Positions 1 to 64,000 are shown, counted from the stretch's first letter. The stretch is 64,000 nt of DNA from Acidobacteriota bacterium (GCA_018268955.1 JAFDVO010000012.1:128215-192214); one strand, 5' to 3'. The notes: generated from the sequence alone by a model not told the origin. Made by a program: numbers and translations.

Positions 1-693
1 GCCGCGCAGGTCGTGGACGACTCCGGCTTCGTCCGGAGACTGGACGAGCGCTCCGTACATGCGGTCGCTGAAATCGACCCTGTCCATCGCGCCAATCACC
101 AGCTCGATCCCGAGCGGCTCGGCGCGCGACTTCAGCACCTCGATCGTCTGAGGGTAACAGCTGTCCGAGACAAAGAACTGCGACGGCCCGACCACGTGAT
201 CGATCCGCTTCGCCTGCACGCGGTGCAGCAGCGTCATTGCTTCTGCGGCGGCGGTGGCCTCGTCCAGCAACGACGCGGTCGACACCTCCATCCCCGTCAG
301 GTCCGCCACCATCGTCTGGTAGTTCAGGAGCGCTTCGAGCCGCCCCTGCGCGATCTCCGCCTGATACGGCGTGTAGGGTGTGTACCAGCCCGGGTTCTCG
401 AGGACGTTCCGCAGGATGACGCTCGGCGTGACGCAGTCGTAATAGCCGAGGCCGATGTAGGAGCGGAACAGCTGGTTCTTGCCGGCAATACCGCGCAGGT
501 CGCGCAGGAAGGCGTGCTCGGACATGCCGTTCGGCAGGTCGAGCGGTTCGCGCGAGCGGATCCGCCCGGGGATGGCCTCACCCATCAACGCGTCGACCGA
601 CGGCGCACCAACCACCGTCAGCATGTCCGCCGTGTCGGCGGCGTCGGGTCCGATGTGACGGGTCTGGAAGACGTCGTGATCGAGGATGCTCAT
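1..693 (-). CDS. gcvP: Glycine dehydrogenase (decarboxylating) P-protein, N-terminal part; gene runs off the left edge
   Basis: Absent from the ORF track because no stop lies in the window. My reverse translation from ATG 693-691 reads [31 protein letters not shown]...[73 protein letters not shown], a canonical GcvP N-terminus. The start overlaps the gcvH stop (ATGA). Confidence 0.9.
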
Positions 694-1067
694 TTCACCA
701 GGTCGGAGTACTGGGTCACGTCGAGGAGCTGGTCGGCTTCGCCCGGGTTCGACAGTTTGATGACCACCATCCAGCTGCCGTGCGGATCGCTGTTCACCGC
801 TTCGGGCTTCTCCTTCAGTGCGGCGTTCACCTCCACCACCTCGCCCGACACCGGCGCGTAGATCTCCGAGACCGCCTTGACCGATTCGATGTTGCCGACC
901 GACTCGCCGGCCTTCACGGTGGACCCAACCTCGGGCAGTTCGAGATAGACCACGTCGCCGAGCTGGGCCTGTGCGTAGTCGGTAATCCCGACCTTGCCGC
1001 GATCGCCCGACAGCTCAATCCATTCGTGGTCCTTCGTGTACTTGAAGCCTGCCGGATAGGCCATCAC
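690..1067 (-). CDS. gcvH: Glycine cleavage system H protein (lipoyl carrier)
   Basis: 125 aa with YTKDHEWI and the lipoyl-lysine motif [17 protein letters not shown]. Sits between gcvT and gcvP, with 4-nt overlaps on both sides. Confidence 0.95.
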
Positions 1068-2179
1068 TTTGTCCTCTTGTAGAAGGGGGTCGGCACGACC
1101 CTCGCCTTCAGGCGACGGCCGCGAATGTCGATCTCGAGTTCGGTGCCCGCAGCCGACAGCGCGGTCGGCACGTATCCGAGCCCGATGGCTTTCTTCAGGT
1201 AAGGGGTCTGCGTGCCGCTGGTGACGATCCCGACCTGCTCCGCACCGCTGACAATCGGATAGCCGTGTCGCGCGATGCCGCGGTCGATCATCTCAAAGCC
1301 CACGAGCTTGCGGGTGGTGCCTTCGGCCTTCTGGCGCTTGAGCACGTCGCTGCCGACGAAGCTCTCCTTCTTCCAGCCGACGATCCACCCAAGGCCCGCT
1401 TCCACCGGCGTCGTCGATTCGTCGATGTCGTTGCCGTGGAGGCTCATGGCCGCTTCGAGCCGAAGCGTATCGCGCGCGCCGAGTCCACACGGGATCACCC
1501 CGACCGGCTCGCCCGCCTGCATCAGCGCCAGCCAGACCTTGTCGGCCATCTGCGGCGGCACGAAGATCTCGAAGCCGTCCTCGCCGGTGTAGCCGGTACG
1601 GGACACCGTGGCGCGGACGCCGGCGACCTCGCCATGTGCGAACCAGTAGTACTTCATCGACGCGAGGTCGATACCGGTCAGCGGCTGCACCACGTCGATC
1701 GCCCGCGGCCCCTGGACCGCGATCAGCGCGTACCTCGAGCTCGCATTCACGGCAACGGCGTCGCCCGCGGGCGTGATCCCCTCGACGATGTGGGCGAAGT
1801 CCTTGTCGATGTGGGAGGCGTTGACGACCAGCATGTAGTGCTGGTTGGCGAGCTTGTAGACGAGGAGATCGTCGACAAACGTCCCCTGCTCGGTCAGCAG
1901 GCCGGAGTACTGCGCCTGGCCGATCTGGAGCTTGCTCGCGTCGTTGCACGAGATCCGCTGCACCGCCTCGAGGGCGTTGCTGCCGGCAATCTCGATCTGG
2001 CCCATGTGGCTCACGTCGAACAGGCCGGCCCGTTCACGAACCGCGAGGTGCTCGGCGGTGATGCCGGAATATTCGACCGGCATCTCCCAGCCGGCGAAGG
2101 GCACCATTTTCGCGCCGAGCGCACGATGACGGGCGTTGAGCGGCGTCTTCTTGAGAGGCGTATCGGTGGCCTGTTCCAT
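1064..2179 (-). CDS. gcvT: Glycine cleavage system T protein (aminomethyltransferase)
   Basis: 371 aa. KKTPLNARHRALGAKMVPFAGWEMPVEYSG and VSRTGYTGEDGFEIF are typical GcvT motifs. First gene of the gcvTHP operon. Confidence 0.95.
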   Translation of the reverse strand: MEQATDTPLKKTPLNARHRALGAKMVPFAGWEMPVEYSGITAEHLAVRERAGLFDVSHMGQIEIAGSNALEAVQRISCNDASKLQIGQAQYSGLLTEQGTFVDDLLVYKLANQHYMLVVNASHIDKDFAHIVEGITPAGDAVAVNASSRYALIAVQGPRAIDVVQPLTGIDLASMKYYWFAHGEVAGVRATVSRTGYTGEDGFEIFVPPQMADKVWLALMQAGEPVGVIPCGLGARDTLRLEAAMSLHGNDIDESTTPVEAGLGWIVGWKKESFVGSDVLKRQKAEGTTRKLVGFEMIDRGIARHGYPIVSGAEQVGIVTSGTQTPYLKKAIGLGYVPTALSAAGTELEIDIRGRRLKARVVPTPFYKRTK

Positions 2180-2270
2180 GGAGGATTTTGCTGTGAAGGA
2201 AACAGGCCAACGGTACTATGTGCCTTCGCGCGTGGTCAAGGAAGGCGCCGTCCCAACGCCCGCCGGGCGA

Positions 2271-2462
2271 TCACTCCCGGGTGGGCGCTGACAGGAGGTA
2301 TGCGACGCCCGCGCAGACCGCCATGACGCCGAGCGCGACGACGCTGGTGATCGGCCGCGTGTGCCACGCCGCTGGCGCCAGCGGAATCAGCAGCGCGACC
2401 GCGACGCCCGCGAGCACGACGCCGACGATGAGCCCGATGAGCATGCCTCCTGTCCGTCCCAT
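2271..2462 (-). CDS. Small two-TM membrane protein (63 aa), unknown function
   Basis: Internal ATG of ORF 2271..2660, preceded by a strong SD (GAAGGAGGAGAG-ATG). The product MGRTGGMLIGLIVGVVLAGVAVALLIPLAP...VVALGVMAVCAGVAYLL has two hydrophobic helices. Lies 17 nt downstream of the 2480..3337 gene. Confidence 0.6.
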   Translation of the reverse strand: MGRTGGMLIGLIVGVVLAGVAVALLIPLAPAAWHTRPITSVVALGVMAVCAGVAYLLSAPTRE

Positions 2463-2479
2463 CTCTCCTCCTTCGGGAT

Positions 2480-3337
2480 CTACCAGTTGAATCCGGTGCA
2501 GCTCAGGAAGCCGAACCAGTACGACTCGATTTGCACGAGCCACCGCACCGCACAGAGCTCCTGCATGCGATTCTCCAGGATGTTGCCGGACACGGAGATG
2601 TAGCACGACACGTAGTCGGTCCAGGCTTCCGTCATGCGGGTTTCCATGAGCGCGAAGCAATCGAGCGCCATGCCCGCGGGTCGGGTGCCAGCCCTGCCCC
2701 GCCGCCCGAGGTGCTCGGCGATGCGCCGCGGCGCCCCGACATCCCCCGTGAGCAGACCGACTTCGGCATCGGTGATGATCATCGCGATCCCGGACGGCGT
2801 CCGGTCGTCGGCGTTGATGAGTGCATCCGCGAGCGCCCGGTAGCGCAGGACCGACGGCGAGTCGGCCAGCAGCCGGCGCGCCTCGCCGATCCGCGAGTTC
2901 GATCGGGAGGAACGCGGCAGGTCCACGCGCTGCCGTCCGCGCTGCACGGTCGTTCCATTGTTGGTGATGGCGATGTTGACCGTCTCCTGTCCCGATGCCA
3001 GCTTCAACACCACCTCACCGGTCGCCTGCACCGTCTTGGTGACCCGTAGGTCTCCACTCACGGCGGTCACTTCCGCTCCCCCGTCCGCCGCGGGACGGAG
3101 TTCGAAGGTGGCGTCAGCCTTGTCGTTCCTCGTGACCTGCGCGGCGGGGCGGACCTGCGCGCCCCCGCGCCCCTGGACCGCCCTCACCGCCACTGCCCGT
3201 GGAGCCGCCTGCGTCTCTGCGGTCCCTGCCGCGCAGGACACCGCGCCGAAGCTCGGTGTCGTCCCCGCGTAGGCCGTGCCGGCCAGCATCAGCAGGCCCA
3301 TCCCCAACATCATCCCGCCCTGTCGTACGTTCCTCAT
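2480..3337 (-). CDS. Secreted hypothetical protein with a Cys/Trp-rich C-terminal region
   Basis: 285 aa with an N-terminal signal-like segment (MMLGMGLLMLAGTAYAG). The C-terminus reads DCFALMETRMTEAWTDYVSCYISVSGNILENRMQELCAVRWLVQIESYWFGFLSCTGFNW. I recognise no family motif. Amino-acid composition is plausible for coding. Confidence 0.6.
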   Translation of the reverse strand: MRNVRQGGMMLGMGLLMLAGTAYAGTTPSFGAVSCAAGTAETQAAPRAVAVRAVQGRGGAQVRPAAQVTRNDKADATFELRPAADGGAEVTAVSGDLRVTKTVQATGEVVLKLASGQETVNIAITNNGTTVQRGRQRVDLPRSSRSNSRIGEARRLLADSPSVLRYRALADALINADDRTPSGIAMIITDAEVGLLTGDVGAPRRIAEHLGRRGRAGTRPAGMALDCFALMETRMTEAWTDYVSCYISVSGNILENRMQELCAVRWLVQIESYWFGFLSCTGFNW

Positions 3338-3476
3338 GCGTGCTCCTGCCGGACATCACGTCCGGAGCGGCGCCAGACGACGCCGCGTCGGGGTACGCGT
3401 GCGACCTTGCAGCCGGTGTGGCTGCCCCTGCCTCGTGCACCCGATCGGCCGGAGACACCCGGCCTGCGCCGCCGCG

Positions 3477-4922
3477 TCAGGATGCGGCGGCGACTGGGTC
3501 GGCCTCGTCCGAGGCCTCGATGTCCTCGACTGGCATATCCTCCGCGGTGTCCGCCGGCGCATCGACCGGGAACCGGAGATAGCTGTTCAGGGTGTGATAG
3601 GTGATGCCGAGGACGCGCGCGGTTTCGCGCTTGTTGCCGCCACACCGCTCGTAGACGAGCCGCGCGTAGCGGCTGCCCCAGGCCCGCATGGTTTCACGGC
3701 GCCGGATCGAGGGCATCAGCACCGCCTCGTATTCACCGCGGACGGCGGCCGGAAGGTCGTCCAGCTCGATGACGGCGCTTCCCGCGAGTGCGACGGCCCG
3801 CTCAATGACGCGCTCGAGTTCGCGGACGTTTCCGGGCCAGTCGTGCAGCAACAGCGCGTCGCGTGCGCCCTCGGACAGGTGCAGCACGCGGACCTCGCGA
3901 TGCCGCTCGAGGAAGTACGCCGCAAGTTCCACGATGTCCGGTCGACGCTCGCGGAGTGACGGCACGCGGATGTCGACGCCGCTCAGGCGGTAGTAGAGGT
4001 CCGCTCGAAACAGGCGATGGTCCACCATCGATTTGAGGCTGCGATTGGTCGCGGCGACGATGCGAATGTCGACCCGCTGCGTGCCCTGGCCGCCCACCCG
4101 TTCCACCGCGAGGTCCTGAATGGCGCGCAGCAGCTTCGCCTGGGCGGTCATCGACAAGTCCGACACTTCGTCCAGGAACAACGTCCCGCCATCGGCGCAC
4201 TCGAACTTGCCGCGGCGGCCGCGCACACCGGTCGCGGTTCGCTCTTCAATCCCGAAGAGCTCGGCCTCGAGCAGCGTTTCCACCAGCGCCGCGCAGTTGA
4301 TGGCGACGAACGGACCGGATCGGCGGGGGCTCAGCTCATGGATCTGCCTCGCGACGAGTTCCTTGCCGACACCCGATTCGCCCTCGAGCAACACCGTGAA
4401 GTCGGTCGTGGCCACCCGCTCGATGCGCGCACGTAGCTCCGCCATCGCAGGCGTGGTGCCGATCAACGGCGCGGCGCCGTCGCGACGTGGCCGGCCGGGC
4501 GGGGCAGGCTGCGGACGTGTGCCCTGCCGGCCCCGTTCCGCCTCGAGGACCAGCGCCGCGAGCTGCGCCGCGTGCCCCATCATCTGGAACTCCCAGTCCG
4601 CGAGGCGCCGGTGCGGCTCGAACGTCGCCTCGAGGATGCCGCGCTGTGCGGGCGTCGGCCCGGGCACTTCGAACGCCACCGACTCCAGCCCGCTGTCGGT
4701 GCGCGACGCCGCCCAGCGGCTCGCGCTCTCGCGCAGCGCGATCGCCTGCACCGGCAGGACCTGCTGCAGCGCACTCTCGAAGGCCGCACGTACCTGCCCC
4801 GGCTCCGACCTGGTACCGACGATGCGCCCCAGCGTCGCAATCACATCACCAATTCCTCGTCGCCTATCCCGCTGCCGGCGCAGCAGCGCGCCGGCGTCGT
4901 GCTGTTCGTTGGCCACATGCAT
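3477..4922 (-). CDS. Sigma-54-type enhancer-binding protein (AAA+ plus Fis-type HTH) with a GAF-like N-terminal region and a degenerate GAFTGA loop
   Basis: Walker A LLEGESGVGKE, Walker B GGTLFLDEV, and a C-terminal HTH (NKRETARVLGITYHTLNSYL). Where GAFTGA is expected, the sequence reads ELFGIEERTATGV. I moved the start to ATG 4922 (MHVANEQ...) because it is preceded by AGGAG; the track ORF begins at 5120. Confidence 0.85.
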   Translation of the reverse strand: MHVANEQHDAGALLRRQRDRRRGIGDVIATLGRIVGTRSEPGQVRAAFESALQQVLPVQAIALRESASRWAASRTDSGLESVAFEVPGPTPAQRGILEATFEPHRRLADWEFQMMGHAAQLAALVLEAERGRQGTRPQPAPPGRPRRDGAAPLIGTTPAMAELRARIERVATTDFTVLLEGESGVGKELVARQIHELSPRRSGPFVAINCAALVETLLEAELFGIEERTATGVRGRRGKFECADGGTLFLDEVSDLSMTAQAKLLRAIQDLAVERVGGQGTQRVDIRIVAATNRSLKSMVDHRLFRADLYYRLSGVDIRVPSLRERRPDIVELAAYFLERHREVRVLHLSEGARDALLLHDWPGNVRELERVIERAVALAGSAVIELDDLPAAVRGEYEAVLMPSIRRRETMRAWGSRYARLVYERCGGNKRETARVLGITYHTLNSYLRFPVDAPADTAEDMPVEDIEASDEADPVAAAS

Positions 4923-4956
4923 CGAGTGGTCTCCTGTGTCGTGTGCGGAAGGGAGA

Positions 4957-4972
4957 ACCAAACGGAGTGCCA
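4957..4972 (-). promoter_or_regulatory. Candidate sigma-54 (-24/-12) promoter upstream of the activator gene
   Basis: The minus strand reads TGGCAC-TCCGT-TTGGT. The -24 element and 5-nt spacer are perfect, but the -12 element is TTGG rather than TTGC. It lies ~35 nt upstream of ATG 4922. Confidence 0.3.
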
Positions 4973-5143
4973 CCACGACCGTTTCGAGCAAGGCCGCAAA
5001 CTGTGCGGATTTCGGCGATGTTGCTGGTGCGAAGGGGACGTGATCGCGGGAAGGCGGTGCCCGCGTGGGTGCGAGCAGCGTGGGCGTAGGCGTGCGCCGT
5101 CGGCCCGCGGCGCGGTTCAACTCAGGGCGGGGACCCGACAGAC

Positions 5144-5167
5144 GGGAGGCGCGGGCAACGCGCTCCC
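5144..5167 (-). terminator. Hairpin between the hpf-like gene and the activator gene (possible terminator)
   Basis: GGGAG(G)CGCG-ggcaa-CGCGCTCCC: 9 bp with one bulge. Sits just downstream of the hpf-like stop on the minus strand. The U-tract is weak (GTCTGTC). Confidence 0.3.
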
Positions 5168-5196
5168 GCCTGTGGTCTGGTCGTGCGTCTCCGTCC

Positions 5197-5514
5197 CTAC
5201 ACGTCTTCCATGCGGTCGAACACGCGACCGACGGTCCGTTCGAGCTTGTCGGCCGCGCCGTTCACCGCCTGTTCAACCGTCGGCGCGAAGTGCGTCACCG
5301 CGACCGGTGCACGCCCGTTGAGCCGCGCTTCCATCATGCAGCGCTTGTCGCCGCTTCCCTGCTTCTGGCTGCTGTTCGTGTCCTCGAGGTGGACCTGCAC
5401 GCGGGTGACCCGATCCTCGAAGCGGCCGACCGCCGAGGTGACCGACGCTTCGACCCCCTCAGTCAACCGCTGAGTGCTCTCAATGTTCGGGTCGGTATGG
5501 ATCTGCACTATCAC
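5197..5514 (-). CDS. hpf: HPF/RaiA-family ribosome-associated protein (short form)
   Basis: VIVQIHTDPNIE...GRFEDRVTRVQVHLEDTNSSQKQGSGDKRCMMEARLNGRAPVAVTHFAPTVEQAVNGAADKLERTVGRV matches the short HPF/RaiA pattern (..TRVEVHL.DEN....DKRC..EAR..G..P.AV.H......A..GA..KLE). I chose GTG 5514 because GGAGCAGGAGGG lies upstream; the track starts at TTG 5544. Confidence 0.8.
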   Translation of the reverse strand: MIVQIHTDPNIESTQRLTEGVEASVTSAVGRFEDRVTRVQVHLEDTNSSQKQGSGDKRCMMEARLNGRAPVAVTHFAPTVEQAVNGAADKLERTVGRVFDRMEDV

Positions 5515-5552
5515 GGCGAAACCCTCCTGCTCCGGGAGCAGCAATCACTGCG

Positions 5553-5575
5553 CCGGGGAACCGGACCGGGGAACC
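5553..5575. repeat. Tandem direct repeat CCGGGGAACC-GGA-CCGGGGAACC upstream of hpf-like
   Basis: Read directly from the sequence. Two identical 10-mers are separated by 3 nt, about 40-60 nt upstream of the hpf-like start. Possibly an operator or 5'-UTR element. Confidence 0.5.
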
Positions 5576-5730
5576 AGGAACTCCCGAAACGCCGAACTTG
5601 CCAGCGTGGACCCGAATTCGGCGAGGGCGATCTGATTCGGATCCGCTCGGCTGGTAGACGTCGCGGGTGGCTTCAGCTGTGCTGCGCCGATCCTGGCGTC
5701 GCTGGCACGCGCGTGGCACGGGTGGCGGGC

Positions 5731-5955
5731 ATGCACCAGAACAGGAACCAGTGCGGTGCCCGATCAGGCGCGGGACCGACGGTGATCTCTCGCGGCGACG
5801 CCGAGTCGACTCGCAGCGCCGAGGCCGGTCCACCGCAGCCGTGTCCACGCTGCGGTGAGCACGCGGTCGAGATGCGGTCGCGGGAGGACCTGGTGGAGCG
5901 ATGGGCCTGTCCGCGTTGCGGCGACACCTGGATCGTGCCCCGCGCGGGGGCGTGA
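5731..5955 (+). CDS. Possible small zinc-ribbon protein (74 aa)
   Basis: C-terminal CPRCGEHAVEMRSREDLVERWACPRCGDTW is a CxxC-x17-CxxC ribbon with GC-rich third positions. It is a lone plus-strand ORF in a 600-nt gap, with a weak RBS and an uncertain start. Confidence 0.35.
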   Translation: MHQNRNQCGARSGAGPTVISRGDAESTRSAEAGPPQPCPRCGEHAVEMRSREDLVERWACPRCGDTWIVPRAGA

Positions 5956-6160
5956 GGCGAACGTCGGGCGTCGCCGTGCGCGGACGTCGTCCAACAGCAA
6001 CACGGCTGACCGGTTCGCGCTATCCGCTGGCTGCCACGCCGCTCGACGCCACTCGGGGCCGTTGCGGCCATCGCGACGAGATGGATCTGCGCCGTCAGTT
6101 CGATGCCGTGGTGCACATCGATCACACGATAGCGCTCCACCTTCACTAGCGCCCGGAGGG

Positions 6161-8863
6161 CTACTCCGAAGGCCGGGTGGATCGCACGGCATGGTCGACG
6201 CTGATATCGGCGAGACGAACGGGGCGCTGTGGACCGATCACGAGCGAGTTCATGCCCACATGACGCGCCGACGCAGGGATGGCGACGCGGTAGACACTCC
6301 AGCCGGCGCCGACTGTCAGTGGATCGAGGTGCGCACCATTCACGGTGATGTCGACGCGCTGCCCCGCGTCACTCCAGAGCTGCACCGCGATGGTTCGGCA
6401 GTCGCCCTCGCCGCAAGGCAGCAGCACCTCGGCATCGCCCTGGATGGTGACGGCGAACGGCCCCGTTTCGTCGCTGGTGACGGGCGACCATCCCACCCCC
6501 AGGAACAATCGATGGTGATCCCTCGCGACATGCAGTCGCTTCGTGGCGCCATCGACCTGCTCGAGCTGCTCGGTCAGGTCGATTGGAGCGGCATTGGCGA
6601 GTCCCCCGCCTGTCCATCTCGCCGCGACAGAATCCGGCAGCCCACCGAAGGCAAGATGCCAGCTCCCCTCCTCTGCAGGCAGTGCGATGCGGTACACATG
6701 CGCCATTCCCGTCCACTGGCTCACGTCCGCGAAACCGTCCTCGCGCAGCGCACCTGCCAGTGCGTCACCCGCCAGCTCACGCACATCCAGCGCATCACTC
6801 GCGGCACCGGCATCGATGAGCTGCGGCGCCAGGGTGCGAGACCGCCGCGCCGCGTAGAGCACCATGGGCGTGCGGCTCGGGTGCTGAACGTGCGCGTCAA
6901 CGGCCAGCGAAGGCGGCGGAGTACGAAGCCGCACGTGACCGCCGACGGCTGCTGCTGTGAGGTTCGCGCCTGCCGCGTCAACCGGAGTCGAGTCTGGGAG
7001 TGCGCGGAGGCGATGGAGATCGACGGGCGAACTCGGCATTGGGACCCGGCCCTCGTCCGTCAGCGCGAGAGCGGCCACCAGATCGCCACGCGGACTCCAT
7101 ACGGCGAGCACCGGCTGCGAGGATCTGATGACGACGCGCGACCCGATGCGGATCGCGGCTTCGTCGTACGACGCCTCGGCGAGCACATCCGCCGGCGCAC
7201 TGATCGTCGTATTCCCGACCGGCGTGCCGCGTCCCACGAAGGCTGACGCGCGGCTCCGCGCGTCTTCGGATTCCACGGCGCTGGCACCGCCGATCACGCC
7301 GATCACGGCACGGTTGGCAAACGACGGCACCGGACGGCGTGCACCGATGATCGCGGCCGGCACGGCGTCCTGCGCGAGAGCGGTGCCCAGTCGCATGGCC
7401 GGCACCGCATAGGCAATGACGGACCCGCGTGGCTGGTCATCGAGGAACTGCTGCAGCGACCCATACTCGAGCGGCCACTTCGCGTAGTCGAAGGGGAAGC
7501 CGCTCTGCCGCAGTCGCGAGGCGCTGGAGGCGAAGGCGAACAACTGCCGTCCCCCGCCGGCGTACTCCTCGACCCGCGCCGGTGTCGCTTCAACCTGCGC
7601 GACCAGGTCCCGATCCTGAAAGGCCGGGTTGCTGAATTTCTCGTACAGCACCATCCGATCGACGAGGAAGTCCTCAGCAAGGATCCCCGAGCGCCCCGGG
7701 AGTTGTGTGACCAGCGCGTCGAAGTACCGCATTTCGAATCGGCGATGGCTTAGGTCCCTGGCGTCGAGATTCGTTCGCAGGTGCCAGACTGCAATGAACG
7801 TGAGAGCGACGCTCGCCACCAGAGAGGCGAGCCGCATCCGACGCTCCTGCAGGAGGCTGATGATGCCGTGCACACCGCATGCAGCCAGCAGCCAGGTGCT
7901 GACGAACGCTGGCTGAAGGAACCCCTCGGTCTGGCCCGAGAAGAAAGTGCAGAACGCGAGGACGCCCGCGAGCGACCCGAGCAGCAGTCCGAGCGCGGGG
8001 CGGTTCTTCCACGCGAGCACGCCAACGCCGGCGATCGCCAGCGCTGCTGCGGGCCAGGACACTTCCTCGATGAGGCGGGCGACAACCACCGGGAACCGCT
8101 CCGTGAGGGTCGCGAGGGTCGGCGCTGCCAGATAGCCCGTCCATCGAGCCCCGCGGATCACGTCGATGAGCTCGGGCAGAGTGCTGGCCGGCGACTCGCC
8201 CCATGCGCCTTGACGGGTGCGCACCAGCACGAACAGGTACTGTGAGAAGCCGAGCGCGAACAGGCCGAGGATTGACGCGATCGTGCGGGGACGCAGTGAG
8301 AAACCGGGCGCGATGGCAATGGCGAATACGGCCACGCCAGGTCCGACCGTCACGATGCTGGTGTGGTGACCGAGCCCGATGGAGAACGCGGCGATCCCCG
8401 CGAAGAACCAGGCAGGCCGTTGTGTTCGCTGCCATCTGCCGAGGGCGGCGACCATCGCCGCGAACAGCGTTCCGTGCAGGGCGTAAACCTCAGCGATCGT
8501 CGCCGAGAACCAGAACCCCGCACCGGTCGCCAGGCCCAGCGATACGGCGCTCGCCACGAGCGGTGAGATGCCGAGATCCATGGCCGCGCGACCCACAAGC
8601 GCGACGGTTGTCGCCGCGCACACCGCTGACAGCATGTTGATGCGCCATGCCAGGTTCCCGAGCGGGATCAGCCCGAACACGTGCGAGACCACCACATAGA
8701 ACGGGTAGCCCGGCGGATGCGCGGTGCCGAGGATGCGGCCGACGAACTGGAACTTGGGCGTGTCCTCGATCGCGACAAGGCCCGGGGCGACGGTCGAGGC
8801 GTACAGCGCCAGCGCCAGTGCCCCGCATACCGCGGAGACGACGATCGAGCGTCGGTTGGGCAC
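6161..8863 (-). CDS. DUF2723 (TMEM260-like) GT-C-type polytopic membrane protein with a large C-terminal extracytoplasmic domain
   Basis: N-terminal signature LYASTVAPGLVAIEDTPKFQFVGRILGTAHPPGYPFYVV, then about 10+ hydrophobic helices and a ~400-aa soluble C-terminal region. The track start (9076) would overlap the upstream small gene, so I place the start at GTG 8863 (VPNRRSIVVSAV...). The start remains uncertain. Confidence 0.8.
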   Translation of the reverse strand: MPNRRSIVVSAVCGALALALYASTVAPGLVAIEDTPKFQFVGRILGTAHPPGYPFYVVVSHVFGLIPLGNLAWRINMLSAVCAATTVALVGRAAMDLGISPLVASAVSLGLATGAGFWFSATIAEVYALHGTLFAAMVAALGRWQRTQRPAWFFAGIAAFSIGLGHHTSIVTVGPGVAVFAIAIAPGFSLRPRTIASILGLFALGFSQYLFVLVRTRQGAWGESPASTLPELIDVIRGARWTGYLAAPTLATLTERFPVVVARLIEEVSWPAAALAIAGVGVLAWKNRPALGLLLGSLAGVLAFCTFFSGQTEGFLQPAFVSTWLLAACGVHGIISLLQERRMRLASLVASVALTFIAVWHLRTNLDARDLSHRRFEMRYFDALVTQLPGRSGILAEDFLVDRMVLYEKFSNPAFQDRDLVAQVEATPARVEEYAGGGRQLFAFASSASRLRQSGFPFDYAKWPLEYGSLQQFLDDQPRGSVIAYAVPAMRLGTALAQDAVPAAIIGARRPVPSFANRAVIGVIGGASAVESEDARSRASAFVGRGTPVGNTTISAPADVLAEASYDEAAIRIGSRVVIRSSQPVLAVWSPRGDLVAALALTDEGRVPMPSSPVDLHRLRALPDSTPVDAAGANLTAAAVGGHVRLRTPPPSLAVDAHVQHPSRTPMVLYAARRSRTLAPQLIDAGAASDALDVRELAGDALAGALREDGFADVSQWTGMAHVYRIALPAEEGSWHLAFGGLPDSVAARWTGGGLANAAPIDLTEQLEQVDGATKRLHVARDHHRLFLGVGWSPVTSDETGPFAVTIQGDAEVLLPCGEGDCRTIAVQLWSDAGQRVDITVNGAHLDPLTVGAGWSVYRVAIPASARHVGMNSLVIGPQRPVRLADISVDHAVRSTRPSE

Positions 8864-8903
8864 GAGGGGCCTATTATCGCGTGCCTGTTTCGCCGCGCGG
8901 TGC

Positions 8904-9125
8904 CTAACGGAGAATCTGGCGAATGGGATCGGGCAGCAGCTTCGTGCCGAACTTCCAGCACGTCGCACACCCCTCACAGTCGTAGTAATAAATCGGGATC
9001 TGCGGCATTGACGCGGCCTGCGTCCGAAACGCACCAGACGAGATTTCTGTATCCATGTACGACAGCGTCTTCCCACACGCCGGGCATTCCGGTTCTGGCG
9101 GTCGCTGCGATGCCTCGAGCTTCAT
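8904..9125 (-). CDS. Small Cys-rich (zinc-ribbon-like) protein, 73 aa
   Basis: Strong SD (GAGGAGACGTGA-ATG). Contains CPACG...YYYDCEGCATCW (CxxC ... CxxCxxC). Arg content is lower than in shadow ORFs. Sits 40 nt upstream of the DUF2723 gene on the same strand. Confidence 0.6.
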   Translation of the reverse strand: MKLEASQRPPEPECPACGKTLSYMDTEISSGAFRTQAASMPQIPIYYYDCEGCATCWKFGTKLLPDPIRQILR

Positions 9126-9261
9126 TCACGTCTCCTCGTGACCGCAGCATATCGCGGGGGCGAGCCATCGCCACAACCTCGTCAGTAGCGCGCGCTGGCG
9201 ATTGCGTACCACAGTGTGCCTATACTGGGCTGGAGTTCGTTCGGGAACGAACCTGAGCCCT

Positions 9262-9651
9262 ATGGTTCCGTCCACCCTGTCAGTGCTCATCGTGGATGAC
9301 GACGCGGAGATGCGAGAGATGCTTCGGCAGCAGCTCGCCGTCGAGTTCACGGTGCGCGAGGCGGACTCCGGCGAGGCGGCGATCCGCAGCGCGGACGAGC
9401 AGCCGCCAGACGTGATCCTGGTCGACCTCGGCATGCCGCGCATGAACGGCGTCGAGGTGATTCGGCGGATCAAGTCGGGACCTGTCGGCGTACGCACGGC
9501 CGTCGTGGTGCTCACCGGAGACACACGCCCCACCCACTTGCACGTGGCGGCGGCCGCGGGCGCCGATGCGATCCTCTCGAAGCCGGTCGACCTCGACCTC
9601 CTCGCCGAGCACATCCGCTCAGCCGCTGCAGGCCTCGTCAGCCGGAAGTAG
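9262..9651 (+). CDS. Single-domain CheY-like response regulator receiver
   Basis: LIVDDDAEMRE, phospho-acceptor context VILVDLGMPRMNG, VVVLTGD and ILSKP: all receiver signature positions are present. There is no output domain. Start at ATG 9262 (MVPSTLSV...). Confidence 0.85.
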   Translation: MVPSTLSVLIVDDDAEMREMLRQQLAVEFTVREADSGEAAIRSADEQPPDVILVDLGMPRMNGVEVIRRIKSGPVGVRTAVVVLTGDTRPTHLHVAAAAGADAILSKPVDLDLLAEHIRSAAAGLVSRK

Positions 9652-9670
9652 ATCCACCCCGCCACCACGA

Positions 9671-10006
9671 CTACCCGCCGCGATCGGTCCACTGGCAGGT
9701 TGCGGCATCGATTGGCTGCTCGAGCGATACGCCGGCCCTGAAGAGCAAGGCGTGCGGTAGCACCTCGCTCACGTAGGCGCGCACAACGCGCCCGCGGGAC
9801 TGATGCCGACCCTGCTCCCACTCGAGGTGCAGATCGACCGCGGCCCCGGGCAGGAGCCGCGTGTGACTCTCGATCAGCACCCCGGCGGCCGACAGGTTGA
9901 CGATCCGGACCTGATGGCCTGAACGGATTCTGCCGGTCAGGCGTGGGAGGTGCACCGACGGTTCATCTGAGCGCTCAGCCGCTCGCCGCTCCACGCCCAT
10001 CAGCAT
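9671..10006 (-). CDS. PilZ-domain (c-di-GMP-binding type) protein, 111 aa
   Basis: Both PilZ motifs are present: RRAAER (RRxxxR) and NLSAAG (D/NxSxxG). The start ATG overlaps the stop of the upstream pseudopilin gene (ATGA at 10004-10008). The rest of the 486-aa track ORF is a shadow. Confidence 0.8.
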   Translation of the reverse strand: MLMGVERRAAERSDEPSVHLPRLTGRIRSGHQVRIVNLSAAGVLIESHTRLLPGAAVDLHLEWEQGRHQSRGRVVRAYVSEVLPHALLFRAGVSLEQPIDAATCQWTDRGG

Positions 10007-10578
10007 CACCGTGCGATCCAGGCGCGGGTGCGGGGATTCCACGTGAGCATGCGCGTGCGTCCCGTCTCGCCGTAGACCCGCACCACGAACTGCAGTTGTC
10101 GGCTGCCGAGCACATACAGGCTGCCTGGCGTCGCCGTGCCCAGGGGCGTGAACGTGATCCCGCTCCCTGCGCCGACGCGGACGGGGTTCGCCCCTGGAGC
10201 CACGCCGCCGTCCGCGCCTGGCAATCCCGGAAGCGCACCGAAGTCGACCCCCGGGAACTGCTCCGGAATCCGTTCGATGGGGCCGACCTGGGCGTCCGTG
10301 CCACTGCGGATGTCGGCGGCCGTAACGCCGTTGCCATTCCCGTCCTCGAACACCCCGAGCGCGTAGCCCCGTCCATCGAGTGTGATGCGAACGGCCGTCG
10401 CTCGGTTGCGCGCGATGGCCCTGGCACGCGCCTGCTGCAGTCGCGCCATCACGTGTCGTGCGGCGCTCCCAGCCCGGATGGCGTCCATTGTGGCGTTCAA
10501 TTGGGCCACGCCGGTGGAAGCGAGCGTGGCGGCGACACCGAGCACGAAAACCAATTCGATCAGCGAGTACGCCGCCAC
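10006..10578 (-). CDS. Type IV pilin-like minor pilin / pseudopilin, FimT-GspH family
   Basis: N-terminal YSLIELVFVLGVAATLA is the class III signal/methylation motif with E at +5. It is followed by a GspH-like body (AARHVMARLQQARARAIARNRATAVRITLDG...). GTG start with an in-frame TGA two codons upstream. Confidence 0.75.
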   Translation of the reverse strand: MAAYSLIELVFVLGVAATLASTGVAQLNATMDAIRAGSAARHVMARLQQARARAIARNRATAVRITLDGRGYALGVFEDGNGNGVTAADIRSGTDAQVGPIERIPEQFPGVDFGALPGLPGADGGVAPGANPVRVGAGSGITFTPLGTATPGSLYVLGSRQLQFVVRVYGETGRTRMLTWNPRTRAWIAR

Positions 10579-10584
10579 GGCCCG

Positions 10585-10917
10585 TCACTGCTGCGCGGGG
10601 GCGGGCGACCCGCCGACGGTGAGCTGCGCCTTCAGCTTGAGGAAGCTCTTCTCCCCAATCCCCTGGACGTTCATCAACTCCTCCACCTTCTTGAACGGCC
10701 CCTTCTTTGTCCGGTAGTCGACGATGCGCGCGGCCACTTTGGCGCCGATGCCGGGAAGCTGTTCCAGGTCCGCGGCTGTGGCGGTATTCAGGTTCACGAC
10801 GACGCCGGCCTTGGCGGCGGCAGCCGTGTCTCCTTTGGCGCGGCTCTGGGCCTTCGCCAGCGACGGGGTCACGAGCATCGAGACGACGAGCAGGGCGAAC
10901 GAACAGATGCGGATCAT
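10585..10917 (-). CDS. comEA: ComEA-family helix-hairpin-helix DNA-binding protein (secreted/anchored)
   Basis: Signal/anchor MIRICSFALLVVSML, then VNLNTATAADLEQLPGIGAKVAARIVDYRTKKGPFKKVEELMNVQGIGEKSFLKLK, the classic ComEA HhH module. Confidence 0.9.
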   Translation of the reverse strand: MIRICSFALLVVSMLVTPSLAKAQSRAKGDTAAAAKAGVVVNLNTATAADLEQLPGIGAKVAARIVDYRTKKGPFKKVEELMNVQGIGEKSFLKLKAQLTVGGSPAPAQQ

Positions 10918-11361
10918 GGGAGTCCTCCTGTGACTCGGAAAGACCCGGGGCGCGACGGTCCCATGCTCGGGAGGTCGGGCCCTGCGCTGGGTTCACATGA
11001 CGCCGGCCCGGGTCGCCCCATCGCAGGGCAAGCCAGTCGCCACGTCCCCGTGCCACGCACCTTGTCGCCGTAACTCGCTGACTCGTCTCGCGCACGTCCT
11101 CACGGGCGCGTCGCGCGCCGCGCGCAGGCACTGGCCACTGCGGCGATTTCGTCAGCGGCGGTTGTCACCTGCGCCGGCGGCTGAAGGCGCCGGTACTGAC
11201 CACGTCCTCGTGGATGCGCTGCGGAACACGGCCCCGGCCCATGGCTCTGCACGGAGCAACAGGCGTTACCGCCCGGCGTGTTCAGCAGCACGCGCGACCG
11301 CCGTGAGGCTGTTCGACCGACAGGAACCCGCGTATCGTAGGCAGCACGTCCCGGAGTCCAC

Positions 11362-12567
11362 ATGCCCCGCAACATCGTCATCTGCTTCGACGGCACCAAC
11401 AACCAGTTCGGCCCCGAGAACACCAGCGTCGTGCGCGTCGCGCAGATCATCGACCGCGATCCCGTGACGCAGCGCCTGTACTACGACCCGGGTGTCGGCA
11501 CGTTGGCGGAACCCGGTGTGTCGAGTCAGGTTGGCGGATGGCTGTCGAAGGTGGCAGGGCTCGCGTTCGGCCGCGGCCTCTCCTGGAAGGTGCAGGAGGC
11601 CTACGGGTACCTGATGGACTTCTGGGAACCCGGGGACAGCGTGTTCGTGTTCGGGTTCAGCCGCGGCGCCTACAGCGCGCGCGTGCTGGCGGGCCTGCTC
11701 CACGCGCTCGGACTCCTGCCCCGCGGAAACCAGAACCTCGTCCCGTATGTGATGCGGTTGTACGGCGCCATGCGTGACGAGCGGCGGCAAGGCAGCCGTG
11801 GGAGTTCGGCCCCCGACGCGATGTCGTGGACCGAGCTGTGTGCTGCGTTCAGGTGGTCGTTTGCCCGGGTAGTGCCCGACGATCCTGAGGACCAGCGGCA
11901 CTTCCCGGTCCACTACCTGGGCGTGTGGGACACGGTCGCCTCGGTCGGATGGGCCTGGGATCCGGTGAAGTACCCGTTCACCGCCCGCAACCCCAGCGTG
12001 CGGCACGTGCGTCACGGCCTGGCGATCGACGAGCGACGGTGGTTCTTCCGGGAGAACCGGATGTACCCGGCAGAGGGCCAGCGGTTCGAGCAACGCTGGT
12101 TTCCAGGTGTCCACTCGGACATCGGCGGCGGGTATCCGGTGCAGGACGGTGGCCTCTGGCGTGGGCCGTTCGAGTGGCTCATCGACGGTGCCCTCAGTGC
12201 GGGGCTGAGGCTGGATCCGGCGCGCCGCGAGAAGGTCGCCCCGTCACCCCCGCCACAGACGACCTGCCTCGAACGCAAGCACGAATCGCTGGTAGGGAGC
12301 TGGTGGCTGGCCGAGTACTTCCCGAAACAGCGGTGGAGCCCGGAACGCCGACGCGAGGAATGGGCCGTTGGCGCAGGACGCTACCGCTCAATCCGGCCAG
12401 GCGACCTCCTCGATGAAGGCGCACTCATCCGGCTCCGCGACGATCCGACGTACCGACCGAAGAACCTCGACCCGCGGTTCGTGTCGTTCGTCAGGGCCCT
12501 GCCGGTGGTGACCGGGCCGCTCCCCTACGCCCCGGCTGCGCCGGCCACGGCCGAGGTTGCGGTCTGA
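11362..12567 (+). CDS. DUF2235 alpha/beta-hydrolase (Tle1-like fold family)
   Basis: N-terminus NIVICFDGTNNQF...TSVVRV...QRLYYDPGVGT and nucleophile elbow VFGFSRGAYSARVLAGLL are typical of DUF2235. Confidence 0.8.
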   Translation: MPRNIVICFDGTNNQFGPENTSVVRVAQIIDRDPVTQRLYYDPGVGTLAEPGVSSQVGGWLSKVAGLAFGRGLSWKVQEAYGYLMDFWEPGDSVFVFGFSRGAYSARVLAGLLHALGLLPRGNQNLVPYVMRLYGAMRDERRQGSRGSSAPDAMSWTELCAAFRWSFARVVPDDPEDQRHFPVHYLGVWDTVASVGWAWDPVKYPFTARNPSVRHVRHGLAIDERRWFFRENRMYPAEGQRFEQRWFPGVHSDIGGGYPVQDGGLWRGPFEWLIDGALSAGLRLDPARREKVAPSPPPQTTCLERKHESLVGSWWLAEYFPKQRWSPERRREEWAVGAGRYRSIRPGDLLDEGALIRLRDDPTYRPKNLDPRFVSFVRALPVVTGPLPYAPAAPATAEVAV

Positions 12568-12679
12568 GCCACCCGGAGGCGCCGGTTCGGCGTCTTAATA
12601 GCGCGGGCGCATGCGCGCCCGGCGTTGTACCCTGAAATACCCGCAGATGTCCTGCGACTCGCCTCAGCGCCGCATGTTC

Positions 12680-15538
12680 ATGAACACACGCATCCGCGCC
12701 CGGTTCTTCACGCTGTTCGCCCTTGCCACGCTGGCCATTCCCGCTGCCGCCCAGCCCCCATCGTCGGCATCCCCGGCGGCTCGCGCGATGCAGGACCCGC
12801 CGACTGCCGTCATCGAGGTGACGCCGGAGGTGCGAACAGGACGCCTGTCGAACGGCCTGCAGTACTTCGTGCGGGCGAATGGCACGCCGAAGGGGCGGGC
12901 TGAGCTGCGACTTGTCGTGAACGCGGGCTCGGTGCTCGAGGATGACAACCAGCGCGGGCTCGCGCACTTCGTCGAGCACATGGCCTTCAACGGCACGGTG
13001 AACTTCCCGGGGAGCGAGATCCCGGCGTTCATCCAGCGGCTCGGCATGCGGTTCGGCGCGCACGTCAACGCGCACACCGGGTTCGACGAGACGGTCTACC
13101 AGCTCCAGATTCCGACGGACAACGTCGCCACGATCGACCGCTCGATCCTCATCATGGAGGACTGGGCGCACAACGTGACCTTCGATCGAGAGGAGGTCGA
13201 GAAGGAGCGCGGCGTCGTGCTCGAGGAATGGCGGCTTGGACTGGGTGCCGAGTCGCGCGTGCGCGACGCGCAGATGCCGGTGCTGCTGAAGGGGGCGCGC
13301 TACGCGGAGCGATCGCCCATTGGTCGGCCCGAAATCCTCCAGGACGTCACGCCCGAGCGGCTGCGGCAGTTCTACAGCGATTGGTATCGACCGGACCTCA
13401 TGGCGGTGATTGCGGTCGGCGACTTCGACGCGGCCCTCATCGAGCGGATGATCGTGAGTCACTTCCGGGACATCCCGCGCCCGACTACCGCGAAGCCGCG
13501 GCCGCTCTTCACGGTCCCGGCCCACGGCGAGACGTTGTATTCCCTCGTCTCCGACCGCGAGGCGCGCGGCACGACGGTGAACATCTACAGCATCAAGCCG
13601 GCGGGCGACCAGCGCACGGTCGGCACGTACCGACAGCAGATGGTCGAGCGGCTCTTCTCGCGGATGCTGTCTGCACGCTTCGATGAGGTGGCGCACGGGC
13701 CCAACCCACCGTTCCTGGCGGCAGAGACGAATCGCGGCCTTCTGGTCCGCAGCGCGGTGGCCACCAACGTCGTGGCGCTCGTGCCTGATGGCGGGGCCGA
13801 ACGCGGGCTGGCCGCGCTCATCACCGAAGTTCAGCGCGTGGTCCAGCACGGCTTCACGCAGACGGAGCTGGACCGGGAAAAGAGCGACAGCCTGCACTAC
13901 CTCGATGAGGCGCTGGCCGACAAGGACAAGAGCCCGTCGGGGCCCCTCGCGGATGAATTGGTCCGCCACGTTATCCAGGACGAGCCGGTCCCCGGCATCG
14001 TCTACGAGCAGGCGATGGCCCAGCGGTTCCTGCCGGGCATCTCGCTCGCCGAGGTGAACGCACTCGCCAGGGAGTGGATCCCCGAGAGCGACCGGGTCAT
14101 TGCGGTGACGGCACCCGAACGGCCAGGCCTGGCCCTGCCGAGCCAGGCCCGTCTCGCCTCGGTGATCTTCACGGCCAGCAACGCCAAGGTCGACGCCTAT
14201 GTGGACCGCGTCAGTTCGCAGCCTCTCCTGGCGCAGGCCCCGACGCCAGGTCGCGTCGTGCGCGAGTCGGCCCGCGCGGATGTTGGCGTCACCGAGTGGC
14301 AGCTCTCCAACGGCGCGCGCGTCGTCCTCAAGCCGACGACGCTGAAGGAGGACGAGATCCTGTTCCGTGCCTACAGCCCCGGCGGCACCTCGATGGCGAG
14401 CGATCAGGATCTGGTGCCCGCGGAGACCGCCGACGAGGTGGTCAGCGAGGGCGGGCTCGGCGCCTTCTCCCGGATCGACCTGAACAAGCTGCTGGCGGGC
14501 GCCACGACCGCGGTGCGCGCGGACATCGGCGAGAACGAGGAAGGCATGCGGGGCGGCTCGGCGAAGAAGGACGTCGAGCGCATGTTCCAGTTGATCTACC
14601 TGAACTTCACGGCACCCCGGGCGGACGCCGCGCAGTTCGACGCCTTGAAGTCGCGGTTGCGGACGATGCTGGCGAACCAGCAGGCGTTGCCGGACGCCGC
14701 ATTCCGAGCGGCCCTGACGTCCGCGTTGACGCAGGATAACCCGCGGGCGCGTCCGCTCACGCCAGCGGAGATCGACCAGATGAACCTCGAGCGGTCACTC
14801 GCCTTCTACAGGAACCGCTTCGCCGATGCGAGCGACTTCACCTTCGTCTTCGTCGGCAGCTTCGACACCGCCACGATGCGACCGCTCGTCGAGAAGTATC
14901 TGGCGAGCCTCCCGGCGCTGCAGCGCGCGGAACGTCCGGTCGACCGCGGCATCCGTCCTCCCGCGTCGGTCGTCGAACGGCAGGTCGTCAAGGGCGTGGA
15001 TCCCCGCAGCCAGGTCGCGATCGTGTTCAGCGGCGGATTCGAGAACACGCCTCTCAATCGTCTCCTGATCAAGACCATGGGCGAAATGCTCGGTGGCAAC
15101 CTGCACCACGTGCTGCGCGAGGAACTGGGTGGCACCTACGGCGTCAACGTGGACTCGCAGTTCGAGAAGACGCCCACGCAGCAGTACCGCATCTCCATCG
15201 GCTTCAGCTGCGATCCCGCCCGCCTCAAGGAGCTGACCGATGCGGCGTGGGCCGAGATTCGAGCGTTCGCGGAACGGGGTCCCTCGGCAGACTATCTCGC
15301 TGGCGTGCGCCGGCAGATGGACCGCGAGCTGGAGACCGGCTATCAGGAGAACGCGGACCTGCTCAATGACCTGATGGACGCGATCGAGAACGGCGAAGAT
15401 GTCGGGACCGTGTTCAACCAGCGCGCGCTGTTCGATCAGATGACCGTCGCCGGCCTCCGCGCCGCCGCGCGCCAGTTCCTGGACATGTCCAAGTACGTCC
15501 AGGTCACGCTCCGGCCAGAGGCGAATGGTCCGAAGTGA
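12680..15538 (+). CDS. M16 (pitrilysin/insulinase) family zinc peptidase, fused active+inactive halves, secreted
   Basis: Signal peptide MNTRIRARFFTLFALATLAIPAAAQ and zinc motif HFVEHMAFNG (HxxEH). ~950 aa with two M16-like halves. Start at ATG 12680 (alternative 12674); the track ORF starts at 12611. Confidence 0.9.
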   Translation: MNTRIRARFFTLFALATLAIPAAAQPPSSASPAARAMQDPPTAVIEVTPEVRTGRLSNGLQYFVRANGTPKGRAELRLVVNAGSVLEDDNQRGLAHFVEHMAFNGTVNFPGSEIPAFIQRLGMRFGAHVNAHTGFDETVYQLQIPTDNVATIDRSILIMEDWAHNVTFDREEVEKERGVVLEEWRLGLGAESRVRDAQMPVLLKGARYAERSPIGRPEILQDVTPERLRQFYSDWYRPDLMAVIAVGDFDAALIERMIVSHFRDIPRPTTAKPRPLFTVPAHGETLYSLVSDREARGTTVNIYSIKPAGDQRTVGTYRQQMVERLFSRMLSARFDEVAHGPNPPFLAAETNRGLLVRSAVATNVVALVPDGGAERGLAALITEVQRVVQHGFTQTELDREKSDSLHYLDEALADKDKSPSGPLADELVRHVIQDEPVPGIVYEQAMAQRFLPGISLAEVNALAREWIPESDRVIAVTAPERPGLALPSQARLASVIFTASNAKVDAYVDRVSSQPLLAQAPTPGRVVRESARADVGVTEWQLSNGARVVLKPTTLKEDEILFRAYSPGGTSMASDQDLVPAETADEVVSEGGLGAFSRIDLNKLLAGATTAVRADIGENEEGMRGGSAKKDVERMFQLIYLNFTAPRADAAQFDALKSRLRTMLANQQALPDAAFRAALTSALTQDNPRARPLTPAEIDQMNLERSLAFYRNRFADASDFTFVFVGSFDTATMRPLVEKYLASLPALQRAERPVDRGIRPPASVVERQVVKGVDPRSQVAIVFSGGFENTPLNRLLIKTMGEMLGGNLHHVLREELGGTYGVNVDSQFEKTPTQQYRISIGFSCDPARLKELTDAAWAEIRAFAERGPSADYLAGVRRQMDRELETGYQENADLLNDLMDAIENGEDVGTVFNQRALFDQMTVAGLRAAARQFLDMSKYVQVTLRPEANGPK

Positions 15539-15580
15539 GCACTCCGGACATGCGGCGTCAGACGCTCTGGATTTGACGTC

Positions 15581-16357
15581 TCACTTCTGACGTCCGAGCG
15601 AGAGCACGGCCGGCAGGTTCTGATACAGGATGAACGCGGCGATGCACACGAGGAACAGCGCGAAGCCGCGCCGCAGCTTGTCCTGCGACACGTAGCGATG
15701 GGCCCACGTGCCGGTCCAGATCCCCGGGAGGGTGCCAGCGGTGACCAGGGCCATCGGCACCCACGCGAAATGGGCGCGACCGAGGTAGCTGGAGAATCCG
15801 ACCGCCGAGTTCCACGCAATCACCGCCAGTGACGTGCCCACGGCCGTTCGCATGGATACGCCCAGCAGCACGAGCGCGGGCACGATCAGGAACCCGCCTC
15901 CCACACCCACCAGCCCGGTCAACACGCCCACCGCGAGCGCTTCACCGACGACGAGCGCCAGCGGCATCGACCGGGGCGCCTGTTCCCCCGCTGCAGCGAC
16001 GTCTCGCCGTCCGCGGAACATGAACACCGCGGCCGCGAGCATCACCACCCCGAAGATGGCGAGTTGCAGCGCGCCAGAGACGTACGCGGCGAGCCTCGCG
16101 CCCGCCCATGTTCCGCCGGTCGCAGCGCCGCCGAACAACGCGGCGGTCCGCAGGTCGACGTTGCCCCGGCCGTAGTGGCCGAACGCGCCGACGACGCTCG
16201 TCACGCCGACCACGGCGAGGCTCATGGCGACGGCGTCCTTCGGCGGGAATCCAAGGACGTACACGAAGATCGGGACGGTCAGAATGGACCCCCCGCCGCC
16301 GAGCAGCCCGAGTGCGGCGCCGATGACGAACCCGAGCAGGACGGCAGTGAGGGTCAT
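15581..16357 (-). CDS. TauE/SafE (TSUP) family sulfite/organosulfur exporter
   Basis: 258 aa, about 8 TM. LLGGGGSILTVPIFVYVLGFPPKDAVAMSL and a second half LVGVGGGFLIVPALVLL give the characteristic duplicated TSUP motif. Confidence 0.85.
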   Translation of the reverse strand: MTLTAVLLGFVIGAALGLLGGGGSILTVPIFVYVLGFPPKDAVAMSLAVVGVTSVVGAFGHYGRGNVDLRTAALFGGAATGGTWAGARLAAYVSGALQLAIFGVVMLAAAVFMFRGRRDVAAAGEQAPRSMPLALVVGEALAVGVLTGLVGVGGGFLIVPALVLLGVSMRTAVGTSLAVIAWNSAVGFSSYLGRAHFAWVPMALVTAGTLPGIWTGTWAHRYVSQDKLRRGFALFLVCIAAFILYQNLPAVLSLGRQK

Positions 16358-16384
16358 CGGCGGAGTGTGGCGTGGTGTCGTGGT

Positions 16385-17818
16385 CTACGACGCCGAGGCT
16401 GCGGCCGTCGGCGCCTGATGGTAGTGCGCGAACTCGTCGTTCACGTCCACCGCCTCGATCCCGAGCCGTTGGAGGAGCGACACGGCCGCGGCTGCCCGCG
16501 CCCCACTGCGGCAGTGGACCAGGATGGGCCTGTTCGTCGGCAGCTCACGGTGCCGCTGCAGCAGCCGCGTGTGCGGGATGTGGAGGGCACCGGGCACGTG
16601 GCCCGCTTCGAACTCAGCGGTGCCGCGCACGTCGAGCACCACCCCGCGCCCGCTGGACCGCCACGCTTCGAGTGCGGCCATGTCGACGGTTGGCGTGGTG
16701 GCGAGGCCGCCGCCAGCTGCGGCCCACGCCTCGAGGGCGTCGGGCGTGACATAGCCGCGAACATGATCGATGCCCACCCGCACCAGTCCGCGCACGGCGA
16801 GGTCGAGCCGCTCGCGCTCGACGACGAGCACGACGGGACGATCGGGATCCGCGTACGATCCCGCAATCGCCGAGAACTGGTAGTCCAGGTCCGACAGGAT
16901 CGACCCACGGATGTGGCCGGCGAAGAAGGCCTGCCGCGTCCGCGTGTCCAGCACCGTGACGTCGAGGTTGCGATCGAGGCTCGCAATGGCATCGCCCACG
17001 ATGGCCTCCGGCTTCGGCAGTTCGCGCAGAACGGCGGGCCCCCGGCGGTTCGTGTGCTTCATGCGTGCGAAGTAGGCTGGCGGCTCTGGCTGACCCGCCA
17101 GGATGAACTCGACGAAGTGGTCCTCGGAGTCGGTCGCGCGGATGGACGGGTTGGTCCGCAGCTCATAACCGACCGTGGACGTCGGCACGTCCCCCAGCGA
17201 CTTGCCGCAGGCGCTCCCGGCCCCGTGCGCAGGCCACACCTGCAGGAACTCGGGCAACTGCTTGAAGACCCGATCGATCGAGCCGAACTGGGCCCGCGCG
17301 GACGGCACCATGACGCCAGCGACTCCCGCCGCGCGCTCGAGCAGGTCCGGTCGTCCGACGTCGCCGACGAACACGAAATCGCCGCTGGCCAGCGCGATGG
17401 GGACCGTCGCGCCCGAGCCGGCATCCCGAACGAGGTAGCTCAGGTGCTCGGGCGTGTGCCCCGGCGTGTGCACGGCGGTGAACTCGATGTTGCCGACCAT
17501 GAAGGTGTCGCCCTCACCCAGCAGCCGATGTCGGTAGCTCGAACCGAGGAGCCACTCGTACTGCCAGTCCGACCCGCCCTCCTTCGAGGCGTAGACGAGC
17601 ACGTCGCGCTCGGCCATCTCCCGCAGCCCGGTCACGTAGTCCGCATGGATGTGCGTGTCCACAGCCGCGACGATGCGCAGGTGGTGGCGGGCCGCCTCGG
17701 CGAAGTAGCGATCGACGTCCCGCTCGGGGTCGATCACGATGGCCTCACCTGTGCGGGGGCAACCGACGAGGTACGCGAACTGGGCAAGCCCCGGGTCGGC
17801 GATCTGCCGGACGAGCAT
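16385..17818 (-). CDS. MBL-fold persulfide-dioxygenase-like domain fused to two rhodanese domains
   Basis: N-terminal MBL motif AVDTHIHADYVTG..VHTPGHTPEH. The C-terminal rhodanese has active-site loop LVHCRSGARAA. 27 nt upstream of the TauE gene on the same strand. Confidence 0.85.
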   Translation of the reverse strand: MLVRQIADPGLAQFAYLVGCPRTGEAIVIDPERDVDRYFAEAARHHLRIVAAVDTHIHADYVTGLREMAERDVLVYASKEGGSDWQYEWLLGSSYRHRLLGEGDTFMVGNIEFTAVHTPGHTPEHLSYLVRDAGSGATVPIALASGDFVFVGDVGRPDLLERAAGVAGVMVPSARAQFGSIDRVFKQLPEFLQVWPAHGAGSACGKSLGDVPTSTVGYELRTNPSIRATDSEDHFVEFILAGQPEPPAYFARMKHTNRRGPAVLRELPKPEAIVGDAIASLDRNLDVTVLDTRTRQAFFAGHIRGSILSDLDYQFSAIAGSYADPDRPVVLVVERERLDLAVRGLVRVGIDHVRGYVTPDALEAWAAAGGGLATTPTVDMAALEAWRSSGRGVVLDVRGTAEFEAGHVPGALHIPHTRLLQRHRELPTNRPILVHCRSGARAAAAVSLLQRLGIEAVDVNDEFAHYHQAPTAAASAS

Positions 17819-17898
17819 GGATGTCCTCCGCTCTACGGATGCACGAACGGGCGGTCCGGTGACAGCGTTCCGGCGTCAGACGTCAGAACAGCCGGGCC

Positions 17899-19545
17899 TC
17901 AACGTGGCTTGCCGGTCATCACGGGCGACTCGGCGAACAGTTCCACGTCCGGGTGGTGACGGTGGAAGTAGTTCAGCTCCCACTCCGACTCGAACAGGAT
18001 CACCGGACGGTCATACCGATCCGTCGCCACGATGCTGGCGCCGCCGGGCCGCACGGTATCGGACGTGCCGAGCCAGCGCGCGCACGTGTGGTTCATCGGG
18101 TCGATCTCCGCGGCCACGCCGTACTCGCTCCGCAGGCGGCTCACGATCACGTCGTACTGCAGCGCGCCGACGACGCCGATGATCGGCTCGCGACGTCCAG
18201 CCGCCGTGTAGAACACCTGCATCAGCCCTTCTTCCTCGAGCTGCTGAATGCCCTCGTCGAACTGCTTGTACCGCGTGTCCTTCAGGCGCGCACGGCCGAA
18301 GTGCTCGGCCGGAAACCGAGGCAGGTCGGGGAATCGCAGCGGCGGACCCGCGTGCAGGGTGTCGCCAATGCCGAGCTGCCCCGGGTTGACCAGGCCGATG
18401 ATGTCGCCGGCGTAGGCCACTTCGATCGTCTCGCGGTCGCGACCGAAGAACCGGTACGCGCGCGAGGCGCGCAGCGTTCTCCCCTGCCGCGAATTGATGA
18501 TCGACATGTCCTTGAGAAAGCGGCCCGAGCAGACCCGCACGAACGCGATGCGGTCACGATGCCGCGGGTCCATGTTTGCCTGAATCTTGAAGACGAACCC
18601 GGCGAAGCGTTCATCAGTGGCAGGCACGGGCCCGATGTCCGCCTGCCGCGCGCCCGGGCACGGGGCGAACTCGACCAGTGCCTGCAGGAACGGTTCGAGC
18701 CCGAAGTTCGTGAGGGCGCTGCCGAAGAAGACCGGGGTCTGTGTCCCAGCGAGGTAGGCAGCCAGGTCGAACCCGGTGCCCGCCTCTTGGATCACCTGCA
18801 GCGACTCGCGGAAGTGTGCGTAGAGATCCGACCCGATCATCTCCACGGCGCCGGGATCGTCCAGAGCGGACAGGTCTACGGGCGCCCGGTATTGCCCCTG
18901 CGCCTCCCGCTCATACCGCAGCAGCGTCTGCGTCCGCAGGTCGTACACGCCGCGGAACCGTTCGCCGGACCCGATCGGCCAGTTCACCGGTGCCGCTGCG
19001 ATCCCGAGCGTGCGCTCCACGTCATCGATGAGCTCGAGCGGATCGCGCGTGGGACGGTCGAACTTGTTGATGAACGTCAGGATCGGCAGCCGGTGACGAC
19101 GGCAGACCTCGAAGAGCTTGCGGGTTTGCGGCTCGACGCCGTTTGCCGCGTCGATCACCATGACGACGCTGTCGGCGGCGATCAGGGCGCGGTAGGTGTC
19201 CTCGCTGAAGTCGTTGTGGCCCGGCGTGTCGATGATCGACATGCGCCGCCCCTGCAGCTCGAACTCGAGCGCCGCGGACGTGATCGAGATGCCGCGCTGC
19301 TGCTCCATCTCCATCCAGTCCGACGTGGCCGCCCGTCGTCCTGCGCGGCCGCGGACGGCGCCGGCGAGCTCGATGGCGCCGGCGTACAGCAGGAGCTTCT
19401 CGGTGAGCGTGGTCTTGCCCGCGTCGGGGTGCGAGATGATGGCAAACGTGCGACGACGGGAAACCTCCCGCTCGAGCTCGGCGTGAAGCGAGGTCGCCGA
19501 TCCGGACGGCGGGTGGGCGGACGACTGGTCGGCTACGGATGACAC
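17899..19545 (-). CDS. prfC: Peptide chain release factor 3
   Basis: RRTFAIISHPDAGKTTLTEKLLLYAGAI..., DWMEMEQQRGISITS, IIDTPGHNDFSEDTYR, LTFINKFDR: a GTPase with the RF3-specific context. Confidence 0.95.
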   Translation of the reverse strand: MSSVADQSSAHPPSGSATSLHAELEREVSRRRTFAIISHPDAGKTTLTEKLLLYAGAIELAGAVRGRAGRRAATSDWMEMEQQRGISITSAALEFELQGRRMSIIDTPGHNDFSEDTYRALIAADSVVMVIDAANGVEPQTRKLFEVCRRHRLPILTFINKFDRPTRDPLELIDDVERTLGIAAAPVNWPIGSGERFRGVYDLRTQTLLRYEREAQGQYRAPVDLSALDDPGAVEMIGSDLYAHFRESLQVIQEAGTGFDLAAYLAGTQTPVFFGSALTNFGLEPFLQALVEFAPCPGARQADIGPVPATDERFAGFVFKIQANMDPRHRDRIAFVRVCSGRFLKDMSIINSRQGRTLRASRAYRFFGRDRETIEVAYAGDIIGLVNPGQLGIGDTLHAGPPLRFPDLPRFPAEHFGRARLKDTRYKQFDEGIQQLEEEGLMQVFYTAAGRREPIIGVVGALQYDVIVSRLRSEYGVAAEIDPMNHTCARWLGTSDTVRPGGASIVATDRYDRPVILFESEWELNYFHRHHPDVELFAESPVMTGKPR

Positions 19546-19624
19546 ACCCCGATCCTAATCGGTTTGCCGAGCTGGTGTGGAGATTGCGACGATCGGTGGG
19601 ATGAGCCAGGAGCGGCCATCGACC

Positions 19625-20842
19625 ATGAACATCCGGATTTTCGGCGCGCACGACGACAGGACTGTCCAGCAGATCGAGCGCTGTGCGGCGGCGGAGCCGG
19701 ACGCGCGGGCGGTCCTCTGCGCCGACGGGCACGTCGGATACTCCATGCCCATTGGTGGGGTTGTCGGGTACCGGGACCATGTCTCTCCTTCCGGCGTCGG
19801 CTACGACATCGCCTGCGGGAACCTGGCGGTGCAGACCGACGTGCGGGCAGCCGACCTCTCCACCCCCGAGCTACAGAAGATCGCCGACCAGATTGCGGCG
19901 CGCATCAGTTTCGGCGTCGGCCGGAAGAACAACGAGCCGGTGGACTCGCCCGTCTTCGACGACATCGCGCGATCGCCGGCGCGATTCCAGCGCGAACTCC
20001 TCCCGATGGCGCAGGCCCAGCTCGGAACCGTCGGGAGCGGCAACCACTACGTCGACGTGCTCGAAGACGAGGAGGGGCGCCTGTGGGTCGGCGTGCACTT
20101 CGGCTCGCGTGGGTTCGGGCACCGCACGGCGACCGGCTTCATGAACATCGCGCAGGGCCGACGGTGGAACGAGGGCAAGGGTGAAGGTGCGATGGACGCG
20201 CCACCGCTGCTACTGCGCACCGACGCGCCTTCGGGCGAGGACTACATCGAGGCCATGCGCATTGCCGGTGAGTACGCCTACGCGGGGCGCGAAGCTGTCG
20301 TGAGCCGGGTCCTCGGGATTCTCGGGGCATCGCCGCAGTTCACCGTGCACAACCATCACAACTTTGCGTGGCTCGAGGAACACGAGGGACAGAAGCGCTG
20401 GGTCGTCCGGAAGGGCGCGACGCCGGCATTCCCGGGTCAGTGGGGCTTCGTAGGTGGCTCCATGGGGGACATCTCGGTGATCCTGCGCAGCGTCGAGTCA
20501 CCGGCCTCGCGAGACTCGCTCTACTCCACCGTTCACGGGGCAGGACGCGTGATGAGCCGGACACAGGCAGCCGGGAAGCAGCGCTGGGTCGCCGGGCGCG
20601 ACGGTCGCAAACGCCCGCAGCGGCTCTCGAACGGACTCGTGGACTTCGACGCGGAGCGGCGCACGCTCGCCGCCCGGGGCATCATCCTGCGCGGGGCGGG
20701 CGCGGACGAAGCGCCGCCTGTCTATCGCCCGCTGCGCTCGGTGCTCGAGGCGCACGCTGGGACGATCGACATCGTTCACACCCTCACGCCGCGCATCGTC
20801 GTCATGGCGGGCAGCGACGAGTACGACCCGTACAAGGACTGA
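19625..20842 (+). CDS. rtcB: RtcB-family RNA 3'-phosphate ligase
   Basis: CADGHVGYSMPIGGVVGY, GVGYDIACGN, LGTVGSGNHYVDV, FGSRGFGH, HNHHNFAW. Start chosen at ATG 19625 (MNIRIFGAHDD...). Confidence 0.9.
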   Translation: MNIRIFGAHDDRTVQQIERCAAAEPDARAVLCADGHVGYSMPIGGVVGYRDHVSPSGVGYDIACGNLAVQTDVRAADLSTPELQKIADQIAARISFGVGRKNNEPVDSPVFDDIARSPARFQRELLPMAQAQLGTVGSGNHYVDVLEDEEGRLWVGVHFGSRGFGHRTATGFMNIAQGRRWNEGKGEGAMDAPPLLLRTDAPSGEDYIEAMRIAGEYAYAGREAVVSRVLGILGASPQFTVHNHHNFAWLEEHEGQKRWVVRKGATPAFPGQWGFVGGSMGDISVILRSVESPASRDSLYSTVHGAGRVMSRTQAAGKQRWVAGRDGRKRPQRLSNGLVDFDAERRTLAARGIILRGAGADEAPPVYRPLRSVLEAHAGTIDIVHTLTPRIVVMAGSDEYDPYKD

Positions 20843-20931
20843 CGGGGGAACCGCAGCTCGTCGCGTATGGCTGATTGCATCCTGCCGGGAGGTCGCTGAA
20901 CGCGAAACGCGGCACGGCGGATCGGTGGGCA

Positions 20932-20956
20932 CGCTGCTCGATGATCCCGAGCAGCG
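20932..20956. terminator. Perfect 9-bp hairpin between convergent rtcB and the epimerase gene
   Basis: CGCTGCTCG-atgatcc-CGAGCAGCG. There is no U-tract on either side, so the terminator function is uncertain. Confidence 0.25.
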
Positions 20957-20967
20957 TGCGAGAGAGG

Positions 20968-21918
20968 TCAGGCGCGAACGGTGGCGGAGGACTCCTCGCG
21001 GCACCAGTCGAGCGTGCGGCGAATCCCCTCCTCCATGCTCACGATCGGGTGGTAGCCAAGGAGGCGTTCGGCCTTGCGGATGTCGGCCTGTGAATCCCGC
21101 ACATCGCCGACGCGCGACTCGGCGTAGATCGGCTCAATGGAGGTCCCGAGGATCGTGTTCATCGCGCGGAGGAGATCGTTCAGCGAGATACGACCGCCTG
21201 TCGCGACGTTGATGACCTCGCCGGACGCCTCCGGCGCCTCGCACGCACGCAGGACGCCGTCGACGACGTTGGCGACGTACGTGAAGTCCCGTGTCTGCTC
21301 CCCATCGCCATAGACCGTTGGGCGACGGCCCTCGAGCAGCGCTGTCGAGAACAGCGAGATGACTCCCGAGTAGGGTGAGCCTGGGTCCTGCCGCGGGCCG
21401 AACACGTTGAAGTACCGGATGGTGACGGTTTCCAACCCGTACAGCCGCGTGAACATCTGGCAGTACTGCTCCGCCACCAGCTTCTGGAGCGCGTACGGCG
21501 ACAGGGGGGCGGTCGGCATGTCCTCGCGCTTTGGCAACGTGGGGGTGTCGCCGTAGGCCGACGACGAGCCGGCGTAGACCAGGCGCTTCACCTTCGCGTC
21601 GCGTGCGGCGACCAGGATGTTCAGCGAGCCGTCGATGTTCGAGCGATTCGACGTAATCGGGTCCGACACCGACCGCGGGACGGACGGAATGGCGCCCTGA
21701 TGGAGTACATAGTCGACCCCTTGGACGGCCTGTCTGCAGGCCTCGATATCGGCAAGGTCCCCCTCGAGGAAGTCCACGGCAGGCAGGTGCGCCAGGTTAC
21801 GCCGATGGCCGGTGCTCAGGTTGTCCAGCACTCGCACACGATGGCCACGCTGTACGAGCTCGGTGGCCAGGTGCGATCCGATGAATCCGGCGCCGCCGGT
21901 AACAAGGTAAAGGCTCAT
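20968..21918 (-). CDS. NAD-dependent nucleotide-sugar epimerase (extended SDR, WbpP/TviC-like)
   Basis: LVTGGAGFIGSHL, catalytic SPYALQKL (YxxxK), and YFNVFGPRQDP, typical of UDP-sugar 4-epimerases. Confidence 0.85.
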   Translation of the reverse strand: MSLYLVTGGAGFIGSHLATELVQRGHRVRVLDNLSTGHRRNLAHLPAVDFLEGDLADIEACRQAVQGVDYVLHQGAIPSVPRSVSDPITSNRSNIDGSLNILVAARDAKVKRLVYAGSSSAYGDTPTLPKREDMPTAPLSPYALQKLVAEQYCQMFTRLYGLETVTIRYFNVFGPRQDPGSPYSGVISLFSTALLEGRRPTVYGDGEQTRDFTYVANVVDGVLRACEAPEASGEVINVATGGRISLNDLLRAMNTILGTSIEPIYAESRVGDVRDSQADIRKAERLLGYHPIVSMEEGIRRTLDWCREESSATVRA

Positions 21919-21951
21919 GCGTTCCGTCTTAGCAAAACTCGAACCCGGTCA

Positions 21952-23118
21952 TCAGTTGGCCGGGAACCCGGCGCGCGAGAGCTTTGGCGTAATGCGCAGC
22001 GCGTTCGCGTAATAGATCTTCTTGAGCACCTGGTCGGGCAACCCGATGCCGTACAACTTCCAGAAGGCGTGGTAATCGCGGTAGTAGTCGAAGTACTCGT
22101 CGTTCGTCTCGAACACCCGCCAGTAGTACGGGTACTCGTCGGGCTGGTAGCTGTCCTTGCCGAAGATGATGCGGTCCTGATACTTCACGAAGAAGTCGTG
22201 CGCGAAGCGCGGCTGCCGGCCGATGTCGTACAGCACCGCCCCAAGTTCGCCGTAGACGTTCGGGTATTCGTCGAAGAGCTTCCCAAGCCGCGCCAGGTCG
22301 TTGGCGTGCCAGCCCATATGCGCGAGCACCCAGGTCACGTCCGGGTGGCGCTTGATCAGGCGATCGCGCTCTCCCATCAACTCCTCGAAGCTGGGGAACC
22401 GCGAGCGATCCTGGTAGCGGCGGTCCGGATAGAGCGCGAGTTCGAGCCAGCGCTCGTTGTTGTAATCGAGCGGCGCGAAGAACTCCGCCGGATCGGCCGT
22501 GTGCATCAGCACCGGAATCTTCAGGCGCGCCGCTGTCTCCCAGACGGGATCGAGTTCGGGATCATCCATGTGGAGGCGCGTGCCGTCGGCCTTCCTGTTG
22601 GTCAGGCCGAAGCTCTTCATGATCTCGCCCACGCCGACCGCACCCGCCTTGATGTCCGCCTCGAGCTGCGCCGCGATCTTCTGGCCCGAGCCCGGACCGA
22701 CGTTGCGGAAGTCGAGGCCCGCGAACATCACCATCTTGTCCTTGTAGCGGCTGGCCGCGATGGCATCCATGGCCGGCTTGAGGCGCGCGCTCGACGTGTT
22801 GTTCGCGTCGATCATCAACGCGAGGTTCAGCGCCGCCATCGCGTCACCCACCCGGTTCACATCGTCGACCGTCATCGACTGGGGAGGATGATGGTGGAAG
22901 TCGATGACCGGGAACTTCGCGCGCGGCACCTTGTGCTCGGGCACGACCAGCGTCGACCGTGGGTGGTATTCGCGGATCTTCGGCTGCGGCAGTTCGGGCT
23001 CGCGACCTTCAGCCGGCCGCCGAACGATCTGGCCAGGAGGCAACTGCTGCGCGGTGACGATGCCGAGGGAGACGAGGCCGAGGGCAAGGAGGACAGGGAG
23101 GGTTCGTTTCATAGCCAA
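21952..23118 (-). CDS. Secreted amidohydrolase-2 family (TIM-barrel metal hydrolase) protein
   Basis: Signal peptide MAMKRTLPVLLALGLVSLGIVTAQQ. Metal-binding start VIDFHHH, later VLMHTAD and VLAHMG. Confidence 0.7.
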   Translation of the reverse strand: MAMKRTLPVLLALGLVSLGIVTAQQLPPGQIVRRPAEGREPELPQPKIREYHPRSTLVVPEHKVPRAKFPVIDFHHHPPQSMTVDDVNRVGDAMAALNLALMIDANNTSSARLKPAMDAIAASRYKDKMVMFAGLDFRNVGPGSGQKIAAQLEADIKAGAVGVGEIMKSFGLTNRKADGTRLHMDDPELDPVWETAARLKIPVLMHTADPAEFFAPLDYNNERWLELALYPDRRYQDRSRFPSFEELMGERDRLIKRHPDVTWVLAHMGWHANDLARLGKLFDEYPNVYGELGAVLYDIGRQPRFAHDFFVKYQDRIIFGKDSYQPDEYPYYWRVFETNDEYFDYYRDYHAFWKLYGIGLPDQVLKKIYYANALRITPKLSRAGFPAN

Positions 23119-23178
23119 CCAATCGCCACGGCAAGCATGGCAGGGGCGCCAGACGTGAGCAGCGCGGACCGGAAAAGT

Positions 23179-23760
23179 GTCGCAGCCGGTCGATAAGCCG
23201 AATTCTGTCCCCGCCGAAAGCGGATGACGATCATTCCTCTAGTTCCGCCATCACTGGCGGAATCCAGCAACCTACCCGGAAGCGCCGGACGGGCCGTCCG
23301 GTCCGGCTTGCGCCGGGTGCTTCCCTATTTGGTCTTGCTCCGTGCGGGGTTTTGCCTGCCACGCCTGTTGCCAGGCGCGCGGTGCGCTCTTACCGCACCT
23401 TTTCACCCTTACCCGACTTCACCCTCGGTCCTCCGCCCCCGAGGGCTTTGTCGAGGCAAGCCCACGTGCGATACGGGAGCCTGCCGCGCTGAAGCCTCGA
23501 GGTGCGAAGCACCGAGAGCGAAGGCGGGCGGTATGTTTTCTGTGCCACTTTCCTTCGGGTCGCCCCGACCGGGTGTTACCCGGCGCACTGCCCTGCGGAG
23601 TTCGGACTTTCCTCCCGCCCCCGCTCTCGGCCTTCCGGCCTCGAGCTACGGCGTGGCAGGCCCGCGAACGGACCCACCACTGCCAGGCCCACCTTGCGGC
23701 GCGCCTGGCCGAAGCCCGCCGGAGCGGGCGAAGGCCGGCGATCGTCTGACCGACTGCGAC
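23179..23760 (-). ncRNA. rnpB: RNase P RNA, bacterial type A, with expanded peripheral helices
   Basis: The minus strand contains GAGGAAAGTCCGAACTCCGCAGGGCAGTGCGCCGGGTAACACCCGG, GGTAAGGGTGAAAAGGTGCGGTAAGAGCGCACC, AGCAAGACCAAATAGGG and ACAGAATTCGGCTTATCG. The inferred P1 pairs GTCGCAGTCGGTC (5') with GACCGGCTGCGAC (3'). Ends are accurate to about +/-10 nt. Confidence 0.93.
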
Positions 23761-23849
23761 ACGACGATTGTACTCGTCCCGGTGGCAGCGCTGTGGTGTC
23801 CCGTCCGAAGTTCCGACATCTGACGTCCGAGTTCCCAGTTCGGAAGTGC

Positions 23850-25253
23850 CTATCCGTCGCTCTCCTGCGAGATCTGATACTGCTCGAGCTTCTTGTAGAG
23901 GTTGCTGCGCGGTGTGTCGATGACCTCCGCGGTCTTCGAGATGTTCCACCCGTTCTCGCGCAGCTTCGCCACGAGGAAGGCGCGCTCTGCGTTGTCCTTG
24001 AACTCGCGCAGGGTGCCGGCAGCAACCGCGTCCGCGGCCGCTGGCGACGCGACACGCCCCTGGGTCGCCGACACCGACGCCGTCGCCGGACTCCGCAGCG
24101 ACCCCGGGAGATCGGGCAGGTCGATCGTGTCTCCCGGGGACATGATGATCAGCCGTTCGACCGTGTTCCGCAGTTCGCGGATGTTGCCCTTCCACCGATA
24201 GCGCTGCAGCGCATCCAGCGCCGCCTGGGTGATGCGGCGCGGCTTCAGGTTGTTCTCCCGGCAGAAGTGATCCACGTAGTGCCGGACGAGCAGCGGGATG
24301 TCCTCGGGCCGCTCGCGCAGCGGCGGGACGTAGATCGGGATGACGGCGAGGCGGAAATAGAGATCCTCGCGGAAGTTCCCTTTCTCGATCTCCTCCTCGA
24401 GGTTCTTGTTCGTCGCCGCAATCACCCGCACGTCGACCTTGATCGTCCGGGCCGAGCCGAGCCGCTCGACTTCCCCTTCCTGGAGCACGCGCAGCACCTT
24501 GGCCTGTGTCTTCGCGCTCATGTCGCCGACTTCGTCGAGGAAGATCGTGCCGCGGTCGGCCTGTTCGAACTTGCCGACCTGCTTCTCGGTGGCGCCGGTG
24601 AACGAGCCCTTCTCGTGCCCGAACAGTTCGGACTCGATCAGTTCCTCCGGGATGGCCGCGCAGTTCACCTGCACGAAGCGCTCGCGGCTGCGCAGGCTGT
24701 TGCGGTGGATCGTGCGGGCGACGAGTTCCTTGCCGACGCCGCTCTCGCCCTGGATCAAGACCGTCGCGTTGGTCGGCGCGGCGCGCCCAATTGCGGCCAT
24801 CACCTGCCTGAGCGCGGCGCTCTCGCCAATCATCTGGTGGCGCACTTCAACGGCCCGCTTCAGTGAGCGGTTCTCGTCACGGAGGCGACGCTGGTCCAGC
24901 GCGTTCCGCAGGCTGACGAGCACGCGGTCGCTGGCGAACGGCTTCTCGATGAAGTCGAAGGCCCCTTTCTTCGTCGCTTCCACCGCGGTGCTGATCGTGC
25001 CGTGGCCGGAGACGACGATCACCGGGAGCGCGTCGTTCATGGCACGGAGGCGCTCGAGCACCTCTATGCCGTCCATGCCGGGCATCTTCACGTCGAGGAG
25101 CACGAGGTCAGGGGCCTCCCGCTCGGCAAGCGTCAGCCCCTCCTGGCCGGTGGCGGCGAGCAGGACCTCATAGCCTTCGTACTCGAGGGTCATCCGCAGG
25201 GAATCACGGATGGCCGCCTCGTCGTCGATGACAAGGATTCGCGATCTGGGCAT
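23850..25253 (-). CDS. NtrC-family sigma-54-dependent response regulator (REC-AAA+-HTH)
   Basis: Receiver (ILVIDDE..LVLLDVKMPGMDG), AAA+ (VLIQGESGVGKE, ESELFGHEKGSFTGA, GTIFLDEV) and Fis HTH (NISKTAEVIDTPRSNLYKKL). True start is ATG 25253 (MPRSRILVIDD). The 787-aa track ORF over-extends into htrA. Confidence 0.93.
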   Translation of the reverse strand: MPRSRILVIDDEAAIRDSLRMTLEYEGYEVLLAATGQEGLTLAEREAPDLVLLDVKMPGMDGIEVLERLRAMNDALPVIVVSGHGTISTAVEATKKGAFDFIEKPFASDRVLVSLRNALDQRRLRDENRSLKRAVEVRHQMIGESAALRQVMAAIGRAAPTNATVLIQGESGVGKELVARTIHRNSLRSRERFVQVNCAAIPEELIESELFGHEKGSFTGATEKQVGKFEQADRGTIFLDEVGDMSAKTQAKVLRVLQEGEVERLGSARTIKVDVRVIAATNKNLEEEIEKGNFREDLYFRLAVIPIYVPPLRERPEDIPLLVRHYVDHFCRENNLKPRRITQAALDALQRYRWKGNIRELRNTVERLIIMSPGDTIDLPDLPGSLRSPATASVSATQGRVASPAAADAVAAGTLREFKDNAERAFLVAKLRENGWNISKTAEVIDTPRSNLYKKLEQYQISQESDG

Positions 25254-25270
25254 GTCGGGTCGGAGACTGA

Positions 25271-26781
25271 CTATCGATCGTCGATACGCACCGTCTTGAG
25301 CTGCCGCTGCCCCACGTCCGGTGCGTAGACGTAGAGCGTCACCACGTCGCCGGGCCGCACGGCGGCCGACACGCGGGTGTAGTCCGCGATCGAGAGGATC
25401 GGCTTGCGGTTGATCTCGAGCAGCACGCTGCCGCGCTGCACCTCGGCGTCGAAGGTGGGACTCAGCGGGTCCACCCTCGTGATCAGCACACCGCGGGTCT
25501 CGCGCGGCAGGCGGAGCCGGTTGAAGGCCGCGGCGTCCAGGTCCCTCACGCTGAGGCCGAGCAGGTTTTCGCGGCCATCGGCGGGCGGGGCTGCGGGCGC
25601 GTCGCTGTCGCGGCGCCGCGGCTCGCCATCGCGGCCCGGACGCTCCGCCAGTTTCACCGTCACCGTGAACTCCCGGTCGTCGCGGATGACGCGCAGTTGC
25701 GCCGTGCTCCCCGGGGCTCGCGACGAGATCTCGTGGATCAACTCGTCGTCGGTGGCAACCGGCACACCTTCGAACGCCACGACGACGTCGTAGGGTTTCA
25801 GGCCTGCCCGCTCGCCAGGCGAGCCACTCGTCACATCCTGGATGACCGCGCCGCTCGGCACGGGGATGTGCAGTGAGCGCTGCAGGTCGGGGTCGAGATC
25901 GCGAAGCGTGATGCCCACGTACCCGCGAGAGACCCGCCCACGTGCCCGCAACTGCGGAAGGATCGCGGTCGCGCCGTTGATAGGCACGGCGAAGCCGATG
26001 TTGCTCGCCCGAGAGCTGATCGCGGCATTGATCCCGATCACCTCGCCCTGCGCGTTGATCAGCGGGCCGCCGCTGTTGCCGAAGTTGATCGCGGCGTCGG
26101 TCTGGATGTAATCGTCGAGGCTCGAGTCGAACAGCTTGCGCCCGAGGTAGCTGACGACGCCGACCGTGACGCTGTGCTCGTATCCCAGGGGATTGCCAAC
26201 GGCGCAGACCCACTCGCCCATCCGGAGCGAGGCCGAGTCGCCCAGCGGTGCAACGGGAAGCCCGCGCTGACCGTCGACCTTCAGCAGGGCAATGTCCGTG
26301 TCCGGGTCGGCACCGATCACACGCGCCCTGAGCGAGCGCCCATCCGAGAGCTTGACGAGGATGCGCTCGGCGCCTTCGATGACGTGATTGTTGGTGAGAA
26401 TGCTGCCGTCGCTGTCGATGATGAACCCGCTGCCGGCCCCTCGCCGAGGCGCATCACGTCGCGGCCCTTCGAACAGCTCTGGTGGATCGGGCAGGAGGCT
26501 CGATCGTGATCGGCGACGCTCAGGCGAGGCGCCGCTGCTGGTCGCGTCGATATTGACCACCGCCGGATTGATGCGCTCGACGACGTCGGCGAAGCTGACG
26601 AGCGGCTGCGTGGGACGCCTGGGCGCGGACACCGTCGGCCCATCAGCGGACATGCGCGCACGCTTCACCGGCGCCTGCGCCACGACGGCGGGTCGCATGA
26701 ATCCACCCGCGACGATCGCGCCCACGAAGAACGCGACCACAGCCGTGAGCGCCAGCGTGACGAGGGTGAAGCGCCGCGACA

Positions 26782-26782
<1 letters not shown>
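25271..26782 (-). CDS. htrA: HtrA/DegP-family periplasmic serine protease with two PDZ domains
   Basis: N-terminal anchor, then catalytic triad contexts TNNHVIEG, DTDIALLKV and NFGNSGGPLINAQGEVIGIN. PDZ-like C-terminal halves follow. Confidence 0.92.
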
Positions 26783-28929
<2,147 letters not shown>

Positions 28930-28953
28930 TCACGCAGAATGCGGTGATTCGGG

Positions 28954-29940
28954 CTAGCGGTCGCGGGAGAGCACGTAGTCGGGCAGCGCGATGAGGGCCT
29001 CACGCTCCGAGCTTGGCGGGAAGATCGCCAGCTGCTTCTTGGCGCGCTCGGCGAACTCCACCGCCTTGCGAGCGGCGTAGTCGATGGACCGGTGCTCGCG
29101 CAGCAGATCGAGCAGCTCCTGCCATTGCGGCGGCGTGGCCGTCCGCCGTTCGATGATCTCGCGGACGATCTCGCCTCCGCGGTGCCCTGGCTGCTGCAGC
29201 AGGTGAATGAGCGGCAGCGTCATCTTGCCTTCGACGAGGTCGGCGCCAACAGGCTTGCCCAGGGCCGCGAGATCGCCCGTGAAGTCGAGCAGGTCGTCGA
29301 CGACCTGGAAGGCGATGCCGAGGTTGAAGCCGTACTGCTGCAGCGCCTGTTCCTGCTCAGGGTTCACACCCCCGAGCATGCCGCCGATCTGGGCGGATGC
29401 TCCGAAGAGGTAGGCGGTCTTCCGGCGGATGATGTCGAAGTGCTCTTCTTCCGTGATCGCCGCGTCGCCATTCTTCGTCAGCTGGTAGATCTCGCCCTCG
29501 ATCATCTTGAGCGTCGCGTCGCACAACACGCGGACGATCTCCAGCGTGTCGTGCGTGAGGGCGAGCGCCATCGACTTGATGTAGAGGTAGTCGCCGAGGA
29601 GGACGGTGACGTCGTTGCCCCAGCGCGCGTGCACGGCCGGACGGCCGCGGCGCGTATCGGACTCGTCGATGATGTCGTCGTGAACGAGGGTGGCCGAGTG
29701 GATGAACTCGACGGCTGCCGCGAAGAGGACCGCGCGATCGCCCGTGTAGCCGAGGAGCCGCGCGGCCATGAGCAGCACTGCGGGGCGGACACGCTTGCCC
29801 CCGCCCTGCTGGATGTACCGGCCCATGGTCGGGATGATCGCGACCTGTGATTCGACCTGACGGCCGAACTCGAGATCAACCAGTTCGAGATCGCGGCGGA
29901 TTGGCTCGAATATCTGCGAAAGGGCCGGAGTTTTTTCCAC
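28954..29940 (-). CDS. Long-chain trans-polyprenyl diphosphate synthase (IspB/HepT-like)
   Basis: First DDxxD context ATLVHDDIIDESDTRRGRP and second IAFQVVDDLLDF. 328 aa. Confidence 0.88.
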   Translation of the reverse strand: MEKTPALSQIFEPIRRDLELVDLEFGRQVESQVAIIPTMGRYIQQGGGKRVRPAVLLMAARLLGYTGDRAVLFAAAVEFIHSATLVHDDIIDESDTRRGRPAVHARWGNDVTVLLGDYLYIKSMALALTHDTLEIVRVLCDATLKMIEGEIYQLTKNGDAAITEEEHFDIIRRKTAYLFGASAQIGGMLGGVNPEQEQALQQYGFNLGIAFQVVDDLLDFTGDLAALGKPVGADLVEGKMTLPLIHLLQQPGHRGGEIVREIIERRTATPPQWQELLDLLREHRSIDYAARKAVEFAERAKKQLAIFPPSSEREALIALPDYVLSRDR

Positions 29941-29960
29941 GTGGCTCAGTCAGGACTTTA

Positions 29961-30740
29961 TCACGGGCGGAACAGCGCGTGGAAGTTCGCCGTGGTGACC
30001 TTGTCGAGTTCCGCGACGGAAATGCCCTTGAGCGCGGCCAGCGTCTCGGCCGTGTGGATCATGCGCGACGGCTCGTTACGCGCGCCCCGGTGTGGAGCAG
30101 GCGTCAGGAACGGGCTGTCGGTCTCGAGGAGCAGGCGATCGAGCGGTACCTGCCGCGCGATGTTCCTGAGGTCCTGCGCGTTGGGGAACGTCAGCACGCC
30201 AGCCAGCGAGATGTAGAAGCCGAGGTCGAGCGCCGCGCTCGCGAGATCTGCGGTGCCGGTGAAGCAGTGCATCACACCCTTCACTTCCCCGCCGCCCGCG
30301 CTCTTCAGCGCATCGATCGTGTCGGTGTCCGCCTCGCGGGAGTGCACCACGATCGGCAGCTTGAGCTCCCGGGCGAGCCGAATCTGCGCCCGGAAGACCG
30401 CCTGCTGCGTCGCCCGCGGCGAGTAGTCGTAGTGGTAGTCGAGCCCAATCTCACCCACGGCGCGCGCGTACGGCGTCCGCTTGATCTGCTCCCGGACCTT
30501 CTCCACCGCACCGAGCGCGTTCCCATTGAATTGATGCGCGTGGTGCGGGTGCACGCCGATCGAGACCCGCACGTCGTTCCAGAGGCCGTGCACTTTCTTC
30601 GCCTGGGCTTCTTCCTTGGCGTTCCCGGCTTCGAGGATGACCAGCACCCGCTCGAATCCTGCCTCCTTCGTGCGCGTGATCACGTCGGGCAGGTCGGCTT
30701 CGAACACCTCGTCGGCAAGATGGCAATGGGAATCAATCAT
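29961..30740 (-). CDS. tatD: TatD-family metal-dependent hydrolase/DNase
   Basis: MIDSHCHL..., GEIGLDYHY, VVHSREA, MHCFTG, LETDSPFL: the full TatD motif set. Confidence 0.9.
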   Translation of the reverse strand: MIDSHCHLADEVFEADLPDVITRTKEAGFERVLVILEAGNAKEEAQAKKVHGLWNDVRVSIGVHPHHAHQFNGNALGAVEKVREQIKRTPYARAVGEIGLDYHYDYSPRATQQAVFRAQIRLARELKLPIVVHSREADTDTIDALKSAGGGEVKGVMHCFTGTADLASAALDLGFYISLAGVLTFPNAQDLRNIARQVPLDRLLLETDSPFLTPAPHRGARNEPSRMIHTAETLAALKGISVAELDKVTTANFHALFRP

Positions 30741-30913
30741 CGGATGCGAAGGCAGTCGGCGCGCCGACTACGGAATTCCCGGAACCCGCAGTGGGCCTGG
30801 GCTGGTGCATAACGGCGCGGGGCTTCACGCCCCGGCCATTGACGAGCTTACCACCTATCTATCGTCGTGCCCGTCCGTGCGCAGCAGAGGTGGATCCTGA
30901 TTCCCGAAAGACA

Positions 30914-32923
30914 TCAGCGCACGCGAGAGCCGGGCGGCAGGTCGGTCTCGAACCCGACGAGGAACGGCCGGCCCCCTTCGGCGCTGCCGGCGAGCACCAT
31001 CCCGTTCGATTCGATGCCCATCAGCTTCGCAGGCTTCAGGTTGAACACGATCGCGACCGTGCGATTCACGAGGGCTTCGGGCTCGTAGGCTTCCGCGATG
31101 CCGGCGACGATGGTGCGCGTATCGAGACCGGTGTCGACGCGCAGCTTCATCAGCTTCTTCGACTTGGGTACGCGTTCGGCCTCGAGGATCTTTGCCACCC
31201 GGAGGTCCACTTTCATGAACTCGTCATAGGAGATCTGCTCCGCCACGGGAGCCTCCTGCGCCGGGGTCGCAGCGGGCGCGGGCGCCGGCGCGGCCGCAGG
31301 AGCAGCCTGTGGAGCGGGTTTGGCCGGTGAGGCCGTCGATGATGCGGTCGGTTCGTGTGCCATGTCTCGAAGTGCCTCCACGGTAAGTTCGATTCGCGGG
31401 AACAGGGGCGCGGTCTGGCCGAGCGCCGTTCCCGGTTGCAGCGTGCCGGCCGCCAGCGTCGACCAGGAGGCCGGATGCGCCGGGCAGCCAAGCATCTCGA
31501 GCATGCGCCCGGCCGTCGTCGGCATGAACGGACGCAGCAGTTCGGCGATGACGCGCAGCGCATCGGCCGGCACGAAGAGGGATGTCTCCAGCTCCGCGCG
31601 ACGGTCCGGGTCCTTTGCGAGCTTCCATGGCTCGCGCGCCACGATGTAGCGGTTCGTCAACCCGACGAGTTCCCAGATGTCCCGCAGCGCAACGCTCAGC
31701 TGGAAGGTGCCGATCGCCGCCTTCACCTGCCCAACCAAGGCAGACGCCGCGTCGAGCACCGCGCGCTCCTCGCTCCTCGCGAGCAGGGCAGGGCTCGGCT
31801 GTGGCACGCGCCCACCACATGTGCGATGCAGCAGCGTCACCACGCGGCTGGCGAGGTTGCCGAGGTCGTTCGCCAGGTCTGCCTTGTAGCGACCCAGAAT
31901 CGCCTCGTCCGTGAAGCTGGCGTCCTGCCCGAACACCATCTCGCGAAAGACGAAGTAGCGGAAGGCGTCGAGGCCAAAGCGCGCGATGTAGTCGTGGGGA
32001 CGCACGACGTTCCCCTTCGACTTCGACATCTTCGCGCCCTCCATCAGCCACCAGCCGTGGCTCACGATCTGGCGCGGCAGCGGCAGGCCGGCGGCCAGCA
32101 GGAACGCCGGCCAATAGATGGCGTGCTGTCGCACGATCTCCTTGCCGATGAGATGCACATCGGCCGGCCAGAACTTCTCGAAGCGGGCCTGGTCGAGCGG
32201 GTCGTCGGACCCGTAGCCCGCGGCGGTCATGTAGTTCGTCAGCGCGTCGAACCACACGTACATGACGTGCGCGGGATCGTCCGGCACCGGGATGCCCCAC
32301 GTGAAGGACGTGCGGCTGACGCTCAGGTCCTCGAGCCCTCCTTCCAGGAAGGCCATCACCTCGTTCCGCCGCGCGGCCGGTGTCACGAACTCGGGATGCG
32401 ACCGGTAGTGCTCCAGCAACGGCTGCTGCAGCGCCGACAGCTTGAAGAAGTAGCTCTCCTCGGAGATCTTCTCGACAACCCCGCCACACGTGGGACAGCG
32501 GCCGTCCACCAGTTGCGTCTCCGGGACGAAGACCTCGTCCACCGTGCAGTACCAGCCTTCGTACTTCCCCTTGTAGATGTAGCCGTTGTCGCGCACGCTG
32601 CGCCACAACGCCTGCACCGATGCGTAGTGACGCGGCTCGGTCGTGCGGATGAAGTCGTCGTTCGACGCGTTGATCTCCGGGAGCAGCGCCTCGAACGAAC
32701 GGGCGACCCGATCGGCGAACGCGCGAGGCGCGAGCCCCGCCTTCTGGGCGGCCCGCTCCACCTTCTGGCCGTGCTCGTCCGTGCCCGTCAGGAAGAACAC
32801 GTCCTCGCCCATCAGGCGGTGCGCACGGGCCACGGCGTCGGCCACCATGGTCGTGTAGGCATGCCCGAGGTGGGGCTCGGCGTTGATGTAGTAGATCGGC
32901 GTCGTGATGTAGAAGCGGCTCAC
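30914..32923 (-). CDS. metG: Methionine--tRNA ligase with a C-terminal tRNA-binding (EMAP-like) domain
   Basis: FYITTPIYYINAEPHLGHAYT (HIGH), GAKMSKSKGN (KMSKS), a zinc knuckle CPTCGG, and a C-terminal VAKILEAERVPKSKKLMKLRVD. Confidence 0.96.
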   Translation of the reverse strand: MSRFYITTPIYYINAEPHLGHAYTTMVADAVARAHRLMGEDVFFLTGTDEHGQKVERAAQKAGLAPRAFADRVARSFEALLPEINASNDDFIRTTEPRHYASVQALWRSVRDNGYIYKGKYEGWYCTVDEVFVPETQLVDGRCPTCGGVVEKISEESYFFKLSALQQPLLEHYRSHPEFVTPAARRNEVMAFLEGGLEDLSVSRTSFTWGIPVPDDPAHVMYVWFDALTNYMTAAGYGSDDPLDQARFEKFWPADVHLIGKEIVRQHAIYWPAFLLAAGLPLPRQIVSHGWWLMEGAKMSKSKGNVVRPHDYIARFGLDAFRYFVFREMVFGQDASFTDEAILGRYKADLANDLGNLASRVVTLLHRTCGGRVPQPSPALLARSEERAVLDAASALVGQVKAAIGTFQLSVALRDIWELVGLTNRYIVAREPWKLAKDPDRRAELETSLFVPADALRVIAELLRPFMPTTAGRMLEMLGCPAHPASWSTLAAGTLQPGTALGQTAPLFPRIELTVEALRDMAHEPTASSTASPAKPAPQAAPAAAPAPAPAATPAQEAPVAEQISYDEFMKVDLRVAKILEAERVPKSKKLMKLRVDTGLDTRTIVAGIAEAYEPEALVNRTVAIVFNLKPAKLMGIESNGMVLAGSAEGGRPFLVGFETDLPPGSRVR

Positions 32924-32933
32924 GGTCCCTCGC

Positions 32934-34256
32934 TTAGAGCGCAGTGGGCGGCGCGCTCGCGCGCGTCGCGTAGGCCTGCAGGGCGATCCCCTGGACCTCC
33001 TTCACCGGCAGGCTGTGACTGCGTGCGAGCGCCACGCAATCCTCGTATTCCGGCGTCGCGTTGACCACGCGCCCTGCGCGGAATGCTTCCTTGAACCGCA
33101 CCGGGCCGAGCGGGGTCTCGACGGTGATGATCGCACGCGGCAGGCACTCGCGCGCCACCTCGTGATACCGGAGACCGATCGTGCTCGTCTCCTGGAACAC
33201 CACGTCCACCATCGCGGCCTGCAGATCGGGCGGGGCGATCACGGTCAGCAGTGTACCCGGCCGGTTCTTCTTCATCTGCACCGGCACGTAGAACACCTCG
33301 AGCGCGCCCGCCGCATAGAGCCGCTCCATGGCCGCGCCGAAGAGCTGGGGGTTCATGTCGTCGATCTCGCACTCGATGACGACCACCCGGTCGCTGACCG
33401 GGCGATGCGCCTCCTGGCCGATGACGATGCGGAGCACGTTCGGTGTGCCCGGGTTGTCGCGGGTGCCAGCCCCGTAGCCAATCCGCTCGATGCTCATCGC
33501 CGGCAACGGCCCGAACGACGACGCGTAGGTCGTGGCCAGCAGCGCCCCGGTCGGGGTGACGAGCTCCTTCTGCACGGCGCCGCTGTAGACGGGCGCACTC
33601 CCGAGGAGCGCGAGCGTTGCCGGGGCGGGGACCGGAAACAGCCCGTGCTCCGACCGCACCATGCCGCCACCCACGTTCAGCGGCGAACAGACCACCCGGT
33701 CGACCCCCGCCCACTCCATCGCGAACACGCCCCCGACGATGTCGATGATCGAGTCGATGGCGCCGACCTCGTGCAGGTGCACCTCCTCCACCGGCATCCG
33801 GTGGATGCGGGCCTCGGCGTCCGCCAGCCGATCGAACATCGACCTCGCCCGCTGCTTCCCCACCGACGAAAGCGCGCTGCCTTCGATCAACGCGTGGATC
33901 TCGGGCAGGGTGCGGTGATGATGGCCGGCGGCATGCGAGTGGCTGTGGACGTGGACGGTCCCGTCAGGACCCGTGTGGCTGTGCGTGTGCTCGTGGAGGC
34001 GACCGTCCGATGTCGCGAACCCGTGCGGCTCGTCATGCCCGTGATCGTGGGCCACCGTCTCGCCGCTCACCACGAAGTGCGTGGCGGCAACGCCGGCGCG
34101 AAGCACGGGGACCGCGTCCACGCTGTAACCGGGCAGCAGCACGCTCCCGAGCGCCGTCCGCAGGTCATCGAGCGGCAGGCCCGCATCGAGGAACGCGCCC
34201 AGGAGCATGTCTCCCGAGATCCCCGAGAAGGCGTCCAGATACAGCACGCGCGCCAC
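32934..34256 (-). CDS. larC: LarC-family nickel insertion protein (nickel-pincer cofactor biosynthesis; DUF111)
   Basis: LYLDAFSGISGDMLLGAFLDAG and a His-rich stretch HDHGHDEPH...HEHTHSHTGPDGTVHVHSHSHAAGHHHR. GTG start overlaps the radC stop by 1 nt. Confidence 0.85.
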   Translation of the reverse strand: MARVLYLDAFSGISGDMLLGAFLDAGLPLDDLRTALGSVLLPGYSVDAVPVLRAGVAATHFVVSGETVAHDHGHDEPHGFATSDGRLHEHTHSHTGPDGTVHVHSHSHAAGHHHRTLPEIHALIEGSALSSVGKQRARSMFDRLADAEARIHRMPVEEVHLHEVGAIDSIIDIVGGVFAMEWAGVDRVVCSPLNVGGGMVRSEHGLFPVPAPATLALLGSAPVYSGAVQKELVTPTGALLATTYASSFGPLPAMSIERIGYGAGTRDNPGTPNVLRIVIGQEAHRPVSDRVVVIECEIDDMNPQLFGAAMERLYAAGALEVFYVPVQMKKNRPGTLLTVIAPPDLQAAMVDVVFQETSTIGLRYHEVARECLPRAIITVETPLGPVRFKEAFRAGRVVNATPEYEDCVALARSHSLPVKEVQGIALQAYATRASAPPTAL

Positions 34257-34924
34257 TAGATCTGCCCCATCTCCTTCAAGCTGCAGTACCGGACGTCGCC
34301 GAGCACGATGTGGTCGACAACCTCGATGCCCATCAACACCCCGGCGGCACGCAACCGCCGCGTCAACTCGATATCCTCGGGACTTGGGCTGGGATCACCC
34401 GACGGGTGGTTGTGGAAGACCACGACCGCGGCAGCCGTACCCACGACCGCCTCGCGAAAGACATCCCGCGGCTGGACGATGGTGGAGTTGAGCGTGCCGG
34501 ACGCGACGATCGTCGTCCGCAGCACGCGGTGCCGCGTGTCCAGCAGCACCACCCCGAACTGCTCCACCGGCCGGCCGCCATACGCGGGCAGCAGGAACGC
34601 CGCGGCGTCCCTGGGCGAGCGCAACTGTGGACGTGCATGCATGCCGCTCCGCAACGTGCGTCGTCCGAGTTCGACCGCAGCCAGCACCTGCGCGGCCCTG
34701 GCACGCCCCACCCCGCCGACCAGCGCGAGATCGTCCGCTGACGCCTGCCCGAGACCGTAGAGCCCGCCTCGCCGTCGCAGCAGTTCGTTCGCCACGTCGA
34801 GTGCGTCAGCGCGACGTGTCCCGCTGCCGACGACGATCGCCAGCAGCTCGTTGTCGCCGAGCGCCGCCGCGCCGTGGCGCAACAACTTCTCCCTCGGGCG
34901 ATCGTCAGGCGCAAGGTCTTTCAT
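34256..34924 (-). CDS. radC: RadC-family JAB/MPN-domain protein
   Basis: DRPREKLLRHGAAALGDNELLAIVVGSG and the JAMM motif VVFHNHPSGDPSPSPEDIELTRRL. Confidence 0.9.
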   Translation of the reverse strand: MKDLAPDDRPREKLLRHGAAALGDNELLAIVVGSGTRRADALDVANELLRRRGGLYGLGQASADDLALVGGVGRARAAQVLAAVELGRRTLRSGMHARPQLRSPRDAAAFLLPAYGGRPVEQFGVVLLDTRHRVLRTTIVASGTLNSTIVQPRDVFREAVVGTAAAVVVFHNHPSGDPSPSPEDIELTRRLRAAGVLMGIEVVDHIVLGDVRYCSLKEMGQI

Positions 34925-34962
34925 CGTACTACACCGAAATGCGTACGCGTATACTGCGGAGG

Positions 34963-35547
34963 ATGTCCCTTCGACCGACGTTCGTGTCTGCGCTCTGTCT
35001 CGTGCTGGCTCTCACCATCGGGTGTGGAGGCGAGCCACCTGAGAAGGAAATGCAGCAGGCCGAAGGTGCGATCGCCGCAGCACGTGCCGCGGGCGCCGAC
35101 CGGTACGCGACGGATGAATACGCCGCGGCGGAAGCCGCCCTGGCGCATGCGCGGGACGCGGTGACCGAGCGCGACTACCGTATGGCCCTCGATCGCGCGC
35201 TCGACAGCCGCGAACGTGCCCAGAACGCCGCACGACAGGCCGCGGACGCCAAGGCGGTCGCCCGGGGCGAAGCGGAACGGGCACTCAGTGCGGCGCAGGC
35301 AGACCTCGACGCCGCGGACCAGCGCCTCGAGGCGGCGAAGTCCGCGAAGGCGCCAGCGCGCCTGCTGGTGGCACCGCAGAAGACCATCGACACTGCGCGG
35401 GCATCTCTGCAAGAAGCGCGCGCGCTGTTCGAGAAGGGCGACTACCTCGAGGTGCCTGGGCGCGCCAAGGCCGCAACTGCTTCACTGCCCACAGCATCGG
35501 ACGCGATCGCGGCTGCCGCTGCTCCAGCCCCACGCCGTCGTCGATAA
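34963..35547 (+). CDS. Lipoprotein, alpha-helical Ala-rich (DUF4398-like)
   Basis: Lipobox LALTIGC after MSLRPTFVSALCLV, with SD GCGGAGG upstream. ADRYATDEYAAAEAALAHARDAV is the DUF4398-type helix pattern. The track ORF start (34627) is over-extended. Confidence 0.7.
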   Translation: MSLRPTFVSALCLVLALTIGCGGEPPEKEMQQAEGAIAAARAAGADRYATDEYAAAEAALAHARDAVTERDYRMALDRALDSRERAQNAARQAADAKAVARGEAERALSAAQADLDAADQRLEAAKSAKAPARLLVAPQKTIDTARASLQEARALFEKGDYLEVPGRAKAATASLPTASDAIAAAAAPAPRRRR

Positions 35548-35606
35548 CCTCACGAGCGCAGAATCTGCGACCCGCAGACGCTCGCCTCAGTGCGGCGCGT
35601 GCAGCG

Positions 35607-36413
35607 TCAGGCGTGCGGCAGCAGGCGCAGCCACTCGCCCTCGCAAAGGACCTCGGCCCACCCGGTGAGATAGACGCTCTCCTGCGTCCACTCCACGCGC
35701 TGCGTCCCGCCAGGAGCGACGACCTGGGCATCACGTGCGGCGCCGCCGTACGCGGCCGCGGCGACCAGCGACGCGCACGACCCCGTTCCCGATGACGTCG
35801 TCGGGCCACACCCGCGTTCCCAGATGCGGATGCGTACTTCGCCAGGCGACACCACCTGTACGAACTCGATGTTGGTCCCCTGCGGGAACTCACGGTGCCA
35901 CTCAAGCGCCGCGCCGAGCCGATGGAACCGCTCGTCGTCCGGCAACTGGTTCACGAGGATGAGCAGTTGCGGGTTGCCGATGTTCAGCACCACGACATCG
36001 AGCAGTTCGCCAGCCGCCTCGATCCGGCGCTGATGCAGGCCGGTCGGCACGCCCATCGATGCGCGGAACAGGTGACGGTTCCCCTGTCGCTCCAGGCGGG
36101 TCAACTGCTTGATGCCGCCTTCCGTCTGAATCGCCAGGTGGAGCGGGCCGTCCGGCACCGCCATCCCGAGCAGCGCACCCAGCGCCCGAACGCCGTTCCC
36201 GGATACCTCCGCTCGGCTGCCATCGGAATTCCAGAGCCGCATCTGCGCGCCGCCAGACGTGGGGGTGAAGAGGATCAGTCCATCGGCGCCGACCCCCATG
36301 TGCCGGTCGCACATCTCCCGCGCCAATGCAGGCTCATCGGCACCCGCGACGAGGGAGTGGCTGACGTACAGGAAGTCGTTGCCGTAGGCGTGAGCTTTGG
36401 CGAATCGGATCAT
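35607..36413 (-). CDS. dapF: Diaminopimelate-epimerase (DapF) homologue with both catalytic Cys positions occupied by Ser
   Basis: MIRFAKAHAYGNDFLYV, IGNPQLLILV, REFPQGTNIEFVQVV and IWERGCGPT align by eye with E. coli DapF. The QCGNGARC position reads VSGNGVRA, and QACGSGA reads TSSGTGS. Start ATG 36413 overlaps the upstream stop (ATGA). Confidence 0.8.
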   Translation of the reverse strand: MIRFAKAHAYGNDFLYVSHSLVAGADEPALAREMCDRHMGVGADGLILFTPTSGGAQMRLWNSDGSRAEVSGNGVRALGALLGMAVPDGPLHLAIQTEGGIKQLTRLERQGNRHLFRASMGVPTGLHQRRIEAAGELLDVVVLNIGNPQLLILVNQLPDDERFHRLGAALEWHREFPQGTNIEFVQVVSPGEVRIRIWERGCGPTTSSGTGSCASLVAAAAYGGAARDAQVVAPGGTQRVEWTQESVYLTGWAEVLCEGEWLRLLPHA

Positions 36414-37219
36414 TTGCGACAGAAGGCAAGCAGGTGCCAGCCGAACCGCTCGACCAGCGGGCGCGGCAGCACGTTGAACGTCCCGACAAAGAGGCCGTTG
36501 TAGACCGCGCCCTTCCATCCGCCGTGCAGACGCGACTTCACCGGGAACCGCTCGGGAACGACGCGGACCTGGCTGAAGCCGGATACCAGCTGCCGAAACT
36601 CGCCGATGCTGAACTTCAGCAGCACCGGCGCATCGTCATGCTCCAGCCCGACCTTCATCAGCTTCGAGAGGGCGTTCAGCCAGGAGATGCGGTTGTAGAC
36701 CTGGAAGATGGCTTCGCCACCCGGCTTGAGCACACGGCGGACCTCGTTCACCAGTTGCTGCGGGTATGCGGTGTACTGCACGACGCCGTGGGCGAACACG
36801 AGGTCGAACACGTTGTCCTCGAACGGCAGTGCCTCGCCGTTCGCGACGCGCAGATCGGCGTGGAGCCCCTGCTGCTCGAAGTTGGCCTTCGCGAGCGCGA
36901 TGGCTGACTGCGCGAGGTCCACGCCCGTCACGATCGCGCCGCCCTTCGCGAACCGCGCGAGGTCCACGCCGGCGCCGCAGCCGACGTCGAGCACCGACCT
37001 GCCCCGGTAGCCGTCGAAGTCGATCAGCCGCAGCAGGTGGTGCAGTTTCTCGAAGTGATACTGATCGAGGTCGTCGAAGAAGCCGCGAGACCCCGGAGGG
37101 TTGGTCGAGATCTCGAGGTCATGGATATGCTGTTCCCAGTAGGCGCGGACTTCGTCGACGGTGGCCACGCTGGATACTATATCGTGAGCCTCACGTGCCC
37201 CCAGCCCTGCCTCCGACAC
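36410..37219 (-). CDS. Class I SAM-dependent methyltransferase (type 11-like)
   Basis: SAM motif VLDVGCGAGVDLARFAKGGAIVTGVDL and post-I/II motifs ...PFEDNVFDLVFAHGVVQY, VLKPGGEAIF. The start is uncertain: ATG 37219 would overlap the divergent glpD-like start, and GTG 37168 is the alternative. Confidence 0.8.
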   Translation of the reverse strand: MSEAGLGAREAHDIVSSVATVDEVRAYWEQHIHDLEISTNPPGSRGFFDDLDQYHFEKLHHLLRLIDFDGYRGRSVLDVGCGAGVDLARFAKGGAIVTGVDLAQSAIALAKANFEQQGLHADLRVANGEALPFEDNVFDLVFAHGVVQYTAYPQQLVNEVRRVLKPGGEAIFQVYNRISWLNALSKLMKVGLEHDDAPVLLKFSIGEFRQLVSGFSQVRVVPERFPVKSRLHGGWKGAVYNGLFVGTFNVLPRPLVERFGWHLLAFCRK

Positions 37220-38667
37220 TCGTACGCGACCTCGACGCGCTCTCTGCGCAACCGGCCGACCTCCTCGTCATCGGTGGCGGCATCTACGGCCTGACGATCG
37301 CCGCCGATGCGGCGCAACGCGGCCTCGCCGTGGTTCTCGTCGAACGCGGGGACTTCGGGAGCGGTACGTCGTTCAACCACCTTCGCACGATCCACGGGGG
37401 CCTGCGCTATCTGCAGACCCTCGACATCCCGCGTGCACGCGAATCTGTACGCGAGCGACGGACGCTTGCGCGCATCGCCCCCTGGGCCGTGCGCCCGCTG
37501 CCGTTCGTGCTGCCGCTGTACCGCTCGATCACCAAAGGTCCGCTGGCGATGCGTGCAGGGTTCCTGCTCGATCGGCTCGTCGCGCACGACAGGAACGAGG
37601 GCGTGCCTCCGAGCCATCGGCTGCCGGCCGGCCGGGTTCTCTCGCGTGCGGCTGCGCAGCAGCGGTATTCGGAACTGCGCCTGCTCCCGCTCATCGCGGC
37701 TGCCCTGTGGTACGACTACGTCACGGTCGACGCGGATCGGCTCACGCTGTCCTGGGCGCTCTCTGCGGCGACGGCCGGGGCTCGCCTCGCCAACTACGTC
37801 GAGGCAACAGCGCTGCGTGTCAGCAACCGCCGTGTAACGGGGGCTGAGTTTGTGGATCGACTCACAGGTCGCGAGCACGTCGTCTCCGCAGGCGCCGTGA
37901 TCAACGCGACCGGTTCGCGCGTCGACCAGCTCCTGGCACCGCACGGCGCGTCGACGCGCGTGCCAATGCTCCAGGCTGTAAACCTCGTCACCACCAGGCC
38001 GGGCCCGGCTGCCGCCATCGGCGGCCGAAGCGCATCCGGACGCAACCTCTTTCTCGTCCCGTGGCGTGGACGAGCGCTGTTCGGAACCTGGGAGTCCCCG
38101 ACGCTCTGTGGCCCTGATGATCTGCACGTGCCAGATACGCACGTGGACGCGTTCCTCGCTGAGCTGAATGAGGCGTTCCCCGGGTGGGACCTGTCGCGAG
38201 CGGACGTGGCCCTCGTGCATCGGGGCGTGGTGCCGGCGAAGAAGCGGCAGGACGGCTCGCTGGCGCTCGAGGGCGGCGAACTGGTGTTCGAGCACACGCC
38301 TGACGGGCTCGATGGATTGATCAGCGTGGCCGGCACGAAGTACACCACCGCGCGCGCAGTAGCCGAGCGGATTGTGGACCGTGTTTGCGCACGCCTCGGC
38401 CGGCAGCTGCGGTGCGCGTCGATGCTGACGCCGTTGCCCCAGGTGGCGCTCGACGGCGATGCGCTCCTGCGCCACGCCGCGCGGCACGAGATGGTGCAGA
38501 CCCTTGGAGACGCCGTGAAGCGTCGCACGCCGCTCGGTGTGCTTGGGCGGCCGGACAAGGCGCAGCTCGCGCACGCCGCCGCCGTCGTCGGCGCCGAACT
38601 CGGTTGGCCTGTCGCACGACAGGCTGCGGAAGTCGACGCCCTCGAGCGGGACTACCTCTCGGCCTGA
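37195..38667 (+). CDS. glpD: FAD-dependent glycerol-3-phosphate dehydrogenase/oxidase-like oxidoreductase
   Basis: DLLVIGGGIYGLTIAADAAQRGLAVVLVERGDFGSGTSFNHLRTIHGGLRYLQ parallels the GlpD N-terminus. GTG 37195 is the only in-frame start before the GGG loop. The upstream 143 codons of the track ORF are an Arg-rich shadow. Confidence 0.75.
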   Translation: MPPALPPTLVRDLDALSAQPADLLVIGGGIYGLTIAADAAQRGLAVVLVERGDFGSGTSFNHLRTIHGGLRYLQTLDIPRARESVRERRTLARIAPWAVRPLPFVLPLYRSITKGPLAMRAGFLLDRLVAHDRNEGVPPSHRLPAGRVLSRAAAQQRYSELRLLPLIAAALWYDYVTVDADRLTLSWALSAATAGARLANYVEATALRVSNRRVTGAEFVDRLTGREHVVSAGAVINATGSRVDQLLAPHGASTRVPMLQAVNLVTTRPGPAAAIGGRSASGRNLFLVPWRGRALFGTWESPTLCGPDDLHVPDTHVDAFLAELNEAFPGWDLSRADVALVHRGVVPAKKRQDGSLALEGGELVFEHTPDGLDGLISVAGTKYTTARAVAERIVDRVCARLGRQLRCASMLTPLPQVALDGDALLRHAARHEMVQTLGDAVKRRTPLGVLGRPDKAQLAHAAAVVGAELGWPVARQAAEVDALERDYLSA

Positions 38668-38742
38668 ACGACGGGCTCGCCAGCGGCGCTTTTCCGATGC
38701 CGGACGCGGCGTCAGCGGTGCTCACGCCTGTAGACTGTTGCG

Positions 38743-41136
38743 ATGCGAATGCTCCGATGCGCCGCACCCGCGGTGCTCTGCGTCCTGATGCTCGCGGCAA
38801 CGTCCAACGCCCAGCCAGCCACCACGGATGGTCCGGCGGGTCAGGTCGGCGCGAGCATTCCGGCTGATACCCTTCGCGATCTCCCGGTCGCCGATTCCGT
38901 CTATGCCCTGCTCGAGACGACGCAGTCCGAGCTCATCGCCGACCGCTTCAACAGTGGCGGCCTGAACGTGGGTGGCGACACGCGCGTCGGTGGGTTCCTG
39001 GGGTCGTGGTCGCAGACGCGCTTCCGGATCGGGGACATCGACATCAGCGACCCGATGGGCGGTGGAGCCGCCCTGCTCTTTCCAGTCGCCTCGTTCTGGC
39101 AGCACGTCACGACGACAACCGGCCTCTTCCCCGCCGACGTGAATACCCCGGGGCTGGCGGTCGGCCTCGATCCGCTGCGCGGAGGCAAGGCGTGGAGCAG
39201 CATCTTCACGGGCACGGTTTCCGGTGGGCCGCTTGCCGCCGACGCGCCGACGAAGCAGCCGATTCCGGTCGCGCGGCTGAAGAACTTCGGCCAGGGCTCC
39301 GGCATCGTCACCGGGCCGGTGTCGTCACGCGCGACGCTCGCCGTCGGCGCGAGCTGGATGCAGGGCTCCTCGTATCGGCGGGAACAGCTCGCGACAACCG
39401 ACAGCGCCCTCGCCTCGGCCTTCGCACACCTCGCAGTCGAGACCTCGCCGGACCGCGAGTGGCGCGTGCTCGGCCTCGTGCAGCGCTCACTGCTGCCCTT
39501 CGAGTACTGGCAGCTGTCCCGTGCGCCGGGTGCGCAGGCGACGAATACCGCGGTGCACGTGCAGACGACACTCGAATCGCATGCGGCCGACGGCGCACGG
39601 TGGCGGGTGTTTGCCGGCGTCACCCAGCGCAACCGCGACAACAGCATTGGCTCCTCGACGCTCTACATCGACCGCATCGTGGACGGCCCCGTCCAGTCGG
39701 TCGTCGAGAGCGTTGCCGACGTGACCGCGCGTCGGCTGTCGGCGGGTGCCCGCATCGCTCCCAACACCGCGCGTGACGCCGCCCTCCGGATGGACTACGG
39801 CGTGGACCTCGATCTCTCGTCATCCACGTCGAGCAGCGTCTTCGCTGGCACCGTCCGCGAAGCGGTCAACAGCTTCCCGGCGCGCATCTGGTCGTACAAC
39901 AGCATCCCGGGTTCGCCGTCACGATCCACCAGCACCGCTGCGGGGTTCGCCCACGCCGTCGTGACCATGTCTCCTCGCGCGACGCTCGATGCCGGCGCGC
40001 GCGCAGAGTGGGTCCACGGCAGCGCGGACGGCGCGAAGACATCCGTGTCGTGGCTCAGCCTGCTGCCGCGAGCATCGCTGCGCCTGGCGCTCGGTGAGCA
40101 GCGGGCGCTCACCTTCGGCTACGGACGCAGCGCCAACACCCTGACACACAATTGGCTCGCCTACGGCGACCCCGCCGCCGCCACGGCGCGCGTCGTCTCC
40201 GTGGCCACCCCGAATACCGTCGTGGCCAGGGTCGGCCCGGGGATCAACGGGAACCCGGCGTTCAGCGGGCTCGCGACTGACCTGAAGCGGCCGTATACGG
40301 ACGAACTGATCGTGGGGTGGGAGCGTCGTCGCGGTGCGTCAACCCGCTACACCCTCACCGGCATCGCCCGATGGGAGAACAACATGCTAGGCGTCGTGAA
40401 CACCGGCGTTCCGACGTCCGGCTATTCAGTGATTTCCGTGCCCGACGCGGGCAAGGATCTCGTGGATCCGGCTGACGACCGCCAGCTCGCCATCTACAAC
40501 CGCCTGCCCTCAACATTTGGCCAGGATGCCTATCTGGTCACGAATCCGTCCCAGAAGCGTGCGCGTGCGTTCGCGCTGCGCATGGCCCTCGAGCACAACG
40601 GGGATCGGCTCTTCATGCTGCTGGGTGCGACCGCCTCGGCGGCGCAGGGAGCGGGCGGGAACCGCGGCTACGGTCCGCTGGAGAACGATCAGGACCAGCC
40701 AGGCGAACTGTTCAGCACCCCGAACGGAGGCAGCTACGCCTACGGTCGGCTGTTCAGCGACCGCGCGTTCACGATCAAGTGGACCACGCTGTATCGATTC
40801 CCGGGCGATGTGACCGTTGCAGGCATTGCGAGATACCAGGACGGCCAGCCGTTCTCCAGGATGGTCATCGCGCCGTCCCTGAACCAGGGCATCGAGGCGG
40901 TGCAGGCGTATCCGAACGGCGGCAGCCGCTACACGTTCACCGGCACGTTCGACGTGCGCGCGCAGAAAGGGTTCCGTGCCGGCACGGCGCGCGTCGACGC
41001 CATCCTCGATGCCTACAACCTGTTCACGCGTAACAACGAAGTCGAGGAGTACGTCGTCTCCGGCCTGCAGTTCCGCACGCCCACGGCGATCCAGCCCCCT
41101 CGTTCCGTCCACGTCGGACTGCGCCTGACGTTCTGA
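38743..41136 (+). CDS. TonB-dependent-receptor-like / Oar-like outer-membrane beta-barrel protein
   Basis: Signal peptide MRMLRCAAPAVLCVLMLAATSNAQ. Plug-like LRDLPVADSVYALLETTQSELIADRFNSGGLNVGG...FRIGDIDISDP. ~790 aa, beta-rich, ending in the OMP terminal motif VHVGLRLTF. Confidence 0.6.
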   Translation: MRMLRCAAPAVLCVLMLAATSNAQPATTDGPAGQVGASIPADTLRDLPVADSVYALLETTQSELIADRFNSGGLNVGGDTRVGGFLGSWSQTRFRIGDIDISDPMGGGAALLFPVASFWQHVTTTTGLFPADVNTPGLAVGLDPLRGGKAWSSIFTGTVSGGPLAADAPTKQPIPVARLKNFGQGSGIVTGPVSSRATLAVGASWMQGSSYRREQLATTDSALASAFAHLAVETSPDREWRVLGLVQRSLLPFEYWQLSRAPGAQATNTAVHVQTTLESHAADGARWRVFAGVTQRNRDNSIGSSTLYIDRIVDGPVQSVVESVADVTARRLSAGARIAPNTARDAALRMDYGVDLDLSSSTSSSVFAGTVREAVNSFPARIWSYNSIPGSPSRSTSTAAGFAHAVVTMSPRATLDAGARAEWVHGSADGAKTSVSWLSLLPRASLRLALGEQRALTFGYGRSANTLTHNWLAYGDPAAATARVVSVATPNTVVARVGPGINGNPAFSGLATDLKRPYTDELIVGWERRRGASTRYTLTGIARWENNMLGVVNTGVPTSGYSVISVPDAGKDLVDPADDRQLAIYNRLPSTFGQDAYLVTNPSQKRARAFALRMALEHNGDRLFMLLGATASAAQGAGGNRGYGPLENDQDQPGELFSTPNGGSYAYGRLFSDRAFTIKWTTLYRFPGDVTVAGIARYQDGQPFSRMVIAPSLNQGIEAVQAYPNGGSRYTFTGTFDVRAQKGFRAGTARVDAILDAYNLFTRNNEVEEYVVSGLQFRTPTAIQPPRSVHVGLRLTF

Positions 41137-41175
41137 TGCACGAGCCGTCAGGGATGGGAGGCTGGAGGTTCTAGG

Positions 41176-42528
41176 TTGGGGGTTGCGGGCGGAGGGTGGG
41201 CGATTGGCGCCGTCGTACTCCTTGCGTGCGTGCTGTACGTGCTGCGCGTCTACCCGCTGGTGGGCGCCGGATACCGCGCGAAGGTGCTGTGCAGCGCGCT
41301 GTTCGGCAGCGGCCGCGACCTCGACACGCACCTTCGCACGCAGATCAGTGCCGACGCGTACCTGATTCTTCGGCCCTTCAGGGTCCATGTGGACCGCACG
41401 GCCCGCTCCGTGAGCGCGTCGTTCTTCGGCCTGCTGTCGCGAACGGCGGTCTACCGCGACGGCCTCGGCGCAACGCTGCTCGCAGGGCCTCACCTCGTGA
41501 CGCTGGGCCCGCCCGTTCCCCAGCGGACCCCCGTCGTCTCCTCGGCGCCCGCCTGGCCACGCGGCCATGGGTCCGGGGCGCTGCAGGACGTGGTTGACGC
41601 AGCGTTTCTCGAGCCTCAACCGCAGCGCCTGCGACGCACCTACGCCGTGCTCGTCGTCCGGGATGGAGAGATTGTCGCGGAGCGCTATGCCTGCGGCATC
41701 AGGCCGGAGATGCCGATGCCAGGGTGGTCCATGGCGAAGAGCGTGCTGAACGCGCTCGTCGGCATTCTCGTCGCCGAAGGGCGACTGCGGCTGGACCAAC
41801 GCGAACTCCTCCGCGAGTGGCCAGCCAGCGATCCACGCGGAGCGATCACACTCGAGGACCTGCTGCGCATGCGGTCGGGCCTGCGCTTCCGCGAACAGTA
41901 CGGCAATCCCTGGTCCGACGTGCTGCGCATGCTGTATCGCAGCCACGACATGGCGGCCTGCGCTGCGGCGATGCCGCTCATCGCCGCGCCAGGGACGGCG
42001 TGGCAGTACTCGAGCGGCACGACGAACATCCTGTCGAAGGTCGTCAGGGGTGTGGTGGGCGACGCCGAGTATCACGGGTGGCCGCGTCGCGCGCTCTTCG
42101 GTCGCATCGGAATGAGCAGTGCCACGCCCGAGCCGGACCCATCGGGGACGTTCGTGTTCTCGTCGTACATGCTCGCGACCGCGCGCGACTGGGCTCGATT
42201 CGGACAGCTCTTCCTGGATCGGGGCCGGTGGAAGGGCGACCAGATTCTTCCCGAGGAGTGGATCGACTTCAGCACGACGCCCACGGTTCAGTGCCCTGAG
42301 GGGCGCCATGGCGCTCACTGGTGGGTGAAGCTGAATCCCGAGATCGGCGGCGACTCACCAGCCGCACGTCGCATCGCAGCGGACGCGTTCTTTGCGATTG
42401 GCCACGAAGGACAGACGCTCAGCGTCATTCCGTCGAAGCGGCTCGTCGTGGTCCGCCTCGGCGCGGCTATCTACATCGATGCCTGGAACCACGCGCAGTT
42501 CATCGCCGACGTGCAGGATGCGGTGTAA
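41176..42528 (+). CDS. Beta-lactamase-fold serine hydrolase with an N-terminal membrane anchor
   Basis: TTG start 7 nt after GGAGG. N-terminal TM (WAIGAVVLLACVLYVL). SxxK nucleophile context PGWSMAKSVLNALVGILVAEG. HEGQTLSVIPSKRLVVVRLG is typical of the class-C-like fold's C-terminus. Confidence 0.75.
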   Translation: MGVAGGGWAIGAVVLLACVLYVLRVYPLVGAGYRAKVLCSALFGSGRDLDTHLRTQISADAYLILRPFRVHVDRTARSVSASFFGLLSRTAVYRDGLGATLLAGPHLVTLGPPVPQRTPVVSSAPAWPRGHGSGALQDVVDAAFLEPQPQRLRRTYAVLVVRDGEIVAERYACGIRPEMPMPGWSMAKSVLNALVGILVAEGRLRLDQRELLREWPASDPRGAITLEDLLRMRSGLRFREQYGNPWSDVLRMLYRSHDMAACAAAMPLIAAPGTAWQYSSGTTNILSKVVRGVVGDAEYHGWPRRALFGRIGMSSATPEPDPSGTFVFSSYMLATARDWARFGQLFLDRGRWKGDQILPEEWIDFSTTPTVQCPEGRHGAHWWVKLNPEIGGDSPAARRIAADAFFAIGHEGQTLSVIPSKRLVVVRLGAAIYIDAWNHAQFIADVQDAV

Positions 42529-42579
42529 CTGCCGCTGAGCGCTTGTACGACTGCAGGCCCTGGCTCCTGACCTCGCAGG

Positions 42580-43419
42580 TCAGGGGACCTTGAACGCGTT
42601 GAAGACCCACGTGAGCCCGGCCGTCATGCCGATCGTGGGACCCGCGTTCGTGAGCCCGACGATGGCGCCGGCGTCGAGTCGCACCGAGCCGGTCGTGTAG
42701 CGTCCCCCGAGCCGCATCGCCGATCGGGTCTCTGTTCCCGGCAGCGGGCCGGCGCTGCGGGTGTTCGCGCGACCGTTCACCTCGCCCACGACCTCAGCCT
42801 TCTCCGTGAGGGCCCTAGCGATCGACACGCCGTAGGTGAGCACATCATTCTGCCGGTTGCCGGACGTCGGGTCTCCCAGGATCGCGAACCCGACGTTCCC
42901 GACCACGCGGACCGACTGGACGTTCTTGGCGGCAAGGAGCGAGGCGAAGAAGTCGGTCGTGTCGAGGCCCAGGCCCGACTCGTTACTGGCGTTCGGGAGT
43001 TTCGTGGCGAACCGGATCCCCACGGCCGGCCGACCGCCCTGCTCGGAGAGCAGCCGCACCTTCGTGCCAATCACGATGTCGCTGACGTCGCTCGTCGACT
43101 CGCCGGTGACGTTCAGGAGGCTCGACAGAGGTGCCGGGTTCCGCTTCGTAATCGACAACTGCTCGTGCAGGCCACCGTCGATCTGCAGTTCCGCAATCGA
43201 GCTGAGGCCGACGCTGACGCCGACCGTTGGAACCCGGACGAGGTCGCCTTCGAGACCGGACACCGGGTAGTGCTGTCCATGCAGGAGGTCTACCCCGCTC
43301 TCGAGCAGGACGCGCCCTGCGCCGACCGGTTCTGGATCCTCTGTTACCAGCGGCCGCTGCTGGGCATATGCCGCTTCCGCCGAGAACACCAGCACCATCG
43401 CACAGACAGCCCGCAGCAT
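42580..43419 (-). CDS. Outer-membrane beta-barrel protein (MetA/phenol-degradation-type transporter-like)
   Basis: Signal peptide MLRAVCAMVLVFSAEAAYAQQ. Then RPLVTEDPEPVGAGRVLLESGVDL and alternating beta-strand pattern to the C-terminus. The family call is tentative. Confidence 0.55.
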   Translation of the reverse strand: MLRAVCAMVLVFSAEAAYAQQRPLVTEDPEPVGAGRVLLESGVDLLHGQHYPVSGLEGDLVRVPTVGVSVGLSSIAELQIDGGLHEQLSITKRNPAPLSSLLNVTGESTSDVSDIVIGTKVRLLSEQGGRPAVGIRFATKLPNASNESGLGLDTTDFFASLLAAKNVQSVRVVGNVGFAILGDPTSGNRQNDVLTYGVSIARALTEKAEVVGEVNGRANTRSAGPLPGTETRSAMRLGGRYTTGSVRLDAGAIVGLTNAGPTIGMTAGLTWVFNAFKVP

Positions 43420-43439
43420 GCGCACGCAGCAGCCCTCCA

Positions 43440-44300
43440 CTAGCCGTGAATCACCGGGAGCATCCGTCCCGATCGACGCGGCGGTGGCACGGGCCTCTCA
43501 GCCGCGATGAGCGTGTCGAGGGGAACGGTCGCGCGCAGGTCCGCCGGAGGGTTCAGCCGCGTATCGAGCAGGTGGCGCGGCGCGACGTTCTGGAGCGCCT
43601 TCAGCATCGACTGCTTGACGCCAGGATGCTCCACTTCGAGATCCATGAGCAGGCGCTTGACCCGCTGCCGCTGCAGCGACAGGTCGCCGCACGCCGGGCA
43701 GCAGCACCCGATGATCGGGAGTTCGGATTCCTTCGCGTACAGCCGCGCTTCGTCCTCGCCCACATACGCCAGCGGCCTGATCACCACGTGCGCCCCGTCG
43801 TCAGACACCAGCTTCGCGGGCATCGCCTTCAGCGCGCCGGCGAAGAACAGGTTCAGCAGGAGCGTCTCGATGAAGTCGTCCATGTGGTGGCCGAGCGCGA
43901 TCTTGGTGGCGCCGACCTCCTTGGCGACACGGTACAGCACGCCCCGCCGAAGCCGCGCGCAGAGGGAACATGGCGTCTGGTCTTCGTCGAGGATGTCCTC
44001 TATGAGCTCGCCAATCCCTGTGTGCTCGATGCGGAGGTCCCAGCCGCGGTCGCGGCACGTGCGCGCGATGACGTCGTGCTTGTAGTCCTTGTAGCCGGAA
44101 TCGACGTTCACGGCAACGACGGAGAACTTCACCGGCGCACGCTTCTGGAGGACGCCAAGGACCTGCATGAGCGCCCAGCTGTCCTTGCCTCCGGAGAGGC
44201 CGACCATGATGCGGTCGCCGTCCGCAATCATGTCGTAGTCGACGATCGCCTTGGTCGTTTTCTTCGCGATCCGCGCTTCGAGTTCCGAGCGGTACCCCAT
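43440..44300 (-). CDS. ttcA: tRNA 2-thiocytidine(32) synthetase
   Basis: PP-loop VGLSGGKDS and Fe-S cysteines CSLCARLRRG and CCCPACG. GHHMDDFIETLLLNLFFAG is the TtcA-specific block. Confidence 0.92.
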   Translation of the reverse strand: MGYRSELEARIAKKTTKAIVDYDMIADGDRIMVGLSGGKDSWALMQVLGVLQKRAPVKFSVVAVNVDSGYKDYKHDVIARTCRDRGWDLRIEHTGIGELIEDILDEDQTPCSLCARLRRGVLYRVAKEVGATKIALGHHMDDFIETLLLNLFFAGALKAMPAKLVSDDGAHVVIRPLAYVGEDEARLYAKESELPIIGCCCPACGDLSLQRQRVKRLLMDLEVEHPGVKQSMLKALQNVAPRHLLDTRLNPPADLRATVPLDTLIAAERPVPPPRRSGRMLPVIHG

Positions 44301-44309
44301 GGTCTGATT

Positions 44310-45050
44310 CTACCGGGTGGACACGACGCGCGCCGGGATGCCGACGGCCACCGCCTGAGCCGCTACGTCGTGCGTGACGACCGCCCCGGCGCCGACGACC
44401 GCCTTGTCGCCGATGGAGACACCATCGAGCACTTTCGCGCCTGCGCCAATCCAGGCACCGGAGCCGATCTGCACGCCTCGTGACGTGCGCCCCTGCTCGA
44501 GGATCGACTTCGACGGGTCCGAGAAGTCGTGATCCCCACCGATGACGTACGTGTAGGCCGCGAGCAGCGTCCCGGTTCCGATGGAGACGCGGCTCGCGGA
44601 GAAGATCTCGCAGTTGAAGCCGATGTTCGCGCCATCCGCGAGTTCGATGTCACCGTTCTTGCACGAGACGATGGTGTTCCGGCCGATGAACACGCCGCTG
44701 CCGATCCGGATGCCGGCGTTCGTCTCCCCCTTGGCGTCGAGGAGGCAGTTGTCGTCGACGACGACGTTATCGCTGATGTGGATCTTGTGGGGGTGACGCA
44801 CGACGACGTTCTGGCCGAAGACGACGTTGCGTCCGCAGGAACCGAGCAGCGTCGGATACAGCGCCTTGCGGAGCGCAAGGCCGAGGGCGCCCGGCACCCA
44901 CTGGGACAGCAGCATCACGCTCTCGTACCACAGCAGTGATGCCAGATCGGCACGTCCGATGACCAGCTTGGCGTACTTCGCGCGCGCACTCGTGCCGCTG
45001 TCGAACAGCTGTTCCTGCGCCTTGGGGATATTCGATGACGTTGTGCTCAT
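44310..45050 (-). CDS. Hexapeptide-repeat (left-handed beta-helix) sugar O-acyltransferase
   Basis: Repeated [LIV]-G-x4 hexapeptides (IRIGSGVFIGRNTIV..., VQIGSGAWIGAGAKVLDGVSIGDKAVVGAGAVV). The N-terminal hydrophobic segment is typical of EPS acetyltransferases. Confidence 0.85.
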   Translation of the reverse strand: MSTTSSNIPKAQEQLFDSGTSARAKYAKLVIGRADLASLLWYESVMLLSQWVPGALGLALRKALYPTLLGSCGRNVVFGQNVVVRHPHKIHISDNVVVDDNCLLDAKGETNAGIRIGSGVFIGRNTIVSCKNGDIELADGANIGFNCEIFSASRVSIGTGTLLAAYTYVIGGDHDFSDPSKSILEQGRTSRGVQIGSGAWIGAGAKVLDGVSIGDKAVVGAGAVVTHDVAAQAVAVGIPARVVSTR

Positions 45051-45056
45051 CGGCGT

Positions 45057-46037
45057 TCAGAGCCACCCCTGGTTGCGGTACCAGTCGAGCGTGCGGCGGA
45101 TGCCCTCGCGCAGGGTCACCTGTGGGTTGTAGCCGATCTCCATGCGCGCGCGGCTGATGTCGAACGCACGGCTCTTCGTGTAGAAGTCCACGCGTCGCCG
45201 GTATAGCGGCGGCTCGATGCGGAGTGGCGCGCACACCGCCTCGCACGCGGCTCCCGCAAGCCAGAACGGCCAGACCGGAAGATGCAGGGTCGGCGGACGC
45301 ACGCCCGCGACCTCCGCGATGATCTGTACGAGCTCGTTGAGCGTGGTGACCTCCCCGCCCGCGAGAATGTAGGTGCGGTTCGCGCCACCCGGCGCTTCGG
45401 CGCAGAGCCGGAAGCCTTCGCAGAGATCGTCGATGTACGTGAGGTGGTAGAAGATGGCGCCGCTGCCGAGAATCGGAAACCGGCCGCGAACCACGCCCCT
45501 GAACAGCTTGAGGAGCCGCCGATCGCCAGGCCCATAGATGCCCGTGGGCCGCGCGATCGTGACGTCGACGCCGAACCGCTCGGCTGCGTCACGCGCGAGC
45601 CGTTCGCCCTCGAGCTTCGTCTCCTGGTACACGTCGCCCGGCTTGAGCGGCGCATCTTCGTTCGCGGGCGGATGCTCGACGTCTCCGTGGACGCCCACCG
45701 TGCTGCAGTGCACCACACGCGCGACGCCCGCACGGGCGGAGGCCTCGATGATGTCGCGCACGGCGAGGGCGTTCACCGCACGGTACGTGTCGGCGGGCAG
45801 TCCCGCCTGCCGGTACATCGCCGCGATGTGGTAGACGCGCTCCATGCCAGCGACGGCGCGATCGAGCGCGGCACGGTCCCGCAGGTCGCCTTCGACCAGT
45901 TCGATACCGAGCGCGTCGAGGTCCGCCGCACGACGGCGATCGCGCACCAGCGCACGGACGCGGTGGCCGCGCGCCACGAGCATGCGCGCCAGGTGCCCAC
46001 CCGTGAACCCGGTGGCGCCGGTGACGAGGTCAGCCAC
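45057..46037 (-). CDS. NAD(P)-dependent epimerase/dehydratase (extended SDR)
   Basis: LVTGATGFTGGHL, catalytic DVYQETK (YxxxK), CSTVGVHG. 326 aa. Confidence 0.85.
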   Translation of the reverse strand: MADLVTGATGFTGGHLARMLVARGHRVRALVRDRRRAADLDALGIELVEGDLRDRAALDRAVAGMERVYHIAAMYRQAGLPADTYRAVNALAVRDIIEASARAGVARVVHCSTVGVHGDVEHPPANEDAPLKPGDVYQETKLEGERLARDAAERFGVDVTIARPTGIYGPGDRRLLKLFRGVVRGRFPILGSGAIFYHLTYIDDLCEGFRLCAEAPGGANRTYILAGGEVTTLNELVQIIAEVAGVRPPTLHLPVWPFWLAGAACEAVCAPLRIEPPLYRRRVDFYTKSRAFDISRARMEIGYNPQVTLREGIRRTLDWYRNQGWL

Positions 46038-46773
46038 GTTCGGCGTAGACGGTCACCGGCGAGCCGAGGAACCGCAGCGCGCCGATGCGCGCAAGCCACC
46101 GCTCGGAGGCTTCGGTGAAGGCGCGCGACCCGATCGCCTTGTGCACGGCGATCGGCAGCACGAACTGACGGTGGATCGCCACCACTCGGAAGCCGTGGCG
46201 TTGCAGTTCTCCACGAACCTGACCATCGAGGAACACGCGATAGGGCTCGCTGCTCATGCCGATCGGATGGAGCAGTTTCCGGCCAATCGACTCGAGTAGC
46301 GCCGTGCTGCGCGCAGACGGGTAGTCGAGGATGACCGCGTGGGAGGCGACGCGACAGAGTTCGCCGATGCACTGCCGCCAGCGCGGCGTGTGCATGAGGA
46401 CGCGCAGACTCACGGCGATGTCAAAGGCGCGATCGGGGAAACCGATATCGTGGGCATCGCCGACCTGGAAGTCGACAGCGGCGTGTGTCTCCCGTGCGCG
46501 TTCCCGGGCGATCGCGAGCATCTCCTCGGACGCATCGATGCCCGTGACGCGGGCGCCAGCCGCGGCGAGGAGGAACGCCCCACGGCCGGTCCCCGTGCCC
46601 ACGTCGATGATCCGGCGCCCCTGGATCGGGCCGAGCATGTCGGCGAGGACATCGGCCTGGCCCTTGGCGACCAGGTCCCCAATCGGCCCGCCGAAGCGGC
46701 GCGCATCGAACGCGCGAGCGTTGGCGGCGTCCGCGTAGAACGTGTAGCTGTAGTGCTCGCGCCCGTCGCTCAC
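46030..46773 (-). CDS. Class I SAM-dependent methyltransferase
   Basis: IIDVGTGTGRGAFLLAAAGARVTGIDASEEMLAIARE and FDIAVSLRVLMH. Overlaps both neighbours by a few nt. Confidence 0.85.
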   Translation of the reverse strand: MSDGREHYSYTFYADAANARAFDARRFGGPIGDLVAKGQADVLADMLGPIQGRRIIDVGTGTGRGAFLLAAAGARVTGIDASEEMLAIARERARETHAAVDFQVGDAHDIGFPDRAFDIAVSLRVLMHTPRWRQCIGELCRVASHAVILDYPSARSTALLESIGRKLLHPIGMSSEPYRVFLDGQVRGELQRHGFRVVAIHRQFVLPIAVHKAIGSRAFTEASERWLARIGALRFLGSPVTVYAERG

Positions 46774-47984
46774 GCAACGTCCTTCACGGGTGAGCCGGGT
46801 GGCACCGGCGTCATGCCGGAAAACAGCGCGTTGCAGGCGCGGCGCGTCTTCTCGAGGTAGGCCTCGTAGCTGTACTTGGTTTCGGCGAGACGCTGCGCGT
46901 TTGCACCGATCGTCGCCGCGCGTCCTGGCTCTCTCAGCGCCAGCAGGATGCCGTCCCCGAATTCGGCCGGCGTGACGCCAGTGAGAATCGCCGTCTCATC
47001 GTCCAGCACCTGCGTATGCGTCATCAGCCGCGTCGCGACGATCGCCTTCCCGGAGCGCAGGTACTGGTAGATCTTCAGCGGCGTGTTGGTCCCGCGCGAC
47101 CGCGGAGACACGAGGACGTCGCACGCAAGCAGGTAGGCCGGAATCTCGGACGCGGGCCGCTCGCCGGCGAAGATCGTCACATCGCCGATGCCGGCAGCAG
47201 CCGCCTGTGCCCGTGCCTTCTCGACCTGGTCGGGCTTGCCGCCCGCGAGGAGCAGGCGGGCATCAGGACGGGCACGACGGACGTGCGCCATCGCGTCGAA
47301 GAGCAGGTCGAGGCCTTGATACGCCTCGAAGGTCCCCGTGTAGAGCACCAGTGGGGTGTCCGCAGCCAGCCCATGACGCCCCCGAACGGTCGCGGCCTGC
47401 TCCGGAGTTGCCCGTTCCTCCGCAGAGCCTGGCGCATTCTCGATGAGGACGACATTGGCGTCCGGTGCGGTGTCACGGACCGTGTCCTCGAGCGCCGGGC
47501 AGATGACGATGACCACCTTCGAGCGGTTGATCATCAGCTTCTCGAACCAGCGAACGATGCCGCGGGCCAGGGCCGAACCGGTGAAGTCGAAGTTCGTCAA
47601 CTGCTGCGGCAGGCTCGAATGCATGTCGTACAGGTGCGGCACCCGCAACAGCGCGGAGAGGAGCACCCCGATGACCCCGCCCTCCTCGTGCGAGTGGATC
47701 GCGTCGTACTTGCCTGAGAATGCCACGCGGAACGCCGTGAGCGTCAGCAGCGCGTCCAGCGGGAACTTGGCGGCCGACGGCCCGATCTTCACGCGACGGA
47801 CGAACGGCGGGCGCGGCGCCCGGATCACCCGGAGCCCCGGCATCGAGACGTCCTGGCCGAACGGGTAGGTGACGAGATCGACCTGATGGCCGAGCGCGGT
47901 CAGGGCGCGGATTCTGTGAAATTCACTGAAAGGGGTCCCGCGGGGCTCGAAGAACGGCTCCGGCGCGATCATCAGGATGCGCAT
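46770..47984 (-). CDS. Glycosyltransferase family 4 (GT-B)
   Basis: MRILMIAPEPFFEPRGTPFS..., HSHEEGG, C-terminal LVSPRSRGTNTPLKIYQYLRSGKAIVAT (EX7E-like region). Start moved to ATG 47984. Confidence 0.88.
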   Translation of the reverse strand: MRILMIAPEPFFEPRGTPFSEFHRIRALTALGHQVDLVTYPFGQDVSMPGLRVIRAPRPPFVRRVKIGPSAAKFPLDALLTLTAFRVAFSGKYDAIHSHEEGGVIGVLLSALLRVPHLYDMHSSLPQQLTNFDFTGSALARGIVRWFEKLMINRSKVVIVICPALEDTVRDTAPDANVVLIENAPGSAEERATPEQAATVRGRHGLAADTPLVLYTGTFEAYQGLDLLFDAMAHVRRARPDARLLLAGGKPDQVEKARAQAAAAGIGDVTIFAGERPASEIPAYLLACDVLVSPRSRGTNTPLKIYQYLRSGKAIVATRLMTHTQVLDDETAILTGVTPAEFGDGILLALREPGRAATIGANAQRLAETKYSYEAYLEKTRRACNALFSGMTPVPPGSPVKDVA

Positions 47985-48039
47985 TCGCTGCTGATTTTCG
48001 CACGAATCCGTAGTAAACTCCTCCGCCGTTACCTCCTGC

Positions 48040-49017
48040 ATGGCTGAAGAGACCGCTGCTGCCTCCGCCGGACGCCGGTACCTCATGCCCGCCGCGAAAA
48101 TCGCGGTGAGCCTGCTGCTGCTCTACTTCCTGTTCTCCCGCGTCGACATCGCCAAAATCTGGTCCAGCGCCCGTCAGGCGTCGCTGCCGTGGATCGTGGC
48201 GGCCCTCGTCGTGTGGACGCTGAACGTGCTTGCGAGCACGTGGCGCTGGCACCTGCTGCTGACGGCGCAGGACGTGCAGTTGCCGCGCAAGGAGCTGTTC
48301 AACTCGCTCCTGGTCGCCAACTTCTTCAACAACTTCCTCCCGAGCAACATCGGGGGCGACGTGATCCGCATCCGCGACACGGCGCCCGCGGCGCAGTCGA
48401 CGACGCTCGCCGCGACGGTGGTGCTCGTCGATCGCGGGCTCGGCCTGATGGGGCTCGTGCTGATTGCGGCGCTGGGCGCGAGCATGGCCGTCAGCCTGCA
48501 CGGCCAAGGCGTCCTCCCTGTCTGGCCGTCGTGGCTGTGGCTCGGCTTCTTCGCGAGCGCGGCGGTCGCCGTCCCGGCGATGTACTCGCCCGAGGGGCTC
48601 GGCAAGGTGCTGCGACCACTCACGTGGGTGCACCCCGAATGGGTGGGTCGCCAGATTCAGCACCTCACCGACACGCTCGCCCGCTTCCGCGAGAAGCCAT
48701 CGTCGTTGATCGGCTGCTTCGGCGGCGCCGTCATCGTTCAGGCGCTGGTGGTCATCTTCTACGTGATGGTCGTCAGGGCGCTGCACATCCCGGTGACCGC
48801 GCAGGACCTCGCCGTCATCGTGCCGCTCTCGATCGTGGTCCAGATGCTGCCGGTGTCGGTGAACGGCTTCGGCGTCCGCGAGGCGACGTTCTCGTTCTAC
48901 TTCACGCGCGTCGGCCTGCCGATCGAGCAGGCGGTGCTGCTGTCGCTCGTGGCGGCCGGCATCACGATGCTGCACTCGCTCAGCGGCGCAGCGGTCTACG
49001 TCACCCGCAAGCGCTGA
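48040..49017 (+). CDS. Flippase-like / lysylphosphatidylglycerol-synthase-TM (UPF0104) membrane protein, copy 1
   Basis: KIAVSLLLLYFLFSRVDIAKIW..., W RWHLLL, FFNNFLPSNIGGDVIRI: the hallmark of the LPG_synthase_TM family. About 8 TM. Confidence 0.8.
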   Translation: MAEETAAASAGRRYLMPAAKIAVSLLLLYFLFSRVDIAKIWSSARQASLPWIVAALVVWTLNVLASTWRWHLLLTAQDVQLPRKELFNSLLVANFFNNFLPSNIGGDVIRIRDTAPAAQSTTLAATVVLVDRGLGLMGLVLIAALGASMAVSLHGQGVLPVWPSWLWLGFFASAAVAVPAMYSPEGLGKVLRPLTWVHPEWVGRQIQHLTDTLARFREKPSSLIGCFGGAVIVQALVVIFYVMVVRALHIPVTAQDLAVIVPLSIVVQMLPVSVNGFGVREATFSFYFTRVGLPIEQAVLLSLVAAGITMLHSLSGAAVYVTRKR

Positions 49018-49021
49018 CTGG

Positions 49022-50209
49022 ATGAACCCCGCCGGTCGCGATACCGCCTTCCTCGAACAGGCGTACTGGATCGTCCTCAATCGTCCGCCCTCGGCGATCG
49101 AGCTCGCGGACCAACGGCTGACCCATCTCAACAGCGACCAGGTCACGCTCTCGCGCGGCCTGCTCCACTCGAACGAGTTCCGTCGCCTGCGCGCCGCCTG
49201 GCGTGCTGGCCAGGAGACGCACGCGGACCCCGCGGCACTCGAGCGCGCGCTGGTTGCGATCGGCCCAGACCCGTTCTTCGTCGAGCGCGTCTACGAGAGC
49301 CTGCTGGCGCGGAAGCCTGACGATGGGGGCGCGGCGCACTATGTGGGCGTGCTCGCGCGCGGCGAGCGGCGGACGAACGTGGCGCGCGCCATGGCGCTCT
49401 CGGACGAGTTCGAGACGCGCTGGTCGGCGGTTCCCTGCGACACGCAGCTCTGCGAACTGGCCAACCCGGCGAAGTGGGACAACCCGGAGTGGATGGACCT
49501 GCTCCGGAGCCTCGGCCTCTCGGACGATCGCTTCTCCATGCACCGGAAGCCCTACGAGCTGACGCAGTTCGTCTACGGCTGCACCAGGCTCGGGGCGCTC
49601 ACCGCTGACGCGGAGGTGCTCAGTGTCGGCGCGGGTCACGAGATCGTGCTCTACTGGCTGGCCAATCGCGTGAAGCACGTGGTGGCCACGGACCTGTACG
49701 AGGGGTACTGGACCGAGCGGCGTGGCCGTGAAGGCGATCCGTCCGTGCTCGAACGGCCCGACGAGTTCGCGCCGTTCCCCTACCGGCAGGACCGCTTGAC
49801 GTTCATGAAGATGGACGGTCGCCAGCTGGACTTCCCGGACAACCACTTCGACATCGCGTACTCGCTCTCGTCCATCGAGCACTTCGGCGGGGTCGACGGC
49901 GCGGCGCAGACAATCCGGGAAATGACGCGCGTGCTCCGGCCGGGCGGCATCCTTGCGCTCGCGACCGAGTACGCGCTGGACGGGCCTCCGGGCGAGGACG
50001 TGTTCCAGCCCCATGAGATCCACCAGCTCATCGCGCAGCCCGGGCTGCAACTGGTCGAGCCGATCGACGAAGCGGTGTGGAAGCGCTACAGTACCGTCCC
50101 GGTCGACGTGGTGCACGATCCGTATCGGACGCCGCACATGGTCGTGCACGTCTTCGACACGGTCTTCACTTCGGTAATGTTGTTCCTCCGGAAGCTTCCG
50201 TCGGCGTGA
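49022..50209 (+). CDS. DUF4214-like repeats fused to a class I SAM-dependent methyltransferase
   Basis: Two FVERVYESLLARKPDDGGAAHYVGVL-type DUF4214 repeats at the N-terminus. C-terminal MTase motifs VLSVGAGHEIVLYWL, FDIAYSLSSIEHFGG, VLRPGGILALATEY. Confidence 0.75.
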   Translation: MNPAGRDTAFLEQAYWIVLNRPPSAIELADQRLTHLNSDQVTLSRGLLHSNEFRRLRAAWRAGQETHADPAALERALVAIGPDPFFVERVYESLLARKPDDGGAAHYVGVLARGERRTNVARAMALSDEFETRWSAVPCDTQLCELANPAKWDNPEWMDLLRSLGLSDDRFSMHRKPYELTQFVYGCTRLGALTADAEVLSVGAGHEIVLYWLANRVKHVVATDLYEGYWTERRGREGDPSVLERPDEFAPFPYRQDRLTFMKMDGRQLDFPDNHFDIAYSLSSIEHFGGVDGAAQTIREMTRVLRPGGILALATEYALDGPPGEDVFQPHEIHQLIAQPGLQLVEPIDEAVWKRYSTVPVDVVHDPYRTPHMVVHVFDTVFTSVMLFLRKLPSA

Positions 50210-52052
50210 CCGGCCTGAACCGGAGCTGGGCCCCCAGGTTCCGGTAGTCCATGTTCCCCGGCTCGAGCAGGTGCGGCACGAACCCCTCCGTCGAGTGCGT
50301 CACCAGCAGGTAGTTGTAGTCCCCGAATCCCCGCACGCCTGACGCCGGCACGTTGAAGTACGCGACCTTCTTCGGCTGCAGCGCCACCCGGACCGGCGTG
50401 CTCCCCAGTGAGATCGTGATCACCGTGGGCACCGGAGACTCGGCCTCGAATTGCACGTACTGCACCGGGAACGCGGTGCGCATGATGATCTCCGACCGAC
50501 CGCTTCCCGAGATCCACATGCCGTTCGGTTCCGGCGGCCACGAATTCTGATCGAGGTGGTACAGCAGGACGCCGGGATCGGTGCGGTACTGCACGTGCCC
50601 GCGAAGCGGCTGCGCCAGGCGCACCGGCAGGTCGTTCGCCATCGTCAACTCGACGGGGAGCCGACGGGCGGGTCCTTTCTCCATGGGGAGAAACGGGAAC
50701 TTGGCCGCGACGAACGGGTTGATGAGCATCTTGGCGGTGAACAGCGCACCACCCACCCACGCCAACACCCCTGGGGTCAGTGACACTCCTGGCGGGATCA
50801 GGAACAGCAGCACCGGATAGGCCGTGAAGAAGTACCGATTGCCGGGCGGACCGCCGCCGCCGCTCCAGGTCCACGGCAGCAGGATCAGCAGTCCGAGGGC
50901 GGCGGCAACCACCGCGCCGAAGGCGAGCAGGCGCCACGCCTGCACGCGCGCCTCGCGTGACAGCGCCCACGCGACAATGGCGACCACACCGGGGAAGAAG
51001 TACGGGACGAAGCCGAAGTGCCGGCCGATGAGGAAGTACTCGACGTTGTGCGCGAAGCGGAACGGCGCGTCCTCTGAGCGCAGGACCTCCTGTGGCGTGG
51101 ACGTATCTGTCGTGACCATGCCGCCACGGCGTTCCCACGTCCCGGTGCCGTCAGGCGCGTCGAACGGGAAGCTCGCGTAGAACGTCTTGCGATCGCCGCC
51201 CTGATAGTTGAACTCTCCCGTCACCACGGCGTTCAGGCCGAACAGCGCGCACGCCACGACGACGGCCACGAACCCGGCGACGAACCCGTGCACCCACCGG
51301 CGCCGCCACCAGGCGAGCAGGACGATCGGCGCGACGAGCACCGCCGTGGGCAGCGGCTTCGAGTACGTGCCGAGCCCAAGGATCACAGCCGCGGCGAGCG
51401 TCGTCCATGGCCGCGCCAACACGGAGTCGGAACGCACTTCCTTGTAGAGCCAGAGGAAGTAGGCCGTCAGGACCAGCGTGAAGTTGAAGATCTCCGGCAT
51501 GAGGAACACGCCGTAGACCGGCAGGATCGACGCGCCAAGGAACGCGGTCGTGAGTGCGGCCGCACTCGACGGCGTGCGCTGCGCGGCGAGGAAGAGATAG
51601 GCGCAGACACCCGAGAGGGCAATCAGCACGGCGTGGAAGAGCAGGATGCCGTTGACGCCGAAGAACCGCACGAACGGCGCGACCATGACCGAATAGGCCA
51701 TCGCCTTCCCGAAGTAGAGCCGGTTGCGGTTCGGATCCTCGCGCTTGAGGATGCGGACGAAGGGGAACGCACTCGTGCCCCGAATCCGCATCACCTTGCC
51801 GCGCTTCAGGAAGATGCCGTCGGGCCCGCTGTGGTAGATGCCGGCAAACCGCTCGAGGTCCTTGCGCTCGTACTGGAGGTCCCCGTCATAGGCTGCGCTC
51901 AACGCCGCCATGATGTAAGTCGCCTCGTCGCTCTTCAGGCCGTACGTCGTCCGGGGCACGTCGATCGCAAGCGCCGCAGCGGCCATGGCGACGAAGAGCA
52001 CGAGGCCGAGCACCGCGGCACCGCGATGGCTCACCGGTCGGTCCGTGGTCAT
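50166..52052 (-). CDS. GT-C-type polytopic glycosyltransferase (ArnT/PMT, GT39/83-like) with a C-terminal beta-rich domain
   Basis: First periplasmic loop carries the acidic motif YGLKSDEATYIMAA. About 11+ TM helices, then a ~190-aa soluble C-terminus. 4-nt overlap with the upstream GT4. Confidence 0.7.
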   Translation of the reverse strand: MTTDRPVSHRGAAVLGLVLFVAMAAAALAIDVPRTTYGLKSDEATYIMAALSAAYDGDLQYERKDLERFAGIYHSGPDGIFLKRGKVMRIRGTSAFPFVRILKREDPNRNRLYFGKAMAYSVMVAPFVRFFGVNGILLFHAVLIALSGVCAYLFLAAQRTPSSAAALTTAFLGASILPVYGVFLMPEIFNFTLVLTAYFLWLYKEVRSDSVLARPWTTLAAAVILGLGTYSKPLPTAVLVAPIVLLAWWRRRWVHGFVAGFVAVVVACALFGLNAVVTGEFNYQGGDRKTFYASFPFDAPDGTGTWERRGGMVTTDTSTPQEVLRSEDAPFRFAHNVEYFLIGRHFGFVPYFFPGVVAIVAWALSREARVQAWRLLAFGAVVAAALGLLILLPWTWSGGGGPPGNRYFFTAYPVLLFLIPPGVSLTPGVLAWVGGALFTAKMLINPFVAAKFPFLPMEKGPARRLPVELTMANDLPVRLAQPLRGHVQYRTDPGVLLYHLDQNSWPPEPNGMWISGSGRSEIIMRTAFPVQYVQFEAESPVPTVITISLGSTPVRVALQPKKVAYFNVPASGVRGFGDYNYLLVTHSTEGFVPHLLEPGNMDYRNLGAQLRFRPVTPTEASGGTTLPK

Positions 52053-53302
52053 CGCGGCGTGCGGCGGGAGTCCAGGAACGACAGATCCGCAGAGACGAGC
52101 CCTCGCGGCTGCCCCGCCTGGGTGGCGTCGTGCAGCAGTTCATACAAGCGTTCCATCTTGTGGACGAACGTCATGATGTCGTACTCGCGGCCGGTCACGC
52201 GGGCATTGGCTGACAGTCGCGCACGCTCGGCCGGATTGTCCATGGCCCAGACGATCTTCGCGGCCAGTGCTGCCGCGTCGCGGCGTGGCACGATGACCGC
52301 GTCGCGCGTATCGGTGAGGATGTCGAGCAGGCCATCGGCGTCGGTGGCCACGATCGGCTTGCCCATCGCGAGCGCCTCGAAGGCGGTGATTGGCGTGCCC
52401 TCCCACAGCGACGGGAAGACACTGAGGTCGAACGCTGACAGGGTACCGGCGACGTCGCGCCGGAACCCGGCAAAAACGAACCGGTCGCCGAGGCCAAGGG
52501 CCGCCGCCTGTGCCTGCAGGTCAGGCAGCAGCGGGCCCTCCCCCACGAGAAAGAAGCGCGCGTGAGGCCGCTCGCGCAGCACGAGGGCGGCCGCATCGAT
52601 GAGGTAGCTGTTCCCTTTCGAGTCGTGAAGGCGCGTGATGGTGCCGATGGCGAAGTCGCCTGGCACCAGGCCAAGCTCGGCGCGGACAGCCGCCACGTCC
52701 GCGGCGTCACGGTCGCGACTGAACTCCTCGAGCGGAACGCCGAGATAGACGACACGCACCTTCTTCTCGGGAATGAGCCGCGCCTGCACCACGAAGTCCG
52801 CCGTGCTCTTGGACACGGCGATGGCGATGTCGGTGAAGGGTTCGAGCGCGCGGTCCGCCACCTTCTGGAACCACGGCGTGTCGGTCAGGTTCGCATGCTC
52901 GTGCACGATCGTGGGAATTCCCCGAAGGGCGCCGACCATCCGTCCGAACGTTGTCGCTCCGTAGCCATGCAGGTGCAGGATGTCGATCTTCTTGCGGTCG
53001 ACGACCTTCAGCATCGCCGGAAGCGTGAACGGGTCGAACTTGCCACGCTCGAGGTAGGCGATGTCGATGCCGAGCGCATCGAGCGTCTCCTCGGAGAGGT
53101 CCTTCTTCCTGAGGCTGACCAGTGAGACGTTGAACCGCGATCGATCGAATCGCGGGATCATCCAGCTGAACAGTCGTTTGACGCCGTGCATGCGCGACCC
53201 TTCCCACCCGAGGTGGTCGCAGACCTGCAGGACATTGAGCGGCCGATTGGTCACGAGTGTTCCTATATTGACACCGACCGGACCGGGCCGTACACTCGCC
53301 AT
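52049..53302 (-). CDS. Glycosyltransferase family 4 (GT-B)
   Basis: LNVLQVCDHLG..., DILHLHGYGATTFG, VFPSLWEGTPITAFEALAMGKPIVATDADG (EX7E region). Confidence 0.88.
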   Translation of the reverse strand: MASVRPGPVGVNIGTLVTNRPLNVLQVCDHLGWEGSRMHGVKRLFSWMIPRFDRSRFNVSLVSLRKKDLSEETLDALGIDIAYLERGKFDPFTLPAMLKVVDRKKIDILHLHGYGATTFGRMVGALRGIPTIVHEHANLTDTPWFQKVADRALEPFTDIAIAVSKSTADFVVQARLIPEKKVRVVYLGVPLEEFSRDRDAADVAAVRAELGLVPGDFAIGTITRLHDSKGNSYLIDAAALVLRERPHARFFLVGEGPLLPDLQAQAAALGLGDRFVFAGFRRDVAGTLSAFDLSVFPSLWEGTPITAFEALAMGKPIVATDADGLLDILTDTRDAVIVPRRDAAALAAKIVWAMDNPAERARLSANARVTGREYDIMTFVHKMERLYELLHDATQAGQPRGLVSADLSFLDSRRTPR

Positions 53303-53464
53303 CGCCTACCTGAGATTTTCGCGGTCCGGGATCCCAGCCCACACCGCACACCGATCGTCATCGACCTTTCCGTCCTGCTATAGAACGTCGGCGTCCGGCC
53401 CGATACACCGGATGCGCCGGCCAAAACAGTGTTGGCACCCGCGCGTGGGTGCAGGGTTTCGGAT

Positions 53465-54595
53465 ATGCGAAAGTGCACGCGACTGCTGTGGCTCCCGCTC
53501 CTCCTGGGGTTGGGTGGCTGCGAACTCACGAAGACAGAGAATCCCCTCAGCCCGTCGGTCGCCGGACCGATTGCGGGCGTTGACATCTCGGCTCCCAAGC
53601 TCCTCGAGCCTGCCTCCGGCGCGCTCATCTCGGGCGACCGGCAGCCCATCACCCTGCTGATCGAGAACGCCTCATCGACCGGGCAACGGCCGCTCAACTA
53701 CTCGTTCGAGGTCTCGACCGACCCCTCCTTCTCGAACAAGGTGTTCCAGCGTGACGGGATCTCGCCTGGGGACAACGGGCGCACGGCACTGACGCTGCCG
53801 AACGCCCTCGGGTCAGGACGCGGGTACTACTGGCGTTCACGGGCGCAGGACGGCGCAAACACCGGCCCCTTTTCCGCTCCGGTCGGCTTCAACATCTTCA
53901 CGCCGGTTGCGTTCGACAAGCCGGTCCCGATCTCGCCGGTGGCGAACGCCAAGGTCAGCAGCTACACGCCTGAATTCCGCTTTGCCAACGCGCCGCGCCA
54001 GGGCTCTCCGAGCCTCGTGAGCTACGTCATCGAGGTCTCCACCAACAGCGCGTTCGCGGGAATCATCGCGGCGTGGCAGTTCCCCGAGCAGGCCAACGAA
54101 ACCAAGTTCACCGCGGCCTCCGGCCTGCCGCCTTCATCTCAACTCTACTGGCGGGTGCGCGCCTTCGAAGGCGGCGCACTGGGCCCCTGGTCCGACACGG
54201 CCTCGTTCGTCACGCCGACACCGGTGGCGCCTCCCAGTGGCGGCGGCGGCACGGGCGCGGGTGCGGCCTGCTCGAATACGAGCCAGCTCGGCATCGTGAC
54301 CTGTCGCCGGAACCAGTTCACCGGTCACATGGACGCGGGCCAGGTCATCGTCTTCCTGAAGGGCATCGCGAGCGACCTGAACAAGGCTGGCACCTGGGGC
54401 ACGGGCTACGGCCTGCTGCGCAAGAGCAGCGGCTCGAGCTGCGGCGGGTACTCGTGCGACATCATCTGCCAGGGGTCGGGCACGTCGCAGAAGCAGTACG
54501 ACGTGCTGATCGACTCCGACGGCACGCAGGGTCCGATCTGGGGCGGCCCGAAGGTCTACCCGGACATCCGCATGGACTCCTGCGACGTGCCGTAG
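53465..54595 (+). CDS. Lipoprotein with two ~100-aa Ig/FN3-like modules and a Cys-rich C-terminal domain
   Basis: Lipobox LLLGLGGC. Two internal repeats end in YYWRSRAQDGANTGPFSAPVGFNIFTP and LYWRVRAFEGGALGPWSDTASFVTPTP. C-terminal ~115 aa contain 6 Cys. Start at ATG 53465. Confidence 0.75.
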   Translation: MRKCTRLLWLPLLLGLGGCELTKTENPLSPSVAGPIAGVDISAPKLLEPASGALISGDRQPITLLIENASSTGQRPLNYSFEVSTDPSFSNKVFQRDGISPGDNGRTALTLPNALGSGRGYYWRSRAQDGANTGPFSAPVGFNIFTPVAFDKPVPISPVANAKVSSYTPEFRFANAPRQGSPSLVSYVIEVSTNSAFAGIIAAWQFPEQANETKFTAASGLPPSSQLYWRVRAFEGGALGPWSDTASFVTPTPVAPPSGGGGTGAGAACSNTSQLGIVTCRRNQFTGHMDAGQVIVFLKGIASDLNKAGTWGTGYGLLRKSSGSSCGGYSCDIICQGSGTSQKQYDVLIDSDGTQGPIWGGPKVYPDIRMDSCDVP

Positions 54596-54604
54596 GCCCA
54601 TCCA

Positions 54605-54645
54605 ACAAAAAGGCCGGGCGGGAGCAATCCCGCCCGGCCTTTTCC
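54605..54645. terminator. Bidirectional intrinsic terminator
   Basis: A perfect 13-bp stem AGGCCGGGCGGGA / TCCCGCCCGGCCT with a GCAA tetraloop. It is flanked by AAAA upstream and TTTCC downstream, between convergent genes. Confidence 0.85.
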
Positions 54646-54722
54646 GTCTCCGCGGTCGAACCGACCCGACCTGTCCGCTGTTTCGAAGCTCCGTTGCCGG
54701 CGCTTGAGTTCGTGAAACGCGC

Positions 54723-55457
54723 TTAGAAGTTGTAACGGATGCCGACGCCGATCTGCATGCCGCCGACGTTCTGCTTCTTCGCGGCCGAGGGCAGCTGCAC
54801 CTTGGCGCCGGCGTAGCGCGCGACCACGCCGATCCCGACCTTCTCGGTCAGATTGTAGTTGGCGCCGATGGACGCATTGATGCCCGTGCCGTTCGCGCTC
54901 TCCGAGGCGCTCGTGACGGTGATGTTCTGCGTGCCCTGCGCCACGGTGAAGCCGCTGACGATGTCCTGCTTCAACTTGAAGATGGCCGGACCGACGCCGC
55001 CGACGAAGTCGATCTTGTCGGTGAGCGCGCGCGTGTAGAGCACCTGCGGGAGGATACCCAGTTCGGAGTGCTTCAGCCCGGTCACGGTACCGGTCACGGT
55101 CTTCGCGCGATTGAAGAAGAGCGGGTCAGGCACGCTCGCCGTGTACGCCGCATCGCCGGTCTTCGAGAACATCGACACCGTGACGCCGACATACACATCG
55201 CCGAACACGCGGTAGCCCGCGCCAAAGTCCGGGAGGATGCCGCGTCCGATCGGCGTCGACGCCGACAGGGTCGCCTGCTCCTCATACACGGTGAGCGACG
55301 ATGCGGTGTCAAGGTTGCGCGGCGCGAGCTGCCCGCCGATGTTGGCGCTCACGAAGAACTTGGACGTGGACGGCGCGGGGGTCTGAGCGCTGGCGAACGG
55401 GACGGCGCAGAACGCCAGGACCGCCGCAAGTCCGCACACCTTCATCATTTGAGCCAT
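54723..55457 (-). CDS. Small outer-membrane beta-barrel protein (OmpW/OmpA-N-like)
   Basis: SD AGGAG 6 nt before ATG 55457. Signal peptide MAQMMKVCGLAAVLAFCAVPFASAQ. Alternating strands, and a C-terminal beta-signal GVGIRYNF. Confidence 0.7.
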   Translation of the reverse strand: MAQMMKVCGLAAVLAFCAVPFASAQTPAPSTSKFFVSANIGGQLAPRNLDTASSLTVYEEQATLSASTPIGRGILPDFGAGYRVFGDVYVGVTVSMFSKTGDAAYTASVPDPLFFNRAKTVTGTVTGLKHSELGILPQVLYTRALTDKIDFVGGVGPAIFKLKQDIVSGFTVAQGTQNITVTSASESANGTGINASIGANYNLTEKVGIGVVARYAGAKVQLPSAAKKQNVGGMQIGVGIRYNF

Positions 55458-55600
55458 CAAACTCCTCATTGGAATTGGGGAAGGGCGAATTTCTAAGAGG
55501 AAAATTTCAAAAACCCAAGCAGATGGTAGCACGACACATGGGCTTCGTCGTATCATTCTCGCCACACAAGCCAGTCGGTATTTCGCAAGGAGCAGTTCGA

Positions 55601-56686
55601 ATGCACGGACGCACGTACCTGGCGACCGGCGCCGCGGTGATGCTCAGTTTGACCATCGCCTGCAGCCGTAGCGCCTCGACCCCGGTGACCCCGACGAGTT
55701 CAGCCAAAGCGTCAACGGATGCGGCCGCCGCCGCGGACGGCTCCACGCTGAAAGTCTCCGCCCCGACGCCCACGTCCCCGATCAATAACGACGTCACCGC
55801 AGATCTGACGCCGACCCTCGTCGCCTCGGCGTCGACTGGCAAGTACGCGCAGGGTTCCGTGGCGTACGACTTCGAGCTGTACAACGGCGACAACGTGAAG
55901 ATCCAGACACTGGTGCTGTCGGGCCCGAGTTGGAAGGTCAGCGCGCTCGAGTACGACAAGCCATACAAGTGGCGCGTGCGCGCCACCTCGGACAACGCCT
56001 ACGGGCCGTGGTCTGACTTCGCCTCCTTCAAGACGCCCGAAGGGCGCGGCTACATCCGCGGCAACGAGCTGTACGACCCGCTCACCAACGGTCCCTCGAC
56101 GATCATCACCGCCGCGAACGACGTGACCTGGATTCCCGGGCAGGGCGTGCGCCTCAACGGCCAGGAGAGCTACGTCGAGTGGCGCCTGCAGACGCCGCTC
56201 ACCGATGGCGAGTTCTCCGTCATCATCACCAACCTCGGCAACAGCAACGAGCAGTGGAAGACGAAGGTGATGAGCATGATGGCCGGCGACGGGGTCAACG
56301 TCACCGACAACGCGTTCCGCTTCACGGCGGACCGGCGCAATGCGGATTCCGGCGGCACGGTGCGCTACACGCTCCGTTCACGCGGCGTTGACGCGGGCGA
56401 GCCGAACGCGGGCGGCATGACGTGGAGCCGCGCGAAGCTCTATCTCTGGCGCTTCACGTGGATCAACGGCAGCTCACGGTTGAGCGTGCAGGATGGGGGT
56501 TCCGCTGGCGCGACGGTGAAGTCGGTAGGTGCCAGCTACAAAGCTCCGTACCTGCCCAACCCGCACGTCATCAGGCTCGGGTCCGTCGGTGGGCGCGGCG
56601 GTCCGGAAACGCTTCCCGGCGCGATCTTCCGCAACGTCTGGGTGTCCGCCAACCCGCGGCCCGCGTTCCCGAACGACAACCCCTAG
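55601..56686 (+). CDS. Lipoprotein with one Ig/FN3-like module (paralogous to 53465..54595) plus a ConA/LamG-like C-terminal domain
   Basis: SD AAGGAG, lipobox LSLTIAC, and an S/T/P linker. The module ends PYKWRVRATSDNAYGPWSDFASFKTPEG. The C-terminal ~230 aa are beta-rich (LYLWRFTWINGSSRLSVQDGG). Confidence 0.75.
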   Translation: MHGRTYLATGAAVMLSLTIACSRSASTPVTPTSSAKASTDAAAAADGSTLKVSAPTPTSPINNDVTADLTPTLVASASTGKYAQGSVAYDFELYNGDNVKIQTLVLSGPSWKVSALEYDKPYKWRVRATSDNAYGPWSDFASFKTPEGRGYIRGNELYDPLTNGPSTIITAANDVTWIPGQGVRLNGQESYVEWRLQTPLTDGEFSVIITNLGNSNEQWKTKVMSMMAGDGVNVTDNAFRFTADRRNADSGGTVRYTLRSRGVDAGEPNAGGMTWSRAKLYLWRFTWINGSSRLSVQDGGSAGATVKSVGASYKAPYLPNPHVIRLGSVGGRGGPETLPGAIFRNVWVSANPRPAFPNDNP

Positions 56687-56695
56687 TCCTATCCC

Positions 56696-57700
56696 TTGCC
56701 GGGTCGCCCACGGGCGGCCCGGCACCCGTGTCCAGCCGTGTCTCTCCGCCCGATTGGGCGCATCCTTCGACCGCTCGTCGCGGTCCTGCTCACTGTGTAC
56801 GTCCTCTGGCGCGCCAGCCCATCCGCCGTGCTTCGTGCCGGGGCCGGCACTGACCTTCGCTGGATTGGCCTCGCCATCCTGCTGGTGGTCATCGACCGCG
56901 TGCTGATGGCGTACCGGTGGATCGTGCTGCTCTGCCCGATCGACGACGCATCGCGCCCGCCGATGGGAGCGGTGCTCCGCATCTTCTTCGTGAGCACGTT
57001 CGCCGGGACGTTCCTGCCCGCCAGCATCGGTGGGGACATCGTTCGCGCGTACGGTCTGTCCCAACTGAACGTCGCGCCAGGACAGGCGGTCGCGTCGGTA
57101 CTTATGGATCGGCTCCTCGGCGTCGTCTCGATCCTTGTCGTCGGCGCGGCGGGCCTGTTCTTCGCGCGAACAGGCGATCTCGCTTCGACCCGCGCGATCA
57201 CCCTGTCGCTCCTCGTCGGCGCCGCCGGATCGCTCGCCGCCGCGTCGATCATCTTCAGCGAGCGCGCGGCGGCACTGGCGCAGTGGGTGGCGCTGCGCAT
57301 CCCGGTTGCGGCGATCCGGACGATCGGCGCAGAACTGACGCGCGCCACTCGCGCCTACGGCGCCTTCCACGCCGAACTGGTGAACGTCCTCGCCGGGTCG
57401 ATCGCGGTGCAGGTGCTGCGCATCATCCAGGCCTGGTGTCTCGGCCGCGCGCTCGGCATCGAGGCGCCACTCGCGATCTACTTCGGGTTGATCCCGCTCA
57501 TCCTGCTCGTCATGCTGTTGCCCGTGAGCATCAATGGCATCGGGACGAGCCAGATGGGATTCGTCTGGTTCTTCGGGCGGGCGGGCGTAGCGGAGCCCCA
57601 GGCGTTCGCCCTGTCCGTGCTCTTCGTCGCGCTCGGCGTGATTGGAAACCTGCCGGGCGGGCTGCTCTACGCCTTCGGTCCCCGCCCACCCCGCACATGA
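56696..57700 (+). CDS. Flippase-like / LPG-synthase-TM (UPF0104) membrane protein, copy 2
   Basis: YRWIVLL..., IFFVSTFAGTFLPASIGGDIVRAYGL is the same hallmark as copy 1. The start is uncertain (TTG 56696 or GTG 56738). The stop overlaps the next start (ATGA). Confidence 0.75.
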   Translation: MPGRPRAARHPCPAVSLRPIGRILRPLVAVLLTVYVLWRASPSAVLRAGAGTDLRWIGLAILLVVIDRVLMAYRWIVLLCPIDDASRPPMGAVLRIFFVSTFAGTFLPASIGGDIVRAYGLSQLNVAPGQAVASVLMDRLLGVVSILVVGAAGLFFARTGDLASTRAITLSLLVGAAGSLAAASIIFSERAAALAQWVALRIPVAAIRTIGAELTRATRAYGAFHAELVNVLAGSIAVQVLRIIQAWCLGRALGIEAPLAIYFGLIPLILLVMLLPVSINGIGTSQMGFVWFFGRAGVAEPQAFALSVLFVALGVIGNLPGGLLYAFGPRPPRT

Positions 57701-59757
57701 GCCGCCTTGCTGCTGTCGCGGCCGCCCTCGTCGCGGCTGGTGTTCCCGCAACGCTGCTGAGCCTCCAGGCACCGGTCGCGGCGTTCGCGTACTTCGGTGT
57801 GTACCTGCTGGCGCTGCTGCCCGGACTGCCTGTGGGCTTCCTGCTCTTCGGCCGACGGCAGGCCGCAGGGTGGATCGCTGGCGCGCTCATCGGCTACGCG
57901 ACCTCCGCGCTGGCGGTATGGGCCGCGGTGTTCACCCGGCATGGGACGACAGCCGGCCTCGTCCTCGCGTGGAGCGCGGGCCTGGTCGCCCTCTCCGCAC
58001 TGGCCGCGGTGATGGCTTCGAGACGTCGAGCCCCGCTTGTCGTTCTGCCGGTGTGGACCACCCGCCACACGGCCGCCCTGCTGCTGACGCTCCTGATGGT
58101 GCCTGCCCTGGTCGGGCGCCCCTTTGCGCGGATTGGCAGCGTCGACGAGAACGGCGACGCGCGGTACCGCGCCTACTTCACCGCCGACTTCGTGTGGCAC
58201 ATGGCCATGACGGCGGAACTGCAGAAGCACGACACGCCGCCCGTCAACCCGTACCTCGCGCCCGAGCGGATCCACTACTACTGGACCTACTTCCTGGTGC
58301 CGTCCGCCGCGGCGCCGATCGCCCACGCGGATGTTGCGCTCGCGCTCGAGGTGAACGCGCTCGGGACCGCTCTGCTGCTGGTATCCGCCATCTTCCTCAC
58401 GGCATGGGCCGCGCTGCCGGCCTACCCCTTCGCCGTCGCAGCCGCTGTCACGTTCGTGGTCCTCGGGGCGAGCGCGGAAGGCCTTGCCGCCATGGCGTAC
58501 GTCACGCAGCAGGGGCAGGGCCTCTCAGGCGTCCGGGACCTGAACGTGGACGCGCTCTCTCGCGGCGTGGGCGGCTTGCGGATCGACAACCTGCCGCGGG
58601 CCATGTGGAACACGCCGCAGCACTCGATGTCCTACGCACTGGGACTGACCGCGCTGCCAGTCGCCATCGTCGCGGGGCTGAGCGCTGACATGCTTGCGAT
58701 CCTCGTCGCCGGCGTCGCGCTCGGCGCGTCAGTGGCGTTCAACCCGTTCGTGGGCGCTCTCATCTGCGCGGTGTACGGACTCACCATCCTCGGCGAGTGG
58801 TGGCGGGTGCGCGGTTCGTTTGCACGCGTCCTGAAACACGGCCTCGCCGTAATCCCCGTGGTCGCAGCGCTCGGATGGGCGAGCCTCAACCAGGTCGCCG
58901 ACGGCGCTGGCAGCACACTGCACTTCGGCATGTACGGTCCGGCCAGGAACGCTCCTGCGATCGCCTTCGCGCTCTCCTTCGGTCCACTGCTCGTTCCGAT
59001 GGTGCTTGGATGGCTGCGTAATGCTGACGTGCCGTTCTCGCGCGTGTGGCCCGCCACTGCTGGCGTCGTGCTCGTCACCCTTGTCATGCATCTCGTCACC
59101 ATGACGGTCGACGAGTTCTGGATCGGGTTCCGCACGGGGCACTTGCTGTTCGTCTTCGTCCCGCCGCTGGTCGCGCGCGGCCTGGTGTGGGCGTGGCAGC
59201 GGCCGCAGCGTGCGTGGGCACGCGTCGCGCTCGTGGGGGCCTTTGCTGTCGGCAGCCTGACGACGGCGATCGACGCGTTCAACGCGCAGGACGTGGAGAA
59301 CACGCACGAAGGGATCGGCCTGCGCTGGACGCTGCATCTCACGCCCGAGCAGCAGGCGGGCCTGGCCTGGCTGCGCGCGAATACTCCGCGGACCGCCGTC
59401 GTGCAGGCCGAACCGGTGGTGCGCGGTCGCGACGCGTGGAGCCTCATCCCCTCCTTCGCGGAGCGACGGATGGCCGCAGGCCTTCCGATTTCCCTGATGC
59501 ACGTGCCGGAGTACGACACCCGCTCGGACGACGTGCAGAAGATCTTCGCGTATGCGGATGCCGAGCGGGCCTGGCGTTCGGCGCAGTCACTCGGGATTGA
59601 CTACCTGTGGCTCGACGCGACCGACCGTGCCGCTTACCCGAACGCCGCGAAATTTGCGGATCATCCGGACTGGTTCTCGCCCGTGTTCACCGCGGGCGAC
59701 GTGGCCATATACCGCGTCAGCCGCGACGATAACGCCAGAACGTCCGGAACCCGATGA
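57697..59757 (+). CDS. Large polytopic membrane protein (~686 aa, 14+ TM) with a C-terminal soluble domain; GT-C-like or polymerase-like, family not recognised
   Basis: ATG 57697 (MSRLAAVAAALVAAG...). A conserved-looking loop reads YRAYFTADFVWHMAMTAELQKHDTPPVNPYLAPERIHYYWTYF. The C-terminal ~170 aa are soluble. The upstream 260 codons of the track ORF overlap copy 2 in another frame. Confidence 0.7.
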   Translation: MSRLAAVAAALVAAGVPATLLSLQAPVAAFAYFGVYLLALLPGLPVGFLLFGRRQAAGWIAGALIGYATSALAVWAAVFTRHGTTAGLVLAWSAGLVALSALAAVMASRRRAPLVVLPVWTTRHTAALLLTLLMVPALVGRPFARIGSVDENGDARYRAYFTADFVWHMAMTAELQKHDTPPVNPYLAPERIHYYWTYFLVPSAAAPIAHADVALALEVNALGTALLLVSAIFLTAWAALPAYPFAVAAAVTFVVLGASAEGLAAMAYVTQQGQGLSGVRDLNVDALSRGVGGLRIDNLPRAMWNTPQHSMSYALGLTALPVAIVAGLSADMLAILVAGVALGASVAFNPFVGALICAVYGLTILGEWWRVRGSFARVLKHGLAVIPVVAALGWASLNQVADGAGSTLHFGMYGPARNAPAIAFALSFGPLLVPMVLGWLRNADVPFSRVWPATAGVVLVTLVMHLVTMTVDEFWIGFRTGHLLFVFVPPLVARGLVWAWQRPQRAWARVALVGAFAVGSLTTAIDAFNAQDVENTHEGIGLRWTLHLTPEQQAGLAWLRANTPRTAVVQAEPVVRGRDAWSLIPSFAERRMAAGLPISLMHVPEYDTRSDDVQKIFAYADAERAWRSAQSLGIDYLWLDATDRAAYPNAAKFADHPDWFSPVFTAGDVAIYRVSRDDNARTSGTR

Positions 59758-60409
59758 ACCAGTCGCGGAGACCAATCTTCTTGCCTTCCGCCTTCGTCCT
59801 GGGCGCGTAGCGAATCGGCACCTCCGCGATGGTCGCGCCGCGCGTGACCATCCGTGCGGTGATCTCGTGATCGAGTTCGAACCCGCTGGTCTCCAGTGGA
59901 AGCGCTGCGAGTTCCGCACGACGAAACAGCTTGTACGCGGTGACCGTGTCCGTGAGCCACTGACCGGTGAACGCCAGCGCGATCAGGCTCAGGCTGCGGC
60001 CGCCGAGGTACGCCGCGAGCGACTGGTTGGCGTGGCGCCCGGACTGCAGGTAGCGACTGCCGTAGACCACCGTGCCGCGCCCTCCAAGCAGCGCATCGAG
60101 CATCGGTGCGTAGTCGTTCGGGTCGTACTCGAGGTCGGCGTCCTGGATGATGAGGAACTCGCCGGTCGCCCGCGCGATGCCTGCGCGTACCGCTCCGCCC
60201 TTGCCACCATTCTTTGGGAGACGGACCAGCACCACGTCTGGCTCCGCCTCGACGATCGCCGCCGTCCGATCGCGCGAGCAGTCGTCGACGACGATGATCT
60301 CCTTCGTCAGCGAGAAGCGGGAGAGGTCGACAGCCTTGATCTGCTTCAGCAGCGTGCCGATGAAGCGCTCTTCGTTGTACGCGGGGATGACAATTGACAG
60401 GACGGGCAC
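59717..60409 (-). CDS. Polyprenol-phosphate glycosyltransferase, GT2 (DPM1/GtrB/ArnC-like)
   Basis: LSIVIPAYNEERFI, VVDDCSRDRT, KNGGKGGAVRAGI and DxD in IIQDADLEYDP. A C-terminal amphipathic/TM tail follows. Confidence 0.9.
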   Translation of the reverse strand: MPVLSIVIPAYNEERFIGTLLKQIKAVDLSRFSLTKEIIVVDDCSRDRTAAIVEAEPDVVLVRLPKNGGKGGAVRAGIARATGEFLIIQDADLEYDPNDYAPMLDALLGGRGTVVYGSRYLQSGRHANQSLAAYLGGRSLSLIALAFTGQWLTDTVTAYKLFRRAELAALPLETSGFELDHEITARMVTRGATIAEVPIRYAPRTKAEGKKIGLRDWFIGFRTFWRYRRG

Positions 60410-60410
60410 A

Positions 60411-61265
60411 TCAACTCCGGGCGCGGGCCTGCAGGTAGCGTTCGACCGCCGCGAGGTCCTCAGGCGTGTTCACGCCCACCGACTCCTCGCGGTCCACGCA
60501 AGGGAACGTGACGACACCGCCACGAGCATCGGCAAACGGGATGAACGGCAGGAAGTTCCGCTCGCCGGTCTCCTCTCCCGTGCCCGCTCCCGTGGCGAAG
60601 TCCATCAGGTCGTCGACGAACGCGCGTCGCGACAGGCTGAACAGCCCCATGTCGCTCTCGCCGACCGCCGGCATGGCGTCCCCTTCGCGGCGATGCAGCA
60701 CGCGGACGATCCGCTGATCGGTGCCTCGCTGCAGGTGGATGTACGGCGACGCGGTCGTGCAGGTCGGCATCACGATGGGCGCATCAGCGTGCGCCGCTGA
60801 GAGTTCGGCGAGCCGCTCGACGGTGCGCGGATGCACACCCACTTGATCGCACCAGGTGATCCACACGTGGGCAGCAGGACTCGCCTCCACCACCGGTCGC
60901 GCCAGCAGGATGGCGTCGAGCATGCCGGTTGGCGCCTCCTGCACGACGACGGTCGCCGGAACAGCCTTCATCGCGAGATGCTCCGAGAGCGCTGTCCGCG
61001 ACTGGGGATGTGCCACGACGACGACGTGCTGGATCCACGGCAGGTACAGCTCCAGCAGCCAGTCGATCATTGGCCGGCCGAGCACCGGCACCAACACCTT
61101 CGGCAGCGCTGAGCGCAGCCGCGAGCCCATGCCGGCCGCAGGGATGACCAGCGTCCGCGGTTCGAGGAGATCATCGGGTCGGGACAGAGCTGGGTCTCCG
61201 TTCTTCGGATGCGGCGGCGGTCGTGTCTGACGGGGCCGTGAAGCGCCCCGCCACCAGGGCGCCAA
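60411..61265 (-). CDS. Nucleotidyltransferase (NTP_transferase / MobA-like fold)
   Basis: G-loop LVIPAAGMGSRLRSALPKVLVPVLGRPMIDWL. The start is uncertain. The only in-frame start upstream of the G-loop is TTG 61265, which overlaps the preceding gene by 95 nt; otherwise a CTG start is needed. Confidence 0.75.
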   Translation of the reverse strand: MAPWWRGASRPRQTRPPPHPKNGDPALSRPDDLLEPRTLVIPAAGMGSRLRSALPKVLVPVLGRPMIDWLLELYLPWIQHVVVVAHPQSRTALSEHLAMKAVPATVVVQEAPTGMLDAILLARPVVEASPAAHVWITWCDQVGVHPRTVERLAELSAAHADAPIVMPTCTTASPYIHLQRGTDQRIVRVLHRREGDAMPAVGESDMGLFSLSRRAFVDDLMDFATGAGTGEETGERNFLPFIPFADARGGVVTFPCVDREESVGVNTPEDLAAVERYLQARARS

Positions 61266-63147
61266 GCGCCTGCACCCCTTCGAGCACGGTTGTGCGTTTC
61301 ACGAGGTCCGGCGAGATCGGCAGGAACTGCACCGGGATTTCGAGGATGTCCGCCTTGCGGCGCAACAGGCGCGACAGGAGGTGTTCGTTGACGCGCGTGT
61401 GCGTGAGCGGCACGTCGAGCGCGATGACGTCGCGCGCGCGCACGGCGCGGACCGCCGACAGCGTGTCGGAGATGTACCGTCCGAACAACGCCAGGGTCGC
61501 CAGGCTCAGCACGTGGCTTCCGACGTAGCTGGCCCATCCGAGCAATGCCTTGCGGCGATACCGAAACTGGTAGGACTGTTCGATGTCCCGCACCGACAGG
61601 CGCCGGCTGCCCCAGACAGCATCGAGCCGCCCCGTGGACAGGCTCGACACCAGACCCGCGACGTCCTCGCCCCGGTACATCCCAGAGGACTCGAACAGCA
61701 CCACGTAGTCGTACCGCCCTTCGTGGACCGCCGCCCGGAACTGGGCATCCACGCTGCTCGTGTCCGCACGCAGGGCGTGCAACGGAAACGGCAGCGACGA
61801 CACGAACCCATCGTCCAGCGGCGCCCCTTCATAGAAGACCGCGGGCTCTATCGGCAAATCGGTCATGCCACCGCGGATCATCTCGATGATCGACTGCACC
61901 AGCTTGTTCGGCGACCCGCCGTCGTGCAGGAAGATCGCCACCCGCTGCGGGTCGTGCCGGTGCAGCAGCGAGCTGATGAACGGACCCAGGATCTTCCCGG
62001 CATCGTGCCGGCCGGTGACGCCATCCTCGTAGTTCGCGATGCGGACGAGGCGTGGGTCCTCGAGGGTCTCGATCTGCCCGAGCGGCACATACGGAGCCCC
62101 GGTCTCGGCGCTTCCGGGATCGTTCACGAAGTAGTGCGTGATCAGGCAGGGGGTCGGCGTATGTCGGCTCCCCTTTTCCTGCAGATAGAAGCGGGCGCGC
62201 TCGATGATGTCCACGGCCGTACTGCCGGCGATCTCCGCGTCGGCCTGGATGTTGGTGATGAGCAGCTTGATCGCCCGCAGGTTCTTCGCGATCACGTCGC
62301 TCAACCCCGGGGTCAGGTACGAGGGGAAGAGGCTCGAGTGCTGCGTGCCGGGCGCGTAGATGATGAGGTCCGCCTCCGCGATCTTCGGCACCAGTCGGGG
62401 ATTGAGGGCCGGGTGCACCTCGCGCCCGCGGAATAGCGCACGTGCCGCGTCCGGTCCACCGAGTCCCTGCCGCTCGCCCGGTGCCAGCGGCGGATCGATC
62501 AGGAAGATGTCCTCGATCCGGTTCTGCCCCGCAGCGCCCACGATCTCTTCCTCGCTGCCAAGTACCGTCCCGTCGGCCCCGATGGCGACAAGGTGAGCGT
62601 TCGTCCCGTCGGTGACGTTCTCGACGATGCCCACCGGAAGGCCGACGAGCCGGCAGTAGTCGTCGACGGCGTCATTGAATCGCCGCCCACACAGCAGGAA
62701 CGAACCGGCAAACACGAGATTCCCCACGCTGCAGTCGTCGAAGTCGAACGGCCGCCCCGTGCGCGCGAGTTCCGCGGCGAACGCCTCGACACGCTCGGCG
62801 AGCGCGGGATAGGCGCTGGCCTTGCTGCGGACCGTTGCGAGCGCCAGGTCCTGGGCCAGACCGTCCGGCAGCCGTGCGTCGAGAACCTCGATGAGCGCCG
62901 GCGCACTGGTCCCGAGTTCGAGCGCGAGCCGCGAGGCGTTCTTGCGGAAATCGGACGGCCCAAGTGCGTCGCCCAGGAACCGTCGCACTTCCCCGGTCGA
63001 CTTCCCGTCGTCGTAGCCGTTGATCGCGAGCGTGAGCTGGATGCGCGGGTCGCGGAGGAGCTGCCTCGAGAGCATGCTCGATCCGCGGCCGCCGGAGAAG
63101 AGCACCACGCGCGCGCCGGGCGTGGTGACGGTGTGGCTCTGGGCCAT
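61171..63147 (-). CDS. CofD/YvcK-like (UPF0052) domain fused to a degenerate GT2-like C-terminal region
   Basis: N-terminus: VVLFSGGRGSSMLSRQLL, LAINGYDDGKSTGEVRR, GPSDFRKNASRLA, IIYAPGTQHSSLFPSYL (UPF0052 pattern). C-terminus: VVLFESSGMYRGEDV, AVWGSRRL, DTLSAVRAVRA, ILEIPVQF (GT2-like, with no DxD). Confidence 0.7.
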   Translation of the reverse strand: MAQSHTVTTPGARVVLFSGGRGSSMLSRQLLRDPRIQLTLAINGYDDGKSTGEVRRFLGDALGPSDFRKNASRLALELGTSAPALIEVLDARLPDGLAQDLALATVRSKASAYPALAERVEAFAAELARTGRPFDFDDCSVGNLVFAGSFLLCGRRFNDAVDDYCRLVGLPVGIVENVTDGTNAHLVAIGADGTVLGSEEEIVGAAGQNRIEDIFLIDPPLAPGERQGLGGPDAARALFRGREVHPALNPRLVPKIAEADLIIYAPGTQHSSLFPSYLTPGLSDVIAKNLRAIKLLITNIQADAEIAGSTAVDIIERARFYLQEKGSRHTPTPCLITHYFVNDPGSAETGAPYVPLGQIETLEDPRLVRIANYEDGVTGRHDAGKILGPFISSLLHRHDPQRVAIFLHDGGSPNKLVQSIIEMIRGGMTDLPIEPAVFYEGAPLDDGFVSSLPFPLHALRADTSSVDAQFRAAVHEGRYDYVVLFESSGMYRGEDVAGLVSSLSTGRLDAVWGSRRLSVRDIEQSYQFRYRRKALLGWASYVGSHVLSLATLALFGRYISDTLSAVRAVRARDVIALDVPLTHTRVNEHLLSRLLRRKADILEIPVQFLPISPDLVKRTTVLEGVQALGALVAGRFTAPSDTTAAASEERRPSSVPTR

Positions 63148-63159
63148 CGAGGAGAGGCG

Positions 63160-64000
63160 CTATTCGGAGAGCGAGCCCGCGTGTGCCGGGATGCGGGCCG
63201 GCACCGCCTTGCGCTTCTCCTTCGTCGCACGCACGAGGAACTTGACGTACGGCACCACCTGCTTCACCGCCGCCACGTTCATCTGGCAGGGGCTCAGGCA
63301 GGTCGGGCACTGCGTGTCGCGGATCCAGTCACGATGCTGCTGGCTGGTCGCGCGAAAGTAGAGCTCCTCGGGGTCTTCGGTGAGCACATTGCCGAGAATC
63401 TGGCTGTTCTCGCAGAAGTAGAGGCCACCATCCGGGTTCAGCATGATGCCCTGCGTCTGGAACGGGCACGGCGCCTCGCGGTGGTAGCCGTTGCCGATCA
63501 TGTCGGCATAGTGCATGTGGATGTAGTTCTGCCCGTCCATCATCGGGTCCATCCGCACGCGCTCGAGGAAGAACTGCCGCAGCCGCTCCTCGTCGCGGCC
63601 GATTGGCTTCACGGCCCCGGCCGCCAGCTCGCCATTGCCGAGCATCGGGTCCGAGAAGCGGACCATGTTGAAGACGATGTCGAGCCCTTCCTTCTTGGCC
63701 CAGGCAAGGATGTTCTCGCAGTCGTCGATGTTCTTGTTGAAGATCGTGGCCGACACGCCGAAGTTGAACGGCACGCGCTGCTGCAGCTCGCGCATCGCGG
63801 CAATGGTCTTGTTGGCCTTCTCGAAGGCCCCCTTCACGTGCCGCACCTCGTTGTGCATCTCGCCGACGCCGTCGATGGAGACGCGGGTGCTGAAGATGAC
63901 GCCTTTCTCGGCGCAGTACTCCGCCACCTTCGTCAGCATCGGGATCGCACGATGCGGCGTCAGCCCCGTGGTGTTGATGCCGTACTTCCGAATCTTCGGC
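63160..64000 (-). CDS. Radical SAM protein with a SPASM domain (C-terminal part; gene continues beyond the right edge)
   Basis: The frame stays open to 64000 (PKIRKYGINTTGLTPHRAIPMLTK...). Radical-SAM barrel-type segments STRVSIDGVGEMHNEVR and SATIFNKN are present. SPASM cysteines: CPFQTQGIMLNPDGGLYFCENS...CPTCLSPC. Confidence 0.75.
   Translation of the reverse strand, partial: PKIRKYGINTTGLTPHRAIPMLTKVAEYCAEKGVIFSTRVSIDGVGEMHNEVRHVKGAFEKANKTIAAMRELQQRVPFNFGVSATIFNKNIDDCENILAWAKKEGLDIVFNMVRFSDPMLGNGELAAGAVKPIGRDEERLRQFFLERVRMDPMMDGQNYIHMHYADMIGNGYHREAPCPFQTQGIMLNPDGGLYFCENSQILGNVLTEDPEELYFRATSQQHRDWIRDTQCPTCLSPCQMNVAAVKQVVPYVKFLVRATKEKRKAVPARIPAHAGSLSE

What the first reader, a model, noticed from the sequence alone, without database searches (positions are those of the whole stretch)
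59717..64000. Operon of radical SAM/SPASM, a CofD/YvcK-like::GT2-like fusion, a nucleotidyltransferase and a polyprenol-P GT2: CofC/CofD-like logic inside a glycan locus
Seen in sequence: four minus-strand genes are packed with a 12-nt gap, an overlap and a 1-nt gap.

The 658-aa protein is the oddity.
- Its first ~400 aa carry UPF0052 (CofD / YvcK-GlmR) hallmarks: FSGGRGS, INGYDDGKSTG, GPSDFRKN, APGTQHSSLFPS.
- Its last ~230 aa look like the distal half of a DPM1/GtrB-type GT2.
- Where the DxD motif is expected, it reads FESSGMY.

Established knowledge: CofD transfers a phospho-alcohol from a nucleotide-activated donor. That donor is made by the MobA-fold nucleotidyltransferase CofC. YvcK/GlmR binds UDP-sugars.

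A nucleotidyltransferase lies immediately downstream here. However, no other F420 biosynthesis gene is visible, and the context is an envelope-glycan locus.

Inference: a nucleotide-activated phospho-substituent or sugar-phosphate, possibly modified by the radical SAM enzyme, is transferred to a polyprenol-linked or envelope acceptor. I do not recognise this as a described pathway.
Basis: partly seen in the sequence, partly recalled or inferred. Interest (0 to 1): 0.75.

Follow-up and report, generated by a model that had tools for sequence, protein, structure and literature searches.

The report
YvcK/CofD-like glycan-lipid loading cassette
Four tightly packed genes in an uncultured soil-type Acidobacterium belong to a widely conserved but unstudied gene set that probably prepares a lipid-linked sugar for decorating the cell envelope, and its central protein joins a YvcK/CofD-type domain of unknown chemistry to a disabled sugar-transferase domain.

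Summary
Four minus-strand genes are real and packed: radical SAM/SPASM (cut by the window end), a 658-aa CofD-family::GT-A fusion, a GlmU-like nucleotidyltransferase and a DPMS/ArnC-like GT2.

- **Not an artefact.** The identical fusion protein lies on 12 contigs, and more than 150 orthologues share its length.
- **Not F420 synthesis.** No F420 genes lie beyond position 64000 or in the window.
- **N-domain.** It resembles YvcK/GlmR more than CofD.
- **C-domain.** It is a full GT-A fold that has lost every donor-binding motif in this clade. Distant relatives keep a working GT2.
- **Fusions.** Elsewhere the parts are joined as NTP-transferase::CofD-like::GT2. In a Nanoarchaeota MAG the order is HAD::NTP::CofD-like::GT2.
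- **Distribution.** The core trio recurs in Acidobacteriota, Bdellovibrionota, Magnetococcales, SAR11/SAR116 and DPANN.
- **Partners.** It travels with radical SAM enzymes, a methyltransferase, a flippase-type protein and GT-C transferases. I show the 686-aa neighbour is GT-C.

**Best reading:** this is the cytoplasmic front end of a polyprenyl-phosphate-linked envelope glycosylation system. What the YvcK/CofD-like domain does (phosphodiester transfer or nucleotide-sugar sensing) is unresolved. I found no paper on it.

The parts
63160..64000 (-). 3' 840 nt of a radical SAM/SPASM-type gene. The full protein is 387 aa, and its 5' 323 nt lie beyond the window end.
   Evidence: Full length recovered from L001:3085-4248, which matches the window end exactly. 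PF04055 scores 46.8 bits; SPASM scores 17 bits, below its cut-off. A CxxxCxxC motif lies at residues 45-52, with five C-terminal Cys at 286, 304, 339, 342 and 346. No NCBIfam family comes near its cut-off. Orthologues lie within 10 kb of the fusion in 24 of 38 loci.
61954..63147 (-). Fusion protein, N-domain (about aa 1-398). It is a YvcK/CofD-superfamily (PF01933) domain carrying a family-specific helical insertion.
   Evidence: PF01933 scores 64.5 bits. TIGR04357 scores 77 bits and TIGR01826 (YvcK) 48.5 bits, both far below their cut-offs. Foldseek gives 2hzb/2o2z/2ppv at E 4e-15, TM 0.81, against FbiA/CofD at E 1e-6, TM 0.57. Most of the 38 invariant residues lie here, including G19 G20 G22, D46, S50 T51 G52, LGPSD 62-66, PGT 266-268, N299 and D303.
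61171..61953 (-). Fusion protein, C-domain (about aa 399-658 plus the stop codon). It is a GT-A/GT2 fold of the DPMS/ArnC/GtrB type with its donor-binding motifs lost, i.e. a pseudo-GT2.
   Evidence: AF2 pLDDT 90, pTM 0.83. Foldseek hits ArnC at 5e-8, also GtrB and GpgS. BLASTP gives 28% identity to the neighbouring GT2 at 6e-14. FESSGMY replaces D-x-E/D in 153 of 153 close relatives, while 61 of 71 distant relatives keep the motif. R515, which corresponds to PfDPMS R117, is invariant. The A-loop Arg is replaced by I611.
60411..61265 (-). GlmU-N-domain-like sugar-phosphate nucleotidyltransferase. It is 284 aa from TTG 61265. Public gene calls use ATG 61130, giving 239 aa.
   Evidence: PF12804 scores 64.9 bits. 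GlmU models align over residues 37-283 at about 1e-21. PDB GlmU hits reach 1.7e-9 across the whole uridyltransferase domain; Q and D of the nucleotide/metal site are kept, but the GlcNAc-contacting E154/N169 equivalents differ. Orthologues start 2-6 codons before LVIPAAG. The same family is fused N-terminally to CofD-like proteins elsewhere.
59717..60409 (-). Stand-alone polyprenyl-phosphate glycosyltransferase-type GT2 (230 aa, no TM segment), here called type A.
   Evidence: PF00535 scores 108 bits. PDB hits are PfDPMS 5mlz at 3.8e-17, also ArnC and GtrB. DAD 90-92, GSR 117-119 and PRTKAEGKK 203-211 are all present. A gene of this kind lies within 10 kb of the fusion in 37 of 38 loci. It is 47% and 38% identical to the partners in L075 and L074, and the type is 48-62% conserved across phyla.
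57697..59757 (+). GT-C-fold membrane glycosyltransferase (686 aa, about 13 TM). It converges on the GT2 gene with a 41-nt 3' overlap.
   Evidence: No Pfam hit. AF2 pLDDT 92, pTM 0.93. All 18 Foldseek hits at E<=1e-3 are GT-C enzymes, including AftA at 5e-7, DPY19, AglB/STT3 and ALG12. Present in 22 of 38 loci.
56738..57700 (+). LPG_synthase_TM (MprF flippase-domain family) membrane protein of 320 aa. Its stop overlaps the start of the GT-C gene (ATGA).
   Evidence: PF03706 scores 118.6 bits, with about 7 hydrophobic segments. Present in 25 of 38 loci. A GtrA-family protein follows the stand-alone GT2 in loci L075 and L078.
55601..56686 (+). Lipoprotein with a Ser/Thr/Pro-rich linker and Ig/fn3-like repeats. 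It is the first gene of the flippase/GT-C operon and a possible acceptor, but this is speculative.
   Evidence: Sequence shows the lipobox LTIAC. There is a weak Ig_Rha78A_N hit. Paralogues recur in 14 of 38 loci.

Best explanation
These four genes are the cytoplasmic front end of a polyprenyl-phosphate-linked envelope glycosylation cassette.

**Step 1 (inferred from family).** The GlmU-like nucleotidyltransferase makes an NDP-activated sugar or phospho-compound. The nucleotide is probably a pyrimidine, and the substrate is not plain GlcNAc-1-P.

**Step 2 (inferred from family and motifs).** The stand-alone DPMS/ArnC-like GT2 loads a sugar onto polyprenyl phosphate at the inner face of the membrane.

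**Step 3 (the open step).** The 658-aa protein acts on the same intermediates.
- Its C-domain can no longer bind NDP-sugar or metal. It keeps the polyprenyl-phosphate-side arginine and the interface helices, so it most likely docks the lipid-linked intermediate or the partner GT2.
- Its YvcK/CofD-like N-domain keeps a glycine-rich loop, an invariant Asp pair region (D46/D47, D66) and the nucleotide-contacting Asn (N299).
- I favour a CofD-type reaction. A hydroxyl attacks the beta-phosphate of the NDP-activated donor, NMP leaves, and a phosphodiester-linked substituent ends up on the lipid-linked sugar.

**Step 4 (inferred).** The radical SAM/SPASM enzyme tailors the sugar or substituent. In sister lineages a class-I methyltransferase, or in some a B12-radical SAM, sits next to the fusion instead.

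**Step 5 (fold and family shown, substrates inferred).** The product is flipped by the LPG_synthase_TM protein. The GT-C enzymes then transfer it to an envelope acceptor. These are the 686-aa neighbour and the AftB-like 669-aa protein just past the window end.
For: **The genes are real.** The identical fusion lies on 12 contigs. There are 1748 homologues and 1730 cluster representatives.

**Core trio**
- In 38 loci with at least 8 kb of flank on each side, GT2 lies within 10 kb in 37 and NTP in 30. In 4 further loci a lower-identity copy (33-34%) sits elsewhere in the cluster, giving about 34.
- Natural fusions NTP::CofD::GT2 and HAD::NTP::CofD::GT2 exist.
- The fused NTP domain is orthologous to the neighbour gene here.
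- The same gene set occurs in a Bdellovibrionota MAG and a Magnetococcales MAG.
- It also occurs in SAR116 and Pelagibacteraceae genomes and in Nanoarchaeota.

**Lipid-linked route**
- The GT2 matches PfDPMS at 3.8e-17, and also ArnC and GtrB.
- PF03706 is present here, and GtrA follows the stand-alone GT2 in L075/L078.
- The 686-aa protein has a GT-C fold.
- The 669-aa protein matches AftB at 5e-16.
- PMT-family genes lie in L075, L078 and L079.

**Pseudo-GT2**
- Motif loss is complete in 153 of 153 close relatives, yet FESSGMYRGE itself is conserved.
- R515, the equivalent of Dol-P-binding R117 of PfDPMS, is invariant (PMC5526996).

**CofD-like chemistry is plausible**
- FbiA uses two Asp to hold the metal, and a substrate hydroxyl attacks the beta-phosphate of the NDP donor (PMC7253369).
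- D46/D47 align with the DD pair of Bacillus halodurans YvcK. That pair is the conserved D40/D41 that Pensinger et al. predicted to be catalytic and mutated, together with N198, in a GlmR variant with impaired activity (PMC10128056).
- N299 aligns with the nucleotide-contacting N217 of B. halodurans YvcK.
- All four proteins lack TM segments, so they are cytoplasmic.
Against: - No assay or ligand-bound structure exists for any member of this branch.
- The N-domain is structurally nearer YvcK/GlmR, whose best-established property is UDP-sugar binding and regulation rather than phosphotransfer (PMC5482804).
- The equivalence of D46/D66 to FbiA D45/D57 rests on motif analogy and my memory of the FbiA sequence. 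It is not a structural superposition.
- The nucleotidyltransferase is GlmU-like, not CofC-like. A plain NDP-sugar feeding the GT2 would explain its presence without any phosphotransfer step.
- The identities of the sugar, the nucleotide and the acceptor are unknown.
- The radical SAM gene is absent from 14 of 38 loci within 10 kb. It is adjacent to the fusion in only 7.
- The large membrane proteins of the distant lineages (L074, L075, L076) show no sequence similarity to the 686-aa protein.
Confidence: 0.4

Rival explanations
1. The YvcK-like domain is a non-catalytic nucleotide-sugar sensor or scaffold. It binds the NDP-sugar made by the neighbouring GlmU-like enzyme. Through the pseudo-GT2 domain it docks to the active GT2, and it tunes or channels flux into the lipid-linked sugar, as GlmR does for GlmS.
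For: The N-domain is closest in fold to YvcK/GlmR at TM 0.81. B. subtilis YvcK binds UDP-Glc and UDP-GlcNAc, and the nucleotide-contacting Asn is conserved here as N299. The partner enzyme is GlmU-like. A catalytically dead GT2 domain fused to it suits a scaffold or pseudoenzyme role.
Against: The 38 invariant residues lie mostly in motifs that line the CofD/FbiA active site, which is more than a binding domain usually needs. The domain order NTP::CofD-like::GT2 in one polypeptide looks like consecutive enzymes. The DD pair is conserved. It is among the three residues changed in the Listeria GlmR mutant that lost uridyltransferase activity.
Confidence: 0.3
2. The trio makes a soluble cytoplasmic phosphodiester or glycoside, such as a compatible solute or cofactor-like molecule. 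This would follow the logic of glucosyl-3-phosphoglycerate synthase plus phosphatase, or of CofC/CofD. The membrane proteins nearby would be unrelated neighbours.
For: GpgS structures are among the fold and sequence matches of both GT2 units. A HAD phosphatase/mutase is fused or adjacent in some lineages. All four proteins are soluble.
Against: Flippase-type proteins and GT-C transferases accompany the trio in unrelated phyla, even though the individual membrane proteins are not homologous to one another. The best matches of the GT2 are polyprenyl-phosphate transferases, and the Dol-P-binding Arg is kept. The surroundings are GT4s, Wzx and ABC-2 exporters.
Confidence: 0.08
3. The YvcK-like domain is an accessory nucleotidyltransferase, the activity reported for Listeria GlmR. 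It would duplicate or broaden the activity of the neighbouring GlmU-like enzyme.
For: The DD pair that corresponds to Listeria GlmR D40/D41 is conserved here as D46/D47.
Against: A dedicated nucleotidyltransferase is almost always encoded next to it or fused to it, which makes a second one redundant. By my residue counting of the B. halodurans alignment, with an assumed 3-residue numbering offset, the third Listeria residue (N198) falls on Ser276 in this family. This mapping is uncertain.
Confidence: 0.05
4. This is ordinary coenzyme F420 biosynthesis, with a CofC-like and a CofD-like enzyme, that happens to sit next to glycan genes.
For: Only the PF01933 hit and a MobA-fold neighbour support it.
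Against: No CofD equivalog model hits. The fold is nearer YvcK. There are no cofG/H/E/fbiC genes in the 64-kb window or in 10 kb beyond it. The partner is GlmU-like, and PF01983 (CofC) is not hit. The protein carries a GT2 domain.
Confidence: 0.02
5. The radical SAM/SPASM gene is a peptide (RiPP) maturase and is only by accident the first gene of this operon.
For: Most NCBIfam near-hits are SPASM peptide maturases, though all fall far below their cut-offs.
Against: Only 44 nt separate its start from the divergent GT-C gene, and 12 nt separate its stop from the fusion, so no precursor ORF fits. Orthologues travel with the flippase/GT-C genes in 24 of 38 loci. Unrelated radical SAM enzymes sit in the same cassettes in other phyla.
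Confidence: 0.05

Closest known systems
YvcK/GlmR (UPF0052) of Firmicutes and Actinobacteria
   Same: The fold matches (Foldseek E 4e-15, TM 0.81). Shared features are the glycine-rich N-terminal loop, the DDGxS(T/S)G motif, the PGD/PSD-x-R-(K/N) motif, the PG(S/T)xxSS motif and the nucleotide-contacting Asn. Both are functionally associated with UDP-sugar metabolism.
   Different: Identity is about 20%, and the YvcK model scores 48.5 bits against a cut-off of 196. This family has an extra helical insertion of about 90 residues and a fused GT-A domain. It has no yvcJ/whiA neighbours. Its constant partners are a GlmU-like nucleotidyltransferase and a DPMS-like GT2.
CofC/CofD (FbiD/FbiA) pair of coenzyme F420 biosynthesis
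   Same: A PF01933 protein is coupled to a MobA/GlmU-superfamily nucleotidyltransferase, to the point of gene fusion. Acidic residues are conserved in the motifs where FbiA holds its catalytic metal.
   Different: There are no F420 genes and no CofD or CofC equivalog hits. The fold is more distant at TM 0.57. The nucleotidyltransferase has a full sugar-nucleotide-type domain. The context is envelope glycosylation.
Three-component lipid-linked glycosylation systems (GtrA/GtrB/GtrC; ArnC/ArnT; PpgS/Rv3779; CsbB/GtcA/YfhO)
   Same: The parts are a DPMS/GtrB/ArnC-type GT2, a small flippase-type membrane protein and a GT-C transferase. A GtrA-family protein follows the stand-alone GT2 in related loci.
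   Different: These known systems have no YvcK/CofD-like protein, no dedicated nucleotidyltransferase fused to the pathway, no pseudo-GT2 and no radical SAM enzyme.
Dolichyl-phosphate mannose synthase (PfDPMS, 5mlz)
   Same: It is the best solved-structure match of the stand-alone GT2 at 3.8e-17. The DAD motif, the GSR arginine and the A-loop arginine are all conserved. The fusion's C-domain keeps the GSR arginine.
   Different: The stand-alone GT2 has no TM domain. The fusion's C-domain lacks the DxD motif, the base-binding Asp, the beta1 Glu and the A-loop Arg.

Membership tests
CofD / FbiA (2-phospho-L-lactate transferase, F420 biosynthesis) | Match to the PF01933 domain above the gathering score | tested here: met
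   64.5 bits against a cut-off of 30, residues 14-319, profile positions 1-236 of 290.
CofD / FbiA (2-phospho-L-lactate transferase, F420 biosynthesis) | Equivalog-level sequence match to true CofD | tested here: not met
   No CofD equivalog appears among NCBIfam hits at E<=0.1. Only TIGR04357, TIGR01826 and AglJ are listed.
CofD / FbiA (2-phospho-L-lactate transferase, F420 biosynthesis) | Genomic association with other F420 genes (cofC, cofG/H or fbiC, cofE) | tested here: not met
   None lie in the window or in 10 kb beyond its end. None lie in the related loci whose called genes carry Pfam annotation.
CofD / FbiA (2-phospho-L-lactate transferase, F420 biosynthesis) | Two metal-binding aspartates (FbiA D45, D57) | tested here: inconclusive
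   D46, D47 and D66 are invariant or nearly so, in motifs analogous to NxGDD and PD(L)D (PMC7253369). No residue-level structural superposition was available.
YvcK / GlmR (UPF0052) | YvcK fold | tested here: met
   Foldseek hits 2hzb, 2o2z, 2ppv and 2q7x at E 4e-15 to 2e-11, with target TM 0.71-0.81.
YvcK / GlmR (UPF0052) | Score above the NCBIfam YvcK subfamily cut-off | tested here: not met
   TIGR01826 scores 48.5 bits against a cut-off of 196.
YvcK / GlmR (UPF0052) | Nucleotide-contacting residues of B. halodurans YvcK (T13, N217, Y264, R300) | tested here: inconclusive
   N217 aligns with invariant N299. T13 aligns with R21. Y264 and R300 fall outside the aligned stretch.
YvcK / GlmR (UPF0052) | yvcJ-yvcK-whiA gene context (recalled from my own knowledge of Firmicute and Actinobacterial genomes) | tested here: not met
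   The neighbours are rSAM, NTP-transferase, GT2, GT-C and a flippase-type protein.
GT2 polyprenyl-phosphate glycosyltransferase (DPMS/GtrB/ArnC type): fusion C-domain | GT-A fold | tested here: met
   Foldseek hits ArnC at 5e-8, also GtrB and GpgS. The model has pLDDT 90.
GT2 polyprenyl-phosphate glycosyltransferase (DPMS/GtrB/ArnC type): fusion C-domain | DxD metal/donor motif and the other donor-binding elements (beta1 N-E, base-binding Asp, A-loop Arg) | tested here: not met
   The motif reads E486-S-S488-G-M490, and I611 replaces the A-loop Arg. VAIFLHDGGSPNK and AVFYEGAPLD replace VSIIVPxLNE and EIIVVDGGSxD. PF00535 is not hit.
GT2 polyprenyl-phosphate glycosyltransferase (DPMS/GtrB/ArnC type): fusion C-domain | Acceptor-phosphate arginine (PfDPMS R117, GSR motif) | tested here: met
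   R515 is invariant in 46 of 46 aligned sequences. It was mapped through and PMC5526996.
GT2 polyprenyl-phosphate glycosyltransferase (DPMS/GtrB/ArnC type): stand-alone 230-aa gene | PF00535 hit, DxD, GSR arginine and A-loop arginine | tested here: met
   PF00535 scores 108 bits. D90-A-D92, R119 and R204 are present. PfDPMS matches at 3.8e-17. Enzyme activity and lipid acceptor were not tested.
CofC (2-phospho-L-lactate guanylyltransferase): 284-aa gene | Match to the CofC family rather than sugar-phosphate nucleotidyltransferases | tested here: not met
   Hits are PF12804 and IspD, with GlmU N-domain models aligned over residues 37-283. No CofC model is listed.
Radical SAM with SPASM/Twitch auxiliary domain | CxxxCxxC motif plus a C-terminal Cys-rich auxiliary-cluster domain | tested here: met
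   C45-x3-C49-x2-C52 is present, with C286, C304 and C339-x2-C342-x3-C346 downstream. PF04055 scores 46.8 bits. The SPASM model scores only 17 bits against a cut-off of 21.5, so the SPASM-versus-Twitch assignment is open.
GT-C glycosyltransferases: 686-aa neighbour | GT-C membrane fold | tested here: met
   AF2 pTM 0.93. All 18 significant Foldseek hits are GT-C enzymes. The donor lipid and the acceptor were not tested.

The most novel reading that the evidence does not exclude
The YvcK/CofD-like domain is a new class of transferase. It uses an NDP-activated donor made by its partner nucleotidyltransferase, a CofC/CofD-type two-enzyme logic. It puts a phosphodiester-linked group (a sugar-1-phosphate, alditol-phosphate or similar, further tailored by radical SAM or methyltransferase enzymes) onto a polyprenyl-phosphate-linked sugar. 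That sugar is then flipped and attached to the envelope. The cassette would be ancient and spread from DPANN archaea to Acidobacteriota and SAR11. It would give the first clear catalytic context for the enigmatic YvcK/GlmR branch of the superfamily.
Probability: 0.3. Interest if true: 0.8.

Novelty: new variant of a known kind. Interest (0 to 1): 0.6.

Why it matters
- **A natural experiment for the GlmR debate.** YvcK/GlmR proteins matter for cell-wall homeostasis and virulence in Firmicutes and mycobacteria, yet their biochemical activity is still disputed among regulator, UDP-sugar binder and accessory uridyltransferase. Here a sister branch of that family is hard-wired by gene fusion to a GlmU-like nucleotidyltransferase and a lipid-phosphate glycosyltransferase. 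That points to where such domains act.
- **A possible new chemistry.** If the domain is catalytic, it would define a new way of decorating lipid-linked glycans with phosphodiester-linked groups.
- **Ecological reach.** The organisms that carry it, including Vicinamibacteria, SAR11/SAR116 and DPANN, are abundant in soils and oceans and have almost uncharacterised surfaces.
- **A clean pseudoenzyme case.** The clade-specific, fully conserved loss of all donor-binding motifs in the fused GT2 shows an enzyme domain turned into a pseudoenzyme beside an intact paralogue.

Tried and rejected
- **Literature.** Full-text searches found nothing on this architecture. Terms tried were CofD + glycosyltransferase + radical SAM + nucleotidyltransferase; 'CofD-like'; 2-phospho-L-lactate transferase + polysaccharide gene cluster; UPF0052 + glycosyltransferase; and Vicinamibacteria + glycosyltransferase + radical SAM.
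- **F420 reading.** Rejected. No equivalog hit and no pathway genes.
- **Assembly or frameshift artefact.** Rejected.
- **The stand-alone GT2 as a simple replacement for the dead fused domain.** Rejected. Loci whose fused type-B domain is still intact also carry the stand-alone type-A gene. In the Nanoarchaeota protein the fused domain is itself type A, with no type B.
- **Homology among the large membrane proteins of different phyla.** No sequence similarity by BLASTP or by an HMM of the 686-aa family, so only an analogous role can be claimed.
- **Orthology of the radical SAM enzymes across phyla.** Identity is only 22-24%, so orthology is unproven.
- **Substrate of the nucleotidyltransferase.** The GlcNAc-contacting residues of GlmU are not conserved, so no sugar could be assigned.
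- **HAD domain.** It scores just under the beta-phosphoglucomutase family cut-off (146.5 against 153 bits). It also resembles sugar phosphatases and pyrophosphatases, so its role (mutase, phosphatase or PPi removal) stays open.
- **Residue-level mapping onto FbiA.** Not possible, because model coordinates and FbiA alignments were not available.

Full report
**What is in the sequence**

Four minus-strand ORFs occupy the region:
- GT2, 59717-60409, 230 aa.
- Nucleotidyltransferase, 60411-61265, 284 aa from a TTG start.
- The fusion, 61171-63147, 658 aa.
- A radical SAM gene from 63160 that runs off the window end.

Third-position GC of 0.83-0.93 marks them as real genes.

A longer public contig, L001, matches the window end exactly. 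It completes the radical SAM protein at 387 aa. Beyond position 64000 lie a divergent 669-aa membrane protein, a lipoprotein paralogue, a GDSL lipase, an 897-aa protein and an LPG_synthase_TM::methyltransferase protein. No F420 gene is among them.

The rest of the window holds housekeeping genes up to about 44 kb. After that come sugar epimerase, acetyltransferase, GT4, methyltransferase and GT-C-like genes.

Public gene calls start the nucleotidyltransferase at ATG 61130. That start removes the first strand and half of the G-x-G-x-R loop. In about 45 orthologues the start lies 2-6 codons before 'LVIPAAG'. In this strain only the upstream TTG keeps that segment.

**The fusion is real and conserved**

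- The identical 658-aa protein, named 'YvcK family protein [Acidobacteria bacterium]' in one source, lies on 12 contigs. The six places examined come from six different samples.
- A database search gives 1748 homologues. The best 120 all have about the same length.
- An exhaustive search of 50%-identity cluster representatives gives 1730 hits. The two-domain length of about 650-700 aa persists down to 27% identity.
- In one-genome-per-species data, 68 loci were found. Most are Vicinamibacteria MAGs, with a few labelled Gemmatimonadota, Deltaproteobacteria, Spirochaetales or Eisenbacteria.

**Domain identities**

*N-domain.* It hits PF01933 at 64.5 bits against a cut-off of 30. No curated subfamily accepts it. 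The GAK CofD-like model scores 77 against 340, and the YvcK model 48.5 against 196. No CofD equivalog appears.

The AlphaFold model is confident, with pLDDT 90.2 and pTM 0.83. Foldseek puts the N-domain nearest YvcK/UPF0052 structures at E 4e-15 and TM 0.81. FbiA/CofD is more distant at E 1e-6 and TM 0.57. The C-domain falls on ArnC, GtrB and GpgS at E 5e-8 and below.

In a 46-sequence alignment 38 columns are invariant, and almost all lie in the N-domain. They include:
- F17 and G19-G20-x-G22.
- N43-x-Y45-D46 (D47 in at least 90%), G48 and S50-T51-G52.
- L62-G-P-S-D66 and R68-K69.
- P266-G-T268 and S271-S272.
- N299 and D303.

D46/D47 align with the DD of the B. halodurans YvcK 'ADDGGSSG' motif. 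This is the conserved pair (D40/D41) that Pensinger et al. predicted to be catalytic in Listeria GlmR and mutated together with N198 (PMC10128056). N299 aligns with B. halodurans YvcK N217, a nucleotide-contacting residue. FbiA holds its catalytic metal with D45 and D57, and the acceptor hydroxyl attacks the beta-phosphate of the GDP-linked donor (PMC7253369). By motif analogy D46 and D66 sit in the corresponding places. I could not verify this by superposition.

*C-domain.* This is the most informative part.

Distant family members (about 27-35% identity) carry a bona fide PF00535 domain at 50-116 bits. They show the canonical motifs VSIIVPxLNE, EIIVVDGGSxD, GRG, FPSDGEY, GSR, SDPLT and PRTxxxGKK.

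In the window's clade every donor-side element is replaced. The sequences are VAIFLHDGGSPNK, AVFYEGAPLD, no GRG, FESSGMY, and I611 in place of the A-loop Arg.
- All 153 sequences at 45% identity or more have lost the D-x-E/D pair, yet 'LFESSGMYRGE' is itself almost invariant.
- Of 71 more distant sequences, 61 keep the pair.
- The remaining ten are lost or partial. Some of them read 'LTGDGxYR'.

I mapped these positions through the stand-alone GT2 onto P. furiosus DPMS (PMC5526996):
- The lost positions are the metal ligand D91, Q93, the A-loop R202, the base-binding Asp and the beta1 Glu.
- R117, which positions the dolichyl-phosphate, corresponds to the invariant R515.
- The amphipathic helices 519-555 are also retained.

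So the domain is under selection but cannot be a nucleotide-sugar-dependent transferase. It could still hold a polyprenyl-phosphate head group or pair with an active GT2.

**The partners**

*Nucleotidyltransferase.*
- It aligns with the whole uridyltransferase domain of GlmU (NCBIfam about 1e-21; PDB 1.7e-9) and has a GlmU-like 'AAGxGSRLxSxLPKVL' start.
- The Gln and Asp of the nucleotide/metal site are kept.
- The residues aligned with the GlcNAc-contacting E154 and N169 are His and Asp. The identity of those GlmU contact residues is recalled from my own knowledge of GlmU structures, not checked against a paper here.
- It is therefore a sugar-phosphate-type enzyme for an unidentified substrate, not a CofC.

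*Stand-alone GT2.*
- It is a complete DPMS/ArnC/GtrB-type enzyme (PfDPMS 3.8e-17) with DAD, GSR and the A-loop Arg, and it has no TM segment.
- It is a paralogue of the fused domain: 31% identity to an intact fused domain and 28% to the window's dead one.
- It is better conserved across phyla than the fusion itself, at 48-62%.

*Radical SAM protein.* It has CxxxCxxC and five C-terminal cysteines, but no curated family accepts it.

None of the four proteins has a TM segment.

**Gene-fusion and neighbourhood evidence**

Related proteins of 925-962 aa read NTP_transf_3::CofD::GT2. A 1148-aa protein from a Nanoarchaeota MAG reads HAD::NTP_transf_3::CofD::GT2. The fused NTP domains match the window's neighbour gene at 1e-24 to 1e-42 over its full length. 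The HAD is beta-phosphoglucomutase-family-like, at 146.5 bits against a cut-off of 153.

In 38 genome loci with at least 8 kb on each side, partners lie within 10 kb as follows:

| Partner | Loci of 38 |
|---|---|
| GT2 | 37 |
| NTP-transferase | 30, plus 4 with a lower-identity copy |
| LPG_synthase_TM protein | 25 |
| Radical SAM | 24 |
| 686-aa membrane protein | 22 |

The same set recurs in unrelated lineages:
- **Bdellovibrionota MAG:** PMT_2, radical SAM (B12-type by similarity), methyltransferase, HAD, NTP, CofD::GT2, GT2.
- **Magnetococcales MAG:** GT2, NTP, methyltransferase; then rSAM/SPASM, B12-rSAM, CofD::GT2.
- **Triple-fusion loci:** methyltransferase, HAD, the triple fusion, GT2, GtrA, a membrane protein of 549-578 aa; Wzx and PMT genes lie elsewhere in the same loci.
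- **SAR116:** rmlA, rmlC, epimerase, ABC-2 exporter, CofD::GT2, B12-type rSAM (by NCBIfam family matches), methyltransferase, NTP.
- **Pelagibacteraceae:** 702-aa protein, GT2, rSAM/SPASM; then NTP, GT2, CofD-like.
- **Nanoarchaeota:** GT2, rSAM/SPASM, rSAM, 670-aa protein, the four-domain fusion, epimerase, B12-rSAM, methyltransferase.

Further details:
- An orthologous class-I methyltransferase sits divergently upstream of the fusion in about 10 Vicinamibacteria-type loci, and elsewhere in the cluster in about 5 more. It is missing from the window's own subclade, where the radical SAM gene is the upstream neighbour.
- The Nanoarchaeota fusion carries the stand-alone type of GT2 ('IQDADLEYDP') and has no second GT2 domain.
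- The minimal conserved core is therefore NTP-transferase + YvcK/CofD-like + type-A GT2.

**The membrane side**

- The 686-aa protein converging on the GT2 gene has no Pfam hit. Its model (pLDDT 92, pTM 0.93) matches only GT-C enzymes: AftA, DPY19, AglB/STT3 and ALG12.
- Its start overlaps the stop of a PF03706 (MprF flippase-domain family) protein.
- The 669-aa protein just past the window end matches the AftB GT-C family at 5e-16.
- Another 628-aa GT-C-like protein lies at 50166-52052.

Together with the DPMS-like GT2 this reproduces the logic of GtrABC, ArnC/ArnT and PpgS/Rv3779-type systems. That comparison rests on established knowledge of those systems. In them, a sugar is loaded on polyprenyl phosphate in the cytoplasm, flipped, and transferred outside by a GT-C enzyme.

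**How it most likely works**

*Shown here:*
- The domain folds.
- The motif states.
- The fusions.
- The conserved neighbourhood.
- The absence of F420 genes.

*Inferred:*
- The nucleotidyltransferase supplies an NDP-activated compound.
- The stand-alone GT2 forms the polyprenyl-phosphate sugar.
- The fusion acts at that same membrane-surface step.
- The radical SAM, or in sister lineages the methyltransferase or B12-rSAM, tailors the group.
- The flippase-type protein and the GT-C enzymes deliver it to the envelope.

I put the system-level model at about 0.75.

For the YvcK/CofD-like domain I favour CofD-type phosphodiester transfer with NMP as leaving group. Including this step, I put the full model at 0.4. 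The reasons are the enzyme-like invariant site, the tight coupling to a nucleotidyltransferase as in CofC/CofD, and the domain order in the fusions.

A non-catalytic NDP-sugar sensor or scaffold role, as in GlmR, is nearly as likely (about 0.3). It fits the closer structural kinship to YvcK and the presence of a pseudoenzyme domain.

**Comparison and novelty**

The protein fails membership tests for CofD proper and for YvcK proper. Its C-domain fails the defining donor-motif test for an active GT2. It is a third, uncurated branch of the PF01933 superfamily.

Five full-text literature searches found nothing on this architecture. Public annotations say only 'CofD family' or 'YvcK family'.

I therefore class it as a new variant of a known kind, namely lipid-linked envelope glycosylation with an added YvcK/CofD-like module. 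There is a real chance (about 0.3) that it hides a new transferase chemistry.

The finding is not peculiar to this genome. Its value lies in the breadth of conservation and in the fusions, which make the function of a disputed protein family testable.

Noticed in passing
window 57697-59757 (+): A 686-aa protein with no Pfam hit is a confident GT-C-fold glycosyltransferase (AF2 pTM 0.93; Foldseek hits AftA, DPY19, STT3/AglB, ALG12). Its 3' end overlaps the 3' end of the GT2 gene by 41 nt in convergent orientation. Its ATG overlaps the stop of the upstream LPG_synthase_TM gene.
   Followed up: yes
window 55601-56686 (+) and 53465-54595 (+); also L001:1-828: These are paralogous lipoproteins (lipoboxes LTIAC and LGLGGC) with Ser/Thr/Pro-rich linkers followed by Ig/fn3-like repeats. 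One is the first gene of the flippase/GT-C operon, and paralogues recur in 14 of 38 related loci. They could be the glycosylation acceptors.
   Followed up: partly
window 61130-61265 (-): In this strain the nucleotidyltransferase has no ATG/GTG/TTG just before the conserved 'LVIPAAG' strand, where orthologues start. The closest relative, L007, has ATG where this strain has CCG. Only a TTG 45 codons upstream keeps the fold intact, and it overlaps the fusion gene by 95 nt. Public gene calls (239 aa) truncate the glycine-rich loop.
   Followed up: yes
L001:1031-3040 (just beyond window position 64000, divergent from the rSAM gene): A 669-aa membrane protein matches the AftB terminal arabinofuranosyltransferase (GT-C) family at E 5e-16 over its N-terminal 250 residues. 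Only 44 nt separate it from the radical SAM start.
   Followed up: partly
Loci L011, L013, L018, L029, L035, L038, L047, L060, L061 (about 8980-9970, minus strand); L039, L075, L078, L079, L080, L071: A conserved class-I methyltransferase (Methyltransf_23, about 300 aa, 38-49% identical across phyla) is a frequent partner of the fusion gene. It is absent from the window's own subclade, where the radical SAM/SPASM gene is the upstream neighbour instead.
   Followed up: partly
Loci L037, L042, L044, L045, L049, L055 (between the fusion and NTP genes); L075, L078, L079; fused in P0231: A HAD_2 hydrolase, beta-phosphoglucomutase-family-like, is a recurrent but not universal member of the cassette. 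Its role is undecided among mutase, phosphatase and pyrophosphate removal.
   Followed up: partly
window 50166-52052 (-) and 6161-9121 (-): Two further large membrane proteins have weak GT-C-type signatures. One resembles the LA_3751/LA_3752 putative glycosyltransferase family at 2e-5. The other resembles the TMEM260-like O-mannosyltransferase family at 6e-18. The genome seems rich in lipid-linked-donor glycosyltransferases.
   Followed up: no
window 32934-34394 (-) and 43440-44309 (-): A LarC-type nickel-insertion protein (PF01969, 465 bits) and a PP-loop ATPase lie in the same window. They may be parts of a nickel-pincer cofactor pathway and are unrelated to the finding.
   Followed up: no
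window 11341-12567 (+): A T6SS Tle1-like phospholipase effector domain protein (PF09994, 238 bits) sits among housekeeping genes. The neighbouring ORFs I scanned with Pfam are not T6SS genes, but the adjoining small ORFs were not scanned.
   Followed up: no
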